From the IMG/VR virus record IMGVR_UViG_3300050120_000152, positions 186,001 through 250,000 of that record: a stretch of 64,000 nucleotides of DNA; one strand, 5' to 3'. The notes under the pieces were generated by a model. That model did no database searches, was not told where the DNA came from, and saw only the letters and a list, made by a program, of their open reading frames with translations. Made by a program: the position numbers and the translations under genes. Positions 1-64,000 of the stretch are shown here, in pieces. Each line of letters starts with the position of its first letter. Position 1 is the first letter of the stretch.

Positions 1-37
1 TAATGGATTGTCAACTACTATATTTTAAGAATACTCC

Positions 38-66
38 TTGCAAAGATTGCCCAAAAGGAATATAAT
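38..66 (+). promoter_or_regulatory. sigma70-type early promoter
   Basis: TTGCAA(38-43)-17 bp-TATAAT(61-66). Confidence 0.75.
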
Positions 67-90
67 GCATTACCAAAGAGGAAAATCGTC

Positions 91-249
91 ATGATTACCA
101 TTCGTCGGTTGCATATTTTTGCATTCATTCTGGGATTTGTGCAGATGTGGCATTTTGGTGATGCAGTGGGTTGTCCTACTGCTGATGATAAAATCTGGAA
201 TGATGCATACGAAAATGGTGCTGACATAGCACAACGCTTGCACCATTGA
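91..249 (+). CDS. small hypothetical protein with hydrophobic N-terminus (52 aa)
   Basis: Hand-translated MITIRRLHIFAFILGFVQMW...QRLHH*; AGAGG at 77-81; promoter upstream; below the ORF-track length cutoff. Confidence 0.55.
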   Translation: MITIRRLHIFAFILGFVQMWHFGDAVGCPTADDKIWNDAYENGADIAQRLHH

Positions 250-266
250 TTCAATTCTGTTATAAT
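238..266 (+). promoter_or_regulatory. sigma70-type early promoter
   Basis: TTGCAC-17-TATAAT. Confidence 0.75.
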
Positions 267-290
267 ACACGCATCAAAAGGAGATTCATC

Positions 291-452
291 ATGCCGAATT
301 TTGTAATCCAACATGAATTTGACTTTGAACCGACATATATTGTCAATAAAGATGATGAAGATCAATACATCAAACTCGATGTGAATATTCCGTGGAAAAA
401 TCGGTTGACTGCTGCGGAAAAGATTGCCAAAATTCTTAATGAATTGGAGTAA
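291..452 (+). CDS. small hypothetical protein (53 aa)
   Basis: Track ORF 246..452; ATG at 291 follows an AGGAG RBS. Confidence 0.65.
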   Translation: MPNFVIQHEFDFEPTYIVNKDDEDQYIKLDVNIPWKNRLTAAEKIAKILNELE

Positions 453-457
453 TAATC

Positions 458-628
458 ATGGTCATTCAACTTGCCGAGTATTGTGACAAACGTGCTGAAC
501 TGACGTTTGAAATCCTTGCAAACTCTGCTAACGGCATGTTGGAACCGCAGCGTAGCAGACTGGTGCGTATTCTCAAGCATTGTCAAAAGGTCAAACGGTT
601 TCAGCGTAAACTGACAAAAGTTGCTTGA
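458..628 (+). CDS. small basic hypothetical protein (56 aa)
   Basis: Hand-translated MVIQLAEYCDKRAELTFE...RKLTKVA*; stop lies inside the next TTGACA. Confidence 0.55.
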   Translation: MVIQLAEYCDKRAELTFEILANSANGMLEPQRSRLVRILKHCQKVKRFQRKLTKVA

Positions 629-654
629 CAATCTGAAATATTGTAGGATATAAA
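621..654 (+). promoter_or_regulatory. sigma70-type early promoter
   Basis: TTGCTT-17-TAGGAT or TTGACA(625-630)-18-TATAAA. Confidence 0.6.
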
Positions 655-673
655 TCAACCAAGGAACATTAGC

Positions 674-835
674 ATGGACAACATTCTTCCCGAAATCAAG
701 TATCGTGGATTGTCCTATACGCTGGACAAAGTTGAAAATGGTGTAGTATACTGGACTTGTCTCTATTCACGCCATACGGATCAATGTTCGGTGGATACGT
801 GGAAGTCTGGCTCCCCCTATGAGGAACGCACCTGA
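674..835 (+). CDS. small hypothetical protein (53 aa)
   Basis: MDNILPEIKYRGLSYTLDKVENGVVYW...; AAGGA RBS; TGA overlaps the ATG at 835. Confidence 0.6.
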   Translation: MDNILPEIKYRGLSYTLDKVENGVVYWTCLYSRHTDQCSVDTWKSGSPYEERT

Positions 836-1110
836 TGAAGCCAAAGACCCTGATTTTCATGCTGCTGATGCTATGCATGGGCATAGCTCATGCGGCACAA
901 TCACACGCATCCTTTTCCATATCGGTTATGGTTGTGGACGCATGTGATACGCATGTATCGAATAGTGGCAAGATTGTTGCGCAGTGTTCGGGAAAGAATA
1001 CCGCAGCGCAGCAGGTTATCACGGTCACACCACCAACACCTGAACAGCTGGCGATGTATGGTGTAAGCTATACATCACAGAATGTGAAAGTCGTTACAAT
1101 AACCTACTAA
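835..1110 (+). CDS. secreted mini fimbrial-subunit-like protein
   Basis: Signal peptide MKPKTLIFMLLMLCMGIAHA, ASFSISVMVV strand, Cys pair, C-terminal VVTITY. Confidence 0.6.
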   Translation: MKPKTLIFMLLMLCMGIAHAAQSHASFSISVMVVDACDTHVSNSGKIVAQCSGKNTAAQQVITVTPPTPEQLAMYGVSYTSQNVKVVTITY

Positions 1111-1115
1111 AAAGC

Positions 1116-1144
1116 TTGCTACTAGCATGTGACAATGTTATAAT
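1116..1144 (+). promoter_or_regulatory. sigma70-type early promoter (extended -10)
   Basis: TTGCTA-17-TGtTATAAT. Confidence 0.75.
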
Positions 1145-1172
1145 AATCCCATCATTCAAGGGAAACCCCATC

Positions 1173-1430
1173 ATGTCGAAAGCATACCGTTTTGAAGTGA
1201 TCCCCCATATGGTTTGGAAACATGCCCTTACTGGTGCACAGGCTTCTATCTATGGTGCGTCTCCGCAGGGTGATGATTGGTCTATTGTGGAAGATGGTTT
1301 TACCTTCCGTGACAATCGTTACAATACGGTGGGCAGCTATGGTGTTCGTGATCGGCGCACTGTCGAGGAAATCGAAGGATACCTTACCACGCAATATGGT
1401 TTCGATTGGCGCTTGCAGCATGCACAGTGA
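1173..1430 (+). CDS. hypothetical protein
   Basis: Track ORF 1116..1430; ATG 1173 follows the AAGGGAAA leader. Confidence 0.65.
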   Translation: MSKAYRFEVIPHMVWKHALTGAQASIYGASPQGDDWSIVEDGFTFRDNRYNTVGSYGVRDRRTVEEIEGYLTTQYGFDWRLQHAQ

Positions 1431-1441
1431 TAGGGTATAAT
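1413..1441 (+). promoter_or_regulatory. sigma70-type early promoter
   Basis: TTGCAG-17-TATAAT. Confidence 0.7.
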
Positions 1442-1447
1442 AATACC

Positions 1448-1663
1448 ATGAAAACACTCATTGCCATTCTGCTCTATCTAGTTCTCTTTGCTGTCATGGC
1501 TCAGAGTGGTATGATTACCTTCACTGGTAGAATTTTGGCAAGCAATGGCCCTAGCATCACGACACAATCTGTCGTAACATCCTCAAATATTCCGCTGGTG
1601 AGTTATGCACTGAGTCGTGTACAAGGTAGCTCAGTCCTCATCAAAACCATTACATATCAGTAA
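1448..1663 (+). CDS. secreted mini fimbrial-subunit-like protein
   Basis: Signal peptide MKTLIAILLYLVLFAVMA, SGMITFTGRI (fimbrial-type GxITFTGxI), C-terminal KTITYQ. Confidence 0.6.
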   Translation: MKTLIAILLYLVLFAVMAQSGMITFTGRILASNGPSITTQSVVTSSNIPLVSYALSRVQGSSVLIKTITYQ

Positions 1664-1677
1664 AGCTAAAGTCTTGT

Positions 1678-1780
1678 GCGAGCCTACCTCTTAAAGGATA
1701 GGACAAAGGTGAATTAACACCTGACGGCTACTCAATGCCGTGCTATCTCCAAAGGGTAGCAGCCTGAATTAACAGGTCGC
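1678..1780 (+). ncRNA. candidate multibranch structured RNA (unassigned)
   Basis: Five contiguous hairpins closed by GCGA(1678-81)/TCGC(1777-80); G-U pairs favour the + strand; no ORF. Confidence 0.45.
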
Positions 1781-1787
1781 CATCCAT

Positions 1788-1814
1788 TGCTTCCCATCCA
1801 CATCCCTATTTTAC
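1788..1814. repeat. 27-bp direct repeat, copy 1 (copy 2 at 6666-6692)
   Basis: tgcttcccatccacatccctattttac is identical at both sites. Confidence 0.95.
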
Positions 1815-1837
1815 ATTACATATAATACAATTGTCAA
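1808..1837 (-). promoter_or_regulatory. leftward sigma70-type promoter
   Basis: Minus strand TTGACA-18-TAAAAT. Confidence 0.55.
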
Positions 1838-1860
1838 TAGATATTATAATAAAATAGTTC

Positions 1861-1889
1861 TTGCATTACGGTACATACTTGTTTATAAT
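1861..1889 (+). promoter_or_regulatory. sigma70-type early promoter
   Basis: TTGCAT-17-TATAAT. Confidence 0.75.
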
Positions 1890-1917
1890 GGCTCATCATT
1901 TAATCATGGACACCAGC

Positions 1918-2256
1918 ATGACTCGCAATGAATTACATAAGCTGCTCATCAAATTGCGCACTATGGTTAAGGCTGGTAACTATCCTTCTAACTATAGGAC
2001 TGGTATCTGTGGCAATTTGGACACGTTATGCGAGTTTTACGTATCGCCGTTAGTACGTAAGTATCAGGAATCATGGACATGGTATAGCGGTGATTGGATT
2101 TTTCCTGTTCCTGCTCCTTCAATGTATGATGATACATACATTGATCCTAAAGCTGGTGCTGTAGCTGTGTATATGAATACCCGCAACAAATGGACAGGTG
2201 AATATGGTAAGCTACGCTTGTCGCTGCTGAACCATCTGATTCGGATGACACGATAA
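1918..2256 (+). CDS. hypothetical protein, paralogue of 5431..5718
   Basis: Shared GIC.N, W...SG...PVP and KW.GE.G..RL.LLN.LIR.TR motifs; start chosen by alignment with the paralogue. Confidence 0.7.
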   Translation: MTRNELHKLLIKLRTMVKAGNYPSNYRTGICGNLDTLCEFYVSPLVRKYQESWTWYSGDWIFPVPAPSMYDDTYIDPKAGAVAVYMNTRNKWTGEYGKLRLSLLNHLIRMTR

Positions 2257-2528
2257 TGCATAATATGTTCATGTTCCTTGCTGACATGCTGAACCATTCC
2301 CCTTGGCATGGAATCATCATGATGGTGCTATGGGTCATTCTGTGGTTGTTCTTACTTACCTGTCTGTTTACATGGTTGTCACCGTGGAAGCCAGACCCTG
2401 ATGGTAATCCATATCGCAGGTATTGTAAAGAATGCGGAACAGGTCAGAGTTTATGGGGCCGAACATACAATGATTATACGGAATGGTGTACATTCTTGCC
2501 AGTGCATCCATGCTCAAAAAAGCATTGA
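2256..2528 (+). CDS. membrane protein with C-terminal CxxC
   Basis: Hydrophobic helix followed by CKEC; coupled to the upstream stop. Confidence 0.65.
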   Translation: MHNMFMFLADMLNHSPWHGIIMMVLWVILWLFLLTCLFTWLSPWKPDPDGNPYRRYCKECGTGQSLWGRTYNDYTEWCTFLPVHPCSKKH

Positions 2529-2553
2529 CAATGTTCTAGCATTGTAGGAGAAT
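2525..2553 (+). promoter_or_regulatory. sigma70-type early promoter
   Basis: TTGACA-17-GAGAAT; the -35 contains the upstream TGA stop. Confidence 0.55.
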
Positions 2554-2560
2554 GTTCCTC

Positions 2561-2656
2561 ATGGAAACCTATTTCACTACTGAAGAACTTGCCCAAGCTG
2601 ATGCCATCCGTGCCGAGCTTGAAACCGCTGAATATCTGGACTATTCCCATGCATGA
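2561..2656 (+). CDS. small acidic protein (31 aa)
   Basis: METYFTTEELAQADAIRAELETAEYLDYSHA*; AGGAG upstream; overlaps the next ATG. Confidence 0.5.
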   Translation: METYFTTEELAQADAIRAELETAEYLDYSHA

Positions 2657-2969
2657 TACCCAAAAGAACTGTCGTGATCTGGCTGATCATCTGGAACATA
2701 ACGTAACGGATGCCGAGTATAATCAGAGCAGTTTTCATTGCGAATCTCGTAATACATCTTGTGCGGCTGGTCATGCTGCATGGGTTGGTATCGGTGGTTT
2801 GGTTATGGATGTATATGATGTTCCTTATCATACCGATTTCGTCAATAGTCTCAGTCGTTATGGAAAATCCATTATCACAGTTTTTGGCGAAGATAAACGA
2901 TATATTTTTCATAGTGATAGGGGTGATTTAACTCGATTGGATGCCATTGATTTGCTACGCAAGGCATAA
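2649..2969 (+). CDS. hypothetical protein
   Basis: Track ORF 2589..2969; likely start MHDTQK; FHCESRNTSCAAGHAA motif. Confidence 0.65.
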   Translation: MHDTQKNCRDLADHLEHNVTDAEYNQSSFHCESRNTSCAAGHAAWVGIGGLVMDVYDVPYHTDFVNSLSRYGKSIITVFGEDKRYIFHSDRGDLTRLDAIDLLRKA

Positions 2970-2971
2970 CC

Positions 2972-3070
2972 ATGATTCTCGACGTGAAAGACCTTACTCT
3001 GGATGTGAGCGTGGAGGAAGCTTTAACGCTCATACAGACGCTTACAATCATGCTGGCAGACCCGTCATAA
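2972..3070 (+). CDS. possible 32-aa ORF overlapping hairpins
   Basis: MILDVKDLTLDVSVEEALTLIQTLTIMLADPS*. Confidence 0.35.
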   Translation: MILDVKDLTLDVSVEEALTLIQTLTIMLADPS

Positions 3071-3210
3071 GGGTTATCAGCAAGTCGTTACTCAAACGCT
3101 TCCATTGATCGTACAGGACGGTTCCAAGCCTAATGGGGAACCTCGTTACATGACTGACTCATTTTGCCTGATGATGGAAAACAAAGGTTGACAAGCCTGT
3201 CCATTGGGGA

Positions 3211-3239
3211 TTGACACGGCAGTTTCTTTGTATTAGAAT
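3211..3239 (+). promoter_or_regulatory. sigma70-type early promoter
   Basis: TTGACA-17-TAGAAT. Confidence 0.75.
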
Positions 3240-3266
3240 GCTTGCCTACTATATAAGGATTTTATC

Positions 3267-3671
3267 ATGTTTGAACTCAATGCTGAACATCAAGCTATTG
3301 TCAAAGGCATGCGCGAATGCATGTTGCATGACTTTAAACGTGATGAAGTTTTTTGGAAAATGGTGGAACTCTGCCCATCGGTGTTCATCTTGGCATTGAA
3401 TGGTGGTATCATTCGTGTTGCATGGCCTGTTCATATTGCACCAACCATCGCAGATTTAGCCTCCGTGCCATGTCTGACCGATGGTGAATATAACATGCTG
3501 CGAAACCATTGCCACGCTAAAGATAAAGTCGCAGCCATCAAAGCATTGCGTGCTATGCGTGGCATGGCTTTGAAGGATGCAAAAGATATTGTGGAAGCAT
3601 GGTTCTATGAACCCGATTCAGACTATGGGAATTCATATTGGCGATTGAAACGGGTTCAGCCTGATGAATAG
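3267..3671 (+). CDS. protein with ribosomal L7/L12 C-terminal-like motif
   Basis: KVAAIKALRAMRGMALKDAKDIVE resembles the bL12 CTD (KI.vIK.vR.itglgLkeAKdlVe). Confidence 0.65.
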   Translation: MFELNAEHQAIVKGMRECMLHDFKRDEVFWKMVELCPSVFILALNGGIIRVAWPVHIAPTIADLASVPCLTDGEYNMLRNHCHAKDKVAAIKALRAMRGMALKDAKDIVEAWFYEPDSDYGNSYWRLKRVQPDE

Positions 3672-3849
3672 CATAGGCATGACCAATCTTTTCCTTTATG
3701 TTGGTGTAGGCTTTGCCATCTTTGATGCATTGTTTTTAATCGGTTATCTCTATGGTAATGACAGACGATACGGAACAGGTGCTGTCTGGAGTGGTGGCCT
3801 TGCATTGTTATGCTGGCTCATTGCTGGACTCATTGCATTCTTTACTTGA
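3664..3849 (+). CDS. small two-TM membrane protein
   Basis: Two hydrophobic segments; stop lies in the next TTGACA. Confidence 0.65.
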   Translation: MNSIGMTNLFLYVGVGFAIFDALFLIGYLYGNDRRYGTGAVWSGGLALLCWLIAGLIAFFT

Positions 3850-3875
3850 CAATCGCTGCGGACTTCTATTATAAT
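3846..3875 (+). promoter_or_regulatory. sigma70-type early promoter
   Basis: TTGACA-18-TATAAT. Confidence 0.7.
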
Positions 3876-3903
3876 AGCCTGAATTCCATACTGGATAGTG
3901 ATC

Positions 3904-4002
3904 ATGGCAAAACTTTCGGATAACCCCACGGGTGTTCATATCCTCATGGCTGTCATCGTGGTGTTACTCATCATCCCATTCTGCTGGATGACTGGTGTAT
4001 GA
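3904..4002 (+). CDS. small single-TM protein (32 aa)
   Basis: MAKLSDNPTGVHILMAVIVVLLIIPFCWMTGV*. Confidence 0.5.
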   Translation: MAKLSDNPTGVHILMAVIVVLLIIPFCWMTGV

Positions 4003-4103
4003 GACTGCGCATTTTTCCACATGAAGCTCCTAACAGCAAATGGTCTGAATATACGATCCCTTTGAATAATTTCAAAGAATATATTGACAACGTAATAAAA
4101 TAG
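3999..4103 (+). CDS. small hypothetical protein (34 aa)
   Basis: ATGA overlap with the previous gene; MRLRIFPHEAPNSKWSEYTIP... Confidence 0.45.
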   Translation: MRLRIFPHEAPNSKWSEYTIPLNNFKEYIDNVIK

Positions 4104-4111
4104 GGTATAAT
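4084..4111 (+). promoter_or_regulatory. sigma70-type early promoter
   Basis: TTGACA-16-TATAAT. Confidence 0.7.
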
Positions 4112-4138
4112 AAACCCATCATCAATAGGTGAACTGTC

Positions 4139-4312
4139 ATGAAAGTCAGAGAACTGATTGCCCTACTTCAAACATTCGATCCTGAGCTGGACGTTAACAA
4201 AACGGACAGTGCTGGTTGCAATGAATGTAATGAATTTGGTGACGATCATTTCAACGATATTTATGATGTACGCCTTTATGAGGTCTATCTAGACAAGCTA
4301 GTTGTATTGTAA
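4139..4312 (+). CDS. small phage protein (57 aa)
   Basis: MKVRELIALLQTFDPELDV..., a common small phage protein N-terminus. Confidence 0.65.
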   Translation: MKVRELIALLQTFDPELDVNKTDSAGCNECNEFGDDHFNDIYDVRLYEVYLDKLVVL

Positions 4313-4318
4313 TAGAAT
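4290..4318 (+). promoter_or_regulatory. sigma70-type early promoter
   Basis: TAGACA-17-TAGAAT. Confidence 0.65.
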
Positions 4319-4348
4319 ACTATTATTCCAACCAACTGAGACCATGTG

Positions 4349-4822
4349 ATGACTTCACCAGTTCGCGGGACGCATTATTCTCTCGCTCAATCTCCCGCTG
4401 AGATGTGGCAGAAAGCTGCTGCTATCGCTGCAAAGCTGATCGCTGATGCCAAAGCCCACAAGGCCATTCCGGTGCTGGCTTATACTGGCATGTCTGGGAC
4501 TGCAACGGCAACCGCAGTTTCGTTGTGGCTGGCAACGAAAAAGCCGAGATTCAAATTTTATATGATCTATGTTCGCAAGCCACGCGAAAAATCACATGGA
4601 AGAAAAATCGAACACAATTTCGAGTATGATTTTCTCATTGACGAAAGCATTACCAAAAAGAAATTTTTCATTGCTTTCGTGGATGATCTGATCTGTTCGG
4701 GTGCCACTAGCAAACGTGTACTAGCAAAAATTGCCGCAGAGTGCAAGACCACCAACTACATGCTGTTCACAAAATTGGCTGGTGCCGTGAACAATGAGGG
4801 ATACTGTACCAGCGATTACTAA
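4349..4822 (+). CDS. type I phosphoribosyltransferase-like protein
   Basis: PRPP-loop motif IAFVDDLICSGAT; YTGMSG loop. Confidence 0.7.
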   Translation: MTSPVRGTHYSLAQSPAEMWQKAAAIAAKLIADAKAHKAIPVLAYTGMSGTATATAVSLWLATKKPRFKFYMIYVRKPREKSHGRKIEHNFEYDFLIDESITKKKFFIAFVDDLICSGATSKRVLAKIAAECKTTNYMLFTKLAGAVNNEGYCTSDY

Positions 4823-4831
4823 AAAGAATGC

Positions 4832-4859
4832 TTGACATGGGCTAGAATTCTTTTATAAT
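4832..4859 (+). promoter_or_regulatory. sigma70-type early promoter
   Basis: TTGACA-16-TATAAT. Confidence 0.7.
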
Positions 4860-4890
4860 AGTCCCATACCAACCAACCCGGTCAAGCATC

Positions 4891-5091
4891 ATGATTTTTT
4901 CTACTGATACCAAAGCCTACGTCAATGAATTGTTTGCCGAAACTGCGGCTCATGAAGCGGCATATGCGGAAGCTGGTAATGTGATCATGGTGCCATCGCT
5001 TGAGGTCGAGTTCCCCATCGGTGAATTTCCTTACGATGATGCCGCATTCGAACGCCGTTATCCGCCATCCTATGATGTGGAGTCATTCTGA
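4891..5091 (+). CDS. small acidic hypothetical protein
   Basis: Track ORF directly after a promoter; coupled to 5091. Confidence 0.65.
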   Translation: MIFSTDTKAYVNELFAETAAHEAAYAEAGNVIMVPSLEVEFPIGEFPYDDAAFERRYPPSYDVESF

Positions 5092-5384
5092 TGGCTGTCC
5101 AGTATGAATGGGATGTGGAAACTGTCTCATGGGATGAAATCGACGGTGATCAAGTCATTGATCATTATCACTGTGTGACCTTCAAGGAAGCTCTACAACA
5201 GGCGGCGACAACTCCTGAAGATGGTTGTCGCCATGTTGTCGTGCTGGTGCGTGACGACGTTGCTGGAAGGCTCTGGGCCTATGTGGATGATATTGGTAGA
5301 ATATCGCCCATTTTCAGGGATAGTCAAGATAATGTGGCGATGTTGGTTCCTCAAAAATATCTCAGGGAAGTGTTGACAGCCTGA
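5091..5384 (+). CDS. hypothetical protein
   Basis: Track ORF; TGATG coupling. Confidence 0.7.
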   Translation: MAVQYEWDVETVSWDEIDGDQVIDHYHCVTFKEALQQAATTPEDGCRHVVVLVRDDVAGRLWAYVDDIGRISPIFRDSQDNVAMLVPQKYLREVLTA

Positions 5385-5400
5385 TTCATTCTGTTATAAT
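5373..5400 (+). promoter_or_regulatory. sigma70-type early promoter
   Basis: TTGACA-16-TATAAT. Confidence 0.7.
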
Positions 5401-5430
5401 ACATTCAACCAATCACTGAGAGTATCCACC

Positions 5431-5718
5431 ATGAACCGCAAGACTTATCACATGCGTCTGCTCGCCCTGCATGACTGTGTGAAGGCTGAAGACATTCTTT
5501 ATCCTAATAGAGGCATCTGCTTTAACGTGTCAAGTCTGGGTAAGACAGATTCCGCTGCTTTCAACTTGACGGACAAGTATGCAATGGGTTGGCCGGAACA
5601 TTCAGGCATCACAAACCGCCCTGTACCGTTCGAATATGGCGCTGACCTGAAATGGGTAGGCGAAGAAGGTGCATCGCGTCTGCGACTGCTGAACTATCTC
5701 ATTCGCAAGACGCGCTGA
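5431..5718 (+). CDS. hypothetical protein, paralogue of 1918..2256
   Basis: Shared motifs, see paralogue. Confidence 0.7.
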   Translation: MNRKTYHMRLLALHDCVKAEDILYPNRGICFNVSSLGKTDSAAFNLTDKYAMGWPEHSGITNRPVPFEYGADLKWVGEEGASRLRLLNYLIRKTR

Positions 5719-5722
5719 ATGC

Positions 5723-5751
5723 TTGACAGGATGATATAGTTCTATTAGAAT
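5723..5751 (+). promoter_or_regulatory. sigma70-type early promoter
   Basis: TTGACA-17-TAGAAT. Confidence 0.75.
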
Positions 5752-5782
5752 ACTCCCACACCATCCAACAAGGCTCAAGCCC

Positions 5783-6091
5783 ATGTCCATCCTGAATGCC
5801 ACCATCGCCACCATCGCCACCATCGCCACCATCGCCACCATCGCCTATTGGTTCAGCTTCCGTGGTGAAGATCAAGAAGTGCTGTGCCTGCGCGATGTTA
5901 ACAGCGATGGCCCGTGGCATGATGCCTTTGCCTATATCCATATCGTTACTAACGGCTCCTGCCGTCACGATGATCAACTGTACAACATCATGATGGAGCT
6001 TGCTGACTTGGCTGACAGTGCATCCATCTATGCGCTTGAAATCAGCGGCGACGTGGCCTATAACGAAGCCTATCGTGGGTTGGATGCTTGA
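5783..6091 (+). CDS. N-terminally anchored hypothetical protein with (ATI)n repeat
   Basis: Track ORF; follows a promoter and C/A-rich leader like its neighbours. Confidence 0.65.
   Translation: MSILNATIATIATIATIATIAYWFSFRGEDQEVLCLRDVNSDGPWHDAFAYIHIVTNGSCRHDDQLYNIMMELADLADSASIYALEISGDVAYNEAYRGLDA
5798..5845 (+). repeat. 9-bp tandem repeat (gccaccatc)x5 + gcc
   Basis: Read directly from the sequence. Confidence 0.95.
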
Positions 6092-6116
6092 CACTCTATA
6101 ATAATCCCTGTATACT
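6088..6116 (+). promoter_or_regulatory. sigma70-type early promoter
   Basis: TTGACA-17-TATACT; the -35 contains the upstream stop. Confidence 0.7.
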
Positions 6117-6143
6117 GCACCCATCATCAAGGGGAACTCTGCT

Positions 6144-6317
6144 ATGTCATCTGCCACTGTCGCCTCTCTCACCGCTGGACTGACGCTGTTCGCTATTGAA
6201 CAGTACAATGGTCACTGTAAGGCCGTGTACTCTGATGGACGTAAGCTCATCATCTCCTATGCTGACGCTGCTCGCCTATCTATGGCGCATACCGTTACCA
6301 TCCTCAACAAACGATAG
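6144..6317 (+). CDS. small hypothetical protein (57 aa)
   Basis: MSSATVASLTAGLTLFAIEQYNGHCKAVYSDGRKLII...; AAGGGG RBS. Confidence 0.55.
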   Translation: MSSATVASLTAGLTLFAIEQYNGHCKAVYSDGRKLIISYADAARLSMAHTVTILNKR

Positions 6318-6324
6318 GCCAATT

Positions 6325-6555
6325 ATGCTCACCCTGCTAACTATCTTCTATATCTGTGCTGCATCCTGTGCTATGGGCATACTGTGTGCTACACTGTGTA
6401 TCATCCTTGCCTCTGTCTTCACTGATGACAGACTGACCACTTCCATCCCTCAAGCATTCAAGCATACTGCCAAGCATCTGGGTTATTGGTCAATAGGTAC
6501 AGGCTGTGCTGCTATCGTAGCATATAGCATACTTATGTGTCAATGGTTGACATGA
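6325..6555 (+). CDS. small two-TM membrane protein
   Basis: 3' part of track ORF 6196..6555; two hydrophobic helices. Confidence 0.6.
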   Translation: MLTLLTIFYICAASCAMGILCATLCIILASVFTDDRLTTSIPQAFKHTAKHLGYWSIGTGCAAIVAYSILMCQWLT

Positions 6556-6575
6556 CATAACCTTAGTGCTATGCT
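6547..6575 (+). promoter_or_regulatory. sigma70-type promoter with no downstream ORF
   Basis: TTGACA-17-TGcTATGCT. Confidence 0.6.
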
Positions 6576-6581
6576 TATCAT

Positions 6582-6641
6582 GCGTCACGGGTCACAGTAA
6601 CCAAGAGCCTAGCATATGTTGGCGCATGTGTCTAGGCTTTA
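6582..6641 (+). ncRNA. candidate small RNA ending in a 13-bp hairpin
   Basis: Upstream promoter, then hairpin agcctag-catatg/catgtg-ctaggct (6606-6638) followed by tt. Confidence 0.35.
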
Positions 6642-6665
6642 CTATGTCCTATGCTGTCACTGCTA

Positions 6666-6692
6666 TGCTTCCCATCCACATCCCTATTTTAC
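6666..6692. repeat. 27-bp direct repeat, copy 2
   Basis: Identical to 1788-1814; contains a minus-strand extended -10 TGgTAAAAT. Confidence 0.95.
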
Positions 6693-6699
6693 CATAGCA

Positions 6700-6887
6700 T
6701 AGCTGAACGTACCATGAACAGGCTGGGCTATCGTTCAGCTAGGGTACAGGTAGGGTGTGGTATGCTATACATGCTGAGACAAGTTTAAGTTTTTAATCAA
6801 TTACTTTTTTTATTTAATACAATAGCCCCCTATACCCTAGGCTGAGCCTGAACGTATATCAAATCAATATAAAAATTTTTTTATATT
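6700..6887. repeat. nested inverted repeats around an AT-rich tract
   Basis: tagctgaacg 6700-09 / cgttcagcta 6732-41; taccctag..ctgaacg 6833-54 mirrors 6732-46; aatataaaaa/tttttatatt 6866-87. Confidence 0.75.
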
Positions 6888-6956
6888 TTTATTTCTAGTA
6901 AATAAGTTTTTCATTAATATTATTGTTTACTAAATAGTAGATAATGGTATATAAAT

Positions 6957-7574
6957 ATGAAACATAAAGTAATACATAATTGCAAATGTGGAGAAACTGA
7001 CTCTACCAAATTCTACAAATATAGAACATATGAATGTAAAACTTGTATAAGTAGAAAAAATAAAGATAATTCCAATTCTCGTAGACGATGTAGTTGTGGT
7101 GAATGCGATCCATTAATGTTTTATAAACGAAGATGTAGTAAGTGTAAGAAATGTACTCGTGAAGATAGAAAACAAGAATATAAAAATATAATGTCTGATG
7201 ATGCAAAGCGGCTAACCAAAATAGAATATAATATAGCTTATCAAAAAGCTAATATATTCAAATATAGATTAACATCAGCAAAACGAAGAGCCATGGATTG
7301 GGACAGAGAATTTGATCTTGACGAAAATTATTTAAAGGAATTATTTAAATACCAAAATGGTTGTTGTTGTTATAGTGGAATACCCTTTGATATAGATGAC
7401 AAGAATTTTACATGGTCTATAGATAGAGTAAATAGCGTCAAAGGTTATACTAAAGACAATGTAGTGTTGTGTACTAATATAATGAATATTATGAAAGGTA
7501 GTCTAACTATAGAAGAATTTTTGACTATTAGTAAAAAATTTATAGAATATCAAAATCATATTACAGGCTTTTAG
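6957..7574 (+). CDS. HNH-like homing endonuclease with N-terminal Cys clusters
   Basis: CxC/CxxC repeats; SIDRVNSVKGYTKDNVVLCTNIMNIMKG nuclease motif. Confidence 0.8.
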   Translation: MKHKVIHNCKCGETDSTKFYKYRTYECKTCISRKNKDNSNSRRRCSCGECDPLMFYKRRCSKCKKCTREDRKQEYKNIMSDDAKRLTKIEYNIAYQKANIFKYRLTSAKRRAMDWDREFDLDENYLKELFKYQNGCCCYSGIPFDIDDKNFTWSIDRVNSVKGYTKDNVVLCTNIMNIMKGSLTIEEFLTISKKFIEYQNHITGF

Positions 7575-7694
7575 GCTAATAAAATTTTTTCTGGACAATT
7601 TTTTAGTGTTCGGTTATGATGTATTGACATGACCCTAAAAAATTTTTGGAAAATTAATGTATCTTAAAAGAGAAGATGTATATAAAACTAGTGC

Positions 7695-7712
7695 TGAGAC
7701 AAATTTGTCTCA
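7695..7712. repeat. 18-bp perfect palindrome
   Basis: tgagacaaa|tttgtctca. Confidence 0.9.
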
Positions 7713-7846
7713 ACTGTATACAAAGATTAAAGAATGCGAACAATATTAGAGAAGAATTGTCCCATAGACATATGAACTGGTTGACTAATTGAATTGTAAT
7801 CTGCTACACTTTTGGGGACTATAACTGTTTGGTGAGGAAGATGCCC

Positions 7847-8365
7847 ATGTTTGATTGGTTCAAGAAAGATGATAAGACGAAAGAGTCTAATAAGATAGTC
7901 GTTCCAAAAACATTGCAAGCGAATCAATATTTGGGTAATTATGTTGTAGCAGAATCCCGAGAAATGAGTACGATTATTTATGAGGGCGATGTACAAACAT
8001 GGTTAAAGAGTGGAACCCTGAATGAATTTTTTTATTGTCACGCTAGAATGATGAAAAATATGATCGGTGATTCTTATATTAAAGCATCCGATTCGTGTAT
8101 ATTATTTAATATGCATGATACTAAGGGTAAATCGCAAATGTTCAGATGGAATGCTACTCCATCAGCCGTAACGGGTAATTTATCGTGGTATAATGATATG
8201 CTCGCTCGCGTGGAGGATTTATCAGGTTTACCTATTGAAGAATTTACTCATGGAACCTTTCATTATTTGTCTGATCTGGAAATGAAAGAATTTTTGAATA
8301 AAAATTACGGTTCAACTACATCCGTGTTGTTTAATATGCCTTATGTAGGTATAACATATTTTTAA
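7847..8365 (+). CDS. 'IEEFT' paralogue family member 1
   Basis: WYNDMLARVEDLSGLPIEEFTHGTFHYL; ATG start after GAGGA. Confidence 0.8.
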   Translation: MFDWFKKDDKTKESNKIVVPKTLQANQYLGNYVVAESREMSTIIYEGDVQTWLKSGTLNEFFYCHARMMKNMIGDSYIKASDSCILFNMHDTKGKSQMFRWNATPSAVTGNLSWYNDMLARVEDLSGLPIEEFTHGTFHYLSDLEMKEFLNKNYGSTTSVLFNMPYVGITYF

Positions 8366-8378
8366 TGGTAGAAGAAGC

Positions 8379-8876
8379 ATGACATTACTAGATGATGACA
8401 GTATAGCACACAAGTACACAGAAACCTTGAAATTTTATAAGATTTACAATCGGATTGAAAAAATATTCAATCGGTTGAATTATAGTGATTTCACATTTTC
8501 CGATGCTTTTTCTTATAGTAAGATAAAGCGATCCATCATGAATTATCCTATGACACCTGATCTTAGACATGATTTTTCTTATGTGAGCAGAGATGGCAAT
8601 CATTATGGAATATCTTTTATTATTCAGGTAAGAGAAAATGAACATGCTAAAATGATGATGAGAGATACTTTAAATTTAAATATCAATAATGATCATGTTG
8701 CACTTATGATGGATGATAAGCATGGAGAAGCGGAGCATCTTATTAATTTATTGTTTCGATTTATTGAAAATATGACAGAAGTAACTATTGAAGAGTATTC
8801 AGAAGGTAGTTTGACCTACATGGATGATAGTAGATACAATGGGATATTTTTTGATGAAAGGTTTAGTGAATTATGA
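8379..8876 (+). CDS. 'IEEFT' family member 2
   Basis: FIENMTEVTIEEYSEGSLTYM; N-terminal LKFYKIYNRIEKIF. Confidence 0.8.
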   Translation: MTLLDDDSIAHKYTETLKFYKIYNRIEKIFNRLNYSDFTFSDAFSYSKIKRSIMNYPMTPDLRHDFSYVSRDGNHYGISFIIQVRENEHAKMMMRDTLNLNINNDHVALMMDDKHGEAEHLINLLFRFIENMTEVTIEEYSEGSLTYMDDSRYNGIFFDERFSEL

Positions 8877-8941
8877 CAGATGAAGGCATTACCATTGAAG
8901 AATTTATTAATTATACTATTAATTATAAGGATAAGAAATGA
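8873..8941 (+). pseudogene. relic of the family C-terminal motif
   Basis: 22-aa ORF MTDEGITIEEFINYTINYKDKK*. Confidence 0.3.
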
Positions 8942-9250
8942 AAGTTAAAATAACACACCAACAATTATTGGAATTACTGAGTATCGGCTTACGTAATCGT
9001 GGACTCACGGGAATCGAAATGTCTGATATGAAAGTTAGTTCTTTTTGTTTTATAAAAGGTGATTGGGATGATAGTGTAGAATTAACAATAATTCCGTACA
9101 ATGCTTGGGATAAGTAATATTTATTCGATTAAATTTTGTGAAGGACAACACCGTGGATTGTGATTTCACACAATAAAAACTGCCTAGTAAGATGGCGTTT
9201 TATATGTTAGACTTCTGGGATGGTTGAGAATATAGATTGGAAATATTTGT

Positions 9251-9646
9251 ATGTATGAAGACGAAATTAAATCAAATAACATGGATTTGGATTACATCAT
9301 TGCTAATCCAGAGCGAGCATATGAAGTAAGTTTTACTCATACATTAAGCAAAGATCTTTATATCAATGCGCTTAACTTTGAAGTTCAAATTAGCCAACGT
9401 GGCACTTACACACGTACTCCCTCGTTATCCATTACTGCGCTTCCAGCCGTCAAACGGCCGCTTTCAAACCAAAAATGTAACTATATCTTGTATGGTTTTA
9501 GTGAAGATATTATTAACTATAATGGCGGCATTATTAATTATCCAGGCCCAGAGAAATATAATAAGCTATTATCTATTGTTGAAGATATTACGGGAATTCC
9601 TATTGAGGAATATACTAAATATGCTTTTACCTATCACCCGGAATAA
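9251..9646 (+). CDS. 'IEEFT' family member 3 (family N-terminus absent)
   Basis: KYNKLLSIVEDITGIPIEEYTKYAFTY. Confidence 0.75.
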   Translation: MYEDEIKSNNMDLDYIIANPERAYEVSFTHTLSKDLYINALNFEVQISQRGTYTRTPSLSITALPAVKRPLSNQKCNYILYGFSEDIINYNGGIINYPGPEKYNKLLSIVEDITGIPIEEYTKYAFTYHPE

Positions 9647-9677
9647 TTTTTCTTTGTTTATTGCGATATTACTTATC

Positions 9678-10134
9678 ATGTCACTTAAATATAAAGAACC
9701 GTTAGAATTTTATAAAATGTACAATCGGATTGAGCGAGTATTGAGTTATGATTCAAAATTATATAGACCTTGAGTTTATGCTAGATCATCCCTGCGATAT
9801 CTACACGATTAATTTTTGTGTGGGTCGATCCGCTGGATATCTCATCAATAATATTACTCTGGAAGCCACCCCGCGTAAAGCACCTGTTTTTGGTGGGGTG
9901 CCATTCTTTGTTAATGTGTTACCACGTATTATTTTTATGGCTCTTGATATCTCAAAGAATGGTTCAAAGCATGTGGCAGGTATAATGACCCCTACAATAG
10001 AATATACATTAATGCAAGCTACTCACCCTTTGATCGGTGTAATCAAATATAATAAATTACTTTCTATTGTAGAAGATGCATTGGATGTATCTATAGAAGA
10101 ATTTACGCAAGGTGTATTTCATTATTTGGAGTAG
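9678..10134 (+). pseudogene. 'IEEFT' family member 4, split by a frameshift near 9750
   Basis: 9678..9773 encodes the family N-terminus (LEFYKMYNRIERV); 9748..10134 in the +1 frame encodes the rest (KYNKLLSIVEDALDVSIEEFTQGVFHYL). Confidence 0.6.
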
Positions 10135-10166
10135 GATTTTTTATTATCCTTATAGTATTATTAGGA

Positions 10167-11258
10167 TTATTGTTGTGCTTGTTGTTGCTTATGAATAGCA
10201 TCAAGAATTTTTCTAGTAGTTTTTTCTGCTTTATTAATTTCATTGATATCTGTAGCATCACCATATTTCTCAAAGCCGCTGGGCAAGCGATTTGCCTGCC
10301 GAAGGAACTCACTCAATGAACCTCTAATATAAATGCTGTACTTCAACAATTCTTCTTCGGGTTTAGTTAATAAATGCTTTATTAATTTTAAAGAATCCAT
10401 AACTAAACCAATATGATATCGAATATAAGAGGCATAGCAGTCTTTTTGTTTTTGCTTCAATTTTTCTATAGTTGCAGCATCCACGGCTTTGGGTAATTTT
10501 TCATCGTCTAAAGTCTTACCAATTTCTAAAAATGAATGATATGCTGCATTATCATTAACATGTTTATTTAATAACTCTTTAACAAACTCTGCTAATTTAG
10601 TATATACTGATGTATCTCGGGTTGATTGCACTTTTTCATGTTCACTAGCATCAAGAACGATATGCCATAATTCATTTTCGGATATACCTAATTCACTAGC
10701 CAATTCCATACGAGAAATTGTATTATCTCTTTCATCGAAACATTCAGTGTTTACATAATCGGCGTTACCTTTACCAATAGCAACTGCAAAACGTGTTCCA
10801 TGAGATTTATTAATAAAATAGATAAGAGTAATTCCGCGATCAAAATAGCTGTCGAAATAATTATCTGACTTAGTAGCTGCTGTACACCATTCAGTTCCCT
10901 TACCGTAGAAGCATGAGGCTCCTTTACTTAATGGAATAAGTGCTATCCAATCTCCAAATACTTTTAAAGTGATCGAATTACTTTTAACATCTTTCTTGGT
11001 TTGTTTTCCTGATGGGGTTATTTCTAATTGACGAACGAACTTATGAAGTTCTTCGAAGGGTTTTTTCATCCATTGGGTTATATCTTTATATTCTGGTTTG
11101 ATTCTGTTAGCGTTTAGTAATTGTTTAAATTTATTTAAGGTTTCATCAACGGTTACATCATCATTATCTTTAGAAAAGAGATTTTGAGCATCTTTAAAGG
11201 ATTCTGTTATGCTATAGGTTTCCACTAGATAATTAATAAAAGAGTAGGATAGTTTCAT
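10167..11258 (-). CDS. putative virion-packaged protein with ASCFYGKGTEWCT motif (PcfJ-like region)
   Basis: Motif common in jumbo-phage proteins; N-terminal LVE/ITE candidate maturation sites; TAAATA upstream. Confidence 0.6.
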   Translation of the reverse strand: MKLSYSFINYLVETYSITESFKDAQNLFSKDNDDVTVDETLNKFKQLLNANRIKPEYKDITQWMKKPFEELHKFVRQLEITPSGKQTKKDVKSNSITLKVFGDWIALIPLSKGASCFYGKGTEWCTAATKSDNYFDSYFDRGITLIYFINKSHGTRFAVAIGKGNADYVNTECFDERDNTISRMELASELGISENELWHIVLDASEHEKVQSTRDTSVYTKLAEFVKELLNKHVNDNAAYHSFLEIGKTLDDEKLPKAVDAATIEKLKQKQKDCYASYIRYHIGLVMDSLKLIKHLLTKPEEELLKYSIYIRGSLSEFLRQANRLPSGFEKYGDATDINEINKAEKTTRKILDAIHKQQQAQQ

Positions 11259-11447
11259 GGTATAATCGTGTTTACTATATTTAGATTTAATACTATATCA
11301 AGATGGTATATAATATAGGTAAGTTATGCTATGATATCTAATTGACTTAAGGAAAAATCGTTTAAATTCAGAAATTGTAACAAATACCATGCTTAGGTAT
11401 AGAGCTGAAAATAAAATTCTAAATAATAGACAACTGATGATCTATTT

Positions 11448-11801
11448 ATGACCGTATTATATCCCCTACAAGTAATTTTTTATAATAATTCTCTACAGGC
11501 TCCGTCTGAAGTTTCGATATCCCTACCCAATACTGTAGTAAATTCTTTTGTAATAGTTGCATGGGGTGATGGAACATCATCTAAAGTATATGGTGGTGTT
11601 GGCAACCGTATAGCACATTCCTACGGAAATCCTTCTCAACGTGCTGGATATACAGTAAGTGTTACGGGCGATGCGTCAACAGTAAGTTTTTATGATGCAA
11701 GCGGGGATCGTGCTACAGGTCAAATGGTGGGTTGGGGTAGTTATAATGTATCTAAAGTCATTATGCCTAATAATACGATAGTGACCACTCCCATCTCTTA
11801 A
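11448..11801 (+). CDS. stand-alone PKD-like domain protein
   Basis: AWGDG...HSYG...YTVSVTGD...WGSYNV matches the PKD-like module in 29278..30870 and 46641..48797. Confidence 0.7.
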   Translation: MTVLYPLQVIFYNNSLQAPSEVSISLPNTVVNSFVIVAWGDGTSSKVYGGVGNRIAHSYGNPSQRAGYTVSVTGDASTVSFYDASGDRATGQMVGWGSYNVSKVIMPNNTIVTTPIS

Positions 11802-11834
11802 TACTTCCACATTTATCATTCATGTGATAGAATC

Positions 11835-12401
11835 ATGCCTAATCTTATTAAGGTATGGAATATTAGAATGAAACATTCTCAAATAGATAGTCAATCTAAA
11901 TTAGATAAAATTATAAAATCCCAAGAATATATTAAACACATTGAGTATGTGTCTGAAATTTATGGTAAAATCCATAATATATTTGAGAAACAGTCATCAA
12001 AGATATTAATAGAATATAATACACCTATTGATTCTATGGTTGTTGTATTAAATCAGATGCCAATTTATAAAGATGATATAGAATGGTTTAACAATTCATT
12101 AGAATTCATTGAAAATCAATTGAACATATCCATTGAAGATTTTACACATGGTAGTTTTCACTATGTAAATGAAAATGACGAATCAAAATTGCTTAGTAGA
12201 TATACGGCATCCGATATCATGGCTCAAATGGAGACGTTTGTTGGTTATTCTAAAATGCTTAGTAAGCAATATTTTATGGATTACTATTTAAATACACCTA
12301 TTGATTTCATAGATTATTCAGATCAGTATGAAAAATTTTGTAAAGAACAACATGATATAGACGTTATCGATAAAGTTATTAAACAAGTGAATGACTTATA
12401 A
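11835..12401 (+). CDS. 'IEEFT' family member 5
   Basis: FIENQLNISIEDFTHGSFHYV; N-terminal IYGKIHNIF. Confidence 0.8.
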   Translation: MPNLIKVWNIRMKHSQIDSQSKLDKIIKSQEYIKHIEYVSEIYGKIHNIFEKQSSKILIEYNTPIDSMVVVLNQMPIYKDDIEWFNNSLEFIENQLNISIEDFTHGSFHYVNENDESKLLSRYTASDIMAQMETFVGYSKMLSKQYFMDYYLNTPIDFIDYSDQYEKFCKEQHDIDVIDKVIKQVNDL

Positions 12402-12808
12402 TGAAATATTATTTCGACAAAGAAATAGGTGAGCAATTATTAAAAATCTCATCAGAAATACGACAAATATATTTCACTGAAAATGGATATACATCGCCTC
12501 GTCCATTGGGATCGGTTGAGGGATACATTGAAGATTCTAAACATGCTTTTATAAATTTTATTATGTTGGATGATAGTGTTTATTGTCTAGACAATTTAAT
12601 GTATAATATCTATGATATAGAAATATATAACACTATTCTTACTTTAGTAGAAGAGTTGTTGCAAATTTCAATAGAAGAATTTACTAATAATAGATTTACA
12701 TATTTAACTATTGATAATGTAAATGATATGCTTAATGATTGTAATGAACAATACACCTTTTATGCACCATATATCCCTTTACACCGCGCCCGGCAACTTT
12801 TACAGTAA
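12401..12808 (+). CDS. 'IEEFT' family member 6
   Basis: YNTILTLVEELLQISIEEFTNNRFTYL. Confidence 0.8.
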   Translation: MKYYFDKEIGEQLLKISSEIRQIYFTENGYTSPRPLGSVEGYIEDSKHAFINFIMLDDSVYCLDNLMYNIYDIEIYNTILTLVEELLQISIEEFTNNRFTYLTIDNVNDMLNDCNEQYTFYAPYIPLHRARQLLQ

Positions 12809-12836
12809 TAGATATCTAATTCAAATAGGCGACATT

Positions 12837-13265
12837 ATGAATTTTGTAACAGAAATATTGAATAAATTATATGAAACCTATGAGACATGTGATATCGAAA
12901 TATTACATAGTAAAGGTATAAAAAGATTTCATACTTCAAACTGGCGCGCTGATATGCGAGAATCAAAAGTTTCTGAGTTGCAGATGGAAATATTATCATT
13001 TAAATATTTGCCAGAAGAAAAGTTGAATATATTCATAAGATTAAAGTCAAACTCAATAAAATTTTGGATAAAATCTGGTAAAAAAATTACAGAACACCGA
13101 CTCGATGAATATGATATGAGTTTTAGTTCTTATTATAATCAATTAATTGAAATAGTAGAAAATATAATACAAGAACCTGTGGAAGAATTCACCGATAAAA
13201 ATATAAAATTTATAGAACCGCCGAAGTTTAAACCTGATAGACTTTCGCGACAAGAATATGAATAG
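12837..13265 (+). CDS. 'IEEFT' family member 7
   Basis: YNQLIEIVENIIQEPVEEFTDKNIKFI; start chosen after the upstream stop. Confidence 0.75.
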   Translation: MNFVTEILNKLYETYETCDIEILHSKGIKRFHTSNWRADMRESKVSELQMEILSFKYLPEEKLNIFIRLKSNSIKFWIKSGKKITEHRLDEYDMSFSSYYNQLIEIVENIIQEPVEEFTDKNIKFIEPPKFKPDRLSRQEYE

Positions 13266-13800
13266 ACCCAGAACAAATACACCATTGGAGCGCTATATCG
13301 ATATATTCGACAGAACTAAATCAACCGTTAATGGAATTGATTTTATCAAACAGTATTCTATGGATAAAGAAGATAGGTATAATCGTCTATCTTATTTTAT
13401 AAACATTACTGCTTATTTACATGGCGGTGAAAGTGATACCCTAGTTGTTAAATTCAATAAAAATAAAATAATGGTATGGTTAACATCTAATATTTACTCA
13501 GTAATAACTCAAGAACCTTATAGTTATGCGTTATTTGCCCAAGATTATCAAAATTTAATAACCTTAGTGGAAGATTTGTCAAAAACCTCGGTTGAAGAAT
13601 TTTCATATGATAAAATTACTTACCTAACAGATAAAGAATTGGAAGAATATGTTGCAATTTTTAAAGCAGATATAAATGACCAAATAGAATATAGTTTGTC
13701 TAATATGTTAGTAAAAGAAATAAATAATAATATGATTGATGACATATTCGCATCAATGTCTAAAAAACCATCAAAATATAATAGCGCTACCAATTTCTAA
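13258..13800 (+). CDS. 'IEEFT' family member 8
   Basis: YQNLITLVEDLSKTSVEEFSYDKITYL. Confidence 0.8.
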   Translation: MNRPRTNTPLERYIDIFDRTKSTVNGIDFIKQYSMDKEDRYNRLSYFINITAYLHGGESDTLVVKFNKNKIMVWLTSNIYSVITQEPYSYALFAQDYQNLITLVEDLSKTSVEEFSYDKITYLTDKELEEYVAIFKADINDQIEYSLSNMLVKEINNNMIDDIFASMSKKPSKYNSATNF

Positions 13801-13875
13801 CATGAATAGCAGCGTGTCATCCTGTTGTCTTTTATTCCTATGTAGTATAAACTGTTGGCTCAATAGAACTATTTT

Positions 13876-14238
13876 ATGAATATAAAAATATTAAACATGT
13901 CTGCTCCTTTCATGGTTATGGAAGATGTGATATTCAATCCTCGTAATACCCACCACTATGATACTATTAGTTATAATTATATTGACAAAAAATTAGAATT
14001 TATGGTGGATATTATTTCTAATAATATCCATGTCGATACTTTAATAATTTTATTGCATAATGATAAAATTAAAGTATCTATGTTATCCAAGTATGCAGAT
14101 TATATAGTGATGACCTCCGATAATTTTAAATATCAATCCTATATTAGACGATTGACGAAAATCATTGAAGAACAGACGGGAAAATCATTAACGGATTTTA
14201 CCACATCTATCAATGTTTCAATGATGCCGCCTTTATGA
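13876..14238 (+). CDS. 'IEEFT' family member 9 (divergent)
   Basis: YIRRLTKIIEEQTGKSLTDFT. Confidence 0.7.
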   Translation: MNIKILNMSAPFMVMEDVIFNPRNTHHYDTISYNYIDKKLEFMVDIISNNIHVDTLIILLHNDKIKVSMLSKYADYIVMTSDNFKYQSYIRRLTKIIEEQTGKSLTDFTTSINVSMMPPL

Positions 14239-14618
14239 TTAATCTTGTTGACGAATTAGAAGCATACATAAATTCTATAAAAAATATGTCTGCTGAAGAA
14301 CTAAAAAAATCTAATTTAGATATTGTATTTGGTAAATTATTATATTCTACTGCCGATACTGTTGTACTAGTTAATACCATAGAAATACATGAACTAAACC
14401 TTAGATTAATATTAAACATAAGCGGAGTCCCAACAGTCATTCTACGAGACGGACACTTAAACTTTAGTTGTTCTGATAAAGATTTAGATAAATTAGTTTT
14501 TATAATTGACGATATTTACGCCATATGCGAAAATGTTACGGAAGTTAGTATTGCCGATATAACTAATGATATGTTTGACTATCGTAGTTTATCACATCTC
14601 ACATTTAATGTAGGATAA
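14235..14618 (+). CDS. 'IEEFT' family member 10 (divergent)
   Basis: IYAICENVTEVSIADITNDMFDY. Confidence 0.65.
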   Translation: MINLVDELEAYINSIKNMSAEELKKSNLDIVFGKLLYSTADTVVLVNTIEIHELNLRLILNISGVPTVILRDGHLNFSCSDKDLDKLVFIIDDIYAICENVTEVSIADITNDMFDYRSLSHLTFNVG

Positions 14619-14699
14619 CAGACTAAAAAATTGGCCCTAAATAATAGAACATGATAGAATACACCATGACACGCGCTGGGAAGACATATAGTTCGATAT

Positions 14700-15446
14700 A
14701 TGAAAATTATAGAACGCATAAAACAGAGACTAAAAATGATTACCGATAAGAAAACGTTCAGAGATACCATGTATGATTACGCAAATATCAATGAATATTA
14801 TTCATTTTTCGGCAATGTCATCTACATATCAACCGATTATTTAGAATCTAATGACTATTTTATTATTCTAAAAAATTACAACAAGTTTGCCCTTGTGACC
14901 ATTTCCAAGGAAAATTTATTAAGATTTAGAAATTTTCAAAATAGAGATAACTTGATCGCAGAATTAGAAGCCTTGGCACCTACAATTCAATATGTTGAAG
15001 GTTATAATAACTTTATTCCAAAGATAGGATGGTATCTGCAAAATACTTATTTCAACAATCATTCTCGTAATGAATTGATATCATTAAAAAACAGCTCATT
15101 TGTATCGTGGAACTTGGTTAACGTTGAAAATTTGGTCAATTTCCATAGAAAAAATAAGACGGTTTCAACAAAACAGTTCTTACATGAAACTAGACAATTG
15201 AATCCTGAAATTTATACATCATTAGTCACTGTGGTCAATATATATAACTCACAATTTACGTTAACCTTTGATTGGGTAGCTGGCAATCCATTTTTTGAGT
15301 TAAGTATTTACCACTTCAATTATAAAATGGTTAAACGATTATATCTTTATGATCTTATGGAATTGAGTGATTTATTTGCTATCATGACAAACAATGATGA
15401 TTATCAATCTTTACAAGCTATTGACGCCTTCAAAGCTGCTGCTTGA
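14700..15446 (+). CDS. hypothetical protein
   Basis: 248-aa ORF; no recognised motif. Confidence 0.75.
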   Translation: MKIIERIKQRLKMITDKKTFRDTMYDYANINEYYSFFGNVIYISTDYLESNDYFIILKNYNKFALVTISKENLLRFRNFQNRDNLIAELEALAPTIQYVEGYNNFIPKIGWYLQNTYFNNHSRNELISLKNSSFVSWNLVNVENLVNFHRKNKTVSTKQFLHETRQLNPEIYTSLVTVVNIYNSQFTLTFDWVAGNPFFELSIYHFNYKMVKRLYLYDLMELSDLFAIMTNNDDYQSLQAIDAFKAAA

Positions 15447-15471
15447 TTAACTGAGTTACATCCTTTATACT
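15443..15471 (+). promoter_or_regulatory. sigma70-type promoter
   Basis: TTGATT-17-TATACT; the -35 contains the upstream stop. Confidence 0.6.
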
Positions 15472-15498
15472 TATACACTTACTTAAGAGAGATACTGA

Positions 15499-16662
15499 AT
15501 GGGCGATATCGTATACACCTACAATAGAGATGCGGGTGATTTGGCTCTTACATACATGAATTGTTATTATGACAATTTTGGATGTATGTATAATCATACC
15601 TATAGACGTTCAATCCAATTAGAAAGTAAAATTGCTTTCCAAAAACTTCAACCAGTCATGGAGTTTAATGATTATGGTATTACTTTTGAAAAAACAATTA
15701 CTTCTATTATTCGTGGATTAAATACTTTAGCCTATGAAGATGACGATGAAGATGGGTTTTCGGATGTAGATTTATCGACAGATTATCTAGATCATATCTA
15801 CATGTTCAATAATTCCGATAAAATTGGTATTTGTATCAATTATAATAATAACGGTCAGCACTATTTGGAAATGGCTGTCACCTATGTAGAAGAAAAAAGT
15901 AAAGAAGCCGCTATGCGCGCTTTCAATTATTTGGATGCCATGCTTTCAAAGTATACCAAAATCAAAAACACCAAAAAACGTGTAAATTTCATCTGCCAAT
16001 CGCCGTCCGGCCTATTTCTTCAAGAAATGGTACTCAAAACAAATATAAATTTCGACATCGAAAATCATTATAATGATGATTTTAAAGAAGTTTCTGATAA
16101 AATTCTCGCGTCTTTGGATAAAAACTCCAAAAAAGGTATTATTTTGCTACATGGCAAGCATGGTACTGGAAAAACGACTTATTTACGATATTTGATCAAT
16201 AATTTAGAAAAAAATATCATCTACGTGTCGCCGGATATGAGTTCTAGGGTGTCAGAACCTTCATTTTTGACTTTCTTATTGAAGCATAAGAATAGTATTC
16301 TTATCATTGAAGATGCTGAAAATGTCATTAAGACTCGTGAAGCTGGAGAAAATCAGGCGGTATCCAATTTATTGAATATTACTGATGGTATTTTGGGCGA
16401 TGGTCTTAATTTCCAGATTATTTGTACATTCAATACCAATTTCGATCAAATTGATCCAGCTTTGAAACGTAAAGGTCGAATGATTGCACAATATGAGTTC
16501 AAAAATTTGACTGTTGATAAAACTGCCAATTTAGTCAACCATTTATACGGCGAAGATGCTATTGTTCCCGATTCCGAAATGAGTTTAGCCGAAATTTTCA
16601 ATATGAATGAAGATAATTACGACAAAAAAGTAGTAAAACAAACATTTGGATTCAATAGATAA
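15499..16662 (+). CDS. AAA+ ATPase
   Basis: Walker A GKHGTGKT, Walker B ILIIEDAE, sensor TFN, ALKRKGR arginine finger. Confidence 0.9.
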   Translation: MGDIVYTYNRDAGDLALTYMNCYYDNFGCMYNHTYRRSIQLESKIAFQKLQPVMEFNDYGITFEKTITSIIRGLNTLAYEDDDEDGFSDVDLSTDYLDHIYMFNNSDKIGICINYNNNGQHYLEMAVTYVEEKSKEAAMRAFNYLDAMLSKYTKIKNTKKRVNFICQSPSGLFLQEMVLKTNINFDIENHYNDDFKEVSDKILASLDKNSKKGIILLHGKHGTGKTTYLRYLINNLEKNIIYVSPDMSSRVSEPSFLTFLLKHKNSILIIEDAENVIKTREAGENQAVSNLLNITDGILGDGLNFQIICTFNTNFDQIDPALKRKGRMIAQYEFKNLTVDKTANLVNHLYGEDAIVPDSEMSLAEIFNMNEDNYDKKVVKQTFGFNR

Positions 16663-16690
16663 TAAAAAGCCCCGAAAGGGGCTTTTTATT
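16661..16690. terminator. bidirectional intrinsic terminator
   Basis: aataaaaagcccc-gaaa-ggggctttttatt between convergent genes. Confidence 0.9.
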
Positions 16691-17151
16691 TACTGCTGTG
16701 GCTGATTAAATCGTTTAGGTTGTTGGCGATTAGGGTCAATGGGCTGTTGCTGACTTCTACCAAACTGTTGATTGGTTCGGTCGATTGGTCGCTGATCAAA
16801 CATTTGCTTACCCTTCAATGACTGTTCCATAGATTCCAAATCAGTTGTAATAGCTTTGGTCAATCTGCTTACCAAAGCGCGTAATTGATTCAAATTTCTG
16901 AATACCCGAGACTTCTGTTCAGGATCACCTAATTTATTAGCAATTTTTACTGCATTTTTAGCAGCTAAAAATCGTTTTCTGGCTTCTTCAAACATGAATC
17001 CAAGATCATTGCTATCAAAATCTAGCACACCTTCATTGATATTTTTCTTCATTTTACCTACTTCTTTATAATAATGTTTGTGCGCTGCTAAAATGATACT
17101 TTTGATATCATCTAATTCTGCCTCAACCATTAATTTTTGTAATGTTTCCAT
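16690..17151 (-). CDS. putative head/scaffold-associated protein
   Basis: LMVE/INE motifs, coiled-coil, Gln-rich tail; late operon context. Confidence 0.5.
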   Translation of the reverse strand: METLQKLMVEAELDDIKSIILAAHKHYYKEVGKMKKNINEGVLDFDSNDLGFMFEEARKRFLAAKNAVKIANKLGDPEQKSRVFRNLNQLRALVSRLTKAITTDLESMEQSLKGKQMFDQRPIDRTNQQFGRSQQQPIDPNRQQPKRFNQPQQ

Positions 17152-17163
17152 GCATGCTGTTCC

Positions 17164-17532
17164 TTAAAAGAATTTAAATTTACGTTCGTCGTCTTCGTCA
17201 TCTAGGTTGAATTCACCTTCTTCAGGTTCTTCTTCATTCTCATCCCCTTCTTCAGGTTCTAAAACTTCGATATTTGGATCACCATCTATCCCCTCTTTAC
17301 CTTCACCATCTTCATGGTCATGGCAAGGGCATTGACATGTCTCAGGATCATGAGCATCATGAGCATCATGATCTTCGTCTCCCGTGGTACCTTTTCCATC
17401 TACTGAAAATTGTACTTCATCTTGACTTTCATCTTCATCTTCTGTACCATCACCTGTTGTGATTTGATCTTCATCTGGTGTTGGTGTGCTAAAAATAGCA
17501 AATTCGTTTATTAGCTCTTTAAGAACTGACAT
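17164..17532 (-). CDS. very acidic protein, possibly prohead core/scaffold
   Basis: D/E-rich; start MSVLKELINE after GGAG; TATAAATA upstream. Confidence 0.6.
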   Translation of the reverse strand: MSVLKELINEFAIFSTPTPDEDQITTGDGTEDEDESQDEVQFSVDGKGTTGDEDHDAHDAHDPETCQCPCHDHEDGEGKEGIDGDPNIEVLEPEEGDENEEEPEEGEFNLDDEDDERKFKFF

Positions 17533-17556
17533 TATCTGATTCTCCAAATCTTACAC

Positions 17557-17564
17557 TATTTATA
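17557..17564 (-). promoter_or_regulatory. T4-like late promoter
   Basis: TATAAATA on the minus strand. Confidence 0.65.
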
Positions 17565-17588
17565 TTCAATTAAAAGGAAAGATACAAA

Positions 17589-18077
17589 ATGCGATTATAT
17601 TCATTTGTAAACGGCAATTATCTTAGTGGCGGTCAACATGGTCTTCAAACTGGTCATGCAGCCGTTCATATAGCACGTATGGCTCATAATAAAATGGCTG
17701 TTGAATGGGCTGATAAACATGAAACCTTCATCATATTGAATGCTCATAACTATGCAGGCTTATTACGCATAACTAATGAGTTATCCGATTTAATTACCAT
17801 GTACAATGCATTGCTCCGGGATAAATCATTGTCTCTACCATACACTACCTTTTTTGAAGATTTTGATTCATTAGGTGGTATACAGACATGTTTCGCATGT
17901 GTGTTGCCGGAAGAATTTTATACCGAAATTCCATTGTTAAACCGTGATGAAGCTAAACAACTTGTAGAAGAATATTGGAATGGTGTAAATAATTTTCACT
18001 GTATGTCTCACACGACACAAAAGTATCGTGACTTGATTATCAACACCATAAAAGCGTACAATCTAGTTCAACTCTAA
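17589..18077 (+). CDS. peptidyl-tRNA hydrolase 2-like phage protein
   Basis: YLSGGQHGLQTGHAA, WADKHETFIILN, FFED.DSLGG..TCFAC follow the PTH2-like pattern. Confidence 0.5.
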   Translation: MRLYSFVNGNYLSGGQHGLQTGHAAVHIARMAHNKMAVEWADKHETFIILNAHNYAGLLRITNELSDLITMYNALLRDKSLSLPYTTFFEDFDSLGGIQTCFACVLPEEFYTEIPLLNRDEAKQLVEEYWNGVNNFHCMSHTTQKYRDLIINTIKAYNLVQL

Positions 18078-18086
18078 GAGATTATA

Positions 18087-19118
18087 ATGATAATTGAACA
18101 AGATATTAAATTAGATTTTAATGATGTAATGTTTGTACCAAAGAAAAGTAGAGCTACATCTAGGCAAGATATCAATCTGGTGACAAAATATTTAACATTA
18201 CATTCCAATCAACGTATGGAAGGTATTCCGATTATATCCGCTAATATGAGTTCAGTATCTACCTTTGCTATGGCAAAAGCTTTAGCCAATCGAAATATGT
18301 ATTGTGCATTACACAAACATTATTCTATAGAGGATTTGGTATGGTTTTTTAATAGTATAAGTAATATGCCGCATTCTGAAACGCATATATTTTATACTTT
18401 AGGTATTAATGATTTAGCCAATTTTGATATATTTTTAGAATCGTGTTCTATCCCAAAATTATTATGTCTCGATGTAGCCAATGGTTACATGAATGTATTT
18501 CATGATTTCATTAAACTTATAAGAGAGCGTTGTCCTGATAGCATTATCATGGCTGGTAATGTGGTCACTCCAGAAGGCTGTGAAGATATTATAAACGCTG
18601 GTGCCGATATTGTGAAGGTTGGCATAGGTAGTTCTGCTGTATGCCGTACACGTACCGTGGCAGGCGTAGGGTATCCACAATTTTCTGCCATTATGGAATG
18701 TTCCCAAGCAGTACAGGAATTAGGTGCTTTAATGTGTTCAGATGGTGGCTGTAATGTACCCGGTGATTTTGGCAAAGCTTATGGTGCGGGTGCGAACTTC
18801 GTCATGTCTGGAACTATGTTTGCTGGACATGATGAATGTGGTGGAACTATTATAAATGGTAATAAGATGGAATTCTACGGAATGTCATCTGAAACAGCTA
18901 TGAATAAACATCATGGTGGAATGCCATCATATAAAGCATCAGAAGGTATTGTAACTTTAGTAGATTATAAGGGATCAGTCAATAAGACGGTTGATACTAT
19001 CCTTGGTGGAATCGTAAGTGCTGGCTCTTATATTGATGCGTTAGAATTATCAGAGTTTCACGGAAAGGCCCATTTTATACAGGCCAATCGTCTTTACAAC
19101 AATATTTTCGGAGCATAA
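18087..19118 (+). CDS. guaC: GMP reductase
   Basis: KLDFNDVMFVPK, GADIVKVGIG..AVC.TR...GVGYPQ.SA, SDGGC..PGD, ASEG; 343 aa with no CBS domains. Confidence 0.85.
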   Translation: MIIEQDIKLDFNDVMFVPKKSRATSRQDINLVTKYLTLHSNQRMEGIPIISANMSSVSTFAMAKALANRNMYCALHKHYSIEDLVWFFNSISNMPHSETHIFYTLGINDLANFDIFLESCSIPKLLCLDVANGYMNVFHDFIKLIRERCPDSIIMAGNVVTPEGCEDIINAGADIVKVGIGSSAVCRTRTVAGVGYPQFSAIMECSQAVQELGALMCSDGGCNVPGDFGKAYGAGANFVMSGTMFAGHDECGGTIINGNKMEFYGMSSETAMNKHHGGMPSYKASEGIVTLVDYKGSVNKTVDTILGGIVSAGSYIDALELSEFHGKAHFIQANRLYNNIFGA

Positions 19119-19124
19119 CAATAG

Positions 19125-19814
19125 ATGGGAAGCAAGAAAATATCTATAATATGCGAGCAATGTAATTTGTTATTTGAAAGAAGAAATGATGCTCTTAAAA
19201 AATCAAAAGCAAAATATGGCAAAAATTTATGTATTAAATGTTCATTTAAAATAGTATTATCGTTACGGCCATCTCCAAGGATTTATTGGACAACTGAAAA
19301 GCGTGAGGCCATGAGTAAATCGGTTAAATCTAATCCGGTTTATTATGAATCTATAAAATTAAGAAAATCAATTGTTGGTGCTTTAAATCCGATGTATGGA
19401 ATTCATCATTCATCACAAACTAAAGCCAAAATGTCAACAGTTAGACGAGGTAGATTTGGGAAGAATGCAAATGGTTGGAAGGGTGGCAAAATGTCGCTTA
19501 ATCGAAGAGTTAAAAGTTATATTCAAAAGAATTATAAATGGTTTTCTAAAATTTTTGAGCGAGATAAAGTATGTCAAAAATGTGAGTCTAACAGCAAACT
19601 TGATGCTCATCATATAGAACCAATTAGTAATATTATAAAAAGAATAACTTTGGATAAAATATTCTTGACAGAAGATGAGAAATTTATATTCATTGTCAAT
19701 AATCCAGAAATCGCAGATTTACAATTAAATAATGGAGTGTGTTTATGCAGAACATGTCACAAAAAAGCGCATATAAAATGGGGGAGCCATTATGCGAACA
19801 GTAATAATAAATAA
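19125..19814 (+). CDS. HNH homing endonuclease
   Basis: CQKC...LDAHHI...NGVCLCRTCH; NUMOD3-like NPMYGIHHS..TKAKMS. Confidence 0.85.
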   Translation: MGSKKISIICEQCNLLFERRNDALKKSKAKYGKNLCIKCSFKIVLSLRPSPRIYWTTEKREAMSKSVKSNPVYYESIKLRKSIVGALNPMYGIHHSSQTKAKMSTVRRGRFGKNANGWKGGKMSLNRRVKSYIQKNYKWFSKIFERDKVCQKCESNSKLDAHHIEPISNIIKRITLDKIFLTEDEKFIFIVNNPEIADLQLNNGVCLCRTCHKKAHIKWGSHYANSNNK

Positions 19815-20514
19815 TAATTCGCCAAGCTTAACTACTCGCATGCAAGGATATGAGCAAGCATATTCCACAACATTTACCAAGAGAATGCCAATTATCGTCC
19901 GTTTAGATGGAAAAGGCTTCAGCAAATTTACAAATCAGTATTTTAATAAACCATTTGATGATAAATTCAGTCTTGCTATGCAAGAAACAGTAAAATATTT
20001 GATGCAAGAGATTCAAGGATGTGTATTTGCATTCTCACAATCTGATGAAATTTCATTATTCTTACGAGATTATGATTCGCTAAATACAGAGTCATGGTTT
20101 GGATCAAATCTTCAGAAAATTGTAAGCGTGACGGCAAGTATGGCTACAGCAAAATTTAATCATGTTGCTGGTACTTATGGCGATTTACCGTTAGTGCAAT
20201 TCGATTCTAGAGCTTTTATTTTGCCGAAAGAAGAAGTTGTTAATTATTTTATCTATAGACAGCATGATGGTGTGAGAAATAGTATTCAGATGTTAGCTCA
20301 ATCTGTGCTTGGTCACAAAGAATGTCAAGGCAAAAACAACAATATTCTAAAAGAAATGCTGGAAACTTCAGATAATAACTGGTATGATATTGATACCGTG
20401 TTTAGACATGGATTTTCCATGACAAAAGGTGGTAATGGTATTGATACCAATCTATCATTATTCAAAGATGATAGAAGTTATATCGAAGACTTAGTTTACA
20501 TTAAATCAGAATAA
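19792..20514 (+). CDS. tRNA(His) guanylyltransferase Thg1-like protein
   Basis: IVRLDGKGFSKF, KPFD, QSDEISL, FDSRAF, RQHDGVRNS. Confidence 0.9.
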   Translation: MRTVIINNNSPSLTTRMQGYEQAYSTTFTKRMPIIVRLDGKGFSKFTNQYFNKPFDDKFSLAMQETVKYLMQEIQGCVFAFSQSDEISLFLRDYDSLNTESWFGSNLQKIVSVTASMATAKFNHVAGTYGDLPLVQFDSRAFILPKEEVVNYFIYRQHDGVRNSIQMLAQSVLGHKECQGKNNNILKEMLETSDNNWYDIDTVFRHGFSMTKGGNGIDTNLSLFKDDRSYIEDLVYIKSE

Positions 20515-20523
20515 GGAAAATTA

Positions 20524-20880
20524 ATGAGTGACGTAAAAGGTTTATTGTTCGCCAATGGCGTTCAGGCATTAGCAATTGTTAGAAAAGAAGATGACCATTT
20601 CTTATGGGTTGAGAATATGTTAGCATTACAGATGAAAGTTGATGATGAAGAAGGAGAAGCAGCGATGAAAGAACGTCGTGATCCTGTTCCAAAATTATAT
20701 TTTGAACATTTCACCCCGTTTGCTGAATTAGCTAAGACCGGATTAGATACAAAAATTCCGCAATCAGCTATCATGTTCACCTTTCTACCAGAAGCAAGAA
20801 TTTTGGCTGGTTATAAGAATAGAACTAGCTTAGTAGCTCATAGAGATGACACAGCACCAAGCATTATTGTTAGATCATAA
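20524..20880 (+). CDS. hypothetical protein (possible Sm-like fold)
   Basis: AGGA RBS; pattern resembles small beta-barrel proteins of T4-like phages (weak). Confidence 0.6.
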   Translation: MSDVKGLLFANGVQALAIVRKEDDHFLWVENMLALQMKVDDEEGEAAMKERRDPVPKLYFEHFTPFAELAKTGLDTKIPQSAIMFTFLPEARILAGYKNRTSLVAHRDDTAPSIIVRS

Positions 20881-20885
20881 CAATA

Positions 20886-21194
20886 ATGCATTTCACCAGT
20901 ATAGCATACAAATTTAATCATAAAATATATATTGGTCAAATAGAAAGCGGCTTGAAGAGCATAGAATCCTTCAAGCCGCTTTCTAGGGTGATGGGTGATG
21001 GATTTTTAGAGAATATATTATATGTTGTCATGATAGCTGATACTACGGCTTCTACCGGGTTATATGAACTTGATAAAATCCCTTTTGTTACTCTGGCAAG
21101 CCATATAGAGTTCAATAATGTACCCGATGACGAAAAACTAATGATATGTAATACGGTATTAAAGCAATACACCAATACTCTCGTATTACATTAA
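20886..21194 (+). CDS. hypothetical protein
   Basis: In operon; no motif recognised. Confidence 0.65.
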   Translation: MHFTSIAYKFNHKIYIGQIESGLKSIESFKPLSRVMGDGFLENILYVVMIADTTASTGLYELDKIPFVTLASHIEFNNVPDDEKLMICNTVLKQYTNTLVLH

Positions 21195-21527
21195 TTACAG
21201 ATAGGTTGGCCCACTGTTGGAGTTACCTGAATTTAACATTTCGAAGAATTGTCTTTCTGCATTATCCAAATCAAAAGTAATTCTATTAATATTCCAATCT
21301 TTTGGATGGATATTATACATAAGAATGGTCTGCGCATTCTTCTGTTCTAGCCAATAGGCTACATTACCTAGAATTCTAGGACGCTCTTTCCCAAAATGTA
21401 TACCAGTTTTTATGGTATAGTGATAAAGAAATTCAGCAATTTTGGTTGTCATGCCATTAAACGATGCCATGCTGCTAACCATTTCTTTTTCTAATTCTTT
21501 ATCTTTTATCTTTTTAGTCTCATCCAT
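21195..21527 (-). CDS. hypothetical protein
   Basis: Coupled to 21520..21813. Confidence 0.65.
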   Translation of the reverse strand: MDETKKIKDKELEKEMVSSMASFNGMTTKIAEFLYHYTIKTGIHFGKERPRILGNVAYWLEQKNAQTILMYNIHPKDWNINRITFDLDNAERQFFEMLNSGNSNSGPTYL

Positions 21528-21813
21528 ACATATCTTCTAATTCTATATCGTATTTATTCATTAAATATGGAAGTTGTGCTGTGAGTTGATGATATAATTC
21601 TAAGAATTCTATAGATTTACTACAATGGGTTTCGGCGTAATCTAAAAATAACTCATGAAAACATAATGATTTAAATCGTGGGAATTTAAACAGTAAATCC
21701 AGATGTTGTGAGCCATAATTGAGGATAACTACATCAACGACTGCATCCGCTATCACATATGTAGATATGTTCCAAAAATTAACATGATCTAGCTCAAAGC
21801 TATTTAATTTCAC
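21520..21813 (-). CDS. hypothetical protein
   Basis: AAGGA RBS, GTG start. Confidence 0.6.
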   Translation of the reverse strand: MKLNSFELDHVNFWNISTYVIADAVVDVVILNYGSQHLDLLFKFPRFKSLCFHELFLDYAETHCSKSIEFLELYHQLTAQLPYLMNKYDIELEDMYG

Positions 21814-21877
21814 ATAAATTCCTTGTGTTAAAATTATTTATGATTTATTGGTATTAAAACTTAGGTTTTAAATTATC

Positions 21878-21885
21878 TATAAATA
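21878..21885 (+). promoter_or_regulatory. T4-like late promoter
   Basis: TATAAATA 12 nt before the ATG at 21897. Confidence 0.65.
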
Positions 21886-21896
21886 ATGATACAGTT

Positions 21897-22520
21897 ATGG
21901 CAACTAATATGGGCTTATTTGAAGAAATCATTATACTAGAAAACCAAAAAGCCTCTTCTAAAGAGCTTGAATATACCGTATCATTAATTAATAAAACTTA
22001 TAATGAATGGCGTAAAATCAGACGCAGAATAAACGCGGTCGATATTATAACTACTACGGTAAATCGTATTATCAAATTGAATCCAGATTCGGTACAATTT
22101 CTTAATGATGAGATGAAAATGAAAATGGCAATCATCATGATGCGTTGCATGGATAATCCCTTTTGGAAATCTGTCAGCGTCAAAGAAAAAATTTACGATA
22201 AGCTATTTCCATTAATCAAATCATTAGAAAATTATCCATTAAATACGGGAACCAATGGAACCTTGAAACAAGTCATATTAACACGTTTAAGCGCCAACAT
22301 AGCCATGCAAGATAAAGCCAATGGCGGCAAAATAATGGTCTGCTACGAGCCTTCCATGCCTAAAACATACTCTAGATATCTATTCGGAGAGCATGCTCCA
22401 GATAAAATTTATAAAATGCAATCATTGTCTATGCCGAATGATTTCAATACATTAGTAGATATTCTAAGAATAGACCTAGAAAAAGCGACAAAGAAGTTTA
22501 ATCAAGCTGTAACCAAATAA
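21897..22520 (+). CDS. late hypothetical protein (possibly virion-packaged)
   Basis: Late promoter; LFE/ILE motifs near the N-terminus. Confidence 0.7.
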   Translation: MATNMGLFEEIIILENQKASSKELEYTVSLINKTYNEWRKIRRRINAVDIITTTVNRIIKLNPDSVQFLNDEMKMKMAIIMMRCMDNPFWKSVSVKEKIYDKLFPLIKSLENYPLNTGTNGTLKQVILTRLSANIAMQDKANGGKIMVCYEPSMPKTYSRYLFGEHAPDKIYKMQSLSMPNDFNTLVDILRIDLEKATKKFNQAVTK

Positions 22521-22528
22521 ATAATACA

Positions 22529-23275
22529 ATGAATTCAGGAAATATCATGGACACAAATATCAAACATGGCTTAGGCCATATAGCATTAGAAGACCCTAGA
22601 GATAAGTTATACCCGTTAGCTGCTATACTTCCACCCGTACCTTTCATTACACAGAAAATGTGGTGGGATAATGGTTGGTGGGGTGATCAGGGTAATACTT
22701 CAATGTGTACTGTTTATTCGTGGTCACATTGGTTAGAAGATGGCCCAATGATTCAAGATAGTCTACCAACTAATCAAGAAAAGCCGTTATATGATGTAAC
22801 CCAGCTTTATCATAAGGCTCAATTAAACGATGGTATTCCGGGCAGCTCCTACAACGGATCAACCGTGCGTGCCGTCGCCAAAATTCTTAAAGGCTTGGGC
22901 ATTTTGAAAGAATATCTGTGGGCAGCATCTATTGAAGATATTGCGACATGCTTATTGACACTGGGGCCAGTTGTTGTAGGTACACCTTGGATGACGGATA
23001 TGTTCAAACCTGATCCTGATACCTTTATTGTACATGCTACAGGTGGCTTAGCTGGTGGTCATGCTTATTTACTTAATGGCGTAGATTACGAAAAGAAATT
23101 ATTCAGAATCAAAAACTCGTGGGGTAGATCATGGGCAGATCAAGGCCATGCTTACATCTCTTTTGATGATTTTGCAAAATTATTCGCTAATGGCGGGCAA
23201 GCTTGCATGGCAATCGCCAATAAGCTTACTTCAGTTCCACCATTAACGAGTTTTCCAGATTCTGATATATCTTAA
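22529..23275 (+). CDS. papain-like (C1A) cysteine peptidase
   Basis: QGNTSMC (catalytic Q/C), GGHA (H), KNSWG..W...G (N). Confidence 0.9.
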   Translation: MNSGNIMDTNIKHGLGHIALEDPRDKLYPLAAILPPVPFITQKMWWDNGWWGDQGNTSMCTVYSWSHWLEDGPMIQDSLPTNQEKPLYDVTQLYHKAQLNDGIPGSSYNGSTVRAVAKILKGLGILKEYLWAASIEDIATCLLTLGPVVVGTPWMTDMFKPDPDTFIVHATGGLAGGHAYLLNGVDYEKKLFRIKNSWGRSWADQGHAYISFDDFAKLFANGGQACMAIANKLTSVPPLTSFPDSDIS

Positions 23276-23304
23276 AAATAAAGCCCCGAAAGGGGCTTTA
23301 TTTT
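23275..23304. terminator. bidirectional intrinsic terminator
   Basis: aaaataaagcccc-gaaa-ggggctttatttt. Confidence 0.9.
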
Positions 23305-24611
23305 ATTGTTTTATATAATTTATTCAAATCAATACCGTACTCGATTTCTGGTGTTGTTGCTTTGCAATAGGTAAGACGGTCATTTAAATCGAGATATCTA
23401 TCTGACAGCTTATCTATTTCATCAGTTGTAAGATGGTAAAAATTCATATTTAAAAGTGAATTAATATGATCTGGTCTAAATTTTGACTTTATCAAATCCT
23501 CAATCAATATTTTTTTAGATTTCTGTTTGAATATGATCTTATTAGCTAATATCATTTCGATAAATGTTATCTTGGATTTTAGTAATGCCATATCATGCAT
23601 CAAATCAATAATTTCTTTCTCTATCCTCTTTTTTACATAAGTTATACGAAAATCGCAAAAGTCTTTGATAAGTTCAATGGGAGTGCTATATTCTTTAAGC
23701 TTTCCATCATGATTAATTACAGAAAGATTTTCCATGACACTTTTACGTAATTTGAATACTTTTTCAATATCTCCAGCAAAGTTACGAGGCAACGTTACAC
23801 CAAATTGAAATCCATGCATGCCACATTCATCGGAATAATTAGCAATAACTCCATTTTCTTCCAAAGCATCCAACACTTCAATATAGGATTCTCTATCATA
23901 TTGATAGGGTATTTCCGTAATAGTCAATTTGGTTTTGGATTTTAGTTCATAAGTACCAACTAAATCCCAACCGCCTTTGATATTAGGTTCGATCTTCCCA
24001 GTAAACTGAGGATATTTTGGTACAAGCTTTCGACTATCTATATTCTTACCGCTTAAATGATCCATGATGAGCTTCGTAACATCCTTGGCATCGTAGGGTA
24101 GGATGTTAGTAGCAAAGCCCGTAGCAACGCCGCTTACACCGTTTAATAATACATATGGGATGAGGGGAAGATAGTATCTTGGGGTCTTGATATCCTCATC
24201 TTCATTTGGTGGCGCTAAATCAGTATCTGTGAAAAAATCAAAGAAATTTTTACTTACTGTAGCATAAATGTAACGAGCGGCAGCGGCTTTTTGTATAAGT
24301 CTGCTACCAAAATTGCCATCACCTTCTAATAAAGGATTGTTATTTTGCCATGTGGAACTCATGGCAGTTGCAGCATTTTCTACCGAAACTTCACCGTGAT
24401 GATATCCATAGGATGATACATTACCGGCAATTTCAGCAACCTTTATGAATTTGTCCTTTGCATTTTTTAATGCAGAGTATAATATGAATCGTTGGCTTGG
24501 CTTCAAACCATCCACAATTGAGGGGATGGCACGATCTTCCAAGGTATACAATGCATATTCTCGCCAATATTGCTTTGCGATTTGAGATAACGTAATATTT
24601 TTATTTTTCAT
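23298..24611 (-). CDS. type IIA DNA topoisomerase medium subunit (T4 gp52-like)
   Basis: DGLKPSQR, YHHGE, GNFGSR, AAARY catalytic Tyr, LLNG.SG.ATG. Confidence 0.95.
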   Translation of the reverse strand: MKNKNITLSQIAKQYWREYALYTLEDRAIPSIVDGLKPSQRFILYSALKNAKDKFIKVAEIAGNVSSYGYHHGEVSVENAATAMSSTWQNNNPLLEGDGNFGSRLIQKAAAARYIYATVSKNFFDFFTDTDLAPPNEDEDIKTPRYYLPLIPYVLLNGVSGVATGFATNILPYDAKDVTKLIMDHLSGKNIDSRKLVPKYPQFTGKIEPNIKGGWDLVGTYELKSKTKLTITEIPYQYDRESYIEVLDALEENGVIANYSDECGMHGFQFGVTLPRNFAGDIEKVFKLRKSVMENLSVINHDGKLKEYSTPIELIKDFCDFRITYVKKRIEKEIIDLMHDMALLKSKITFIEMILANKIIFKQKSKKILIEDLIKSKFRPDHINSLLNMNFYHLTTDEIDKLSDRYLDLNDRLTYCKATTPEIEYGIDLNKLYKTIK

Positions 24612-24612
24612 C

Positions 24613-26418
24613 TTATTCCATCATAAAAAGTTTGCGAGGTTTTGAATCATCACCATACATCATAGAAAATAATGCAGCATCATCAATTGATATCGTTTCG
24701 TAGTATGGGTCGTGTATCATATCCTTGTACTCTTCTAATCGCAACGTCCCTAATCCCTTAATATAAGCCACATCATACCCTTCTTTGGAACCTTTGAAAT
24801 TATCAAATTCCAATTTATCATAGAAATAGTGGCGTTGTTTCTTACTTCTTAAAATATATCTTGGTGAATTTAAAATTTTAATTCTCTTTTGTTCAAATAG
24901 TTCAGGCCAATTATAAAAGAAATTGATTAAACCACACCTAATAGAACTACCATCCACATCTTGATCAGTCATAATTACAATAGTTCCGTAAGTCAACCCT
25001 CTTGGCGGTTTACCTAATTCTAAACCTAATACTGCCATAAGTTCGCTATATTCTTTATTACCAAGCACTTCATGTGCCGGTCTACCAAATGAGTTCATTA
25101 CCTTACCACGCAAGGGTAACGCGCCTTGCGTTTCTGCATTTCGTACAGAAACAAATGGGCCATTTGCTGAATCACCTTCTGTGATGAATAAAAACTTTTT
25201 TTCCACAATATGACTTGTAGCTGGAATATGCTTAAGCACTTTTTTAGTTTTAATGTTCTTAGATGCTGCATTAGCTTTTTTCATATTTTCTAATGCTTGC
25301 TTATTTTCTGCCCATTCTATAATATTTTTAATAATAGGAGATTTAATAATTTCTTTTATGAATTTATCAGAAACAGTCCAATCGGTTTTATAGGTACTTG
25401 GTTCCGATATCATGAATGATTTTGTTTGAGAATTGAATTTTGGCCTGTTTATATTACAATTAATAAACACCGATAATTGTTGTTTGATATCATTGGGTTT
25501 AACATCAAATTTATATTTTTTAACAAAATATTCTCTAAGTTTTACTATAACAGGATTTAATACATAATTTATATGTGTTCCACCTTCAATAGTTTCAATA
25601 GAATTGACAAATGAAATCTGATTAAATCCCGTATCAGAATGAACTAATCCAATAGTCCAATCTTTATTTTCATCAAAAATAATTTCATTAGTATAACTTA
25701 ATGCATAGTCTTTAAAATATTTATATCGTATTTTTGTACCATTAATTTCAAATTTTATTCCAATATTGCAACCGGCACAATCATATACTCGCTTAACCAT
25801 CTTTTGATAATTATCATTAGACAACCCCGATTCACCAAAATAAGCATAATCTGGCGTAAAAGTAATATTAGTATACTTTGCTGTACTTTTTGCTATTTTT
25901 TCTTTATTGATATGACGAAGGCCATTAGTAATCAATTGTGAAAATTTATTTGAACCATCAGCAGTTTCGATATGAAATTGAGTTGATAAAATAGATACGA
26001 TAGTGCTACCTACACCATGAGTACCAATTAATGATTGATCAACTTCATCATTGAAGTTTGAGCCTGCTCTTAAATTAGTAAAAATCATAGTAGGAATATA
26101 TTGATTAGTTTCTGCATGCTTTGTTACTGAAATTCCACCATTATCCCATATAGATATACTACCTGTTGTTTTATCAATGGTAATTTTTATATTTGTTAAT
26201 TTTTTAGGATTACGCTTATGTTCATCAATAGAATTATCTAAAATTTCACAAAATAATTTTAAAATGGCTGGATTGTAAGTAATATTGGACTTTGTAAACG
26301 TTTCGTTGTTGACTATCCAGTCATCTTTTTCTATATTGACAATTGATCCAACGTACATGCCGGGTCGCTGTCTTACATGTTCTATATCATCTAATAATTT
26401 ATATTCAGGTATTGTCAT
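24613..26418 (-). CDS. type IIA DNA topoisomerase large subunit (T4 gp39+60-like)
   Basis: EHVRQRPGMYVGS, EILDNSIDE, GSNF..G.HGVG, TEGDSA, PLRGK, DQDVDG, YIKGLG. Confidence 0.95.
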   Translation of the reverse strand: MTIPEYKLLDDIEHVRQRPGMYVGSIVNIEKDDWIVNNETFTKSNITYNPAILKLFCEILDNSIDEHKRNPKKLTNIKITIDKTTGSISIWDNGGISVTKHAETNQYIPTMIFTNLRAGSNFNDEVDQSLIGTHGVGSTIVSILSTQFHIETADGSNKFSQLITNGLRHINKEKIAKSTAKYTNITFTPDYAYFGESGLSNDNYQKMVKRVYDCAGCNIGIKFEINGTKIRYKYFKDYALSYTNEIIFDENKDWTIGLVHSDTGFNQISFVNSIETIEGGTHINYVLNPVIVKLREYFVKKYKFDVKPNDIKQQLSVFINCNINRPKFNSQTKSFMISEPSTYKTDWTVSDKFIKEIIKSPIIKNIIEWAENKQALENMKKANAASKNIKTKKVLKHIPATSHIVEKKFLFITEGDSANGPFVSVRNAETQGALPLRGKVMNSFGRPAHEVLGNKEYSELMAVLGLELGKPPRGLTYGTIVIMTDQDVDGSSIRCGLINFFYNWPELFEQKRIKILNSPRYILRSKKQRHYFYDKLEFDNFKGSKEGYDVAYIKGLGTLRLEEYKDMIHDPYYETISIDDAALFSMMYGDDSKPRKLFMME

Positions 26419-27622
26419 TTGTGATTGCTCTTAATGCTCGTTTATATCCATAATATTTTGATAATTCTATTAATGATATGTGTATATCATGGTCACTTAA
26501 TATTTTCAATATTTGTTTCCTGTTGTGGTCTACCGAATTTTTGCCCGAGATTCTATATAATGTATATCCATTATCGAATGCTAATTGAGTCTTAATTATA
26601 TCTGTTGATTGTACAGTTGATTCATTTGTATTGCTTGTATTCGTATAATGAAAATAACCATCATATTCAATTATAATTTTTTTATCTAAAATAGTAAAAT
26701 CATATCTATAACGCTTATTACTGCTGTATTGTAGCCACATTTCTTTACTTCCAAAGGCTCCTAAAGCAATTTTATATCGTTTATATAAAATTTTGTATAA
26801 TGGGCCAAAATATCTTAAAGACTCTTTGGATGCTTGCTTTTTTGAAAGTTTATATTCTGATATTAATTTTTTAACATCTTCAATAGAGTTTATATTGTCT
26901 ATCGCAGTTAACAAGAACGATATATAAGATTCCCTATCTTTATTATTGATTGATTCTATCCAATTTCTTACCCCAATATTAACAGATTCTGCACGAGAAA
27001 TATATGCGAATATACCAACAGTATCTTGCCGTTTTCTTAACATATCATTTGTTTCATCTGCTGTATAAAGTTTTCCAGTATTAACATTTTTTCTATTTAA
27101 CCAATATTTGGTTTGTGTCGAAGTGCGATCTTCTCGATCTTTGTGTTTTGATACGTTTTTTTTGGATTGGGTTTTTTGATATTGAGATAATGTTTGAGTT
27201 GCCTCTTCGAATGATAATTTTTTATTTAACCAATATTCGATGTTGGTTGGCCTTCTTTTTTTAATTTCGTGAGAAGCTTCTTCTATGGTATAATTTTTAT
27301 TAGTAGATGGATTAATCAAATCTATCCATGTGGAAACGGTATAAAAACTTTTTCTTTTGATAACCGATTTGTTAAATTCTTTACATTTATTAATAGAAGT
27401 ATCGTCATCCCATCCTCTTAAACTATAGTAGTATTTGCTACTAAATGAATAACTTTTATTTAATTTTAATTTATCTCTTATCTTTGATAATAGTTTATCT
27501 TTATTAGTTAAATTCATTATGCTTTCATCATTCACTAATTCACGTAACAAAGTTTCTTTAAATTTTGGTTCAAGATTTTTTACTTTAGTGTCTAATATTT
27601 GCTCAATAATTTTTATGTCCAT
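26405..27622 (-). CDS. homing endonuclease, DUF559/Vsr-like PD-(D/E)XK (Hef-like)
   Basis: RYDFTILDKKIIIEYDGYFHY...KTQLA...GY; repeated W...S.EEA modules; overlaps the topoisomerase start. Confidence 0.75.
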   Translation of the reverse strand: MDIKIIEQILDTKVKNLEPKFKETLLRELVNDESIMNLTNKDKLLSKIRDKLKLNKSYSFSSKYYYSLRGWDDDTSINKCKEFNKSVIKRKSFYTVSTWIDLINPSTNKNYTIEEASHEIKKRRPTNIEYWLNKKLSFEEATQTLSQYQKTQSKKNVSKHKDREDRTSTQTKYWLNRKNVNTGKLYTADETNDMLRKRQDTVGIFAYISRAESVNIGVRNWIESINNKDRESYISFLLTAIDNINSIEDVKKLISEYKLSKKQASKESLRYFGPLYKILYKRYKIALGAFGSKEMWLQYSSNKRYRYDFTILDKKIIIEYDGYFHYTNTSNTNESTVQSTDIIKTQLAFDNGYTLYRISGKNSVDHNRKQILKILSDHDIHISLIELSKYYGYKRALRAITNDNT

Positions 27623-27760
27623 AAATTATCCCATTATATCGTATTATTTATGTGACGTATCAAATAATATCCATTTATACCCATTGGTCAACATTTAATA
27701 AAAAATCTGGAACCTTGCGATTCCAGATTTAAGTGTATCAAACTTTAGGCAGCGATGCAA

Positions 27761-28111
27761 TTAGAAGTGGGTCTTAACCAACTTGCTAACGGCAATCTTC
27801 TGGCGTACACGTTCGCCAGACTTATTAGTCTTGCTCAAACGTACATAGGTCTTGCCAGCAATTTCTTCTGTAGCCAAGTAATCACCCTTACTGAAAGAAA
27901 ATACTCTTCCGTCAATGGTTACAGCATAATTGGTAAACTGCTTTATCATCTTGTCTTGCGGCACAGTTGCATGCGCAGTACCATCGATAACACGACGAAT
28001 ATGTCTTGCATCGACTCCGAATTCATCGGCTAAAACTGCGGTTGATGTGCCTTGACCATGTAAACGTCGAATATCAACAACATCGCTAACTGATAATTTT
28101 GAATTTGTCAT
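27761..28111 (-). CDS. HTH + NUMOD4-like DNA-binding protein lacking a nuclease domain
   Basis: KLS..DV.DIR.L...S...LA.EFGV...HI.R HTH; NYAVTIDGRVFS...YVRLSK...VSKLVKTHF NUMOD4-like. Confidence 0.65.
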   Translation of the reverse strand: MTNSKLSVSDVVDIRRLHGQGTSTAVLADEFGVDARHIRRVIDGTAHATVPQDKMIKQFTNYAVTIDGRVFSFSKGDYLATEEIAGKTYVRLSKTNKSGERVRQKIAVSKLVKTHF

Positions 28112-28149
28112 AGTAATTTCTCCTAATTAGTAATTTACTAGTAAGGGAC

Positions 28150-28178
28150 ATTATACTAAGAAAATTAGTTAAAGTCAA
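28150..28178 (-). promoter_or_regulatory. near-consensus sigma70 promoter overlapped by an 11-bp inverted repeat
   Basis: Minus strand TTGACT-17-TATAAT; IR aattagttaaa 28163-73 / tttaactaatt 28182-92. Confidence 0.75.
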
Positions 28179-28190
28179 TAGTTTAACTAA

Positions 28191-28469
28191 TTATGCGGAC
28201 GGTGAAGGGCAAACATAATTTGCCATATTTGACTGAAGAGCAGTAATAGCATCTTCTAAGGTTAAATATACATTTGCATCAAGAACTGTCGCAGTTCCGG
28301 CATTACATTCTAATAAAATTAAATAAGATATGTTAGTTGCAACTGTATTGGGGGTAATTGGTACAACATTGATAATGGTTTGTAGACATGTACCTTTCTT
28401 AACAGAATTTCCATCAAGAATCCATGCTACATCATTTGTTTGTAATTTGTAAGTAACCGTGTAGGACAT
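28191..28469 (-). CDS. small protein resembling the N-terminal module of 53755..54657
   Basis: NDVAWILDGNSVKKGTC..I vs GDLIYYVVGGAVDYGVC.AI; TVLDANVY vs TVLVANAY. Confidence 0.6.
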   Translation of the reverse strand: MSYTVTYKLQTNDVAWILDGNSVKKGTCLQTIINVVPITPNTVATNISYLILLECNAGTATVLDANVYLTLEDAITALQSNMANYVCPSPSA

Positions 28470-28506
28470 GTATATTGCCTTCCCATAATGAGATATTTAT
28501 CACATT

Positions 28507-29247
28507 TTACTTTAATGACAAATCTTTATCTTTAAGTTTGTTGCCAAGATCATATAATTTATCCATATATCCATTATTTCTTAAAGTCTTGAACACTAAA
28601 TTCTCAAGGCTCATTTCGCCGCCACGAGAAATAGATGCTTTGCGCATATTCTTAATCTTATCCTGAAGAGCTTTAATAATAATTTCATTAGTATTACTAC
28701 CTTTAATAATATCATCAATTTCGTCCATTAAAGATTTGGCTTTAATTTTAATTTCTTTGGTATCATAAACTAATTTTTCTTCTTTGGTAGGTTTGCGAAT
28801 CCAATCATCTTGAATTAATGAAAAACATCCTGCATTACCCGAAAAGAATTCGGTAGGTGGTTGTACATAGACTTCAACGGCTGAACCTTTAATGGTAACA
28901 TCATGGCCCATATTCCACACGGTTTTCTTGGCTTTCATGCAATCATCAAGATTGAAATTATTGCTTTCACAATCTTTACATACCTTATCATAATCTACAA
29001 TAACATGTAAATCAATATCTGACATACGTGACCAGTTATAGTTAGCATTTGATCCCGTAACGAAAATTTCCATTACTTCTTCTTTAGAAACCTTAAGAAC
29101 GGTAAGAAATGAGTTGGCAACTTTTTCCAAGGCTTCTTTAACATCAGAATGCAATTTCATGTCTTTATCCCACAATGCCGGATTTAGGGTATCATGATAC
29201 TCTAGATGCGTTTTTAATCTTTTTAAGGAAATTTCATTCAATAACAT
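28507..29247 (-). CDS. pol-beta superfamily nucleotidyltransferase
   Basis: VTGSNANYNW...SDIDLHV, VEVY; MLLNE N-terminus. Confidence 0.85.
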   Translation of the reverse strand: MLLNEISLKRLKTHLEYHDTLNPALWDKDMKLHSDVKEALEKVANSFLTVLKVSKEEVMEIFVTGSNANYNWSRMSDIDLHVIVDYDKVCKDCESNNFNLDDCMKAKKTVWNMGHDVTIKGSAVEVYVQPPTEFFSGNAGCFSLIQDDWIRKPTKEEKLVYDTKEIKIKAKSLMDEIDDIIKGSNTNEIIIKALQDKIKNMRKASISRGGEMSLENLVFKTLRNNGYMDKLYDLGNKLKDKDLSLK

Positions 29248-29277
29248 TGTACTGATTCAATTGTTTATTATTTATCA

Positions 29278-30870
29278 TTATGCTGGGCATGTTCCCCAAA
29301 CTGGTCTAGCATCTGTCCATGCTGTTGCATTTGTATCAAAATCTGCTGGTAATGTTGAAATGAGTGTGACACACCAATGAGATAAATCTTGATTGAATGC
29401 TTCAGCATTTGCAAACATAGCAGACATATTTGATACTTTACTGGTATTCCATGTACCAATATCTTGATTGAATACTGAAGCACTTTGAAACATTTGACTC
29501 ATATCAGTTACATGACTGGTATCCCATGATGATAAATCTTGATTAAATGCTGAAGTATCATAAAACATATTATTCATATTAGTTACAGCACTAGTATTCC
29601 ATGATGATAAATCTTGATTAAATGCTGACGCACCACTAAACATACTATTCATATTAGTTACAGCACTAGTATTCCATGATGAAATATCTTGATTGAATAC
29701 TGAAGCACCATTAAACATATTAGACATATCAGTTAATGTTGTTGGTATTGATGATGGCACTTCATATACTGAAGTAGGAGGGACAATACTAGTCACATTA
29801 TATGTACCAAATGATAATATTTTAGAATTAGATGGTGGTACAGTACCATCCTGTTCATAACCAGATATGGATGATGAGTCGCCATACATTTTAACTATAT
29901 AAGTTCCAACAGAACCATAAGTATGTAATATATAAGTGGCATCAGACATAGTATCAATAGCTGATCCGTCACCCCAATCTAAAGTTATCCCAGAATCGGC
30001 ATCAACCTCAACTATTCCTGTTGAATCAAATTGAATTGTATATGGGGTCTGGGCAATTGCTGATGGGGTAGGAGTTGGAACAGGTGAATAAGGTACATAT
30101 TTTACTAAACTTATATTATCTATGGTATAATCATACCCATTAGGAGCATACATATTATAATTTGAGTCTGCATATAATGATATAGCTACTTGTATAGATG
30201 TTACCCCTGATGGAATTAATAGTTCATAATTAAATGATCCACTACTCATATTCGTGACGTTAAATATATCACTATTAGATACATTAATACTCATTAATGG
30301 AATATCTGATCTAGTTAACGATTGGGTTAAAGCATAAATTTCAATAATAGCATATTGGCACGCGCCTTCATTAAATCTGGCATTAAATTTATAATTACCG
30401 CCAGCCGTTACAGTCATTGGTGATGATGTAAAATCTACTTGCTGCGTTCCACTATTATTGGAAATAAACTTAGTTAGTATATCTGTTTGTACAACTGTAC
30501 CATTATTTGTAGTCCATGCGGTATTAGCCAACAAATTTGGGTAAATGACTGGCGATGGTGTTGGTGTCATTGTCAATGTTGATGATGGCTTAGGAGTTCT
30601 TGTAGGAGTGGGAGATAATGACTGTGAAATAGATGGTGTAGGAGTAATCAAAAATGTATTTTTATACACTTCAGCTCTACCAAAGGTACCATGTAGCGTT
30701 GGACTATTAAAAGTTTCATTGCTCATCGTATCGTACATAAAAATGGTGATCGAATCCCCATTAATATCAACAATGACACCATTTCTTATGTTTAGACTAT
30801 CAATTAGCCAAATATTGTCATTAATTTCCCAAGCATACCCATGTAAATTATATCTAGCCATATATGTCAT
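29278..30870 (-). CDS. modular surface protein: N-domain/TP linker/CBM-like/TP/PKD-like/5 DUF285 (BspA-like) repeats
   Basis: PTPS linkers; DWGDG..HTY; 25-aa FNQD.SSW.TS.VT.M..MF repeats; ends PVWGTCPA. Confidence 0.85.
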   Translation of the reverse strand: MTYMARYNLHGYAWEINDNIWLIDSLNIRNGVIVDINGDSITIFMYDTMSNETFNSPTLHGTFGRAEVYKNTFLITPTPSISQSLSPTPTRTPKPSSTLTMTPTPSPVIYPNLLANTAWTTNNGTVVQTDILTKFISNNSGTQQVDFTSSPMTVTAGGNYKFNARFNEGACQYAIIEIYALTQSLTRSDIPLMSINVSNSDIFNVTNMSSGSFNYELLIPSGVTSIQVAISLYADSNYNMYAPNGYDYTIDNISLVKYVPYSPVPTPTPSAIAQTPYTIQFDSTGIVEVDADSGITLDWGDGSAIDTMSDATYILHTYGSVGTYIVKMYGDSSSISGYEQDGTVPPSNSKILSFGTYNVTSIVPPTSVYEVPSSIPTTLTDMSNMFNGASVFNQDISSWNTSAVTNMNSMFSGASAFNQDLSSWNTSAVTNMNNMFYDTSAFNQDLSSWDTSHVTDMSQMFQSASVFNQDIGTWNTSKVSNMSAMFANAEAFNQDLSHWCVTLISTLPADFDTNATAWTDARPVWGTCPA

Positions 30871-30916
30871 TCTATTATAGCTATATTTAGTCTAATTTAC
30901 TACATGAATAATATTT

Positions 30917-31297
30917 TTATAGATATCCATTAGAACTAAATTGAGTGGATTCGATAATGTAATTATGAGAATAATAACCATTATGAGAATTACCTAAAGT
31001 AATTTTAAGAGTGCCTGCAGAGGTTATAATATCTACAGTAATTTCACCCCCGCCATCGTAGTAGTCTACTGTGGATGGTTCTTTAGACTCTTCTATATTA
31101 AGTAATTCTTTGTCAATGAACTGGGCAAGCTCATCAGGAGAGTGAGTTGCATCCCATCGCTCGCAACAATAGGATGTATTACAGATGCCCAATTTAATGG
31201 TTTGTTCAGTTGTGACAATAATACATCCATCATAAGAATAATAACTGCTGTCAGTTGTCGAGAATCCATTTGTTGAAATTGATATAATTTTTTCCAT
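30917..31297 (-). CDS. conserved phage hypothetical protein
   Basis: CCE...HNGYYS motif common in phages. Confidence 0.7.
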   Translation of the reverse strand: MEKIISISTNGFSTTDSSYYSYDGCIIVTTEQTIKLGICNTSYCCERWDATHSPDELAQFIDKELLNIEESKEPSTVDYYDGGGEITVDIITSAGTLKITLGNSHNGYYSHNYIIESTQFSSNGYL

Positions 31298-31299
31298 AC

Positions 31300-31998
31300 T
31301 TAAACCCCTGCCAACTCTTGTAATGATGCTTCAATAACACCCTCAATATTATTTCTGGCAATATTTTCATACTTATTGTGAAAATATTCTGTATAATAGA
31401 TGGTAGGCTTTTTAAGTATGCTTGTTAAAAACGTTATACGATTTTGAATCATTACATCTTTATACAACCCTAATTCAGCATATTCCTCAAATATTTTATC
31501 AGAATCAAGATATACTTGACCAAATTTACGCCCAAAACCTGCCATATCCATATCCAATAGAATTGGAGTCGTGTCATATCTAAATTCTGTTATATACGTT
31601 AGGTGTTTTTCTGTTGCGCGAATATTATGTTCTATTTCAGCACTATAATGGTGTAGTACAAACTTTTTATCCGAAGATACATCAGATGTTCCATAAAGCC
31701 AATTATTAAATAATTTTGCTGACTCCAATTCATTTGAAGAATGTTCATAATACGGATAAGGAGAATAAATGGCATCATGAAACCACCATGAATATACAAT
31801 TGCTTCTTCCTGTTTCGGTGATAACGTAACAGAATTCCGACATTCTGCAAACTTAGATAAACCAAAATTAATGTGGTTCATATCATGATAATATCGCTGT
31901 GGCGAATTATATAGCGGAACTAACAATTGCATTGCATTTGGATGAATAGTAAACATAAAAACCCCCGGCATAGTTGGTCTTAACCGGAATTGTATCAC
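31300..31998 (-). CDS. HD-superfamily phosphohydrolase
   Basis: RYYHDMNHI, WFHDAIY, NELESA, LLDMDMA. Confidence 0.85.
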   Translation of the reverse strand: MIQFRLRPTMPGVFMFTIHPNAMQLLVPLYNSPQRYYHDMNHINFGLSKFAECRNSVTLSPKQEEAIVYSWWFHDAIYSPYPYYEHSSNELESAKLFNNWLYGTSDVSSDKKFVLHHYSAEIEHNIRATEKHLTYITEFRYDTTPILLDMDMAGFGRKFGQVYLDSDKIFEEYAELGLYKDVMIQNRITFLTSILKKPTIYYTEYFHNKYENIARNNIEGVIEASLQELAGV

Positions 31999-32013
31999 AA
32001 TTATGTTATATAG

Positions 32014-32808
32014 TCAAATTGATAGTTTGTCTATATTATCAAGGCTATCCATATAATACCACTCTTTATATTGCATTGCATCAGATAAACAGCGTCGTCT
32101 AACCTGTACTGTACTACTAAAATTAAAATATTCTACTACCGCCGTTACACTAGGAAATGTTCCATTAGGAGTCATTATAACTCTATTAGATAATTTTATA
32201 TTGTTCGATGCAATAGGCACAATAGAATTATATGACCATTTATATCCTTTACAATTTGAAAATTTGCCTTCGGCAGTATATTTAATATTAGATGGTGATG
32301 TATTTACAAAATCAGCAGCTTCAGATAGGCACATAAACGTATGAGCTAATGTCCCATTAAGATGAAAACAAAAAATTTTTTTCTCGTGAAATAGACGTAA
32401 AGCCTTTTTACAATTTTCTGAAATTTTCTTTTTAGATTTTTTACTATGAACATGACCTCTAAATAATCCATTTTTAACTTGTTCTGATGGATTATCTTTA
32501 TAATTTTGTTTCTTTAAAGTTGAAATTTTTCTTTTAATCCATCCATATTGTTTATTGGTTTGTCTTCTATCAGTATCGTGAGTAGCCAATAATGATGCTG
32601 CAAATGCTAATCCCAAATTAAATGGATATATTTTTGTCAATAATTGATGGGCTAAATAATGTTCTTCGGGCGTTAACTTGACTATATTATTTGGGTCATT
32701 ACTCCCATTCATACATTTTGGAATTATGTGGTGTTTTTCACAATAACCGATTAGCTTCCGATCTTTTGCTTTACTAATTAAATTGTCATAAATTTTAATA
32801 TAATTCAT
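32014..32808 (-). CDS. HNH homing endonuclease with NUMOD1-like domains (Mob-like)
   Basis: YCEKHHIIPKCMNG...NIVKLTPEEHYLAHQLL; EAA.FV..SPSNI; TPNGTFPS; adjacent to nrdB. Confidence 0.85.
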   Translation of the reverse strand: MNYIKIYDNLISKAKDRKLIGYCEKHHIIPKCMNGSNDPNNIVKLTPEEHYLAHQLLTKIYPFNLGLAFAASLLATHDTDRRQTNKQYGWIKRKISTLKKQNYKDNPSEQVKNGLFRGHVHSKKSKKKISENCKKALRLFHEKKIFCFHLNGTLAHTFMCLSEAADFVNTSPSNIKYTAEGKFSNCKGYKWSYNSIVPIASNNIKLSNRVIMTPNGTFPSVTAVVEYFNFSSTVQVRRRCLSDAMQYKEWYYMDSLDNIDKLSI

Positions 32809-32829
32809 TTAAATACTCTGATATCAGAG

Positions 32830-32837
32830 TATTTATA
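32830..32837 (-). promoter_or_regulatory. T4-like late promoter
   Basis: TATAAATA upstream of the HNH gene. Confidence 0.6.
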
Positions 32838-32877
32838 CTATAAAAATACATTTATATTAACTTAATACGTATTAACA

Positions 32878-34002
32878 TTATTTAAGAAATTTATTTAAAT
32901 CTTTGAGAATTAGTCGTTTATCTTTTGATTTATCTAAGCCACCCACAATATAGCTTACAGATTCGCTTTCTTGGTTAGCTACTTGGGTATCTTTTCCCGA
33001 TATCCAACTCTGAGTCCATGGTAATGGATTGGCTGCTGGGACAGCATAGGGTAATTTCAGACCGATTGAATCCATGCGTTTTTTGGCTATCCAATCAACG
33101 TAATCGCCTAAGACACTCTCATTCAACCCCAAAATAGACCCATGTTGAAATAGATATTTTGCCCATTCTTTTTCTTGTTCAATACATTCTAAAAACATAT
33201 TAATACTATATTGTTCTAAATCTTTAGATATTTTAACAAAATCTTCATCATCCTGTGGTAAAATTTTAAGTAAATATTGAGTAAATCCAAGATGTACATT
33301 CTCATCTCTGCATATAAGTTTAATTATATCGGCATTTCCTATCATAAGTTTTTGCTCAGCAAATGCCCATGAGCATGCGAACGAAACATAAAACCTTATA
33401 CCTTCTAATATATTAGCTGCCATAAGAGCTTTCCATATATTAACTTTATGATCGTAAATATTGTATCCATCAATATATCCGAATAAATCGACATGTTGAT
33501 TATAGTGGTGTAGATCATCATATGGTTTTGTGATTGCAGCAGCACGTTGGATAATTTCATCAATTTCTGTTACTGTGTCAAATACTTCGGTCGTGTTGGT
33601 TATAATATTTCTTAAAATATGTGAATAAGAATTTGAATGAATTGATTCGAAGAATGCCCAAGCTTTGCAGAAATGTTCAATCTCTGGCAATGTTGTTATA
33701 GCAGAAAATAATGCCTCTGGTGCGCGACTTTGTACACTATCTAATAATGTCTGAAACTTTAAATTACTAGTAAATATGTGTTTAGCTGCAATAGAAAGAG
33801 TATTAAAATCTCGTTCATCTTTTTCTAGAGATATTTCTTGTGGACGCCAGAAAAATCCTTCTTGTATTTCTCTAAATTTTTGTATTCTTGGATATTTTAC
33901 TTGTTCAAATCTTGACAAAGTTACGCCATTATTATCATCATCCAAGAATATTTTACATTTTATGGGAGATTTTTTATTGTTTAAATTAAATAGTGATTTC
34001 AT
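32878..34002 (-). CDS. nrdB: class Ia ribonucleotide reductase beta subunit
   Basis: FFWRPQEI, LLDSVQ, ESIHSNSYSHI, LEGIRFYVSFACS, RDENVH. Confidence 0.97.
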   Translation of the reverse strand: MKSLFNLNNKKSPIKCKIFLDDDNNGVTLSRFEQVKYPRIQKFREIQEGFFWRPQEISLEKDERDFNTLSIAAKHIFTSNLKFQTLLDSVQSRAPEALFSAITTLPEIEHFCKAWAFFESIHSNSYSHILRNIITNTTEVFDTVTEIDEIIQRAAAITKPYDDLHHYNQHVDLFGYIDGYNIYDHKVNIWKALMAANILEGIRFYVSFACSWAFAEQKLMIGNADIIKLICRDENVHLGFTQYLLKILPQDDEDFVKISKDLEQYSINMFLECIEQEKEWAKYLFQHGSILGLNESVLGDYVDWIAKKRMDSIGLKLPYAVPAANPLPWTQSWISGKDTQVANQESESVSYIVGGLDKSKDKRLILKDLNKFLK

Positions 34003-34011
34003 ATAGTTTCC

Positions 34012-36456
34012 TTATAATTTACAGGCAGAGCAATCATCTTCTTCGATTAAATCAGGTTGGTTTTCTTTTATATGATGATGTGTGATTAACGGTTCAGAAT
34101 AATCATCGGTGGCACCATCATGAATATTATTATAATATAGGGTAGTTCCACCCAAGTTATAATGCATGAATATATCTTTGATAATAACATCGAACGGGAT
34201 TTTTCCATTAAATTTTTCTGGATTATATGATGTATTAACCGATGTTGCTTGATCAATCCATTTAGAAATAACTCCTATTATTTTTAAATACCCAGTCGCA
34301 CCCTCCTGATCCCATAACAGGTCATACTTATTTTTAAGTTTTGTGTATTCTGGGACAACCAATTTAAGTACACCATCTTTGGATTTCTTTTTAGACACTA
34401 ATGTTCTTGGTGGCTCAACACCATTAGTAGCTCCAACCAACTGTGAACTACTCTCACTCGGCATATTAGCCAATAATGAAGCATTTCGTATACCATAGGT
34501 AAGTAAATCACTTCTAAGAGTTTCCCAATCCATTCTAAGCTTCATAGGAACTAATTTATCAATAGCCTTAGCTCGACGTTCCCATGGAAATTCACCCTTG
34601 GCCCATTTAGTACGTCCCCAAGCTTCACACGGCCCAAATTCTTTAGCTAATTGGACTGATGCTTTAATAGCATAATAGGACATAGCTTCCATATATTCAT
34701 CGACTAATTCTAATGCAGATTCATCATATCTTACACCGTGTTTAGCAAGAAAATATGCTAAATTATTAATACCAATACCTAATGTTCTGAAATCTCTCGT
34801 AGCCAATTCCGACTCAATTAATGGGTAATCTTGATAACTAAGAATAGCGTCTAATGCTCTAATAGCGGCTTCCATGGGTTTTTCAAAATCTTCAGGTTTT
34901 TTAATATTACCCCAGTTTATTGCACTTAATGTACATAGAAAAATTCGCGCTCCATTCAATGTAATGCCATAAATGGTTCCAGAATCGGTAATTTCTAATC
35001 GTTCAAAATTAATTACTTCTCTATTTTTTGACCATTCTAACACTTGTTCTAACTCGAATCTTTTATCTACTTCTACAGTTTTTGTTATTGTTGTTCCCAT
35101 GGGTTTTGAATTCAATAAAATTTCTTGACAAAGATTACTTTGTTCAATAGGATCAATATCTGGATCATATGGACTATGATAATTAGCATTGTCAATATTT
35201 AAAAGATAAATTCTACCTGTATTAACTCGTTCTTCAATAAATTTATCCATTAAACTATAAGCAGATATTCTTTTTGTTTTAGCAAATTTAGGGTCAGCTT
35301 CATATTTTTCATACAATGATTCAAACGCATCATTATCAGAATGATAAAATGCCTTCATTAAATCGGGTACGTCCGAAGGATTGAACAATGTAATAACACC
35401 ATCTTCAGCTACTCGCTTATAAAATAATCTATTAACTGTGAATGAATAATCCATTTGACGGACACGATTATCTTCGGTACCCTTATTATTTTTAAGAACT
35501 AATTGATTTTCGATTTCGGGATGAAAATATATGATATGAGTAGTCATCGACCCATTTCTAACAGAACCTTGAGAACAACTTTTTAATGATGCCTGAAAAG
35601 TTTTTAGAAACGGTGTTACGCCGGTATGAACTGCATTACCACCGCGAATAGCTGATCCTTCAGCACGAATTCTACCCACGCTTAGACCGATACCAGCTTT
35701 TCTTGACACATAATCAATAATAGCTGCGTTACCTGCTTTTATACTTTCTAAAGAATCATCTACACTGATGCCAACACACGAACTAAATTGACGTTCACTG
35801 GTTCTCAATCCTGCTAATACTGGTGTAGGAATGGTTATATAAAATTGGCTCAATAAATTATAATAATCTTTGACATGCTTTATACGAACATCTTTGGGAT
35901 AAGCATTGAATGCTGTTGCAGCAATAAGCATGTATGCAATTTGTGGCGTTTCATATTTTTCTTTGGTTACACGATTTTGCACTAAATATTTACTAACCCA
36001 TTGTTCCATTCCAGCATAAACAATATCGAAATCTCTATCATGTTTGATGAATTTATTTAATTCATCAAACTCAGTTTCATCATACCAATTTAATAGTTCA
36101 GGTGTGTATACTTCTTTTAATACATTAGATTTTACTATCGTATAAAGATCAAATGGATTAGATTGGTTGTAAATATCTTTCCTCAATTGATAATTTAATA
36201 ATTTTGACGCAACCAATTGATAATTTGGAGCTTCTTCTGAAATAAGATCAGCAGCAGTTTTTATCAATGTACTATGGATTTGTTTAGTTGTGATTTCTTG
36301 AAAAAATTTTAATTGACTTTTCATTTCTAAATCTGAAATTGATACCCCAGATATTCCTTCACATGCCCATGTCACCACCCTATGTATTTTTTCTAAATTT
36401 AGCTCTTCATGAGTGCCATCTCTCTTAACTACCATTATCTTACTATCGTTTACCAT
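34012..36456 (-). CDS. nrdA: class Ia ribonucleotide reductase alpha subunit
   Basis: ATP cone VVKRDG; TP.LAG; FSSC; SQGSVR; SNLCQE; LCTLSA; GIGINN; MPSESSS. Confidence 0.97.
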   Translation of the reverse strand: MVNDSKIMVVKRDGTHEELNLEKIHRVVTWACEGISGVSISDLEMKSQLKFFQEITTKQIHSTLIKTAADLISEEAPNYQLVASKLLNYQLRKDIYNQSNPFDLYTIVKSNVLKEVYTPELLNWYDETEFDELNKFIKHDRDFDIVYAGMEQWVSKYLVQNRVTKEKYETPQIAYMLIAATAFNAYPKDVRIKHVKDYYNLLSQFYITIPTPVLAGLRTSERQFSSCVGISVDDSLESIKAGNAAIIDYVSRKAGIGLSVGRIRAEGSAIRGGNAVHTGVTPFLKTFQASLKSCSQGSVRNGSMTTHIIYFHPEIENQLVLKNNKGTEDNRVRQMDYSFTVNRLFYKRVAEDGVITLFNPSDVPDLMKAFYHSDNDAFESLYEKYEADPKFAKTKRISAYSLMDKFIEERVNTGRIYLLNIDNANYHSPYDPDIDPIEQSNLCQEILLNSKPMGTTITKTVEVDKRFELEQVLEWSKNREVINFERLEITDSGTIYGITLNGARIFLCTLSAINWGNIKKPEDFEKPMEAAIRALDAILSYQDYPLIESELATRDFRTLGIGINNLAYFLAKHGVRYDESALELVDEYMEAMSYYAIKASVQLAKEFGPCEAWGRTKWAKGEFPWERRAKAIDKLVPMKLRMDWETLRSDLLTYGIRNASLLANMPSESSSQLVGATNGVEPPRTLVSKKKSKDGVLKLVVPEYTKLKNKYDLLWDQEGATGYLKIIGVISKWIDQATSVNTSYNPEKFNGKIPFDVIIKDIFMHYNLGGTTLYYNNIHDGATDDYSEPLITHHHIKENQPDLIEEDDCSACKL

Positions 36457-36594
36457 GCTACTATATTTCCCTTATTTTTATTCTTTTTGCGTCTTTCATT
36501 TTGCTGGTTTACTATTTAGATGCTTATTTTTAGTTATTTTATTTTACCATCATTATCATCAACTTAAGTTGAAGTAATACAATTCTTCAGCAAT

Positions 36595-37125
36595 TTAGGC
36601 TGAAGTAATGAAATTCTCATAATTTTCAATGAGAGAATATCGTATCGCATAATAATATGGAATGTCATAAATTATGATTTCACTGTTAGTTGCTAATCCT
36701 TCTATAAGATTATCAAATGTATATTGGTACTTAAGAACTTCCTTGAAAATTTTAAGACCTTTTTCACCATAATTTTCGATTAATGTAGCTAGAGTTGTCT
36801 TATATACTTCAGTAGTATTAGCCACATTTTCTGCAAACAAAAATTTATATCCATTTATCGGAAATATATAAAATGGTTCAACTTCATCACTGCAAACGGG
36901 AATGAATGAGTTCATTCCATGTGCAAATATTGAACGTTCCATCAAATTCGAATGATTATTGAATGTTTCATTGAAGGCTTCGATCAGAACATTTTGCTGT
37001 TTCTTCTTTTTTCTAACCTTTACTTTTCTAAACCCATGGTTATCCACTGGCAAATTTTTTAGTAATGGAAATCCGTTGGATTCTTGTAGAAACTGGGAGC
37101 ATTCTTCGGTGATAGTTGGTAGCAT
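36595..37125 (-). CDS. conserved jumbo-phage hypothetical protein
   Basis: 176-aa ORF; RKVKVRKKK; FYIFPINGYKF. Confidence 0.7.
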   Translation of the reverse strand: MLPTITEECSQFLQESNGFPLLKNLPVDNHGFRKVKVRKKKKQQNVLIEAFNETFNNHSNLMERSIFAHGMNSFIPVCSDEVEPFYIFPINGYKFLFAENVANTTEVYKTTLATLIENYGEKGLKIFKEVLKYQYTFDNLIEGLATNSEIIIYDIPYYYAIRYSLIENYENFITSA

Positions 37126-37178
37126 TTATACACTCTTAAAATTATCTAAATATATCGTATTAATTGCGATGTATTTAG

Positions 37179-37829
37179 ATGATGAATGATACCAAAATGC
37201 GAGATGGAATGCAACGATTTTATAATGAAGTCTCGGGTAGAGAAGTTTTCGTTATAGGTGGAGGCCCAAGCTTCCAATATGTTGACAAAAAAATGTTGGA
37301 AGGTAAATTGGTAGTATGTATAAACACTGCCTATAAAGAATTTAATAATCCTACTGCTTTATATTGGTGTGATGAAAGTTGGGTTGCTAATCATTATGAT
37401 AACATTATGAAGCATCAATGTCCATTACGGTTTACCGCTAGACATGCGGCAGATGGTCATATAACTAAAAATATTTTGGGAACTGGCAATAGCATTGTCT
37501 TGAAACGTACTGGTGATTTTGGTATAGACACTGATTTTAATCATGTTAAAGGAAATAATAGTGGCGCACATGTTATAAATTTGTTAGCTAATATGAAGGT
37601 TAGACGCATTATTTTATTGGGCTACGATTTAACCATGTCAAAAGGTAAATCTCATTGGCATGATGGACATGGATTACCTATGGCAAATCATATTTACAAT
37701 GAGTTATTTATCCCATGCTTGAATAGCATGGCAGATCCCTTGAAGAATTTAAAAATAGATATTGTAAATTGTTCGGTAGGCACTGCATTGAAATGTTTCA
37801 GAGAAGATAAATTGGAAAATTATGTATGA
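37179..37829 (+). CDS. Maf/CstII-like (GT42/DUF115 fold) putative nonulosonate transferase
   Basis: VIGGGPSF, CIN, NSGAH.INL...IILLGYD, HWH. Confidence 0.65.
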   Translation: MMNDTKMRDGMQRFYNEVSGREVFVIGGGPSFQYVDKKMLEGKLVVCINTAYKEFNNPTALYWCDESWVANHYDNIMKHQCPLRFTARHAADGHITKNILGTGNSIVLKRTGDFGIDTDFNHVKGNNSGAHVINLLANMKVRRIILLGYDLTMSKGKSHWHDGHGLPMANHIYNELFIPCLNSMADPLKNLKIDIVNCSVGTALKCFREDKLENYV

Positions 37830-38560
37830 TATCGTGTCTAATAGTAAATTTAAATTGTGCTAAACACACAGAAAATTTAATAAAAGATTTAGAACGTCAA
37901 ACTTATAATAATTTTGATATAACTGTAGTTGACCAAAATTCTACCGAACCATACACAAAAATATTATTAAATTCATTAACTTTTTCTGGTTATAATATAA
38001 TTAAAAATTCCTATAACAAACCACTAAATCTTATTTGGAATGAATTTATACGTAATTCTAAAAATGAATATTGTTCTTTTTTAAATAATGATATTCGTAT
38101 ACCGTATAATTTTCTCGATAATACCAAAACCATTCTTGATATTGAACCTAGCGTATCATGCGTAATTCATCCTACCAATCATCCGAATTGGTTTAAAACA
38201 CGTAAAATATTATCATATGATATACTAGATGATAGAACTCGCCAAGGATGGGATTTTACGTTTCGTAAGTCTCATTGGACAAATATTCCAAAATGTTTAG
38301 ATTTTTATTGCGGAGATGATTTTATTTTCGAAAATATTTACAATAATGATCATAAAGTTGCTATGGCAACCAGTTCACCTGTTATACATTTATTAGGTCA
38401 AACTAGAAAAAGCCCGTTAAATACTATTATACCTAATCGGAATCCTATTAAAGATATTGAAGAATATAAAAAATTAGGATACCGACACTACTTAAATGTG
38501 CTGGATAAATATTCGAAAATAGAACCTGAAATAGCCAAAATTTTTGAGGAAATCGAATGA
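37826..38560 (+). CDS. GT2-family glycosyltransferase
   Basis: VVDQNST, FLNNDI, YCGDDFI. Confidence 0.8.
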   Translation: MISCLIVNLNCAKHTENLIKDLERQTYNNFDITVVDQNSTEPYTKILLNSLTFSGYNIIKNSYNKPLNLIWNEFIRNSKNEYCSFLNNDIRIPYNFLDNTKTILDIEPSVSCVIHPTNHPNWFKTRKILSYDILDDRTRQGWDFTFRKSHWTNIPKCLDFYCGDDFIFENIYNNDHKVAMATSSPVIHLLGQTRKSPLNTIIPNRNPIKDIEEYKKLGYRHYLNVLDKYSKIEPEIAKIFEEIE

Positions 38561-39021
38561 ATATAGAAATAATTAAAGAACATAATGTTAGAATAGATGA
38601 TACGGTAAAAATTATTGGTACTGGAAAACTAATTTTACATTCTGGTGTACAAATTCGATCTTTCACCGTCATCGAATTAGATGGTGAATTAGAAATTGGG
38701 GAACGAAGCGTACTAGGTTATCATAACTTCGTTCAATGTTCGGGGACATGTAAGATCGGTGCTGGCACATTAATAGGCCCAAGTACAATATTATTAGCAT
38801 CTAGCCACCAAATAACGGATATTCCTCTAATTGAGGAACAAATACTTAAAAGCACTTTAATAATCGGAAATAATGTGTGGATTAGCGCTAATTGTACTAT
38901 CAATCATGGTATAATTTTAAACGATAACTGTATCGTTGCAGCAAATAGTTTTGTAAATAAAACTGTAGAGCGCAATGCTATTGTCGGAGGTTCACCAGCC
39001 AAATTTATACGGTATAGATAA
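38557..39021 (+). CDS. hexapeptide-repeat sugar O-acetyltransferase
   Basis: Left-handed beta-helix repeats; IGNNVWI, VAANSFV, VGGSPAKFI. Confidence 0.9.
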   Translation: MNIEIIKEHNVRIDDTVKIIGTGKLILHSGVQIRSFTVIELDGELEIGERSVLGYHNFVQCSGTCKIGAGTLIGPSTILLASSHQITDIPLIEEQILKSTLIIGNNVWISANCTINHGIILNDNCIVAANSFVNKTVERNAIVGGSPAKFIRYR

Positions 39022-39974
39022 TGAATTTTTTATTTACTGTAGCACTTAATAATGATAATGGCGATAATTATAAAACTATTATGCAATTATTTCGAGATTT
39101 AGCGTTAACCTTAAATAGTATAGGCCATAACACTTTTATATTATCGCATCCTGCTGCATATATGCAATATGATCTGTATTCGACAGTATATCAAACGGAA
39201 ACATTAACTATAGATAATTACAATGAAATAATGGGTCATGTTGGGTTTAAGCCAGATTATGCATTTATATGGAATGGCAATACAATAAATGATACCAAAA
39301 CTATTACATTATTAAAATCTAATGGAATAAAAATTATTTATGGTGAGTTGGGATTTTTAAATCATTTTAATCAAACCTGTTATTTCGATTTAAGTGGAGT
39401 AAATTGTAGAATATCTGATATATCGTCTAAGCTTGATATGCACGATTTAAGTAAAGAAGAGAATGCTGAATTAACTCGATTATGCAACGATCATATTAAA
39501 CCACGATTGGTGGAAACTCCGTATATATTCATACCATTACAAATAGAATCAGATACTCAAATAACAAAATATTCACCCTTTAAAACGATGGATGAATTAT
39601 TAGAATATGTTACAGATATATTTAAAAATGATACTCGGCTTATATTGTATAAGCATCATCCAATGAAACGATCCATTACTAAACAATATGATAAAATTGT
39701 AGAAGTGAGTAATGATGTACATCATTACATTCCATATGCTGATGTGGTTGTCGGAATAAATTCTACCGTATTAACCGAAACATTAATATATCATAATAGA
39801 TTAATTAGTTTGGGTGCTGGTATAACATCAAAACAGTTTGTACATGATAATCAACGAAAACGATATATTTTACAGTTGAATAATAAACAATTGAATTGGT
39901 CAGATTTAGCGGATGTCTCAAAAATCGAAAATTCATATTTTTATCAACAAATCTTAAAGGATTATACGCGATGA
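39021..39974 (+). CDS. KpsS/KpsC-like capsular polysaccharide protein (putative beta-Kdo transferase fold)
   Basis: YGELGF, FDLSGVN, FIPLQIESDTQI, YKHHP, GINSTV..E. Confidence 0.7.
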   Translation: MNFLFTVALNNDNGDNYKTIMQLFRDLALTLNSIGHNTFILSHPAAYMQYDLYSTVYQTETLTIDNYNEIMGHVGFKPDYAFIWNGNTINDTKTITLLKSNGIKIIYGELGFLNHFNQTCYFDLSGVNCRISDISSKLDMHDLSKEENAELTRLCNDHIKPRLVETPYIFIPLQIESDTQITKYSPFKTMDELLEYVTDIFKNDTRLILYKHHPMKRSITKQYDKIVEVSNDVHHYIPYADVVVGINSTVLTETLIYHNRLISLGAGITSKQFVHDNQRKRYILQLNNKQLNWSDLADVSKIENSYFYQQILKDYTR

Positions 39975-40669
39975 ATGGGATAAAATGGTCGAAAATCGAA
40001 AAACCCGGTAAGCATAATACTGTCATTATTGTGTGCACTGGCCCAAGTTTAAAAAACTATGATTTTACTAAATTAAAAGAGATGGGTTATATTATTGCAG
40101 TCAACGATGCGGGCAAATTTTTACCATTTGCAGATGCTTGGTTTACTTTAGACCCGTGGGGCTGTGGCATTAGGGGTGCACAATTTCCGGCAGGGTTTCA
40201 TGGAGATATGTATGCTGCTGTGCCAGAAGCTTTTGGACTAGGTTCAGCAAGAAATTTGGCACATAGAGTTGAGGCACATCCACAAATCAATTATTTGCAT
40301 CGCATCCCCTTTCATTCTATTTCCGCCCATCAATTAACGGATTATGATTATTTACATTGGGGATTAAATGAAGACCCCGGTTCAATCAATACTGGAAATT
40401 CTGGTTATGGTGCGCTAAATATGGCTTATCATATGCGCCCTAAAAACATTATATTACTTGGGCTGGATGGCACAAAAGGATATTTTTATGATGCTGGTAA
40501 AGTTACTAGAAGTTTACATCATTTACCTAAAATATTCTCTTCTGCTGTACCACAACTGAATGCAGCAGGTATAGAGGTTATTAATGGCAGTCAATTTTCT
40601 ACCGTATCATGTTTTAACCGATGTAATTTGAATAGCGTAAATAAAAAATTGAGAGAATTAAATGGATAA
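39971..40669 (+). CDS. second Maf/CstII-like protein
   Basis: CTGPSL, AVND, NSGYGALNMA...IILLGLD; ATG overlaps the upstream stop. Confidence 0.65.
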   Translation: MNGIKWSKIEKPGKHNTVIIVCTGPSLKNYDFTKLKEMGYIIAVNDAGKFLPFADAWFTLDPWGCGIRGAQFPAGFHGDMYAAVPEAFGLGSARNLAHRVEAHPQINYLHRIPFHSISAHQLTDYDYLHWGLNEDPGSINTGNSGYGALNMAYHMRPKNIILLGLDGTKGYFYDAGKVTRSLHHLPKIFSSAVPQLNAAGIEVINGSQFSTVSCFNRCNLNSVNKKLRELNG

Positions 40670-41921
40670 GCTTGAAATATTTTTAGATGATATATTAGCA
40701 ATCAATGGTTCTCTAATAGATTTTAGAATATATGATACGAGTCGATTTACAACACTTATAACGCGAACATCATCTACAAATAAAAAAGTTTATGGGCTAG
40801 ATACATTTTGTGGGTTAGATAAGCCTAATATATATGATTTACTAAACCCTAATCATGGTGATATAAGCGAAGGTAAATATATAATTCAAAATGTGTTTCG
40901 GCCTAACAATAGTCGCATTATAATTAAAAAAACCAACCATTATAACGATCTTGACACTATTATACCAGAAGATGAACGTTTTTGTTTTGCTCTTCTTGAT
41001 CTTAAACAATTTTCTTCCACGGAAAAGGTATTGCAATTCATTTGGGATAAAATGTCATATGGCGGGACTTTATATGTTTATGATTATGATTCAACTGCCA
41101 ATCATTCCAGTTCATATGCCATATCCCATTTTATAAAAAAATATGACAAGTATCTTAATATATCTCGCCAGATGGTAGTAGATGGAAATCGAGAGAAATT
41201 TATTGCAATAAAATGTTTTAACCCTTTAATGAAACCTATTCTACAAACAGAAGCCGTTCCCCGTGAAAAAGTAACTATTGCGATGGTGCTTAAAACTGGT
41301 GGAAAAATATATGATTATAATTATGTTAATGCTTTAGCTAAAGGCTTGAAGAAGAATCTGACTATAAATCATGAAATCGTCTGTTTAACTGACGATGCAA
41401 CTGGATTTTCGAATGATATAGATCGAGTTATCCTTTTAGCCAATGATTACCCTACATGGTGGAGTAAAATCGAATTATTTAAGGAAGGTCAGTTTGATAC
41501 CAAGCACGTTTTTTATTTGGATTTGGATACTATTGTTGTTGATAATATTGATGAAATTGTATCATACAATAGTAAATTTAGTGGTCTTCGTGATTTTTAT
41601 GGATTACATTCTCTTGGAAGTGGATTAATGTCTTGGAATACTGATTACGTCAAGCAAATATACACAAATTTCGCGCCAATAGCTAAAACCGTCATGGCTA
41701 CTTATCGTGCAGGTGATCAAAAATGGATTGATGAGCAAAAACCGTCTATCGATTATTTTCAGGATAGGTTTCCTAATGAAATATTATCTTATAAGCGTCA
41801 TTGCGTAGACTCGACTAATAACGTTTCTATACCTTCTACAGCTAAAATTATATGCTTTCACGGCAATCCTAGACCGCATACAGTAAAACATCCAAGCATC
41901 ATGCTACATTGGCAACCATAA
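40662..41921 (+). CDS. TylF-like methyltransferase fused to a GT-A glycosyltransferase
   Basis: N: YGLDTFCGL, FALLDL, GGTLYVYDY; C: WWSKIELF, YLDLD, DQKWI, CFHGNPRP. Confidence 0.75.
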   Translation: MDKLEIFLDDILAINGSLIDFRIYDTSRFTTLITRTSSTNKKVYGLDTFCGLDKPNIYDLLNPNHGDISEGKYIIQNVFRPNNSRIIIKKTNHYNDLDTIIPEDERFCFALLDLKQFSSTEKVLQFIWDKMSYGGTLYVYDYDSTANHSSSYAISHFIKKYDKYLNISRQMVVDGNREKFIAIKCFNPLMKPILQTEAVPREKVTIAMVLKTGGKIYDYNYVNALAKGLKKNLTINHEIVCLTDDATGFSNDIDRVILLANDYPTWWSKIELFKEGQFDTKHVFYLDLDTIVVDNIDEIVSYNSKFSGLRDFYGLHSLGSGLMSWNTDYVKQIYTNFAPIAKTVMATYRAGDQKWIDEQKPSIDYFQDRFPNEILSYKRHCVDSTNNVSIPSTAKIICFHGNPRPHTVKHPSIMLHWQP

Positions 41922-41957
41922 GCATAAATAATGCATAATGATCGTTTCGGATAGATA

Positions 41958-44198
41958 ATGGCAACTATAACATATAAATGCAACATATGTGAAAGAAATA
42001 TTGATTTACTTGAAAATCCAATAGGACTAACCACATTTTCTAAATGTGTTATTACATACGGCTGCAAAGGTAAAATGTTATCGGTAAAACGTAATCAAGA
42101 TAATATCCGCGAAACTTTTCCCGTTGAAGTTCCGGGATTGATAGATTATAGTCCGCGTAACGTTCTATCAAACTTCAATCAAGTTATCCCGCTAACTACA
42201 TGGGTCATTACACACAATTTAAATACCATTCCGGTGGTAACAGTGTTTGTAGATAATACCACTGGTACGCAAACTGAGCTAAATCCTACTCAATTTACGG
42301 TTATTCCTATAAATTCTAATCAATTGAAAGTAGTGTTTACGACTGCATATAGTGGCTCGATACAATTGATTTCGAGAAATTCTATAAAAGTTAATCCAAC
42401 TATTGCAGCAGCACCTACTATATTAACACAAGTAACCTCTAATGGAAATTTTGTATTTGCTGTTCCAAAATATTTAACGAAATTTTCGTATCCACCTACA
42501 GTATTACCTGCTCCGGGGTTACCTTATGATTTAGCTTCTACCAAATTGAGAATAGAAGTGAGTATCCAGAAACCAAACGAAGAGACAATTGTTTGCACTG
42601 AATTTTTAAGCACTGATCTTAGTGGAACACCTTGGAATAGTTGGAATAGTATTTTAGTAAGAAAAAGAAAAAATTACTATCTATTTGCTATCAATATATT
42701 AAATTTTAGAACTTTTGGTGGTAATACTACACAATTTAACGATATTCCAGATGGAACCCGTTTACAAATAACCAGAGTAGATTATGGTACTGGTGTATTA
42801 CAACCAGTCGATACCGAAGGTTTATTTATTATGTTATCAAACTCGCCTTATACCATTAATGATAAAATAAAAGATTCAATTGTTGATGTTGGTGATATGG
42901 TAGATAATAATATTAATTATTTTACTTATAACACATCAGATTTTTTTGTCGATCCATCAAATGTAGATAGGACATATCCTGATATTAGTAAGGTAAATCC
43001 TGTAATCCCAGTAATTGCCCCCTTACCATCAATAACACCAACTATAACGCCATCAATAACCATAACACCATCAGTAACTTTAACACCACAGGTCACTCCT
43101 ACACCTACTCCTTCACCAATACCTTATAATTTACCCCCATATTTGGCTGAACTTAACTCTGATGGTACACCAGATACACATTTCATAGATAAACAATTAG
43201 ATTCTCATATGTATGTTTCATATGAAACTTCTGATGGTCATATCTACTTCGGCGGGGATACATCCACGTCCATTCCCGGTAATTATTCTTACCTAGGGCG
43301 TCTAAATTCTGATGGATCAATAGATACTACATTTACCAACTATAATTTAGATTATGATGTTGAAACAATATATCAAACTGCTGATGGTCACATTTATATA
43401 GGTGGAAACTTTTCCACGTTTAATGGTATATCTGTACGCGGATTTGTTCGATTAAATTCTGATGGATCATTTGATAGCACATTCGCTGGTGGGTGCGATG
43501 GTGATGTTATCACGATATGCCAAACTTTAGATGGTCATATTTATGTTGGCGGTGCTTTTAACACTATATGTGGAGCTTCATATAATGGTATTGCTCGACT
43601 ATCTGCAACAGGGGTAATTGATAGCACATTTATAGCACCAGTGTCAAGTTCTATATCAGTAAATTGCATCATACAAACTATTGATACCAATATTTATGTT
43701 TGTAATGCCTCCAATCCCACTACATATACTAATTTTTGTAGGTTGACTTCTGCTGGTATACTAGATACGTCTTTCACTGATTTGACGATTGATAATATAG
43801 TCAAGGTGGCATATCAAACTTCTGATGGATCGATCTACATTGGTGGCAGTTTTAATAATGTAGGAGGGTATTCCTACCCCAAGCTCGCCAAACTAAATTC
43901 GGATGGCACCATTAACAATGCATTTGCATTATCTAAACCCCAAGTAATATCAAATATAGAAATTTTTGGAGTAATATCAACTACCTATGTATACGCTATT
44001 ATGCAGGCTATTGATAGTAAAATTTATATAGGTAGTGACAACGTCTACATAAATGGAAATTCTTATACATATTTTAGTAGATTAAACTCTGATGGATCAT
44101 TTGATAATACATTCAATTCATTGAATTTAACTGGTAGTGTATATAATATTAATAAAATATCCTCTGGGGATATCTACATTTCTGGTGCATTTAATTAA
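41958..44198 (+). CDS. structural protein: CxxC N-domain/HNL module/TP linker/7 Delta-60 (DUF5122) repeats
   Basis: YKCNIC..KCVITYGCKG; W.ITHNL; 7x RLNSDG-type repeats. Confidence 0.8.
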   Translation: MATITYKCNICERNIDLLENPIGLTTFSKCVITYGCKGKMLSVKRNQDNIRETFPVEVPGLIDYSPRNVLSNFNQVIPLTTWVITHNLNTIPVVTVFVDNTTGTQTELNPTQFTVIPINSNQLKVVFTTAYSGSIQLISRNSIKVNPTIAAAPTILTQVTSNGNFVFAVPKYLTKFSYPPTVLPAPGLPYDLASTKLRIEVSIQKPNEETIVCTEFLSTDLSGTPWNSWNSILVRKRKNYYLFAINILNFRTFGGNTTQFNDIPDGTRLQITRVDYGTGVLQPVDTEGLFIMLSNSPYTINDKIKDSIVDVGDMVDNNINYFTYNTSDFFVDPSNVDRTYPDISKVNPVIPVIAPLPSITPTITPSITITPSVTLTPQVTPTPTPSPIPYNLPPYLAELNSDGTPDTHFIDKQLDSHMYVSYETSDGHIYFGGDTSTSIPGNYSYLGRLNSDGSIDTTFTNYNLDYDVETIYQTADGHIYIGGNFSTFNGISVRGFVRLNSDGSFDSTFAGGCDGDVITICQTLDGHIYVGGAFNTICGASYNGIARLSATGVIDSTFIAPVSSSISVNCIIQTIDTNIYVCNASNPTTYTNFCRLTSAGILDTSFTDLTIDNIVKVAYQTSDGSIYIGGSFNNVGGYSYPKLAKLNSDGTINNAFALSKPQVISNIEIFGVISTTYVYAIMQAIDSKIYIGSDNVYINGNSYTYFSRLNSDGSFDNTFNSLNLTGSVYNINKISSGDIYISGAFN

Positions 44199-44221
44199 TA
44201 AATAACATAAAAGAACACATC

Positions 44222-46471
44222 ATGCAAATAAATTTTCGACAAGGTATTATAAGCAGCCAATCCTTACCACGATTTTTACAAAAAAATCTTAATGGTAATA
44301 TTGATTTTAATGCTTCTGACTCACAAACGATATTAAATTTTGCAGATGGAGCTTCAAATTATCTTTGGTATGAACCAATATCTATTACAGATGCATGGAT
44401 TACCCCAACCGAACAAGCATGTTGGTTATATTGGGATATTAGTACAGAAAATGCTACACGTAGTTTTGGATATACCTTATATAACCCATTTTCTGTAGTA
44501 GCACCATCCAATCCCCAACTCAATCAGATGTATTTTAATACGTCTACATTCAAATATCAGTCATGGACAGGCCAATACTGGCGTGACGTTATCCGCGTCA
44601 TTGCAGGGGCTGTAGATGCCTCTGGCAACATTATTACACAGAGTAGTGGAACACAGATCAATTTGTATCAAACTGTAACTACTGACGTTATAGTTTATGA
44701 TTTTACACAAATGCCGATTAAGAATTATACCCCAAATGGTTATGAATTCTTAAATAAATTTACTATAACTAATTTTAAAAATAATTCAAAGGACTCATTC
44801 AAATACGAAAGAATTGTTAATGCCAATGGAATGGCATCAGAAGATATAATTAAACATTATTGTGTTACTTGGAAGGATTATAATACATTACAACTTGCTG
44901 ATCCTGAAAAAATCAATAATCCAGCTTTTGCTTTAGCTGAAAAAATGGTAAATACCGGAGAAATAATAAGTTTATGTACTGAAGGATTTGTTGTCAACAG
45001 AACAGACTGGAATTGGCCTAATCCGCCACATACATCATTGTATGTTGGAACTAATGGTATATTAACTCCTGAATTTGATCCTACATTTTCTAAATCGCTC
45101 CAATTAGTAGGTTACATTGTGTCGCCAAATACAATATATGTCAATTTTAATAATCAATATTCAAAATATATTACGAGTAATAATACTATATTACCGACTA
45201 TCTCAGTTACACCAACCCCAGAATCTACTAGCACAATGACGCCTACGCCAACTATAACTCCAACATTGACTATGACACCAACGGCAACAGTAACCATCAC
45301 TCCTACTATTACTATAACTCCAACATTGACTATGACACCAACGGCAACAGTAACCATCACTCCTACTATTACTATAACTCCAACACCAGCTATAGTCGGA
45401 ACGGTAGAACTTTTTGCTGGTGGATATTTTCAATCATTTCATAGTCAAGCATATGGCGGATTAGCTAAAATACATTCTGATGGTACTATAGATACTGCAT
45501 TGACTCCTTTCATATTTGATAATTCTGACGGGGATGGTGTTGATACATTATATAGAACTGCTGATGGTAAAATTTATATGTGTGGATATTATATTTCCTT
45601 AAATGGTTCAACCACCTATAGATATTTAACTAGATTAAATTCTGATGGGACATTGGACAACACATTTACCAATTTAAATTTGGATAATGAAGCATATACA
45701 GCATTACAAACTATTGATGATAAAATTTATATTGGTGGATGGCTTACCAGCATTGGTGGACAATCTGTTACTGGATTAGCACGATTAAATTCTGATGGTA
45801 CATTAGATAATACGTATACACCACCTGTAATAGACCATACAATGATAGGTGGAATAGTTTCTATACAGCATATGCATCAAACAATTGATGGTAAAATTTA
45901 TATTGGGGGTAGTTTTACCACTATTGATGGCAATGCATATGGTCATTTAGCTAGGTTAAATTCTGATGGTACGTTGGATACTACATTTACTAACATTGGA
46001 TTGCCATTGGGTAGTAACACTAATCATTTATTCGCAATCTGTCAAACAATAGATGGTAAAATTTATATCAGTTGTAGTGGTTTGTGTAGATTAAATTCTG
46101 ATGGTACTATAGATAATACATTCGTTGCTCCTAATTCAACATCACCATTAACAATATACCAAACTATTGATGGTAAAATATATATGGGTAATATGACTGT
46201 ATTTAATGGAACATCCTATCAATATTTAGGATTATATCGAATGAATTCTGATGGAACTTTAGATAATAATTTTGTTCCTATAAATAATGGAAGTTATATA
46301 GAAGTCATATATCAAACCTCGGATGACAAAATATATATGTGCGCAACCCGTAATGCTTCAGGTACATCACCATTGTCGCCTATTAGATTAAATTCTGACG
46401 GTACATTAGATAATACGTTTATAACAGGAAATAATACTCCTAGTATACTTACATTACTAGAAGTTATTTAA
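44222..46471 (+). CDS. fibre/spike-like protein: 'INFRQGI' N-domain/TP linker/7 Delta-60 repeats
   Basis: N-domain paralogous to 48850; 7 RLNSDG-type repeats; ATAAATA upstream. Confidence 0.8.
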   Translation: MQINFRQGIISSQSLPRFLQKNLNGNIDFNASDSQTILNFADGASNYLWYEPISITDAWITPTEQACWLYWDISTENATRSFGYTLYNPFSVVAPSNPQLNQMYFNTSTFKYQSWTGQYWRDVIRVIAGAVDASGNIITQSSGTQINLYQTVTTDVIVYDFTQMPIKNYTPNGYEFLNKFTITNFKNNSKDSFKYERIVNANGMASEDIIKHYCVTWKDYNTLQLADPEKINNPAFALAEKMVNTGEIISLCTEGFVVNRTDWNWPNPPHTSLYVGTNGILTPEFDPTFSKSLQLVGYIVSPNTIYVNFNNQYSKYITSNNTILPTISVTPTPESTSTMTPTPTITPTLTMTPTATVTITPTITITPTLTMTPTATVTITPTITITPTPAIVGTVELFAGGYFQSFHSQAYGGLAKIHSDGTIDTALTPFIFDNSDGDGVDTLYRTADGKIYMCGYYISLNGSTTYRYLTRLNSDGTLDNTFTNLNLDNEAYTALQTIDDKIYIGGWLTSIGGQSVTGLARLNSDGTLDNTYTPPVIDHTMIGGIVSIQHMHQTIDGKIYIGGSFTTIDGNAYGHLARLNSDGTLDTTFTNIGLPLGSNTNHLFAICQTIDGKIYISCSGLCRLNSDGTIDNTFVAPNSTSPLTIYQTIDGKIYMGNMTVFNGTSYQYLGLYRMNSDGTLDNNFVPINNGSYIEVIYQTSDDKIYMCATRNASGTSPLSPIRLNSDGTLDNTFITGNNTPSILTLLEVI
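45251..45385 (+). repeat. perfect 60-bp tandem duplication (2.25 copies)
   Basis: Unit actataactccaacattgactatgacaccaacggcaacagtaaccatcactcctactatt. Confidence 0.95.
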
Positions 46472-46490
46472 TTATAATATAAATTTTATA

Positions 46491-46565
46491 CAATTAGTAG
46501 GTTACATTGTGTCACCAAATATCATATATATTAATTTTGGTAAACAATATACCAAGTATCAATAA
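46491..46565 (+). pseudogene. intergenic relic of the 3' end of the INFRQGI anchor domain
   Basis: QLVGYIVSPNIIYINFGKQYTKYQ* vs QLVGYIVSPNTIYVNFNNQYSKYI at 45101; first 23 bp identical. Confidence 0.75.
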
Positions 46566-46640
46566 GATAAATAGCTTATCATCCTATAAACCGTATGAAG
46601 TCGTATAAATATTCCATTGAATATATATTTGGAATCATGA

Positions 46641-48797
46641 ATGTCTACTCCCATAAGTCCTACCCCATCGGTAACTCCTACTATCTCTGTAACGCCAACA
46701 CCCATAAGTCCTACCCCATCGGTAACTCCTACTATCTCTGTAACGCCAACACCCATAATAGTAAGGAATATGAAACAGATGTTTCGTCGCTATAGTGATG
46801 GAACCTTGGTTGCACGAGAACAACAATATGATTTATTAAGGGGATTTCAGTTCACCCAAGCTGAAGACGCACTTACATGGGAAGTTTGTCATAATATGCA
46901 ATCTGATATGTTTGATGTAGCTATTGTAGTTAATGATATAATGGTCAATGCTGATATACAAATTATAGATAAATGTAAAATATTGATAAAATTTAATGTA
47001 CCCACATCAGGTTATGTAAATTTATTGTTCATGGATAGCTTTCCTACAGTATCAGTATGTGATTGTATAGCACCATCAACAACACCAGCGCCACCAGCAC
47101 CAACATTAACACCAACACCATCTGTATCAGTAACATCAACCCCATCAGGATTAACTCCATTAACCTTAGTATCAACAAATAATGTTGATGTTACTTACAC
47201 TGTATATACATGTGGAGCATCCAATAATGCTTCCATTGATTGGGGTGATGGCACTATTGATCCTATCCCTAATGGTGCTGTCGATGGGAGTGATAACGCA
47301 TGTTATAATGGTATAGTACATATCTATAGTACAGCAGGAACGTATACAATTAAGGTATATGGAGATTATATTGATAATGGCACAAATTCCGGTGGAATTT
47401 CCATAACTACCGATGTATCAGCTACCGCAGAGTTAACTTCATGGGGAACTTATAATGTAAATCATGTCCGGTTGCCATCAGGAATCATTTCGGTGCCATC
47501 ATCCATTCCAACAACATTAACAGATATGTCTAATATGTTTAATGGTGCTTCAGTATTCAATCAAGATATTAGTTCATGGAATACCAGCAATGTAACTAAT
47601 ATGAATAATATGTTTAATAGTGCTGCAGTATTCAATCAAGATATTAGTTCATGGAATACCAGTAATGTAACTAATATGTCTGATATGTTTGATAGTGCTA
47701 ATGATTTTAATGGAAATATTGGTTCATGGAATACCAGTAAGGTAACAGATATGTCTTATATGTTTTATAGTGCTTATGCATTTAATCAAGACCTTTCATT
47801 ATGGGATACCAGTAATGTAACTAATATGGTTATCATGTTTGCTAATGCTAATGCTTTTAATGGAAATATTGGTTCATGGAATACTAGTAAGGTAACAGAT
47901 ATGTCTTATATGTTTGGCGGTGCATTAGCGTTTAATCAAGACATATCCTCATGGAATACTAGTGCTGTAATTAATATGAATAATATGTTTTATGGTGCGC
48001 GAGTATTCAATCAAGATATTAGTTCATGGAATACCAGTAATGTAACAAATATGTCTAATATGTTTGATAGTGCGTATGCTTTTAATGGGAATATTGGTTC
48101 ATGGAATACTAGTAATGTAACTAATATGAGTAATACATTTAATGGTGCTGCTGCCTTTAATCAAGACCTTTCATTATGGGATACCAGTAAGACAACTGAT
48201 ATGAATAATATGTTTGCTGGTGCAGCATTTAATCAAGATATTTCATCATGGAACACAAGTAATGTAACTACTATGAATAGTATGTTTTATGATACTCCAG
48301 CATTTAATCAAGATTTATCATCATGGGATACCAGTCATGTAACTGATATGAGTCAAATGTTTCAAAGTGCCTCAGTATTTAATCAAAATATTGGTGCATG
48401 GAACACAATTAATGTAATTAATATGAATAATATGTTTAATTCTGCACTATTATTCAATCAGGATATTTCAACATGGAATACCAGTAATGTAACTGATATG
48501 AGTCAAATGTTTGTACATGCTAATGTATTCAATCAAAATATTGGTTCATGGAATACCAGTAATGTAACTACTATGTATGATATGTTTGATAGTGCGTATG
48601 CTTTTAATGGAAATATTGGTACATGGAATACCAGCAATGTAACTAATATGAATAATATGTTTAATAGTGCTGCAGTATTCAATCAAGATTTATCTCATTG
48701 GTGTGTAACCTTAATACCATCAATACCATCTAATTTCGCGGCTTTTACACCAGCTTGGACATTAGCAAAACCAGTCTGGGGAACATGTCCACCGTAA
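46641..48797 (+). CDS. modular surface protein: TP repeat/HNL module/TP/PKD-like/16 DUF285 repeats
   Basis: DWGDG..HIY; 25-aa DUF285 repeats; ends PVWGTCPP. Confidence 0.85.
46650..46757 (+). repeat. perfect 51-bp tandem duplication
   Basis: cccataagtcctaccccatcggtaactcctactatctctgtaacgccaaca x2 + cccata. Confidence 0.95.
48298..48370. repeat. 73-bp perfect inverted repeat with 29480-29552
   Basis: Base-by-base comparison; a second 48-bp identity links 47523-47570 and 29683-29730. Confidence 0.9.
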
Positions 48798-48849
48798 TGA
48801 CTTATTAAATACATAAACCAATAAATACTATGATAAAACTATTGCCATT

Positions 48850-51800
48850 ATGCTTATAAATTTTCGTCAAGGCATCATAAATGCTCAAATAAACAATAAT
48901 TTCCTTCAATTGGTTAATGGAAATGTAAACATTAATGTTGATGTAGATAGAGTGGATTTAGCTTTTGCTTATGGTAATCATAACTATTTGTTTACAGAAG
49001 CACAGCAGGTATTAAGTGCATGGAACGGATTACCGTCAAATCAAACAGCCTACTTGTATTGGGATATAGACTTAATTTCTGGTATCAGAACTTATGGATT
49101 TACCGTCGTAGCCCCAAGTTTCGGTGGTCAATATCCAAGCTCGCCATTAATTAATCAACATTTTTTTAATTATACTACCAATAAAATGTATGTATGGTCA
49201 GGTACCATTTGGCAAGAAAAATTAAGAGTATTTGCTGGCTCAGTGCAAGACAATGCCATATTAGTAGCAAATGGCTTAGGATCACAAGTTAATTTATATG
49301 GTCAGGTTAATTTGGGCTATATTCTATTCAATTCCCAGAATAAACCGTTAAGAATAACCGATAATACAAATATATTTTATTTCGTTACTACCGAAGATGA
49401 AATTCATACCCAACAAGATTTAAATAATGCATATAAAATTGATGCATTATTGATGGATGGTAGAGCCATAGAACCAATCCCAGCATTTTCTTGTATTACA
49501 TGGAAAGGCCCAAAGCAAACTGGTGTAGCATCCTATGTTGATTATCAGCGACCATGTATAGGCATAGCTGCGGAATCATCTGGTGTGGATGAAGTTAAAC
49601 AATTCGTAACCAAAGGATTTTTAACAAATTATATAAATTGGAACTTTGATGTTCCACCAAGCACACCATTATTTGTAGGGATTACGGGACAAGTTACTAC
49701 TAGTGTACCCCAACAGTATTCATTGCAGCGCATAGGTCATGTGGTATCACCAAATACCATATTTGTAAATATTGAAGAAATAATATTATTAGAATCATTT
49801 CAAACAACCCCAACTCCAACTCCATCATCTTCCCCTACCCCAACATTGACACCATCACCTACACCAAGTGTTACACCCACGGCAACTCCAGTAATACCAT
49901 CAGGATTTTCGTTATATGCTGGGGGAGCGATGAGCAATGTTGGTGGTATATTAGGAATAGATTCGTTGAATGCTGATGGAACATTAAACACAGCATTTAC
50001 CAATTTGCAAGTTGATGGTTATGTTGATTATATGTATCAAACAGCTGATACAAAAATCTATACGCTAGGTTCCTTTACTTCTATAGGTTCTCATTATTTT
50101 CCAACTTTTGCTAGATTAAATTCTGATGGAACTTTCGATACAACATTTACTGCTATAACATTCAATAGTGAACCATTAGATATGCACCAAACTGCTGATG
50201 GTAAAATATACCTTGTGGGAAATTTTTCGGAGGTTGAGGGTGATACGACAACTTATACGAATGGCTTGGTTAGATTAAATAGCGACGGTACATTAGATAC
50301 ATCCTATACGCCTCCAACATTTGGTACGTTTCCATATCTATCCACATTATATCAAACAGCTGATGGTAAAATTTATATCGGCGGCACTTTTACTACTACA
50401 GTCGATGGAAATAATTACAATAGCTTGATTAGATTAAATGCTGATGGTACATTAGATACATCTTTCACTAATTTATTATTAGATAATGACGTTTCCAAAG
50501 TTTACCAAATATCATCTGGTAAAATATATATTGCTGGAGATTTCACCACTGTTGGTGGAAACAGCTATAGTAACCTAGCTAGATTAAATTCTGATGGAAC
50601 TGTCGATACGACATTTACTGCTATAACATTTAACAACCCCGTATATTCAGTATACCAAACTATTGATAATAAAATTTATGTTGTTGGTAGTTTTACTACT
50701 CTAAATGGAAATACTTTCCAAAATTTGGCTAGATTAAATTCTGATGGTACAGTGGATAGTACAATAGGTAATTTACAATTAGCAGGTCAGGCTTATAATG
50801 TCACACAAACCGCTGATGGTAAGATATATGTAGGTGGTAATATTGTACAATCAGTAATCGGTACGGCTGGTGTATATAATATGGTAAGACTTAATTCCGA
50901 TGGAACTTATGATAACACGTTTATCGATTCCTTAAAATTTAGTGGTACTATTAATAATATATTACAAATAAGTAATGGCACTATATATGTTGCTAGTAAT
51001 GGAATGGCACAAGCATATAATAATATGGTTAGATTATTTAGTTCTGGTACAGTAGACATAACATTTACTGAGTTGGGACTTCAACAAACTTATGGTGAAG
51101 TAGATGCCCTATTACGCTCTCATGTTGATAATAAAATATATATGGGCGGACAATTTATGCAGGTAGAAGCCTTAAATTATAGAAGTTTAGCTAGATTAAA
51201 TGCTGATGGTACATTAGATACATCATATACTAATTATGATATTATAGGTGGTGTACTTGATCTGTATCAAACTGTTGATGATAAAATTTATGTCAGCGGC
51301 AACTTTAATAGTGTTGGTGGCGCTACTTACAATTATCTTGCACGATTAAATGCTGATGGTACATTAGATACTAGTATGGTAGATTTAGCATTAAATAATA
51401 TTGTAAATTCTATATATCAAACTATTGATAATAAAATTTATGTCGGTGGCGGTTTTGATAGCAGCAGTACAGTTGGTTTTAATAGTTTAAATAGATTAAA
51501 TTCTGATGGAACATTAGATACAACATTTATAGATGTCGCTTTTCCGGCAGACTATTCCATTTACTATATTACACAAACATTAGACGGTAAAATTTATGTG
51601 GGGGGACAATTTTCTACAGTTGGGGTTTCAACGTATAATCATCTTGCACGACTGAATTCTGATGGAACGTTAGATACAACATTTACAGACTTAGGGTTAA
51701 ATGGTAATGTATTCGCAATATACCAAACTGTTGATGGTAAAATTTATATCGGTGGAGATTTCGTTGCTGGTGGAGCTAATACGTATGACTATATATTACG

Positions 51801-52002
51801 ACTAAATTCTGATGGAACATTAGATACAACATTTATAGGTGGTGGGATAAGTAGTGGTATACGAGTGCTACAACAATCTACAAGTGGAAAATTATTGATA
51901 GGTAGACATTCTGCGATAGAACTGTATAATTCTGATGGAACTTTTGATAGTGATATTATAACTAGTAATGGTAACATCATGGCACTATTGATTAATAATT
52001 AA
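48850..52002 (+). CDS. fibre/spike-like protein: 'INFRQGI' N-domain/TP linker/14 Delta-60 repeats
   Basis: 14 RLN[SA]DG-type repeats; ATAAATA upstream. Confidence 0.85.
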   Translation: MLINFRQGIINAQINNNFLQLVNGNVNINVDVDRVDLAFAYGNHNYLFTEAQQVLSAWNGLPSNQTAYLYWDIDLISGIRTYGFTVVAPSFGGQYPSSPLINQHFFNYTTNKMYVWSGTIWQEKLRVFAGSVQDNAILVANGLGSQVNLYGQVNLGYILFNSQNKPLRITDNTNIFYFVTTEDEIHTQQDLNNAYKIDALLMDGRAIEPIPAFSCITWKGPKQTGVASYVDYQRPCIGIAAESSGVDEVKQFVTKGFLTNYINWNFDVPPSTPLFVGITGQVTTSVPQQYSLQRIGHVVSPNTIFVNIEEIILLESFQTTPTPTPSSSPTPTLTPSPTPSVTPTATPVIPSGFSLYAGGAMSNVGGILGIDSLNADGTLNTAFTNLQVDGYVDYMYQTADTKIYTLGSFTSIGSHYFPTFARLNSDGTFDTTFTAITFNSEPLDMHQTADGKIYLVGNFSEVEGDTTTYTNGLVRLNSDGTLDTSYTPPTFGTFPYLSTLYQTADGKIYIGGTFTTTVDGNNYNSLIRLNADGTLDTSFTNLLLDNDVSKVYQISSGKIYIAGDFTTVGGNSYSNLARLNSDGTVDTTFTAITFNNPVYSVYQTIDNKIYVVGSFTTLNGNTFQNLARLNSDGTVDSTIGNLQLAGQAYNVTQTADGKIYVGGNIVQSVIGTAGVYNMVRLNSDGTYDNTFIDSLKFSGTINNILQISNGTIYVASNGMAQAYNNMVRLFSSGTVDITFTELGLQQTYGEVDALLRSHVDNKIYMGGQFMQVEALNYRSLARLNADGTLDTSYTNYDIIGGVLDLYQTVDDKIYVSGNFNSVGGATYNYLARLNADGTLDTSMVDLALNNIVNSIYQTIDNKIYVGGGFDSSSTVGFNSLNRLNSDGTLDTTFIDVAFPADYSIYYITQTLDGKIYVGGQFSTVGVSTYNHLARLNSDGTLDTTFTDLGLNGNVFAIYQTVDGKIYIGGDFVAGGANTYDYILRLNSDGTLDTTFIGGGISSGIRVLQQSTSGKLLIGRHSAIELYNSDGTFDSDIITSNGNIMALLINN

Positions 52003-52004
52003 TA

Positions 52005-52622
52005 ATGCTATCTAACTATTTCTCGCATTTATATTGTATAAATTTAGATAATAGACCAGATAGATGGGCTGAAACTCTATTAGAATTTAAAAAATATAAT
52101 ATACTAAATGTTGAACGAATATCTGCTGTGCAAGGTTCCAAGTTAAAGCGCAACCCATGTATAATGAATAGTGGGCAATGGGGCTTATTATATACATGGA
52201 TCAATATATTAAATGATGCAATAGATAAAGACTATTCATCGATATTAATTATGGAAGATGATATCGTGTTTGCCGAGAATTTTATTGAATTATTTCAAGG
52301 CTATATATCAGAACTCCCTGATGACTGGGATATGGTATATATTGGCGAAGTTACAAAAAGAGGTAAACATGGCTGTCGCAGAATTTCAGATCATATCTCA
52401 AAATTAGATAATACATTGGGACTACATTGTGTTGCCATAAATTATACAATATACAAAACATTGTTAACATTATTAACATCACCCGTAAAGAATGGCGAAG
52501 ACTATTTCTTAGACATGCAACGAACCAAAAAGGTATATGGTATTTTCCCTATATTAGCATATCAGAGAAAATCTTATTCAGATATTGAGAAGCGAGTCGT
52601 AAACTATCATGGATTAGGATAA
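52005..52622 (+). CDS. GT25-family glycosyltransferase
   Basis: CINLDNRPDRW, ERISAV, ILIMEDD, DWDMVYIG, P.LAYQR. Confidence 0.85.
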   Translation: MLSNYFSHLYCINLDNRPDRWAETLLEFKKYNILNVERISAVQGSKLKRNPCIMNSGQWGLLYTWINILNDAIDKDYSSILIMEDDIVFAENFIELFQGYISELPDDWDMVYIGEVTKRGKHGCRRISDHISKLDNTLGLHCVAINYTIYKTLLTLLTSPVKNGEDYFLDMQRTKKVYGIFPILAYQRKSYSDIEKRVVNYHGLG

Positions 52623-52671
52623 AAATCCCGATCATTAATAAATACTAAGATAATAAATTTAGGTTATTTTA

Positions 52672-53463
52672 ATGCAATATATTGATGATATCGAGTTAAT
52701 TGGTGGTTCTATCCATGGGGCCAAAATTGAGAATTTAAATCTTGATCCTGATTTTTTCATTACTGATAGTGGGCGAATATATTTCAATATTAGTGGAACT
52801 AAACTTAGATTAAATAATGGCGTAGAATGGATTGATCTATCTTTACCATCAAACTTTAGCAACTTAATTACTACCTTGGGCGCTAATTGGATTAATACCG
52901 ATTTTACTTTTAATCCAACCGAGTTTAATGCATTAACAAATATTACCGGATTAACCAGCAATGATTCATTATTTGATGTTATTTCACAATTAGATAATGC
53001 CATTAATTCTAATGGGGGTTCAACTCTATTATCATTAAATGATGTAGCAGAAACTACAGTATTGGACGCCGGAGATTTATTATATTATAATGGTGATAAT
53101 TTTACTTTTACTAATATTGATGCCATCATACAAACTTATGGACATATAAATTTTTCAGGATTGGAAGATGTTTCAGTTACTGGAGCTATAGCCAATGATA
53201 TTATTGTCTATGATGGTGCTAATTATGTACCCGCAAATCCATTTTTCTTTGGTACCGACTATTCATCAGTCATAGAACACACTATTATTCATACCCTAGG
53301 CGTACAATTGTGTGGTATAACAGTAATTAATGCAAATACTTTTACTGTTATCAATGATGCAACTATCGTGTTCACTGATATTAACACCGTTGATATAACA
53401 TTACAAATTGCTGCTCCGATATATGTAGTATTGGTATCACCACTACAATTTGGTGGTGGTTAA
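52672..53463 (+). CDS. structural (fibre-associated) protein
   Basis: IENL..DP...GRIYFN; L.DV repeats; C-terminal H.LG module; late promoter upstream. Confidence 0.65.
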   Translation: MQYIDDIELIGGSIHGAKIENLNLDPDFFITDSGRIYFNISGTKLRLNNGVEWIDLSLPSNFSNLITTLGANWINTDFTFNPTEFNALTNITGLTSNDSLFDVISQLDNAINSNGGSTLLSLNDVAETTVLDAGDLLYYNGDNFTFTNIDAIIQTYGHINFSGLEDVSVTGAIANDIIVYDGANYVPANPFFFGTDYSSVIEHTIIHTLGVQLCGITVINANTFTVINDATIVFTDINTVDITLQIAAPIYVVLVSPLQFGGG

Positions 53464-53735
53464 TGTCTAACTTGAACTTCAATACCATTTGAGCATTCAA
53501 TAGAATAAATATCTCCCATAATTCCAATTTTGGCTTGGGTAATATGTTCAGTTGCACCACACAAAGACTGATATTTTTCAATATTTTCAATTTTGGCTGG
53601 ATATTTAATAGTAATACCTAACAATAATCCAATGAATACACCACAAAAAAATGCGAAAATGATTGTTTCTAATTTTTCTGACATGATATTCTCAATATTT
53701 ACCTTCATATTTATCAAACATGATAAATAGTACAT
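53460..53735 (-). CDS. small membrane protein (possible i-spanin/lipoprotein-like)
   Basis: TM helix then two Cys; start uncertain (likely MSEK). Confidence 0.5.
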   Translation of the reverse strand: MYYLSCLINMKVNIENIMSEKLETIIFAFFCGVFIGLLLGITIKYPAKIENIEKYQSLCGATEHITQAKIGIMGDIYSIECSNGIEVQVRH

Positions 53736-53754
53736 ATAACTTGGGATTCTTATT

Positions 53755-54657
53755 ATGTTCTTTAATGTCGGTGATTTAATTTATTATGTGGTTGGTGGCG
53801 CGGTTGATTATGGTGTTTGCACTGCTATCAATTATACTTCTAATGTTGTTGTTAGCTATGTAGTAACAACTCTTGAAACTCCATTTACTCCTACTACAGT
53901 GTTAGTTGCAAATGCATATCCATCAGGATATGGTTTGATTCCAACCATTACCCCAACCCCTTCTCCTTCTATTGGATCAAGTCCAACCCCAACCCCAACT
54001 CATACGGTTACTCCTACTCCATCATCTTCACCAGCAGTACCAGTAAATATTTTTCCAACAGCATTAACAGATTGGACTTCTCCTAATGGTAATACTATTG
54101 CATTAGTTAATGGTGAGTTAGTGTTAACTAGTATATCAGCTGGCCCAACTTTTGTGCCAGCATATTTAGCCACTATTACCGTAAGTGCAAATACTTATTA
54201 TAAATTCTCCTTGAGATTCTTGGAAGGTACTTGTAGAAATGCTAGAATACAAGTATTTGGTAACGATACAGCAGCATTTGAACTTGCTGGCCCTCCTGCA
54301 CCAACAGTGAATGGTACTTTAATTAATAATGGTTATACTGATAGTGGATCAATATCGGCGAAGTTTAATTCAAAAACATCAACTACATTATATGTAGTAG
54401 TTTATTTATATGCTGATTCAAACTTTACGATAGCTGCCCCAACTGGCACAACATATAAAATTGCAGATACCTTCTTGGAACAGGATTATTCATATGTACC
54501 AGTAACACCTACACCATCACCTACAGCATCATTATCAGTAACACCTACCATTTCGGTAACACCATCTATTACAACTTCGATATCAGTAACCCCAACAATA
54601 TCAGTAACACCTACTATAACACCTACTATAACGGTGACACCAACACCAACACACTAA
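53755..54657 (+). CDS. modular surface protein: N-module/TP linker/CBM-like/terminal TP tail
   Basis: CBM-like domain paralogous to the one in 29278..30870 (YKF..RF.EG.C..A.I; LYADSN...AP.G..Y.I). Confidence 0.75.
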   Translation: MFFNVGDLIYYVVGGAVDYGVCTAINYTSNVVVSYVVTTLETPFTPTTVLVANAYPSGYGLIPTITPTPSPSIGSSPTPTPTHTVTPTPSSSPAVPVNIFPTALTDWTSPNGNTIALVNGELVLTSISAGPTFVPAYLATITVSANTYYKFSLRFLEGTCRNARIQVFGNDTAAFELAGPPAPTVNGTLINNGYTDSGSISAKFNSKTSTTLYVVVYLYADSNFTIAAPTGTTYKIADTFLEQDYSYVPVTPTPSPTASLSVTPTISVTPSITTSISVTPTISVTPTITPTITVTPTPTH

Positions 54658-54674
54658 TCAACCCGTTTGATTAT

Positions 54675-54704
54675 AAAAAATGGGGCCAACTGGCTCCATT
54701 TTTT
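54675..54704. terminator. bidirectional intrinsic terminator
   Basis: aaaaaatggggcc-aact-ggctccatttttt between convergent genes. Confidence 0.85.
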
Positions 54705-54718
54705 GTGACGTTTATAAA

Positions 54719-55699
54719 TTATAAAAATGATACCGTATCAGGGGTCACTTCGATAATTTTCCTTAGTTGAATCCAATTTTTAAAATTACCACTCCAAAAA
54801 CAGTTATCTTCTCTAAGGTCTACCGCACTTATTCCAGTTGGAGCATTAAATTTTCCTTCTGCATTCTGGCTTATATCATTAATATTTAATGGTGTGGCTT
54901 GATGTTCAAATGGAGAAAAATGCCATGGTTGTCCGGGTACACATAATTTAGATGCTATTCTCTTTGCTTTCTCTAGAGAAATATCTAAAGTTCTGTATGA
55001 TACTTGACAACAACATGATACGGAAATAGCAAGGGCATCATCTAAGGTATATCCCTCGTGTTCTACATCTTCGGGGGCATAATCTTTATATGCATTTATA
55101 GAATCATTTGGTGCCCAATATCCATCCCTAAAATAAGGAACATGCCACTCGTTATCATCTAATACTATAGGTGTACTTGCATTCATAGCTTTCCGCATCT
55201 TCTGCGCTAAAATATGAATTTCTGGTTGGGCATCATCATGGTCACGAAGCCAAAAAAAGTTCTCAAATTCTGTACCAGTAAGAACGGTTTTCATATGTGT
55301 AAACGGTTCAAGAATACGATTTACTACTTGTTTATGATACCCAGCTTCATCGTAAGCTGCTGCATGAAGAACTGCTGCATCTCTTGCTTCATACCACCAG
55401 TCTTCTCTAGTATATCCCACAAATTCGCTATCCCCAAAAATGAGGTTATCACATTCTTCTCTAGCACTCATACCGGGCTGATTCTTACCCCAATGTGATG
55501 GCATTGCAGGGTTAGCGTTAATTTGTTTAATGATATTTTTTACTGGCTGCGCCCTGCTACTTGACGAATTTTTTGAAAGCATTTTATGAGTATTTAATTC
55601 AGCTAGAATGAATCTTGGATATTCTAATTCAAATGTTGTTATGCGTTTACCAGTTGTTTTTGAAATCGAATCGGCAATAATTTTGGCTTCTATAGTCAT
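54719..55699 (-). CDS. thyX: FAD-dependent thymidylate synthase
   Basis: IIADS, RITTFELEYPRFILAELNTH...SKNSSSSRA.P, HFSPFEHQATP (phage ThyX subtype). Confidence 0.85.
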   Translation of the reverse strand: MTIEAKIIADSISKTTGKRITTFELEYPRFILAELNTHKMLSKNSSSSRAQPVKNIIKQINANPAMPSHWGKNQPGMSAREECDNLIFGDSEFVGYTREDWWYEARDAAVLHAAAYDEAGYHKQVVNRILEPFTHMKTVLTGTEFENFFWLRDHDDAQPEIHILAQKMRKAMNASTPIVLDDNEWHVPYFRDGYWAPNDSINAYKDYAPEDVEHEGYTLDDALAISVSCCCQVSYRTLDISLEKAKRIASKLCVPGQPWHFSPFEHQATPLNINDISQNAEGKFNAPTGISAVDLREDNCFWSGNFKNWIQLRKIIEVTPDTVSFL

Positions 55700-56112
55700 T
55701 TAGTTTCCTGTTTGTTATATTTTTCGTTTACTTTTTTATCAAAATTTTCAAATAATTTTGGTTCTTTTTTAAACCATTTATTAAAATGTATATAATATGA
55801 TCCATCTATAAATCGTTGAATGAATTCTTCTCTAGTTATATGCCCTAAAAAGTGTTCATCTAATGTTGTTCTTGGAATAATATATGAGTACAGTAGAATA
55901 TGATCATAATTTTTCCAACCTTCAAGAATATTTGCAGTACGTTTAACATTTGCAGTATCCAACTCATATCTTTCTTGCTCAAGACAATAATTATGGGCAT
56001 CATAGCAGCAACGTATAACACCTTCAGCAGTTACAACCCATCCAACATTAATAAATGTGTCTGCTATGATATTACCATTTTTCAGAAAATATGCTTGGCT
56101 AGGTAAACTCAT
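55696..56112 (-). CDS. hypothetical protein
   Basis: Coupled ORF in operon. Confidence 0.7.
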   Translation of the reverse strand: MSLPSQAYFLKNGNIIADTFINVGWVVTAEGVIRCCYDAHNYCLEQERYELDTANVKRTANILEGWKNYDHILLYSYIIPRTTLDEHFLGHITREEFIQRFIDGSYYIHFNKWFKKEPKLFENFDKKVNEKYNKQETK

Positions 56113-56276
56113 GAGTTTACCTCGTTTGGGTAATAAAATTTTGTTGCTTCACAATCGCAATATACGGGTTCATTCTCTAAATAAGTGATGACTCCTGTAC
56201 CACCACAATCATCACAATAAGGTGGTTTATATATTAATGGTTCGTCTAGTGCTTGTTCTATTTTATAGCATGTCAT
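56109..56276 (-). CDS. small CxxCxGxG zinc-finger protein (55 aa)
   Basis: Hand-translated MTCYKIEQ...YCDDCGGTGVITY...YCDCE... Confidence 0.6.
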   Translation of the reverse strand: MTCYKIEQALDEPLIYKPPYCDDCGGTGVITYLENEPVYCDCEATKFYYPNEVNS

Positions 56277-56277
56277 G

Positions 56278-56817
56278 TTAAATACTCATTATAAGATTAT
56301 TTCCGCCAACACCCGGAGAAAATTCAGCAGCAGCATTAATAGCTGTTTGAATTCTAGATTCTGGATCGGTTATAGCTGTTGTAGAGTATAATGATCCTAA
56401 TGCAAAATCTTCGCCACTTCCACAGGCATCAAATTCATTAATGCTTTCACCAACTTGAAAATCGCTTTCTATTTTATATAATTTAGTTTTATAACCTAAT
56501 AAAAATACACCACCGATAACAACATTTTCTTTTTTAGTTAGATACCCATGCGAATCATAACATTTAATCAATGCTGGAATAAATTTATTAACCAAATATT
56601 CCATATCGTCAGCGTCTTCATGTAACTGTTTGGGTGCAACAAATGAATATCTAAGTATTTGACCCATTCGATATGACGATGTAAATCCAAAAATCATATC
56701 ATTTTTAATGAATATTTTTTGATCGACTCGTATAACTTTTTTGTAATGGCTTGAGCCTAATGAATCTCCACCAATATAAACTTTTCCATTATCTTTAATA
56801 CCAACAATACATGTCAT
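56278..56817 (-). CDS. HslV/proteasome-beta-like Ntn hydrolase
   Basis: M-T-C-I-V-G start (Thr nucleophile), GGDS, ACGSG.DFALGSL. Confidence 0.8.
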   Translation of the reverse strand: MTCIVGIKDNGKVYIGGDSLGSSHYKKVIRVDQKIFIKNDMIFGFTSSYRMGQILRYSFVAPKQLHEDADDMEYLVNKFIPALIKCYDSHGYLTKKENVVIGGVFLLGYKTKLYKIESDFQVGESINEFDACGSGEDFALGSLYSTTAITDPESRIQTAINAAAEFSPGVGGNNLIMSI

Positions 56818-56837
56818 ATAGTTTCCCAATTTTTACA

Positions 56838-56866
56838 AGTATAACAGAGTTGAAACCTTCAATCAA
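56838..56866 (-). promoter_or_regulatory. sigma70-type promoter
   Basis: Minus strand TTGATT-17-TATACT; the -35 contains the upstream stop. Confidence 0.6.
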
Positions 56867-58059
56867 CCGAAGGAAGGTTCCATTTCACTAAAAATAACAT
56901 ATTGTACTTCAATGACCTCAATTGCGTAAATATCATATAATACATTATACAAACCTTTATCAGTTTTATACATGTAATTAGCAATACCTGCGCTTTGAGA
57001 AATATCTGCACTTATAGGAGTAACATCTTTAAAATCATTCAAAATAGTATAAATTTCTTTTTCGTCATCAGTAGTAAATCTTCCACCAAAAGACTCAAAA
57101 TAACTATTCATAACCAAATTGGCAACGTGCTGTTCATCTGTAATAGATTCTTCAAAAGATTGGAATGGGTTATCATGGTTGGCTCTAACATGTGCCATGA
57201 ATTGACCCAACTGTTTCCCGGCTAATCCTGTTAATTCTGAAACAATTGTACCATTAAATAATTTCTTAAATGCCTTCTGCTTTTCGTAGTTAGCTTTGGC
57301 TGTTTCAACTTCAATATGAAATTTATCACCAAAAACTAGGCGTGCACGATCATACTCAACCAATCGTTCTTCTGGCGTGAGTTTAGGTCTAGGTGCAATT
57401 CCTTTTTCGGAAATATACTCCAGCATGGCCTGATACATTTTACGCTTACGATTCCTAATACGATCAGCATGTGCCTGCTCTTCCAAGGTAAAGTATTGAG
57501 CATTGAAATATTTGCTAGTAGTAACAAATTGAAAAATATCTTCTTTAGTATCAAAACCTGCAAGCCATACTTTAGAATCATACCCCAAAAACTCCAATGC
57601 TTTGGCAGAATCGGCAGTAATATTAACAGAAATTTTATAATGATCATCAATATGATATTCATATGATAATCCATCTGAACCATATTTGAAATTTAAACCT
57701 CTAGCCACTCTACCAAAAAAGTTACCAATATCATTAAAATTCATATAACTCAATGTAGAAAGGAAATATTGTGACGAAGTTTTGATAAAATCTACCTGTA
57801 CTCCTTTATAAGCAAAGGAATAATAAGGCCCATTGGCATACTCATCAGCGGGGGAAAGTCTATCTCTTACCAATTCTTCGATATTTAATGTCGGTTGAGT
57901 TTCCACAATCATATCAATATCACCAAAATCATCTTTTTGGTAATAGGCTTTCACTGGCTTCATTTTTAATTCTGGAAAAATATCTTGAAGTTCATGACAA
58001 ATTTGAAAAAACTCACCTTTGTCGATTCTTCTAGCATTTTTGATAGCATTTCCACCCAT
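56863..58059 (-). CDS. nucleotidyltransferase (phage pol-beta-like)
   Basis: MGGNA start; KDDFGDIDMIV; VQVDFI. Confidence 0.7.
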   Translation of the reverse strand: MGGNAIKNARRIDKGEFFQICHELQDIFPELKMKPVKAYYQKDDFGDIDMIVETQPTLNIEELVRDRLSPADEYANGPYYSFAYKGVQVDFIKTSSQYFLSTLSYMNFNDIGNFFGRVARGLNFKYGSDGLSYEYHIDDHYKISVNITADSAKALEFLGYDSKVWLAGFDTKEDIFQFVTTSKYFNAQYFTLEEQAHADRIRNRKRKMYQAMLEYISEKGIAPRPKLTPEERLVEYDRARLVFGDKFHIEVETAKANYEKQKAFKKLFNGTIVSELTGLAGKQLGQFMAHVRANHDNPFQSFEESITDEQHVANLVMNSYFESFGGRFTTDDEKEIYTILNDFKDVTPISADISQSAGIANYMYKTDKGLYNVLYDIYAIEVIEVQYVIFSEMEPSFG

Positions 58060-58081
58060 GATAATATTCCTTTCACTTCAG

Positions 58082-58089
58082 TATAAATA
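58082..58089 (+). promoter_or_regulatory. T4-like late promoter
   Basis: TATAAATA upstream of 58116. Confidence 0.65.
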
Positions 58090-58115
58090 CAGAGTATATT
58101 GGAGTTTCTACCTAC

Positions 58116-59327
58116 ATGTCAAACGATTTATTCAACGTTTCAATTTCAACTAATATCAAAGCCGTAGAATATCGTAACGGTGAATCCAAATTATTATTCG
58201 AAAAAGCTAATAATATTCACCCACAAAATATGACTCGTATTCTTGCTAGAGCCTTATCACATGAAGCAAATTCCTATATTTACCGATTGGCATTAGGTAA
58301 TGGTGGTACTACTACGGGCGCAGACGGCTCTATTATATTTAAACCAGCCAATGATGGTAGTGATGGTAGTGGATGGCAATCAAGACTATATAATGAAACA
58401 TATTCTGAAGTCGTAGATGGTACTAGCTCATTGGTAGGAACCGATCCCGGTTCAGCCGATGCAAATAATGTTCGTCCCGGTGGTGGAGCTAATCCTGCTG
58501 ATGATCCTGCTCCTGATAATGTAGTATCTGTTGAAGTAGGTACAAAATCTAACGTTATTGTTACTATGTACTTAAACGAAAATGAACCATCTGCCGAATT
58601 ACTTGATATGACCCAACCTGCTGAAGGTGCTGCTGATTTATATTTTGATTTTAATGAACTTGGCCTCTATAGTTTTGGAAAACAGGCAAGAGATTCTTCG
58701 GGATATAGTTCAGTAAATGTTGGTAATAAAACATCATCGAGCAATTCTACGCTCACCCCAAGCACTTCCTATAACATCACTATAACAGTAGATGGGGTGC
58801 CACATACTGCTGTTATTACAACACCTTCGACTGGTACTGGAACGGCTGGCGCTCTTACTTATGGTGATATATGTGAAGGTATCAATGGTGGAGCGTGGAT
58901 CACTAGTGGCGATGCTCTTTATAATTTTGCTTATGTATATATTACAGATGATTCCAATGGAACGTATCCTACTATTTTAGCCAAACAATCTTACGGATAT
59001 TTAAATTTCCAAAGCTTGAGTTCTGGGTTGTCGTCCACTGTTAATCTATCATGCTCTACAGGTATTGGTACAGACTTTTTCAACGTATTGGTACTCGGTA
59101 TTTGTGGAAATGTTAATTACATTGTAGTCCCCGGTGCAATTGCGGGTGTCCAGAACGATAGCGTTACTCCAACTAATGAGCGTGAAAGACTATTGACACA
59201 TTTGATTTTTGCACCTATTAGAAAGACACAGGGAAGCACCATCGTTATCACTTATACATTGACTGTCTCAGTTAACCCCACTGTGTCAAGCATCACTAAC
59301 GAACTAATTGGTAATCCCCCTACATAA
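58116..59327 (+). CDS. putative baseplate/tail structural protein
   Basis: LALGNGGT, FNELGL, LLTHLIF.PI.K, ITYTLTV; late promoter. Confidence 0.6.
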   Translation: MSNDLFNVSISTNIKAVEYRNGESKLLFEKANNIHPQNMTRILARALSHEANSYIYRLALGNGGTTTGADGSIIFKPANDGSDGSGWQSRLYNETYSEVVDGTSSLVGTDPGSADANNVRPGGGANPADDPAPDNVVSVEVGTKSNVIVTMYLNENEPSAELLDMTQPAEGAADLYFDFNELGLYSFGKQARDSSGYSSVNVGNKTSSSNSTLTPSTSYNITITVDGVPHTAVITTPSTGTGTAGALTYGDICEGINGGAWITSGDALYNFAYVYITDDSNGTYPTILAKQSYGYLNFQSLSSGLSSTVNLSCSTGIGTDFFNVLVLGICGNVNYIVVPGAIAGVQNDSVTPTNERERLLTHLIFAPIRKTQGSTIVITYTLTVSVNPTVSSITNELIGNPPT

Positions 59328-59366
59328 TAGGAAACCGTTTTATGTGGGTGTCACTTTCTGAATTGC

Positions 59367-59777
59367 TTATGAATTATCAATTATATAAAATAATTTACGA
59401 TAATCATTCACCGTAAATTGTTCGCCAAATGGTTCCAATAATTTAATCATAAACTCGTGTAAATGGTACTGGTGCAATAATGCTTTATCATAATTCTTTG
59501 CATACCAGTTTAATGTATCCATGATTAATTTAAGTGATGTAGCAGAAAATACCTTACTCAAATCCCGGTTACGGATTAACCCATATAAACAATGATGGTA
59601 CATACTTAAATTAGATTGCCAATGATATCCACATACTATTGATTTGGTGCCGTATGAATGTGTATAATCATCTACTTTATACCTCTTATGCTTACCATCT
59701 CTAGTATATTGTTTCCATGATCCAATTATTGCTAAATATTGTTCTTTTGTCATGTTATTCTCCATTAAAATGTTCAA
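59367..59777 (-). CDS. hypothetical protein
   Basis: Start probably MTKEQY after GGAG. Confidence 0.65.
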   Translation of the reverse strand: MNILMENNMTKEQYLAIIGSWKQYTRDGKHKRYKVDDYTHSYGTKSIVCGYHWQSNLSMYHHCLYGLIRNRDLSKVFSATSLKLIMDTLNWYAKNYDKALLHQYHLHEFMIKLLEPFGEQFTVNDYRKLFYIIDNS

Positions 59778-59921
59778 TTTTATATATTACCAACCAATCA
59801 TATGCTGATTTAGCTTCTGCCTTCCATCGTGGAACATACTGTTCGTATCCACCTATCTTATTCCAATTTTCTGTATCTACCGGGATACCCGTATAAGTTG
59901 CCAGATATTTTAAAGCTTCAT

Positions 59922-60407
59922 CTATAGTTTTTTCATTGCTTCCGCACCAAACATGGCTGCATTGGAATGTAACTCAGCTAATGCAGTAATCATAAGAGTG
60001 CATAAATCTTGTGTCGATAAATTTTGGGCAAAAATTTGGTCTACTGACATAGTATGGCAATCCATATCATGGACAATCAGGTTGGAAATGATCGGTCGAT
60101 CTGGAAATAGGTCATCCCAAATTTCTTTAGATTTTTGTGCATGGTCAGGGAAATGTTGCTTACCAGCTTCATCAAACTTAATACAATAAGGCTTACCAAT
60201 ATCATGCCAGATATTGTAATGTTTAATAGTTTTGTAATCGTGAAGGTTATCAAAGATGTTATCTTTGTGATCGACATACCATTGCAGTAATCTAAATCCT
60301 TCGGTATCGCCTTCAAGAAGTTGGCGAGTATGATTCCAAACACTAAATCCATGCTGTAAGATGGATTGGGTTCCGGCCTGTTTGGTGGCTTTTAAGCGGC
60401 TAATCAT
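59922..60407 (-). CDS. HD-domain protein, probably C-terminally truncated
   Basis: QSILQHG, WHDIGKP, FPDHA, HDM, AELHSNA.MFG. Confidence 0.7.
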   Translation of the reverse strand: MISRLKATKQAGTQSILQHGFSVWNHTRQLLEGDTEGFRLLQWYVDHKDNIFDNLHDYKTIKHYNIWHDIGKPYCIKFDEAGKQHFPDHAQKSKEIWDDLFPDRPIISNLIVHDMDCHTMSVDQIFAQNLSTQDLCTLMITALAELHSNAAMFGAEAMKKL

Positions 60408-60418
60408 CTACGAAAGTT

Positions 60419-60604
60419 TCATGATACTTTTTTCCTATGTTGGGTTTTGTGAGTGAACCCGCAGTGGGTACACTTACTATTTAGGTGCACTTGTTTTGCG
60501 TCACATGCATCGCACCATATAGCATGTGAAGATTTTGGATATGTCTTTAACTCACGATTTAACTTTTGTGTTACAAATTCGATATCAGGATGATTTAATT
60601 TCAT
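60419..60604 (-). CDS. small zinc-ribbon protein
   Basis: CDAC...CTHC; TATAAATA at 60618-60625. Confidence 0.65.
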   Translation of the reverse strand: MKLNHPDIEFVTQKLNRELKTYPKSSHAIWCDACDAKQVHLNSKCTHCGFTHKTQHRKKVS

Positions 60605-60740
60605 GTTTCTTCAACTCTATTTATATGTTATACCCTTATAGCTTAATATTAGCTGAACAGACTTAATTTTGTAAAATAATCAAATCCACTACATGGTGCA
60701 TTATTTTTTGTTATGAATGGGATTACTAAATCTGAAATCA

Positions 60741-61196
60741 TTAATCTATTTTAATATTTAATAATTGTAAATCATGTGTAGATAAATCTTCATTAACTCT
60801 ACCAGCCATTTCACATTTCACGATTTGATGCTCACTCACCCCACCTTTAAGAATTCTACCTTGTGTAGTGGTCAAAATACTTAAAAATAAGGTTACTTCT
60901 GAATGATCTTCGCTGAATTGTAATCGTTCAACAATGGCATCGGCATCGGCGACATTGACTCTATAATTTTCCGTACCTTTACGCATACAAACTAGTGAGG
61001 TTTTAGCTTTAATTGTTTGCCCATATATATGTAACATATCTAATATTGAAGCTTTATCAATTTTGTATTGACCAAAATTAGTTTCATCAGCAATTTTAAA
61101 TTTTAATATGATATCAGTGTATGGATCAGTAGTAATAATTTCATCGGCAATAGGAAACGTCATAATATTCTCAATATTTAATACAAAGAATATCAT
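60741..61196 (-). CDS. hypothetical protein, possibly a degenerate prohead-protease fold
   Basis: ILTTTQGRILK resembles the gp21-type ILdTP.G.I.K; catalytic motifs not evident. Confidence 0.4.
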   Translation of the reverse strand: MIFFVLNIENIMTFPIADEIITTDPYTDIILKFKIADETNFGQYKIDKASILDMLHIYGQTIKAKTSLVCMRKGTENYRVNVADADAIVERLQFSEDHSEVTLFLSILTTTQGRILKGGVSEHQIVKCEMAGRVNEDLSTHDLQLLNIKID

Positions 61197-61203
61197 TTAT
61201 TTT

Positions 61204-62034
61204 TTATGTTGTCAATAACCACTTGGCTACACTAAGAGTGCTACAAGTAGCTAGAAACTTAGTTCTACAGTTATTTGATATGAAATTTAAATATTCAATA
61301 TCATTTTTATATGTTTCTATAAGATCAATCACATTACTAAAATCTGGCAAACATTCGATATAGTCGATACCAGCTTCAAATTTTTCCCCAAAGGGAAGTA
61401 ACGTAGAAATTTTGGATGTTATTACTGGAATACCAAAAGCGAAAGATTGTAGATGAGTTCGATCTAAAATATCAATTCGTGCACCCGGCACAACGACATT
61501 TATTCTGCAATTTTTCAACGATTCGAAGTATTGAAGTTGTTTAGTATAAGTAAAATCTACTGGAACACCATGGTACGACTCAAGCATGGATAATACCATT
61601 TCTCTACGTTCTGTAGCTGCGCCATAAGCTTTACATTTATAGAATATACTTCCAGTAGGATTATAGGTTACAACGTTTTCCAATCTATCATAGATATCCC
61701 AATCTATAAATGACATAGGTGGGAAAGGTAAACAGCGTGAATGGGATTTTTCTGTAGTATGTATTTTGAAATATTTTATATCTGCATCTAGTTTTTCTAA
61801 TTCTACCGTATTATAGTCAAAATCTGAATAATCAAACATGATACGCTTCCCATCTATAGTAACTATAAAATTATTGTTACTTGTACCATCTATGGTAGTA
61901 TCATCATTAGTAACAATGACATTCCCAACAAAAGATAGATAATTTTTAACATGCTTATAATGTGTTACATAATAAGCATGCTGGGCTTCTACACATAACC
62001 CTTGACACGCTTTGCCGGGAAATAATATATCCAC
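61204..62034 (-). CDS. GT-B-like glycosyltransferase
   Basis: YFESL..CRI.VVVPG...R..QSFAFG.PVIT...GIDYIEC..DFSN. Confidence 0.6.
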   Translation of the reverse strand: MDILFPGKACQGLCVEAQHAYYVTHYKHVKNYLSFVGNVIVTNDDTTIDGTSNNNFIVTIDGKRIMFDYSDFDYNTVELEKLDADIKYFKIHTTEKSHSRCLPFPPMSFIDWDIYDRLENVVTYNPTGSIFYKCKAYGAATERREMVLSMLESYHGVPVDFTYTKQLQYFESLKNCRINVVVPGARIDILDRTHLQSFAFGIPVITSKISTLLPFGEKFEAGIDYIECLPDFSNVIDLIETYKNDIEYLNFISNNCRTKFLATCSTLSVAKWLLTT

Positions 62035-62039
62035 ACCTA

Positions 62040-63743
62040 TTAATTCTTATAATGACGATTTTCTCTACGAGTTTTGCCATCGTAGTGATGTTTACGAAAA
62101 TGGTTAATAGGTGATGCAAACAAACTACCCACTTTCATCTTTTTATCGAAAATATATTGACATGCCAAACTACTTAATGTTTGTTCAAATATATGTTCAT
62201 ACATGTCAGATAAAAATAGTTGATAGTTTCCTTTCTTATTGAATAATAAAGGCCAATTAGAATAATGAAATTCTCCTACCGCATATGATACCCCCTTATA
62301 GGCTCCTGTGTAGTATATCTTGGTTTTCCAGCGTAGCTCATCACTTCCTTTATCATCGGGGAAGATTTCATCGCGTCTATGACTGGCAACATTCTTATAG
62401 CCCCAATTGAAATGACAATCGCCAAAGACTTCAGTATGATTCAGGCGTAAGAAATCAAGTTCATTGTCTTCTAGTATTTCAATACTCTTTTGGAATAATT
62501 CTGGGATATAGCGTACAAATCCATTTTTACATGGTTGACCTTTGAATATTTTACCTGATGAACTTTCAGCATAATCAGCATCATTATCACCATCGTTAAC
62601 CAAAAGCATGTCGTCCTCAAAGAAAACCATGTACTTATGTTCAGATTTATCAAAATGCTTGGCACAAAATACTCGGCCATCGTTGATACCAATATTCTCA
62701 CCTTCATGAATAACTTCAAACCCATACTCAGTGAATAATTTTGTATATTCTTTCTTTACCTTGGGGTCAGTTGAGTTATTGACCACATATTTTTTATGTT
62801 TATCAAATTCTTTTGGATATGCTTTTTTAAAGGCATCGGCCCACATAGTAAACTGTTTCGGTAAATTATAAGTTATGGCATAGAATGCTAATGGATATTC
62901 TGGATCGGGAGCCGTTACTTTGTTGGTCTGTAAATTTTCAAAGAACTTATACACTAATCCATTACCTTCAATAAATCGTAGATTATATTTTTTAGGGTCG
63001 CGATAGGTTAATAAAGTGAAAATACTTTCTTCTGTCCCCATGTAACCTGCGTTTAATGTTTCATTCAATAAATGGTAATAATTATCGTTGAATGCATTAA
63101 TGGCATCCTTGTTGCCGCCAAATATACCACCACGACATACATATTCTGTGTTACATCCCGCATATTGATTCATGGCAGCTTTTTTGAACCCATGTACTTC
63201 AACTTGACCATCATAGGGAAAGGCCACGAACATCATTTTATTAAGATGTGGCGTTATAAGTTTCTCAAAATCTTGATTAAAATAGGCATCAAGATTTACC
63301 GTATTTGCTAACCCGCCGTCTACCCACAGAAAGTACTTTGATGAGAATGGATTCGTCAATGATGCGTCATTTAACATAAATTGCTTAGACATTACTAAGG
63401 GATTATACAATTCCAATTTTGCTTGTGTACTACCCGCAAGCCATCCAGCTTGACCTAACCAGTCAGAATTTATCCGTATTTCTTGAGTTTTATTATAAAA
63501 TGGAAATTTGCGTAAATCATCAAGAGTTTTAATAATAACGCTAGTATTATCACGTTTTCTATGTTGCCATACCAACTCTTCATATTGTGGTTCAATATAG
63601 ATAATCATAGGAAAATCTAATTTTAATAATTTAGTAAAACATTCGAGATAATGATCGAAGGGTCGTTTCATATCACTGTCCATTTCCCCACGGCCAATGT
63701 TGAAAAGTCCTGTACAGATGGTTAGGTTTTGTCTTGTATTCAT
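62040..63743 (-). CDS. HtrL/YibB-like domain fused to a GT2-like domain
   Basis: TGLFNIGR, SKQFML..A...NPF.S.YF.WVDGG, GGIFGG, TEESIF; C-terminal NIGIN.GR..YMVFFEDD. Confidence 0.7.
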   Translation of the reverse strand: MNTRQNLTICTGLFNIGRGEMDSDMKRPFDHYLECFTKLLKLDFPMIIYIEPQYEELVWQHRKRDNTSVIIKTLDDLRKFPFYNKTQEIRINSDWLGQAGWLAGSTQAKLELYNPLVMSKQFMLNDASLTNPFSSKYFLWVDGGLANTVNLDAYFNQDFEKLITPHLNKMMFVAFPYDGQVEVHGFKKAAMNQYAGCNTEYVCRGGIFGGNKDAINAFNDNYYHLLNETLNAGYMGTEESIFTLLTYRDPKKYNLRFIEGNGLVYKFFENLQTNKVTAPDPEYPLAFYAITYNLPKQFTMWADAFKKAYPKEFDKHKKYVVNNSTDPKVKKEYTKLFTEYGFEVIHEGENIGINDGRVFCAKHFDKSEHKYMVFFEDDMLLVNDGDNDADYAESSSGKIFKGQPCKNGFVRYIPELFQKSIEILEDNELDFLRLNHTEVFGDCHFNWGYKNVASHRRDEIFPDDKGSDELRWKTKIYYTGAYKGVSYAVGEFHYSNWPLLFNKKGNYQLFLSDMYEHIFEQTLSSLACQYIFDKKMKVGSLFASPINHFRKHHYDGKTRRENRHYKN

Positions 63744-63792
63744 ATTATGATCTTCTTTGGATTAATTATTTATTTATTATACGTGAATTGCG

Positions 63793-63999
63793 CTACAATA
63801 CATCTTCGAAAAAAGTGCTAAAGGGTTTCATAGTAGATTCAAAGCAATCCCAATCTTCATGATACCACGTATCAAATTCATATATTTCAAATTTGTCAGG
63901 ATACTTTTGATATACTAAGGTAAAAATTAGTTCTTCGGGTAATAAGGTATTTTTTGATAAAATATAATTAACTATGTTATCAAACCCATCTTTTAAGAA
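63793..63999 (-). CDS. C-terminus of a second HtrL-like protein (truncated by window edge)
   Basis: Hand-translated ...LPEELIFTLVYQKYPDKF...FFEDVL* parallels GTEESIFTLLTYRDPKKY...FFENL. Confidence 0.6.
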   Translation of the reverse strand, partial: FLKDGFDNIVNYILSKNTLLPEELIFTLVYQKYPDKFEIYEFDTWYHEDWDCFESTMKPFSTFFEDVL

Positions 64000-64000
64000 A

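What the first reader, a model, noticed from the sequence alone, without database searches (positions are those of the whole stretch)
835..1663. Two secreted mini-pilin mimics among early genes
Seen: both ORFs have Sec signal peptides and mature chains of only ~55-70 aa. One has a fimbrial-type N-terminal strand (SGMITFTGRI) and the other ASFSISVMVV. Both end in TITY/TITYQ. Known: chaperone-usher pilins end in an alternating strand with a (pen)ultimate Tyr that binds the chaperone groove. Inference: these stripped-down pilin decoys could jam chaperone-usher assembly (superinfection exclusion or receptor removal) or seed surface fibres.
Basis: partly seen in the sequence, partly recalled or inferred. 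Interest (0 to 1): 0.7.

Follow-up and report, generated by a model that had tools for sequence, protein, structure and literature searches.

The report
Phage mini-proteins with pilin-like ends
A 340-kb phage from peat encodes two tiny secreted proteins whose ends copy the strands that bacterial chaperone-usher pilus subunits use to dock on their chaperone and on each other, so they may jam pilus assembly, but this rests on sequence motifs and one docking prediction only.

Summary
ORF1 (835-1110, 91 aa) and ORF2 (1448-1663, 71 aa) have Sec-type signal peptides and mature chains of 71 and 53 aa. They end in TITY and TITYQ.

ORF2 is the strong case.
- Its mature N-terminus, GMITFTGRIL, scores like a real donor strand of classical pilins. 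It ranks 1st of 1168 phage ORFs.
- Its C-terminus scores like a real classical pilin F strand and also ranks 1st.
- 0 of 200,000 shuffles reach both scores.
- A complex prediction puts ORF2 residues 62-71 along the FimC G1 strand, with Tyr70 and Gln71 at Arg8 and Lys112. The score is 0.75 against 0.25 for the best control.

ORF1 is weaker. Only its C-terminus resembles a pilin, and it resembles the archaic (SCPU) type, in which the aromatic residue is last.

Neither ORF is a pilin family member. No Pfam, NCBIfam or HH-suite match passes, both are too short for the Ig fold, and there are no homologues anywhere. The closest known architecture is the uncharacterised E. coli pair YmdA and YehE.

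Best reading: these are periplasmic pilin-end mimics that engage host chaperone-usher machinery. The function is inferred, the host is unknown, and nothing has been tested experimentally.

The parts
625..654 (+). Probable promoter for the up53-ORF1 pair: TTGACA, 18 nt, TATAAA
   Evidence: Read from the sequence. The consensus scan does not list it because the -10 hexamer ends in A.
674..835 (+). Upstream 53-aa ORF with no signal peptide; its stop overlaps the ORF1 start
   Evidence: It matches phrog_29069 at E = 1e-19. The TGATG overlap is seen. The annotated frame is the best of six by codon usage.
835..1110 (+). ORF1, a 91-aa secreted mini-protein. The signal peptide is residues 1-20 (nt 835-894) and the mature chain is 71 aa with Cys37 and Cys51.
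   Evidence: ORF and sequence. It is an orphan. The Cys-Cys spacing is 14, like YmdA and YehE at 13 and unlike pilins at about 40. The Atlas feature search places it with 80-100-aa secreted and 'fimbrial' proteins of Pseudomonadota, at 0.92 for the whole protein and 0.85 for the mature part.
1081..1107 (+). ORF1 C-terminal strand NVKVVTITY, with the aromatic residue last (archaic/SCPU type)
   Evidence: The SCPU C-terminal PSSM gives 11.1 bits, rank 1 of 1168, and 27 of 200,000 shuffles reach it. The classical PSSM gives -6.2. In archaic pilins the F strand is one residue shorter than in classical ones (PMC4654587).
1116..1144 (+). Promoter-like site TTGCTA-17-TATAAT with an extended TG, upstream of the middle ORF
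   Evidence: Listed by the consensus scan with 10 of 12 matches.
1173..1430 (+). Intervening 85-aa ORF with no signal peptide and no family match
   Evidence: The annotated frame is the best of six.
1430..1449 (+). Conserved -10-like element ATAGGGTATAATAATACCAT, ending at the ORF2 ATG. It would give a leaderless or nearly leaderless ORF2 mRNA.
   Evidence: A 90% identical copy lies at 4100-4119. The spacing was read. Function is inferred.
1448..1663 (+). ORF2, a 71-aa secreted mini-protein (alternative GTG start at 1427). The signal peptide is residues 1-18 (nt 1448-1501) and the mature chain is 53 aa with no Cys.
   Evidence: ORF and sequence. It is an orphan. AF2 predicts a signal helix followed by four beta strands at pLDDT 65. 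The annotated frame is the best of six.
1508..1537 (+). ORF2 donor-strand-like motif GMITFTGRIL, starting at mature residue 3
   Evidence: The PSSM from 21 K-12 pilins gives 14.2 bits, rank 1 of 1168. An HMM of mature pilins gives 4.1 bits, reached by 6 of 2000 shuffles. hhalign gives E = 0.0023 over the N-terminus only.
1634..1660 (+). ORF2 C-terminal strand VLIKTITYQ, with penultimate Tyr (classical pilin F-strand type)
   Evidence: The PSSM gives 9.8 bits, rank 1 of 1168. It is predicted to pair with the FimC G1 strand, with Tyr70 and Gln71 at Arg8 and Lys112.
1664..1860 (+). Non-coding spacer after ORF2 with a row of hairpins and a 27-nt exact repeat (1788-1814)
   Evidence: The fold z-score is -2.2. 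The repeat is D4. There is no Rfam match. Its role is unknown and it marks the end of the gene group.

Best explanation
ORF2, and less certainly ORF1, are phage-encoded periplasmic mini-proteins that copy only the interaction strands of chaperone-usher pilus subunits.

Proposed steps for ORF2, all inferred except where a prediction is named:
- After Sec export and signal-peptide cleavage (inferred from sequence), ORF2 is a 53-residue beta-rich chain.
- Its first strand has the donor-strand pattern of classical pilins, G-x-Phi-x-F-x-G-x-Phi-Phi.
- Its last strand has the classical F-strand pattern, Phi-x-Phi-x-Y-x-COOH.
- The C-terminal strand is predicted to zip onto the G1 strand of a PapD/FimC-type chaperone, with its carboxylate at the Arg8/Lys112 anchor. 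This step is a prediction, not a measurement.
- ORF2 is too short to form a pilin Ig domain with an acceptor groove. Two consequences follow (both inferred). It could occupy chaperones as a competitive decoy. Or, if it is delivered to the usher and inserted through its donor strand, it could end the fibre, because no further subunit can add to it.
- The net effect would be fewer or shorter host pili during infection. The benefit to the phage is unknown. Candidates are exclusion of pilus-dependent phages, removal of a receptor, or detachment of the infected cell.

ORF1 carries the archaic (SCPU-type) variant of the C-terminal strand plus a 14-residue disulfide hairpin. It may do the same to an archaic chaperone.

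The nearest known proteins by architecture are the uncharacterised E. coli mini-'fimbrial' proteins YmdA and YehE.
For: ORF2 termini:
- They rank 1st of 1168 phage ORFs under two independent pilin PSSMs, with scores at the median of real pilins.
- 0 of 200,000 shuffles reach both scores.
- The donor motif starts at mature residue 3, as in pilins.

Complex prediction with FimC:
- ipSAE was 0.75 in all three runs, against 0.25 for the best control. In calibration that mark was reached by 51 of 78 solved complexes and 2 of 108 mismatched pairs.
- The runs agree in at least 67% of contacts. Partner pLDDT was 48-50.
- The interface is FimC 138-148, which is the mature G1 strand 102-112, plus Arg8 and Lys112.
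- Classical chaperones anchor the subunit carboxylate with two conserved basic residues (PMC4654587).

ORF1:
- It ranks 1st of 1168 under the archaic C-terminal PSSM. The classical and archaic PSSMs exclude each other's families.
- In archaic pilins the aromatic residue is last.

YmdA and YehE:
- They share the architecture of signal peptide, pilin-like first strand, Cys-13-Cys hairpin and terminal Tyr strand.
- YmdA matches FimA and pilin profiles at its N-terminus (hhalign 87%).
- yehE sits beside the yehABCD chaperone-usher operon.
- YmdA overexpression lowers biofilm (PMC7492729).
- The Atlas feature search puts both ORFs with DUF2574, YmdA and 'type 1 fimbrial protein' clusters.

The four codons for TITY differ between the two ORFs, so the shared ending is not a recent DNA duplication.
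Against: - No family profile is passed. Pfam Fimbrial, SCPU and DUF2574, and NCBIfam, all give nothing.
- hhalign gives 12.5% for ORF2, over the N-terminus only, and under 1% for ORF1.
- ORF1's N-terminus is not pilin-like. Its C-terminal score is about half that of real SCPU proteins, and its coding frame is not clearly preferred.
- The complex score may reflect the model's memory of solved chaperone-pilin complexes, and the partner's own fold is uncertain. FimC is a proxy, not the host's chaperone.
- The host is unknown, so it is not known whether it has chaperone-usher pili.
- There are no homologues and no sequence variation among three samples, so conservation and selection cannot be assessed.
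- No expression data exist.
- Alternating beta strands that end in an aromatic residue also occur in other envelope proteins.
Confidence: 0.4

Rival explanations
1. They are small periplasmic or outer-membrane-associated beta proteins with a function unrelated to pili. Examples would be masking a receptor or blocking DNA entry, as other phage-encoded secreted exclusion proteins do. Under this reading the pilin-like ends are generic edge-strand features.
For: No family membership or fold match was found. The phage encodes several other small secreted proteins and lipoproteins. ORF1's resemblance to pilins is limited to its last strand.
Against: ORF2 matches two separate pilin motifs at the correct positions, with a joint shuffle frequency below 1 in 200,000. 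The docking geometry is the canonical one and is specific against controls. None of 164 small secreted ORFs in related phage loci has such an ending.
Confidence: 0.3
2. They are decaying leftovers of pilin genes captured from a host, for example by an internal in-frame deletion that kept the signal peptide, first strand and last strand. They would have no function of their own.
For: They lie in a roughly 28-kb island with GC of 0.39-0.46 in a genome of GC 0.33, which suggests foreign origin. They are orphans. ORF1's coding signal is ambiguous.
Against: Both keep intact signal peptides, open frames and start contexts coupled to their neighbours. No DNA or protein similarity to any pilin remains beyond the motifs. 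No chaperone or usher remnants are nearby or anywhere in the phage. Bacteria keep intact proteins of the same mini architecture, YmdA and YehE.
Confidence: 0.12
3. The C-terminal strands mimic outer-membrane-protein C-termini, with alternating hydrophobic residues and a terminal aromatic. They would then act on the envelope-stress sensor DegS or on the BAM insertase rather than on pilus chaperones.
For: ORF1 ends in I-T-Y-COOH, a hydrophobic-x-aromatic terminus like those of outer-membrane proteins. This rests on my own knowledge of the beta-signal and of DegS activation; it was not tested here.
Against: ORF2 ends in Gln, not an aromatic residue. It also carries a donor-strand motif that this reading does not explain. 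The PSSM scores are specific to pilin types.
Confidence: 0.08
4. The mini-proteins polymerise with each other, donor strand of one into the edge of the next, and seed fibres or aggregates.
For: ORF2 has both a donor-like strand and an acceptor-edge-like strand.
Against: The phage has no usher or chaperone. A 53-residue chain has no room for an acceptor groove. No prediction or data support self-association, and it was not tested.
Confidence: 0.05

Closest known systems
E. coli YmdA (PF27184, annotated 'type 1 fimbrial protein') and YehE (DUF2574, PF10836)
   Same: All four are 90-100-aa precursors with a Sec signal peptide, a pilin-like first strand (GGVIHFYGQIV in YmdA, TLAINGRIS in YehE), a short disulfide hairpin and a last alternating strand with Tyr next to the end. 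The hairpin spacing is Cys-13-Cys in YmdA and YehE and Cys-14-Cys in ORF1. yehE is adjacent to a chaperone-usher operon. The Atlas feature search groups both ORFs with these families.
   Different: No detectable sequence homology: the DUF2574 HMM gives nothing, and hhalign to the YmdA family gives 6.6% for ORF2 and 0.2% for ORF1. ORF2 has no cysteines. ORF1 lacks the Gly-containing donor motif and ends with Tyr as its last residue. The function of YmdA and YehE is itself unknown. Neither has true phage homologues in 50,697 phage records.
Classical chaperone-usher pilins (Pfam Fimbrial PF00419, e.g. FimA, FimG, YadN)
   Same: ORF2 shares the N-terminal donor-strand motif and the C-terminal F-strand motif; YadN ends in the same TITYQ. 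It is predicted to bind FimC in the canonical way.
   Different: The mature chain is 53 aa rather than about 150-160 aa. It has no Ig domain, no acceptor groove and no disulfide, gives no profile match, and is not in an operon with a chaperone and usher.
Archaic (sigma) pilins with the SCPU domain (PF05229, e.g. CsuA/B)
   Same: ORF1 ends with the aromatic residue as its very last residue after a T-x-T-x pattern. A GxxYT lies upstream, like the ...GTYTDTITVTVTY endings of SCPU proteins. It also has a Phe 10 residues before the first Cys.
   Different: There is no SCPU profile match. The N-block scores 0.6 bits. The C-terminal score is 11.1 bits against a family median of 20.7. The mature chain is 71 aa rather than about 140 aa.
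Phage proteins that shut down host type IV pili for superinfection exclusion (e.g. Tip, Aqs1; my own knowledge)
   Same: The same proposed logic: a small early phage protein removes a surface filament.
   Different: Those proteins act in the cytoplasm on the pilus ATPase. The ORFs here are secreted and would act by strand mimicry in the periplasm on a different pilus class. A full-text search found no described phage inhibitor of chaperone-usher pili.
PapH-type pilus terminator subunits and synthetic donor-strand or C-terminal peptides that bind chaperones or subunits (my own knowledge)
   Same: The idea that a subunit able to donate a strand but unable to accept one ends fibre growth, and that isolated terminal strands bind the chaperone cleft.
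   Different: PapH is a full-size pilin encoded in the pilus operon. The ORFs are minimal, phage-encoded and unproven.

Membership tests
Classical chaperone-usher pilin (Pfam Fimbrial PF00419) | Profile match above the family cut-off | tested here: not met
   hmmscan finds no family even at E <= 10. The PF00419 search of the six-frame phage genome finds nothing. NCBIfam finds none. An HMM of 21 mature K-12 pilins gives ORF2 4.1 bits and ORF1 1.6 bits. hhalign gives 12.5% and 0.3%.
Classical chaperone-usher pilin (Pfam Fimbrial PF00419) | N-terminal extension with the donor-strand pattern (alternating hydrophobics and a conserved Gly) just after the signal peptide | tested here: met
   Met for ORF2 only: 14.2 bits, rank 1 of 1168, against a pilin median of 12.3. 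ORF1 scores -0.2 bits, so it is not met there.
Classical chaperone-usher pilin (Pfam Fimbrial PF00419) | C-terminal F strand with penultimate Tyr or Phe | tested here: met
   Met for ORF2 only: 9.8 bits, rank 1 of 1168, against a pilin median of 9.3. ORF1 scores -6.2 bits because its Tyr is the last residue.
Classical chaperone-usher pilin (Pfam Fimbrial PF00419) | Incomplete Ig-like domain of about 150 aa with an acceptor groove, and a disulfide spanning about 40 residues | tested here: not met
   The mature chains are 53 and 71 aa. AF2 shows only four strands for ORF2. Cys spacing is 14 in ORF1 and absent in ORF2, against about 40 in K-12 pilins. The fold searches gave no pilin.
Classical chaperone-usher pilin (Pfam Fimbrial PF00419) | Encoded together with a periplasmic chaperone and an outer-membrane usher | tested here: not met
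   There is no PapD_N or Usher match anywhere in the 340-kb phage genome.
Classical chaperone-usher pilin (Pfam Fimbrial PF00419) | Binds the chaperone by its C-terminal strand and carboxylate | tested here: inconclusive
   Prediction only. ipSAE was 0.75 against 0.25 for the best control, a mark reached by 51 of 78 solved complexes and 2 of 108 mismatched pairs. Contacts agree in at least 67% across runs and partner pLDDT was 48-50. The contacts are with the G1 strand, Arg8 and Lys112. ORF1 was not tested.
Archaic pilin (Pfam SCPU PF05229) | Profile match above the family cut-off | tested here: not met
   hhalign against 40 SCPU domains gives 0.8% for ORF1.
Archaic pilin (Pfam SCPU PF05229) | C-terminal strand ...D-T-x-T-x-T-x-T-[YF]-COOH with the aromatic residue last | tested here: inconclusive
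   ORF1 scores 11.1 bits, rank 1 of 1168, and 27 of 200,000 shuffles reach it. That is well below the SCPU leave-one-out median of 20.7.
Archaic pilin (Pfam SCPU PF05229) | N-terminal block F-x-V-x-a-x-V-x-x-x-C-x-[IV]-s | tested here: not met
   ORF1's FSISVMVVDACDTH scores 0.6 bits against a family median of 17.8.
YehE family (DUF2574, PF10836) | Profile match | tested here: not met
   hmmscan finds nothing. The PF10836 search of the phage genome finds nothing. hhalign gives 0.2-0.6%.
YmdA family (PF27184) | Profile match | tested here: not met
   PF27184 is not in the local Pfam copy. hhalign against an alignment of about 60 Escherichia YmdA sequences gives ORF2 6.6% (E = 0.0055, N-terminus only) and ORF1 0.2%. 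That family alignment is shallow.
YmdA/YehE-like mini 'fimbrial' architecture (descriptive class, not a curated family) | Signal peptide, pilin-like first strand, short Cys hairpin and a terminal Tyr strand, in a precursor of 100 aa or less | tested here: inconclusive
   ORF1 has the hairpin and the terminal strand but not the donor motif. ORF2 has the donor motif and the terminal strand but no hairpin. The Atlas feature search groups them together, at 0.84-0.92 for the whole proteins and 0.85 for mature ORF1.

The most novel reading that the evidence does not exclude
A jumbo phage carries a pair of secreted strand-mimic decoys. One is tuned to classical pilus chaperones (ORF2, Tyr penultimate, with a donor strand). 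The other is tuned to archaic pilus chaperones (ORF1, Tyr last). Together they would shut down both classes of host chaperone-usher pili from the periplasm. This would be the first phage-encoded inhibitor of chaperone-usher assembly. It would also give a natural template for anti-adhesion peptides and a clue to what the bacterial orphans YmdA and YehE do.
Probability: 0.22. Interest if true: 0.8.

Novelty: new variant of a known kind. Interest (0 to 1): 0.6.

Why it matters
Chaperone-usher pili are major adhesins. Their assembly by strand complementation is a long-standing target for anti-adhesion compounds.

A natural 53-residue protein that carries only the two strands used in assembly would matter in three ways:
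- It would show that phages attack this pathway. Only type IV pilus blockers are known from phages.
- It would offer a minimal scaffold for inhibitors.
- It would give a testable hypothesis for the uncharacterised bacterial mini-'fimbrial' proteins YmdA and YehE, one of which lowers biofilm when overexpressed (PMC7492729).

If the resemblance turns out to be only formal, the pair is just two more orphan secreted phage proteins.

Tried and rejected
- **Sequence homology.** The word-indexed search of 5.8 billion proteins found only the ORFs themselves.
- **Full HMMER search, ORF1.** Against 1.84 billion representatives it gave only ORF1 itself plus three long repeat proteins (SpaA, I-set and HYR repeats). 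Their E-values come from summing one weak match over identical repeats, so I rejected them as spurious.
- **Other collections.** tblastn against 50,697 phage records and pattern scans of IMG/VR found nothing. A PDB sequence search gave only chance hits.
- **ORF1 against ORF2.** BLASTP finds no similarity.
- **Fold route.** The single-sequence AF2 models are poor. Foldseek and the Atlas shape search of the ORF2 model gave unrelated beta meanders.
- **Synteny.** 19 viral loci carry a homologue of the upstream gene, and none has a comparable small ORF.
- **Population data.** Three peat runs hold the region with no differences in the ORFs, so no selection test was possible. No RNA run was listed.
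- **Host.** Relatives cannot be drawn for a virus record. The nearest phages infect Ralstonia, Xanthomonas, Stenotrophomonas and Enterobacterales at only about 35-68% protein identity.
- **Rfam.** Nothing in window 1-8000.
- **Alignment-seeded search.** A search seeded with YmdA, YehE, ORF1 and ORF2 returned only Escherichia YmdA and YehE, with no intermediates.
- **Atlas clusters.** The unnamed clusters nearest to ORF1 could not be retrieved as sequences.
Full report
**Setting**

The window is bases 186001-250000 of a 340,344-bp virus record with direct terminal repeats. It encodes T4-like replication genes, namely topoisomerase II and NrdA. It is far from any described phage:
- There is no DNA match among 50,697 phage records.
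- The best protein identities are about 40% to jumbo phages of Ralstonia, Xanthomonas and Stenotrophomonas.

The same sequence occurs in three peat metagenome runs, and the host is unknown.

The finding lies in a roughly 28-kb island, genome 163-193 kb, with GC of 0.39-0.46 against 0.33 for the rest. The island is packed with small + strand genes. Some of these are shared with the jumbo phages XacN1, Xoo-sp13, CM1, GAP32 and CBB. Sigma-70-like promoter matches are enriched, with 22 found against 12.4 +/- 3.4 expected in 4 kb. This fits an early region but does not prove one.

**The observation**

ORF1 (835-1110, 91 aa) starts at an ATG that overlaps the stop of a 53-aa ORF of phrog_29069. ORF2 (1448-1663, 71 aa) follows an 85-aa ORF that has no signal peptide. 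An in-frame GTG at 1427 overlaps that ORF's stop and is the start used by a JGI gene call.

Both have an n-region with Lys, a 13-14-residue hydrophobic core and an A-x-A-type cleavage site (AHA|A and VMA|Q). The mature chains are therefore 71 and 53 aa. The quoted strings are all present.

Codon usage prefers the annotated frame for ORF2 and for the two flanking ORFs. For ORF1 it ties with another frame.

**Are the termini pilin-like beyond chance?**

I took 27 pilin genes from E. coli K-12 with the Pfam Fimbrial model and built two position-specific matrices.

| Test | ORF2 score | Rank among 1168 phage ORFs | Reference |
|---|---|---|---|
| Last nine residues, anchored at the C-terminus | 9.8 bits | 1st (next best 3.6) | pilin leave-one-out median 9.3 |
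| Ten-residue donor-strand core | 14.2 bits (GMITFTGRIL, starting at mature residue 3) | 1st | pilin median 12.3 |

Among 200,000 shuffles of mature ORF2, 43 reach the N score, 57 reach the C score and none reaches both.

ORF1 fails both classical matrices because its Tyr is the last residue, not the penultimate one. In archaic pilins the F strand is one residue shorter and the aromatic residue is last (PMC4654587). I therefore collected 40 SCPU domains from a Ralstonia megaplasmid and 20 genomes. Results under their C-terminal matrix:
- ORF1 scores 11.1 bits, rank 1 of 1168. Only 27 of 200,000 shuffles reach it.
- Real SCPU proteins have a median of 20.7 bits.
- The two matrices exclude each other's families. 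Classical pilins have a median of -14.8 under the SCPU matrix.
- ORF1's N-terminal block scores only 0.6 bits.

As a negative control, 164 small signal-peptide ORFs in 19 related viral loci contain none scoring 4 bits or more.

**Family membership**

Every profile test fails.
- Pfam, PHROGs and NCBIfam scans give nothing.
- The Fimbrial, SCPU and DUF2574 models run against the phage genome do not hit the ORFs.
- An HMM of mature K-12 pilins gives ORF2 4.1 bits, reached by 6 of 2000 shuffles. It gives ORF1 1.6 bits, which is not significant.
- hhalign gives ORF2 12.5% against classical pilins, over the N-terminus only, and gives ORF1 under 1% everywhere.

The chains are also far too short for a pilin Ig domain. 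ORF2 has no cysteines, and ORF1's cysteines are 14 residues apart rather than about 40.

There are no homologues in 5.8 billion clustered proteins, in 1.84 billion representatives, in phage records or in IMG/VR. The repeat-protein hits are artefacts of summed repeats.

**Closest known architecture**

The ESM Atlas feature search pointed to DUF2574, YmdA and 'type 1 fimbrial protein' clusters of 80-110 aa for both ORFs. It also pointed to unnamed 81-102-aa secreted proteins of Pseudomonadota for ORF1, at 0.92 for the whole protein and 0.85 for the mature part.

I read E. coli YmdA and YehE from the K-12 record. They have the same plan:
- a signal peptide;
- a pilin-like first strand;
- a Cys-13-Cys hairpin;
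- a final alternating strand with Tyr next to the end.

YmdA's N-terminus matches FimA models (hhalign 87%). yehE lies next to the yehABCD chaperone-usher operon. [quoted passage not shown] Neither protein has true homologues in phage records.

**Docking test**

- It scored ipSAE 0.75 in all three runs, against 0.25, 0.00 and 0.00 for the controls.
- In calibration that mark was reached by 51 of 78 solved complexes and 2 of 108 mismatched pairs.
- The runs share at least 67% of contacts, and partner pLDDT was 48-50.
- The confident contacts are ORF2 residues 62-71 against FimC 138-148, 43-44 and 148.

Reading fimC from the K-12 locus shows that these are the mature G1 strand 102-112 (TLQLAIISRIK), Arg8 and Lys112. 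This is the canonical site where classical chaperones hold a subunit's last strand and carboxylate (for the two conserved basic residues; the FimC numbering is from my own knowledge).

The tool warns that such a pass may come from memory of solved complexes. It shows likeness, not binding. ORF1 could not be tested.

**Mechanism**

What is shown:
- two adjacent small ORFs with signal peptides;
- pilin-type terminal motifs in ORF2 at both ends, and in ORF1 at the C-terminus only.

What is predicted: canonical docking of ORF2's last strand on a classical chaperone.

What is inferred:
- export and cleavage;
- competition with pilins for the chaperone;
- possible delivery to the usher and chain termination, because a 53-residue chain can donate a strand but has no groove to accept one;
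- loss of pili;
- benefit to the phage.

The phage has no chaperone or usher, so any such action must be on host machinery.

**Rivals**

1. They are generic small periplasmic proteins with another role.
2. They are decaying pilin fragments captured with the high-GC island.
3. They mimic outer-membrane-protein C-termini. This fits ORF1 only.
4. They self-polymerise.

Each is scored in the rival section.

**Novelty**

The proteins are not members of any pilin family. They reuse the known strand-complementation grammar in a minimal, phage-borne form. The nearest bacterial analogues are uncharacterised. A full-text search found no described phage inhibitor of chaperone-usher pili.

I rate this a new variant of a known kind. 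Interest is moderate to high because the claim is directly testable in E. coli. It is held back because the evidence is motifs plus one prediction, the host is unknown, and ORF1 is weak.

Noticed in passing
window 1-7000 (genome 163-193 kb; L007, L008): A roughly 28-kb island has GC of 0.39-0.46 in a genome of GC 0.33. It is filled with small + strand genes, including DUF932, GP88, SprT-like and cell-wall hydrolase genes. Several are shared with the jumbo phages XacN1, Xoo-sp13, CM1, GAP32 and CBB. Its origin is unexplained: a foreign block, or an early region with its own composition.
   Followed up: partly
window 5798-5845: A 9-nt tandem repeat, GCCACCATC, makes about five units in the reference. 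One peat run carries a copy with 9 nt left out, so the repeat number varies between samples.
   Followed up: no
window 1788-1814 and 6666-6692: An exact 27-nt repeat, TGCTTCCCATCCACATCCCTATTTTAC, with unrelated flanks. Contigs of the public runs branch at 1806-1837, so the assembly graph forks here.
   Followed up: partly
window 1430-1449, 4100-4119 and 1138-1158, 4105-4125, 6110-6130: A recurring -10-like element, ATAGGGTATAATAA.CCCAT(CAT), lies directly before start codons. At ORF2 the TATAAT ends 7 nt before the ATG, which would give a leaderless mRNA.
   Followed up: no
window 1664-1790: A row of four or five hairpins follows ORF2 (minimum free energy -41.1 kcal/mol, z = -2.2). There is no Rfam match. 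It could be a terminator or processing region, or a small RNA.
   Followed up: partly
L007:18923-19183 (genome 181923-182183); genome 135336-135566 and 135563-135799: Other small secreted proteins of the phage. One is a lipoprotein in the island (lipobox LVGC). Two are tandem paralogous lipoproteins of 76 and 78 aa elsewhere. None has pilin-like ends.
   Followed up: no
window 6957-7574: An endonuclease VII / HNH-like ORF (GC 0.28) sits exactly at the boundary where the high-GC island ends.
   Followed up: no
window 41958-44198 and 48850-52002: Two large ORFs of 746 and 1050 aa both match phrog_5490 (unknown function) in their C-terminal parts. They are probably paralogous structural or fibre proteins.
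   Followed up: no
L005:5415-5726 and L006:7516-7797 (E. coli K-12): The uncharacterised E. coli proteins YmdA and YehE are themselves mini-pilin-like. YmdA scores 16.3 bits for the donor motif and 10.7 bits for the C-terminal motif. The chaperone-decoy idea could be tested on them too.
   Followed up: partly

Follow-up and report, generated by a model that had tools for sequence, protein, structure and literature searches.

A predicted six-way-junction RNA with apparent two-fold symmetry in several unrelated lineages of jumbo phages

Jumbo phages carry large sets of tRNA and tmRNA genes, the purpose of which is debated, and to our knowledge very few phage-specific structured RNAs are known. 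A candidate for such an RNA is located on the plus strand at positions 1678-1780 of the window, the 64,000-nt stretch of DNA analyzed here, which represents positions 186,001-250,000 of a 340,344-bp virus record with direct terminal repeats and a GC content of 34.7% (G000). An original prediction made from the letters of the window had described this stretch as a compact noncoding six-way junction that could be a novel noncoding RNA, a protein sponge, or a recognition structure in single-stranded DNA. This raises the question whether the 103 nt encode a genuine RNA and, if so, whether it belongs to a known family and what it could do.

The minimum-energy fold of 1678-1780 (+) has the proposed architecture, with a closing stem of 3-4 bp (P1) and five back-to-back hairpins (H1-H5) in a closed six-way junction, and the centroid structure is the same. 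Its energy of -38.0 kcal/mol compares with -23.3 +/- 3.3 kcal/mol for 200 dinucleotide-preserving shuffles (z -4.5), none of which folds as well. The minus strand folds more weakly (z -2.2) and is equaled or surpassed by 6 of 200 shuffles. As predicted, the stretch is free of ORFs: none of at least 30 aa overlaps window positions 1664-1860 on either strand. The GC content of the element is 0.50 versus 0.347 for the whole genome.

In the minimum-energy fold, all parts of which lie on the plus strand, P1 is formed by a 5' strand at 1678-1681 and a 3' strand at 1778-1780 (CGC); GCG pairs with 1778-1780, and A1681-U1777 is an alternative fourth pair. H1 (1683-1702) is a 7-bp hairpin with a bulged A and the loop CUUAA, and carries the UAYC../..GGRUA helix of the family described below. 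It is followed by H2 (1707-1722; GGUG-AAUUAA-CACC), which exposes the loop AAUUAA within the conserved motif UGAA-NN-AACA, and by H3 (1724-1741), which has a 5-bp stem and an 8-nt loop and is free in sequence while keeping its shape. H4 (1742-1760), a 7-bp hairpin with the loop CCAAA and two G-U pairs, corresponds to H1, and H5 (1762-1777; (G)CCUG-AAUUAA-CAGG(U)), again with the loop AAUUAA, corresponds to H2. Four of the five hairpins have exactly the limits originally given, whereas H4 had been placed at 1741-1761, one base too far on each side. The conserved words of this copy are GUGAAUUAACAC, CUGAAUUAACAG, CCUACCU/AGGAUAGG, and GCUAUCU/GGGUAGC. The word TGAATTAACA occurs twice in the element, 55 bp apart, and an additional copy at G000:251,335 lies within a coding frame. 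According to these models, the fold is autonomous, with both ends locked in P1.

The element is surrounded by numerous small ORFs, every one of which has a near-consensus promoter of the sigma-70 type. Directly upstream, an ORF at 1448-1663 (+) encodes a signal-peptide-like protein of 71 aa without match in Pfam, PHROG, or PADLOC, and is preceded by a TTGCAG-17-TATAAT site at 1413-1441 that was read by eye. Since there is no terminator in between, the element is most simply regarded as the 3' part of the transcript of this ORF. Together with an ORF at 835-1110 (+), for which no Pfam, PHROG, or PADLOC match was found either, the ORF at 1448-1663 had earlier been labeled a mini-pilin; both have signal-peptide-like N-termini and similar C-terminal ends (...VTITY and ...KTITYQ). 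On the other side, the element is immediately followed at 1786-1826 (+) by TGCTTCCCATCCACnnCCCTATTTTAC, a repeated motif of about 35 nt that runs into TATAAT and probably marks the start of the next transcription unit or cassette. The following ORF at 1918-2256 (+) encodes 112 aa and matches phrog_8153 and phrog_13228, both of unknown function. Relatives of this protein were found neither in viral contigs nor in G001, and it does not occur beside the element in other phages. A paralogous ORF is located at 5431-5718 (+); the matches of this pair are phrog_8153, phrog_13228, and phrog_28830, and the two have a common C-terminal ...RL.LLN.LIR.TR.

Relatives of the element were not found by sequence-similarity searches, and a blastn search of 50,697 phage records, either cultured or deposited, yielded no match to the region or to three members of the family. 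A covariance model built from the window sequence alone detected no second copy in G000 and none in G001, and the element has no paralogues within G000. G001, a metagenomic record of 350 kb, is the nearest metagenomic relative of G000 (48% for the large subunit of topoisomerase II), while the nearest cultured phages according to the same protein are Ralstonia phage RsoM2USA (41.8% aa identity) and Xanthomonas phage XacN1 (40%). Pattern searches were more successful. Matches to a first pattern, consisting of two identical loop-plus-stem words at the observed spacing, were screened with this covariance model and led to the viral contigs L167 and L134, and a pattern scan of a metagenome collection led to L191, L192, and L194. 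A second pattern restricted to H1 and H2 found eight more viral contigs (labels L195-L198 and L201-L206), and a pattern with a freed H2 loop found L247 and L248. With pattern scans and covariance models, the same six-way junction was thus identified in about 20 contigs with 13 distinct sequences from six lineages, which are represented by the window, L192, L194, the L167 group, the large L195-L206 subfamily, and L247. These are the lineages known from patterns that fix parts of the sequence. Members are 102-113 nt long, and the window copy shares only 46-55% identity with the other lineages. Four complete phage genomes of 186-232 kb contain exactly one copy each, as does G000.

The assignment of the window copy to this family is further supported by a second covariance model, which was built from ten members of other phages with the window sequence excluded. 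In a scan of the whole 340-kb genome, the window element is its single match (25.7 bits, E 0.002), and L192 is also recovered. In the complete genomes of the cultured relatives RsoM2USA, XacN1, Xoo-sp13, BUDD, and CM1, either model found only partial matches below threshold. A copy was also missing from 185,579 genomes of bacteria and archaea, one per species, in two exact-pattern scans; the sole pattern match in a bacterial genome (L207) scores 9 bits and is due to chance. The weak candidates L193, L181, L199, L200, and L221 were likewise rejected as chance matches. The carriers found so far are exclusively uncultivated giant bacteriophages, from peat in the case of the window phage and from other metagenome samples. 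Three peat metagenome DNA runs carry the G000 element in identical form and, for this reason, offer no natural variants for testing.

Compensatory changes show that the fold has been kept among these homologues. In an unfitted MAFFT alignment of ten members, 99.7% of the cells are paired and 10 of 32 pairs are changed on both sides; none of 500 shuffles is as good, and pairing falls to 33-45% when the partners are slid by 1-3 columns. As the window and L192 are misaligned in H3/H4 by MAFFT alone, they were placed by the covariance model. The resulting alignment of 13 sequences, which was fitted to the model, has 97.8% paired cells and compensatory changes in 17 of 32 pairs, compared with 31-40% paired cells in slid controls; all five pairs of H3 and five of the six pairs of P1 are among those with compensatory changes. 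Because of the placement of the two sequences by the model, this alignment leans towards the structure, and the unfitted ten-sequence alignment is the unbiased control. Minimum-energy folds of the individual homologues have the same closing stem and five hairpins, except for L247, which adopts a different minimum-energy fold. Across the 13 sequences, 36 cells are G-U and 2 are A-C, and the folded molecule is therefore an RNA of the plus strand, as had been proposed from the G-U pairs of the window copy. The shuffles and the covariation in homologues thus bear out the original prediction, and 1678-1780 very probably represents a real, conserved, and functional RNA.

Conservation is distributed unevenly over the molecule. 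H2 and H5 share the hairpin frame UGAA-NN-AACA, in which NN is UU, CU, AU, or AC, and their short stems end in U-A and G-C pairs that close an A-rich hexaloop; in L247, the H2 loop is AACUAA. The invariance of H2 (GUGAAUUAACAC) is partly an artefact, because most search patterns required this word. This does not apply to H5, which was left out of the H1 and H2 pattern, and CUGAA-NN-AACAG of H5 is kept even in members that were found without asking for this motif. Kissing loops had been suggested because three loops of the window copy contain self-complementary TTAA. The tetranucleotide is indeed present in these loops but is not conserved in the homologues, whose hexaloops are AAUUAA, AACUAA, AAAUAA, and AAACAA, and this weakens the kissing-loop idea. 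H1 and H4 both contain a UAYCC/GGRUA helix (UAUCC/GGRUA) with a U-G wobble at a fixed place, each in 11 of 13 sequences. P1 and H3, in contrast, are free in sequence and fixed in shape. The junctions have almost no unpaired bases and nearly no conserved unpaired nucleotides, and the base preceding P1 is not conserved.

The two halves of the molecule resemble each other. In every member, H1 with its 3-nt linker and H2 shares 26-29 of about 36 nt with H4, its 3-nt linker, and H5 (z 3-7), and H1 is about 70% identical to H4 within the window molecule. The loops of H1 and H4 vary between lineages and are alike within a molecule, for example CUUAA/CCAAA in the window copy and UUCAUC/UUCAUC in the large subfamily. 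As judged from the sequences, the element is a pseudo-two-fold-symmetric pseudo-dimer that is closed into a ring by the connector helices P1 and H3. Selection acts on shape in P1 and H3 and on specific surfaces in the H1/H4 helices and the H2/H5 loops.

The element does not correspond to a known RNA family, which also agrees with the original prediction. Rfam 15 gave no match at gathering thresholds in the 64-kb window, and a permissive Rfam scan of window positions 1400-2000 produced only matches at chance level (E 0.3-9). In the loci of other members, no Rfam family overlaps the element, and L203:12700-13900 has no match at E<=1. A description of such an RNA was not found in the literature searched. 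The window copy combines P1 and five hairpins with covarying stems with the H2/H5 and H1/H4 motifs in two-fold symmetry, the features by which a new family can be recognized. As far as the tools used can tell, the element thus represents a previously undescribed RNA family of about 105 nt that occurs in several unrelated lineages of jumbo phages.

Individual classes of RNA can be compared with the element in turn. With a tRNA or the tRNA-like domain of tmRNA it shares a similar size and a multi-helix junction closed by a terminal stem, and it can be adjacent to such genes and co-oriented with them. Unlike a tRNA, however, it has six helices instead of four and lacks a T-loop, D-loop, anticodon loop, and CCA. 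Search tools for these RNAs do not recognize it: ARAGORN finds no gene in the window, and the Rfam models for tRNA (RF00005) and tmRNA (RF00023) are unmatched. In the whole of G000, ARAGORN makes 39 tRNA calls and one permuted-tmRNA call, all of them outside the window. One of the tRNAs, at G000:152,451-152,540 (-), has a CUA anticodon, is labeled Pyl, and is a possible amber suppressor. The permuted tmRNA is called at G000:89,769-90,200 (+), while the Rfam tmRNA model stays below its cut-off throughout G000. An intrinsic terminator was not reported at 1678-1800, where the 3' flank CAUCCAUUGC lacks a U run, and none of the ORFs within about 2 kb of the element contains a reverse transcriptase domain that would indicate a retron.

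Two like hairpins with one conserved loop frame are also found in the guanidine-II (mini-ykkC) riboswitch and in CsrB/RsmZ, and such a pair of hairpins suggests a symmetric partner or loop docking. In contrast to these RNAs, the element has A-rich AA-NN-AA loops and not ACGR or GGA, its two sites are part of a closed junction that contains two more conserved helices, and a conserved downstream gene is absent. A sponge of the CsrB/RsmZ type is not indicated, as the GGR sequences lie in the stems of H1/H4 and not in loops and only two units are repeated. The capture of a protein that had been proposed is conceivable, but as the closed junction has only two repeated sites, the RNA would then be better described as a two-site ligand than as a sponge. 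Type III antitoxin RNAs (ToxI-like RNAs and pseudo-ToxI of phages) are internally repeated short units as well, and a phage-borne version could be a decoy. The halves of the element, however, are not arranged head-to-tail as in ToxI arrays, since they are split by H3 and enclosed by P1. There is no ToxN-like gene nearby, and the flanking ORFs have no toxin match in Pfam or PADLOC.

Among the small stable RNAs encoded by phages, RNAs C and D (species 1 and 2) of the tRNA cluster of phage T4 are co-transcribed with tRNAs and excised by host RNases, and their function is unknown. By its description as a phage-encoded small stable RNA, the element may be likened to these RNAs, although the window copy, unlike them, lies outside any tRNA cluster. 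We know of no report of a six-way junction or an internal two-fold symmetry in T4-type RNAs.

The other members provide information on the genomic context. In the L167 group, the element starts 2 nt past a bona fide tmRNA (120-123 bits), which closes a tRNA array on the same strand, and in L194 it follows 5 nt after ...UCCA. In the large subfamily (L195-L206), the element lies within about 700 nt that are free of ORFs and follow a TTGACA promoter. There it begins 4-5 nt past the NCCA terminus of a conserved RNA that is tRNA-like and about 150 nt long. Thus, in three lineages only 2-5 nt separate the element from the CCA end of a preceding tmRNA or tRNA-like RNA. The tRNA-like RNA of the large subfamily combines an acceptor-like stem with a long-range helix of 8 bp (UAGAUUGG/CCAAUCUA), a T-arm-like hairpin of 4 bp and 7 nt, and nine covarying pairs, and is recognized neither by Rfam nor by ARAGORN with default settings. 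One or two tandem copies of it precede the element at L203:12990-13392 and in the equivalent stretches of L195-L202; AAUACAA linkers separate the modules of the large subfamily, and in L203-type loci further conserved noncoding sequence follows the element. The L203-type stretch looks like a noncoding-RNA operon, and the link of the element to unannotated tRNA-like RNAs suggests whole operons of this kind in these phages. A linkage to tmRNA as a general rule was rejected, as it is confined to the L167 group. Because the tmRNA is far off in genomes of the large subfamily (35-190 kb in G003-G005), the link is to CCA-ending RNAs in general.

The L192 copy is organized differently: a TTGACT-17-TATAAT promoter of its own lies about 55 nt upstream, and a small ORF about 45 nt downstream. 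At this locus (L192:1225-1375, minus strand), a perfect 11-bp outer helix UUAUCUUCUUU/AAAGAAGAUAA encloses P1 across a 5x5 internal loop and may be an RNase III site. Different lineages have unrelated genes downstream of the element, and because of this differing gene context a function cannot be read from the neighbors. G001, which is a true relative of G000, lacks the element, while other carriers lack the type of topoisomerase II found in G000; the element is therefore an accessory module that has spread horizontally.

A tentative reading, which we regard as plausible although at somewhat less than even chances for the whole model, is that of a stable, excised, trans-acting RNA with two equivalent binding surfaces. 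According to this model, the element would be made within a longer transcript, which in the window would be the mRNA of the small ORF with the element at its 3' end; elsewhere it would follow a tmRNA or tRNA-like RNA or use its own sigma-70-type promoter. Host RNases would then excise it at the A/U-rich linkers, or at the 11-bp outer helix in L192, and the element would persist as a nuclease-resistant small RNA. Release and persistence are suggested by two facts: P1 hides both ends, and three lineages place the element where nucleases of tRNA maturation already cut. A terminal stem that hides both ends is a hallmark of stable RNAs. The released RNA would act in trans, and its two equivalent surfaces would be bound by a partner that is itself symmetric, most likely a host protein that forms homodimers and takes part in RNA or translation metabolism. 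The symmetry of the partner, most simply that of a homodimer, is suggested by the equivalence of the halves and by the variable loops that change together. In addition, the A-rich hexaloops may dock into the conserved wobble helices as in a loop-receptor interaction, which would give a globular fold.

The phage genomes offer no obvious partner. Phyletic profiling found no ORF of G000 that is common to all element-bearing phages and missing from G001, a comparison of low power that covers five genomes by tblastn only. The neighboring ORFs have no match to RNA-binding, toxin, or reverse-transcriptase proteins in Pfam, PHROG, or PADLOC. With no candidate in all carriers or beside the element, the partner would be a host factor. 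Possible target sequences complementary to the loops are not enriched in G000. A more far-reaching possibility, which is doubtful at present, is that the element is the first representative of a novel functional class of jumbo-phage RNA with a pseudo-dimeric, globular, protein-free fold and an activity of its own, which would have spread together with tRNA/tmRNA toolkits. This activity could be catalysis, the sensing of a small molecule, or the specific capture and neutralization of a dimeric host nuclease of RNA processing or defense.

Alternatively, the element could act only in cis as a processing or stability module that sets an endonuclease cut, blocks 3'-to-5' exonucleases, and insulates polycistronic RNAs without a role after release. 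Such a module would account for the location behind CCA ends, with A/U-rich linkers (AAUACA, for example) in between, in three lineages, for the window copy at the 3' end of a small-ORF transcript in front of a promoter-like repeat, and for the sequestration of both ends in P1. A roadblock, however, needs no invariant hexaloop frames, fixed U-G wobbles, or two-fold symmetry at 46-55% identity, and the L192 copy is served by a promoter of its own, with no RNA gene upstream. A purely cis-acting role is thus unlikely.

The position next to CCA ends could also point to a new class of ribozyme that cleaves itself at or close to its 5' boundary and frees the 3' end of the upstream tRNA-like RNA or tmRNA. 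HDV-like, hatchet, and pistol ribozymes release neighboring RNA ends in phage tRNA arrays, and in the work of Kienbeck et al. from 2024 on theta ribozymes, phage tRNA trailers are reportedly processed by ribozymes. A pistol ribozyme (RF02679, 52.9 bits, cut-off 34.5) is encoded at L201:3889-3951 (+), about 175 nt upstream of a tRNA-Arg gene and in the same tRNA region as the element of this member, at a distance of 3.3 kb. Like the HDV-like theta, pistol, hammerhead, and hatchet ribozymes of phage tRNA arrays, the element is compact and can lie directly beside tRNA genes. It differs from them in consisting of five hairpins in one closed junction with no predicted pseudoknot and no conserved junction core. 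Moreover, no Rfam model of a known self-cleaving ribozyme class matches it, the near absence of conserved unpaired nucleotides in the junctions leaves little for an active site, the base before P1 varies, and the copies of the window and L192 have no upstream RNA to free. Self-cleavage is therefore improbable.

A riboswitch-like aptamer, in which two symmetric ligand pockets would control downstream expression, is still harder to reconcile with the data and very improbable. The pseudo-symmetry and the conserved loop and helix elements are reminiscent of tandem-hairpin aptamers, and the L192 copy is indeed situated between a promoter and an ORF. On the other hand, the downstream genes differ between lineages, an expression platform in the form of a terminator or an SD-sequestering helix is not seen, and most members follow RNA genes and do not precede ORFs. 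A DNA-level element for replication, packaging, or recombination, be it ssDNA, a cruciform, or paired protein-binding sites, is scarcely credible: the two copies of TGAATTAACA at a distance of 55 bp and the position in a variable, GC-elevated island beside a repeated motif would fit, but P1/H3 pairing is kept with free sequence, which is needless for a duplex binding site, G-U cells far outnumber A-C cells, and the ssDNA recognition structure of the original prediction fits poorly with an element that abuts tRNA/tmRNA genes, always on their strand, and starts 2-5 nt after CCA in three lineages.

Through its partner or activity, the element could reveal a new way in which phages manipulate RNA metabolism or translation of the host. 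It is a compact RNA with strong covariation and an unusual topology in at least six lineages of giant phages and is absent from the bacterial genomes scanned. Its small size and balanced GC content suit direct structural and biochemical work, for which 13 natural variants are available.

The 35-nt motif next to the element is a repeat in its own right. TGCTTCCCATCCACnnCCCTATTTTAC has seven copies in G000, all at 163-193 kb and on both strands, and three copies in G001. Besides the copy at 1786-1826, those of G000 are located at window 6666-6700 and at G000 positions 163,164 (-), 175,532 (-), 176,530 (-), 178,914 (+), and 185,201 (-). Three copies continue into TATAAT GGATTGTCAA and are promoter-like, while four continue into TGAACGTAAGCTGAATGGG and a hairpin, the stem of which differs compensatorily between copies; several copies directly follow terminator-like hairpins. 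By analogy with the promoter-stem-loop modules of T4-type phages, the motif may mark the boundary of a cassette; alternatively, it may serve as a phage-specific promoter. An ORF at 3267-3671 (+) encodes 134 aa, of which residues 84-111 give a short match to the C-terminal domain of ribosomal protein L7/L12 (PF00542; 27.9 bits, cut-off 25.9), and a short tandem repeat at window 5790-5850 has several open frames on both strands, which translate into (ATI)n, (PPS)n, and (VAM)n. The RNA element and all seven motif copies lie in a GC-elevated island at G000 165-192.7 kb (window 1-6700), which has 40-46% GC versus 31-35% on both sides and ends sharply at the last motif copy. Homologues in G001 exist for 20 of 168 raw ORFs inside this island versus 405 of 942 outside.

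What the first reader, a model, noticed from the sequence alone, without database searches (positions are those of the whole stretch)
1788..6714. Identical 27-bp element marks two leftward (antisense) promoters, each next to a structured region
Seen: tgcttcccatccacatccctattttac occurs at 1788-1814 and 6666-6692. On the minus strand it reads -10 TAAAAT followed by AGGGATGTGGATGGGAAGCA. Copy 1 has TTGACA 18 bp upstream and copy 2 has an extended TGn -10. Neither is followed by a convincing ORF, and both point back over hairpin-rich non-coding DNA, against all early genes. Inference: two RNAs with an identical purine-rich 5' end acting as antisense or regulatory RNAs or as replication primers, or a recombination site flanking a 4.9-kb module.
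Basis: partly seen in the sequence, partly recalled or inferred. Interest (0 to 1): 0.6.

Follow-up and report, generated by a model that had tools for sequence, protein, structure and literature searches.

The report
Inward-pointing promoter repeats in phage early island
The two identical 27-bp sequences belong to a family of at least nine conserved promoter-plus-start-site modules that sit at operon boundaries of the early-gene island of an uncultured 340-kb phage and, in three diverged relatives alike, all point toward the island's centre, so that the two copies in this window fire against the early genes.

Summary
In detail: the 27-mer is exact at 1788-1814 and 6666-6692, and no shuffle produced two matches. 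It is not a pair, though. The 340-kb phage genome holds at least 9 copies, all inside a 30-kb island of raised G+C (genome 163-193 kb). The window covers the last 6.8 kb of that island.

Two diverged relatives and several short contigs carry the same core, TAAAATAG-RGTNGY-GGATGGG, although the flanking DNA no longer aligns.

Each also has a TTGACA-like -35, an extended TGn, or a tandem TTCAG box. An invariant G lies 7 nt downstream. This either/or pattern supports real host-type promoters.

The 27-mer is therefore the -10 plus the first ~14 transcribed bases. I found no conserved ORF, no Rfam family and no conserved 5' RNA fold.

In all three genomes the left-hand copies point right, with the genes, and the right-hand copies point left, against them. 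The outermost copies sit at the island edges.

Best reading: composite terminator/promoter modules that launch inward transcription and give non-coding antisense RNAs over the immediate-early operons. No RNA data exist. The recombination-module reading has no support. The function of the conserved start region is still open.

The parts
1788..1814 (-). Copy 1 of the 27-mer: -10 TAAAAT (1813-1808), discriminator AGGGAT, predicted start G at 1801, then the first ~14 transcribed bases
1815..1837 (-). Class-A upstream half of copy 1: conserved spacer and -35 TTGACA (1837-1832), 18-nt spacing
   Evidence: the same 29-30 nt promoter occurs at genome 175489, 178929, 183811 and 185986
1797..1826 (+). 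Overlapping promoter-like site on the opposite strand (TCCACA-18-TATAAT, 10/12). It is present only in class-A copies and would fire toward the next + gene
   Evidence: function not tested
1664..1787 (.). Non-coding spacer between the + gene ending at 1663 and copy 1. It has five hairpins, two of them with the same GAAUUAAC loop, and folds better as + strand RNA
6666..6692 (-). Copy 2 of the 27-mer: -10 TAAAAT (6691-6686), predicted start G at 6679
6693..6720 (-). Class-B upstream half of copy 2: extended -10 TGG (6695-6693) and a tandem TTCA box (6701-6720) in place of a -35
6606..6638 (+). Terminator-like hairpin of the last + operon of the island. The copy-2 RNA would enter it from the reverse side about 40 nt after its start
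6731..6766 (+). Outward-facing TTCAG-box promoter (tandem box, TGG, TATGCT), back to back with copy 2. It points into the low-GC genes right of the island
   Evidence: G+C drops at about 6780
1..14 (-). The -35 end of a third, diverged class-A copy. Its -10 and start region lie just left of the window (genome 185976-186001)

Best explanation
The 27-mer is the core of a repeated promoter module read by the host RNA polymerase: a sigma-70-type -10 (TAAAAT), a fixed discriminator and a fixed initial transcribed sequence (RNA 5' end G-Y-GGAUGGG-RRR).

RNA polymerase is recruited by one of three interchangeable upstream parts:
- a consensus -35;
- an extended -10 (TGn);
- a tandem TTCAG box, which probably binds an activator.

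The modules sit just after operon terminators in the phage's early-gene island, and all face the island centre. In the left half they lie in tandem upstream of ordinary early promoters and read with the genes. In the right half, which includes this window, they read back into the preceding + operon. There they would give either short (about 50-65 nt) non-coding RNAs that stop at the reverse face of bidirectional terminators, or longer antisense transcripts.

Shown:
- sequence conservation of the core;
- promoter anatomy;
- placement next to terminators;
- the polar layout in three genomes.

Inferred:
- that the modules fire at all;
- that their job is to oppose or insulate the strong immediate-early operons (collision, promoter competition, double-stranded RNA), possibly as one arm of an early-to-middle switch driven by the TTCAG-box factor;
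- that the conserved start region is a protein or polymerase recognition site rather than an RNA fold.
For: Family size and location:
- There are 9 or more copies, all in the 163-193 kb island of raised G+C.

Conservation in relatives:
- The core is found in a 350-kb relative (IMGVR_UViG_3300048854_000081), in a 32.8-kb contig (Ga0335083_10001443) and in three shorter contigs.
- The flanking DNA does not align, and shared island proteins are mostly 27-56% identical (two reach ~73%).
- In the central segments the core is the only strongly conserved stretch (22-29 nt at 95-100%).

Promoter anatomy:
- In the 32-copy alignment the only freely variable position is -1, followed by an invariant G.
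- Every copy has a -35, a TGn or a TTCAG box.
- TTCAG boxes also precede plain TGnTATAAT promoters of + genes in the relatives, so they are a genuine promoter part.

Layout:
- G000 reads 3 rightward, 2 leftward, 1 rightward, 3 leftward.
- G001 reads 4 rightward then 7 leftward.
- The contig reads 5 rightward then 5 leftward.
- The outermost copies sit at the G+C boundaries.
- Two copies are syntenic in all three genomes.

Context:
- Island genes are on the + strand by promoter/RBS reading and by codon score.
- Canonical terminators in the island cluster beside the modules.
- TATAAATA is enriched 13-fold upstream of non-island genes, which fits a T4-like programme using host polymerase throughout.
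Against: - There is no transcript evidence of any kind. Only three DNA metagenome runs hold the sequence.
- Why about 20 nt around and after the start is conserved is unexplained. There is no conserved ORF: mini-ORFs starting at the internal ATG run 2 to 117 codons. There is no Rfam match. There is no excess 5'-end pairing (mean z 0.23).
- Only about half of the leftward copies meet a hairpin with a usable U-run, so RNA lengths are uncertain.
- Class-A copies have a consensus -35 and so need no activator, which weakens a simple temporal-switch story.
- One G000 copy (genome 185181) breaks the polarity rule.
- The three genomes are related, so the shared layout is partly inherited.
Confidence: 0.45

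Rival explanations
1. The modules are chiefly recombination cassettes like the PeSLs of T4-type phages. In this reading, conserved terminator/promoter composites provide short homologies at which early-gene cassettes are swapped, lost or gained, and any promoter activity is ordinary.
For: - The modules are composite terminator + promoter units, repeated with 27-50 bp identity inside a hyperplastic region of small ORFs.
- Gene content of the right half is almost unrelated between the three genomes, while the modules persist.
- PeSLs are described as such composites in T4-like phages (PMC4122927, PMC2839356).
Against: - The core is conserved between genomes whose flanks no longer align, which homology-driven exchange within one lineage does not require.
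- Half the copies are inverted relative to the genes, yet no gene block is inverted.
- No deletion or rearranged form was seen in three metagenomes. This is weak evidence, because only contigs were available.
- The idea does not explain the polar layout.
Confidence: 0.15
2. The shared purine-rich 5' end is the seed of a multicopy family of trans-acting small RNAs, each ending at a terminator hairpin. These would pair with pyrimidine-rich targets in host or phage mRNAs.
For: - The architecture resembles a small RNA: identical 5' end, variable body, terminal hairpin. Examples are genome 178934 and 185996, and several G001 copies.
- The 5' end is not sequestered in a conserved fold.
Against: - Rightward copies run straight into promoters and genes with no terminator.
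- Only about half of the leftward copies have a U-run.
- A G-rich seed does not target ribosome-binding sites. Within the phage genome, the 10-nt seed core (GGATGGGAAG) has exact complements only in the oppositely oriented modules.
- The host is unknown, so targets cannot be searched.
Confidence: 0.1
3. The modules are R-loop replication origins or primer promoters of the T4 ori(uvsY)/ori(34) type. A regulated promoter makes a G-rich RNA that stays hybridised to the C-rich template strand and primes leading-strand synthesis.
For: - The phage has T4-like replication genes and T4-like late promoters.
- An activator-type box sits upstream, and the first transcribed bases are G-rich on the non-template strand. 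That this favours stable RNA:DNA hybrids is established knowledge, not tested here.
Against: - Nine to eleven origins within 30 kb is unlike any known case.
- No conserved unwinding element was noted downstream of the core (visual reading, not measured).
- G+C skew follows gene strand only and marks no origin.
- The idea does not explain why the modules sit at terminators.
Confidence: 0.08
4. The functional strand is the one as written. In this reading the 27-mer is itself a promoter (-33 to -7) of T4 middle type, with a MotA-like box TGCTTCC, 12 bp, then TATTTT. The window copies would then be sense promoters for the next + genes.
For: - In G000 the spacing and box resemble the T4 MotA-box rule, recalled from memory.
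- Under this reading the edge copies would drive the outward-flanking genes.
- Class-A copies also carry TCCACA-18-TATAAT on this strand.
Against: - TGCTTC is not conserved in the relatives, where the corresponding bases vary.
- The genome gives no hit to the MotA activation domain, the MotA C-terminal domain, AsiA or sigma-70 region 2.
- The parts conserved on the other strand (-35, TGn, TTCAG box) would be left unexplained.
Confidence: 0.05
5. The G-rich core is a polar DNA signal read by a translocase, a nuclease or a fork barrier, comparable to KOPS, Chi or Ter sites. Such a signal must converge on a point in the island, and the promoter resemblance would be secondary.
For: - The convergent polarity does not follow gene strand and recurs in three genomes.
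- The core is a G-rich asymmetric motif.
Against: - The -10 hexamer, the invariant start G and the mutually substituting upstream promoter parts are co-conserved with the core, which a pure DNA signal does not need.
- Copies are confined to 30 kb of a 340-kb genome.
Confidence: 0.05

Closest known systems
PeSLs (promoter-early stem-loops) of T4-type phages (Arbiol et al. 2010, PMC2839356; Comeau et al. 2014, PMC4122927)
   Same: - Both are short, conserved composite terminator + early-promoter sequences.
- Both are repeated many times.
- Both lie between small ORFs in a hyperplastic early region of a large T4-related myovirus-type genome.
   Different: - Here the conserved part extends about 14-20 nt into the transcript.
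- Half the copies are inverted against the genes.
- The orientation is polar about the island centre.
- The core is conserved across relatives whose flanks do not align.
- A role in cassette shuffling was not shown.
Phage cis-antisense promoters (lambda oop and paQ, P22 sar)
   Same: A sigma-70 promoter is placed convergent to an early transcription unit and gives a short non-coding RNA that overlaps the 3' end or terminator region.
   Different: - Those are single-copy, each with its own sequence.
- Here a multicopy family shares one start module.
- The family is also used in sense orientation, and overlap with the target mRNAs is unproven.
T4 middle promoters (MotA box + sigma-70 -10)
   Same: - Both have a -35-less promoter with an upstream box about 10-11 nt before a sigma-70 -10, often with TGn.
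- Both occur in a phage that also uses TATAAATA late promoters.
   Different: - The box here is a tandem TTCAG repeat, not TGCTTtA.
- No MotA or AsiA homologue was detected.
- T4 middle promoters have no conserved initial transcribed sequence.
Polar chromosomal motifs (KOPS, Chi, Ter)
   Same: Both are asymmetric G-rich motifs whose two orientation groups converge on a point.
   Different: - The motif here is embedded in complete promoters.
- It is restricted to a 30-kb region.
- No cognate protein is known.

Membership tests
Sigma-70-type bacterial promoter | -10 hexamer TAnnnT | tested here: met
   TAAAAT in 31 of 32 copies and TAAGAT in one. The regex partly fixes this, but the nhmmer profile search recovered most of the same copies (those with an intact core; several diverged ones were missed).
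Sigma-70-type bacterial promoter | -35 hexamer at 16-18 nt, or an extended -10 TGn, or an activator site in its place | tested here: met
   Class A has TTGACA/TTTACA/TTGACC at 17-18 nt. Class B has TGn and/or a tandem TTCAG box. No copy lacks all three.
Sigma-70-type bacterial promoter | Purine start about 7 nt after the -10 | tested here: met
   An invariant G lies at the 7th base and is preceded by the only freely variable column.
Sigma-70-type bacterial promoter | A mapped transcription start | not testable with these tools
   No RNA run holds the sequence.
T4 MotA-dependent middle promoter (27-mer strand as written) | MotA box TGCTT(t/c)A about 12 bp upstream of the -10 | tested here: not met
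   A similar box is present in G000 copies, but it is not conserved in the relatives.
T4 MotA-dependent middle promoter (27-mer strand as written) | MotA and AsiA encoded by the phage | tested here: not met
   PF09114, PF09158 and PF09010 gave no hit at E <= 1 in the 340-kb genome. Very diverged homologues cannot be excluded.
PeSL (T4-type promoter-early stem-loop) | Composite of a terminator stem-loop and an early promoter, repeated in a hyperplastic region | tested here: met
   Terminator hairpins lie directly beside the modules at genome 176374/176510, 178868/178934, 185136/185181 and 185904/185996.
PeSL (T4-type promoter-early stem-loop) | Promoter co-oriented with the flanking genes | tested here: not met
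   Five of nine G000 copies, and all right-half copies in the relatives, are antisense to the + genes.
PeSL (T4-type promoter-early stem-loop) | Indel or replacement endpoints between close relatives fall at the elements | tested here: inconclusive
   The only near-identical sequences (runs X2, X3) are low-depth contigs showing no rearrangement. The available relatives are too diverged to define endpoints.
cis-antisense RNA | Promoter convergent with a coding unit and a transcript overlapping it | tested here: inconclusive
   Convergence is shown. Overlap depends on read-through of reversed terminators, and only about half of these have a U-run.
Any described RNA family (Rfam 15) | Covariance-model match at or near the gathering score | tested here: not met
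   No hit was found over the modules or their downstream 150 nt, either at the gathering score or at E <= 1.
T4-type R-loop origin | Regulated promoter followed by a DNA unwinding element that supports initiation | not tested
   Only the promoter part can be seen. No assay for unwinding or initiation is available here.

The most novel reading that the evidence does not exclude
The modules are the working parts of a previously undescribed temporal switch. In this reading a single promoter class carries a fixed start-site signal that makes the polymerase, or its transcript, special (for example terminator-resistant or factor-loaded). It is laid out so that inward transcription from the operon boundaries turns on the left (delayed) half of the early island in sense, and simultaneously silences the right (immediate-early) half in antisense.
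Probability: 0.15. Interest if true: 0.8.

Novelty: new variant of a known kind. Interest (0 to 1): 0.55.

Why it matters
Jumbo phages that rely on the host polymerase must switch off a block of very strong early promoters, and for uncultured lineages nothing is known about how they do it. This work identifies a compact, strongly conserved signal: a -10, a fixed start region and interchangeable recruiting parts. Its placement rule, pointing inward from operon boundaries, survives while nearly all surrounding sequence and gene content turns over.

If the modules fire as predicted, they give three things:
- a directly testable case of programmed antisense or convergent transcription in phage gene timing;
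- a new activator-box promoter class (the tandem TTCAG box);
- a defined 20-nt start region whose recognition partner can be sought.

If they do not fire, the polar layout itself still needs another explanation.

Tried and rejected
- **Cultured phages:** megablast of window 1-8000 found nothing. A 63-nt module query gave only chance hits.
- **IMG/VR with the long pattern:** the pattern including GAAGCA gave 0 hits. The shorter core pattern was needed.
- **Island proteins as probes for relatives:** the 242-aa island protein found none. Topoisomerase II found only distant relatives at 36% identity or less.
- **Chance hits set aside:** L090, L096, L097 and L099 from the metagenome scan lack any promoter context.
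- **Peptide-leader idea, rejected:** ORFs starting at the internal ATG vary from 2 to 117 codons, and the upstream ATG is not conserved.
- **Conserved 5' stem idea, rejected:** pairing of bases 1-8 is no higher than in shuffles (mean z 0.23).
- **Repeated hairpin loop near copy 1 as a general signal, rejected:** the GAAUUAAC loop is unique to that spacer.
- **Complement of the seed elsewhere in the genome or in the GOLLD RNA:** no exact complement of the 10-nt seed core lies outside the oppositely oriented modules, and none was noted in the GOLLD RNA.
- **Conserved non-coding RNA in the island centre:** none is alignable between genomes.
- **Deletion form lacking 1815-6665, rejected:** contig joints are 32-38-nt matches belonging to other copies.
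- **G+C skew as a replication marker:** it follows gene strand only.
- **Rho-utilisation reading of the C-rich strand, rejected:** it leaves the -10 and upstream parts unexplained and fails for the rightward copies.
- **Coverage gap:** part of contig Ga0335083_10001443 (17770-23420) was not fetched, so copies there are unknown.


Full report
**Observation**

The 27-mer is present exactly at window 1788-1814 and 6666-6692. No further match with up to 3 mismatches exists in the window, and none of 100 shuffles gave two matches. Read on the minus strand:
- Copy 1 is TTGACA, 18 nt, TAAAAT. It is the best minus-strand promoter-like site in 1-7000, scoring 11 of 12.
- Copy 2 is TGG-TAAAAT without a -35.

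All well-supported genes of 1-6600 are on the + strand, each behind its own TTGACA/TATAAT promoter and ribosome-binding site. No plausible minus-strand ORF follows either copy. So the description is right.

**Context**

The window is bases 186001-250000 of a 340,344-bp virus record with terminal repeats. The genome is about 33% G+C, but a 30-kb stretch (genome 163.1-192.8 kb) is 38-45% G+C. The drop at window position ~6780 is sharp.

The phage is T4-like in several respects:
- It carries topoisomerase II and NrdA.
- TATAAATA is enriched 13-fold upstream of genes outside the island.
- No sigma-70 region 2 (PF04542) hit was found in the genome; phage RNA-polymerase families were not searched. 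Host RNA polymerase is therefore probably used throughout.

No cultured phage is close; the best topoisomerase identity is 42%. The DNA occurs in three peat metagenomes, and no RNA run holds it.

**The family**

The genome holds six copies with 2 or fewer mismatches and at least three more diverged ones, all inside the island.

| Promoter direction | Genome positions |
|---|---|
| Rightward | 163144, 175512, 176510, 185181 |
| Leftward | 178934, 183816, 185996, 187813 (window copy 1), 192691 (window copy 2) |

The 185996 copy has its -35 in window bases 1-14.

Two kinds of upstream half exist:
- **Class A:** a conserved 29-30-nt promoter with a consensus -35.
- **Class B:** an extended -10 and a tandem TTCAG-like box ending 10-11 nt before the -10. 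A terminator-like hairpin often sits just before it.

**Relatives**

A scan for the 21-nt core found several sequences:
- a 32.8-kb metagenome contig (Ga0335083_10001443);
- three short contigs;
- a 350-kb IMG/VR genome (IMGVR_UViG_3300048854_000081).

Outside the core the DNA does not align. Shared island proteins are mostly 27-56% identical; the GP88-family protein reaches ~73%. In the island centres the core is the only strongly conserved stretch, 22-29 nt at 95-100%. That is strong purifying selection on the module.

The 32-copy alignment gives TAAAATAG, RGTNGY, GGATGGG, then three purines. The one freely variable column is immediately followed by an invariant G, seven bases after the -10, which is the expected start. 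Every copy carries a -35-like hexamer, a TGn or the TTCAG box.

In the relatives the same TTCAG box also stands 10 nt upstream of ordinary TGnTATAAT promoters of + genes. It is therefore a promoter part in its own right, most simply an activator site. This mutual substitution of recruiting parts is what real promoters show. It is not expected of a mere DNA-binding site or an RNA motif.

The 27-mer of the finding is therefore the -10, the discriminator and about the first 14 transcribed bases.

**Layout**

The pattern is the same in all three genomes: rightward copies on the left, leftward copies on the right.

| Genome | Order of copies |
|---|---|
| G000 | 3 rightward, 2 leftward, 1 rightward, 3 leftward |
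| 350-kb relative | 4 rightward, then 7 leftward |
| 32.8-kb contig | 5 rightward, then 5 leftward (5.6 kb not fetched) |

- The outermost copies sit at the G+C boundaries and point inward.
- A perfect split has a chance probability of about 2/330 for the relative and 2/252 for the contig. These figures are my own arithmetic.
- The genes of the whole island are on the + strand, by promoter/RBS reading and by a codon log-odds score in the relative. Polarity therefore follows position in the island, not gene strand.
- Two copies are syntenic in all three genomes: the last rightward copy after a conserved 242-aa gene, and the first leftward copy after a conserved 94-aa gene.
- Canonical terminators in the island lie next to the modules. 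Each module is thus part of a terminator/promoter composite at an operon boundary.

**What the RNAs would look like**

- **Rightward copies** run within 30-60 nt into an ordinary early promoter and its gene, as tandem promoters.
- **Leftward copies** meet the reverse face of the preceding operon's terminator 25-40 nt after the start. About half of these hairpins are followed by a short U-run, giving 50-65-nt RNAs. The rest would read on as antisense.
- **Window copy 1** meets no terminator. It crosses a 124-nt spacer whose five hairpins fold better on the + strand (z -3.0) than on the minus strand (z -1.6).
- **Window copy 2** enters the last + terminator-like hairpin of the island; z is about -1 on both strands.

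Nothing explains the conserved start region at the RNA level:
- No conserved ORF starts in the module.
- No Rfam family matches.
- The 5' end is not paired more often than in shuffled controls.

The conserved start region therefore acts as primary sequence, whether as duplex DNA, as non-template strand in the open complex, or as single-stranded RNA.

**Interpretation**

I take the modules to be host-polymerase promoters with a fixed start module, arranged to transcribe inward. In the right half, where the strongest consensus early promoters are packed, this transcription is antisense or stops as short non-coding RNA. It is placed back to back with the next + promoter. Its most likely effect is to oppose read-through and expression of the immediate-early operons.

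In the left half the same modules add an upstream sense promoter. That half also holds tRNAs and a GOLLD RNA.

In the two relatives most modules (and in G000 four of nine) use the TTCAG box, and in the relatives the box also drives sense genes of the left half. A factor acting on that box could therefore raise left-half expression and right-half antisense transcription together. This step is inference. Class-A copies, with their consensus -35, do not need such a factor.

**Alternatives**

- **MotA-like reading of the written strand:** this fails. The box is not conserved in the relatives, and no MotA or AsiA is found.
- **Recombination-module reading:** there is no direct support. Contig joints are just other copies of the repeat. 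A PeSL-like evolutionary role (PMC4122927) remains compatible as a secondary property.
- **Others not excluded:** R-loop priming, a trans-acting seed family and a polar DNA signal each leave more of the anatomy unexplained.

**Verdict**

This is a real, strongly conserved regulatory repeat. The conserved inward polarity is the unusual feature. Function is unproven for lack of any RNA data.

Noticed in passing
outside the window: genome 167267-167682 (+) = L007:7267-7682: A full-length match to GOLLD RNA (RF02032): 149.7 bits against a gathering score of 150, E 6e-40. It lies in the left half of the same island, near tRNA-Leu(taa), tRNA-Pro(tgg) and an odd tRNA (genome 164524, 165372, 165789). 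A tRNA-Ile-like gene lies at 181716.
   Followed up: partly
window 1-6780 versus 6781-64000: The early-gene island is 41-49% G+C, against 28-38% for the rest of the window, with a sharp break at about 6780. The same raised-G+C island is seen in both relatives.
   Followed up: partly
window 1664-1787 (+): A 124-nt non-coding spacer with five hairpins (z -3.0 as + strand RNA). Two hairpins carry the same loop, GAAUUAAC, on swapped stems, and this loop-in-hairpin occurs nowhere else in the genome. No Rfam match and no tRNA call.
   Followed up: partly
window 6731-6766 (+) and relatives (L103, L104, L089, L093): A tandem TTCAGS-N4-RTTCAG box lies 10-11 nt upstream of a -10 and defines a separate promoter class. 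In the relatives it drives + genes with very short leaders. In the window one such promoter points out of the island, back to back with copy 2.
   Followed up: partly
window 5798-5840, inside ORF 5783-6091: A 9-bp tandem repeat (CCATCGCCA, about four units) lies in an early gene. A second peat metagenome shows a 9-bp loss and 3-bp gains there, and assembly contigs break at it.
   Followed up: no
window 3267-3671 (+) and 4349-4822 (+): One small early protein has a match to the C-terminal domain of ribosomal protein L7/L12 (27.9 bits, cut-off 25.9). Another has a weak phosphoribosyltransferase-like match, below the cut-off.
   Followed up: no
whole genome outside 163-193 kb: TATAAATA is enriched 13-fold in upstream regions (23 seen, 1.7 expected), which is a T4-type late promoter. 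No sigma-70 region 2, MotA or AsiA domain was detected.
   Followed up: partly
window 6957-7574 (+): The first gene after the G+C drop is a 205-aa, cysteine-rich, very AT-rich ORF with no Pfam match. Homing-endonuclease-like HNH genes occur elsewhere in the island (genome 171310-171741).
   Followed up: no
genome 172346-173098 (+) = L007:12346-13098: The best-conserved island protein (72-74% identity to both relatives) belongs to Pfam GP88 / phrog_1617, of unknown function. In both relatives, but not in this genome, a rightward module stands directly upstream of it.
   Followed up: no
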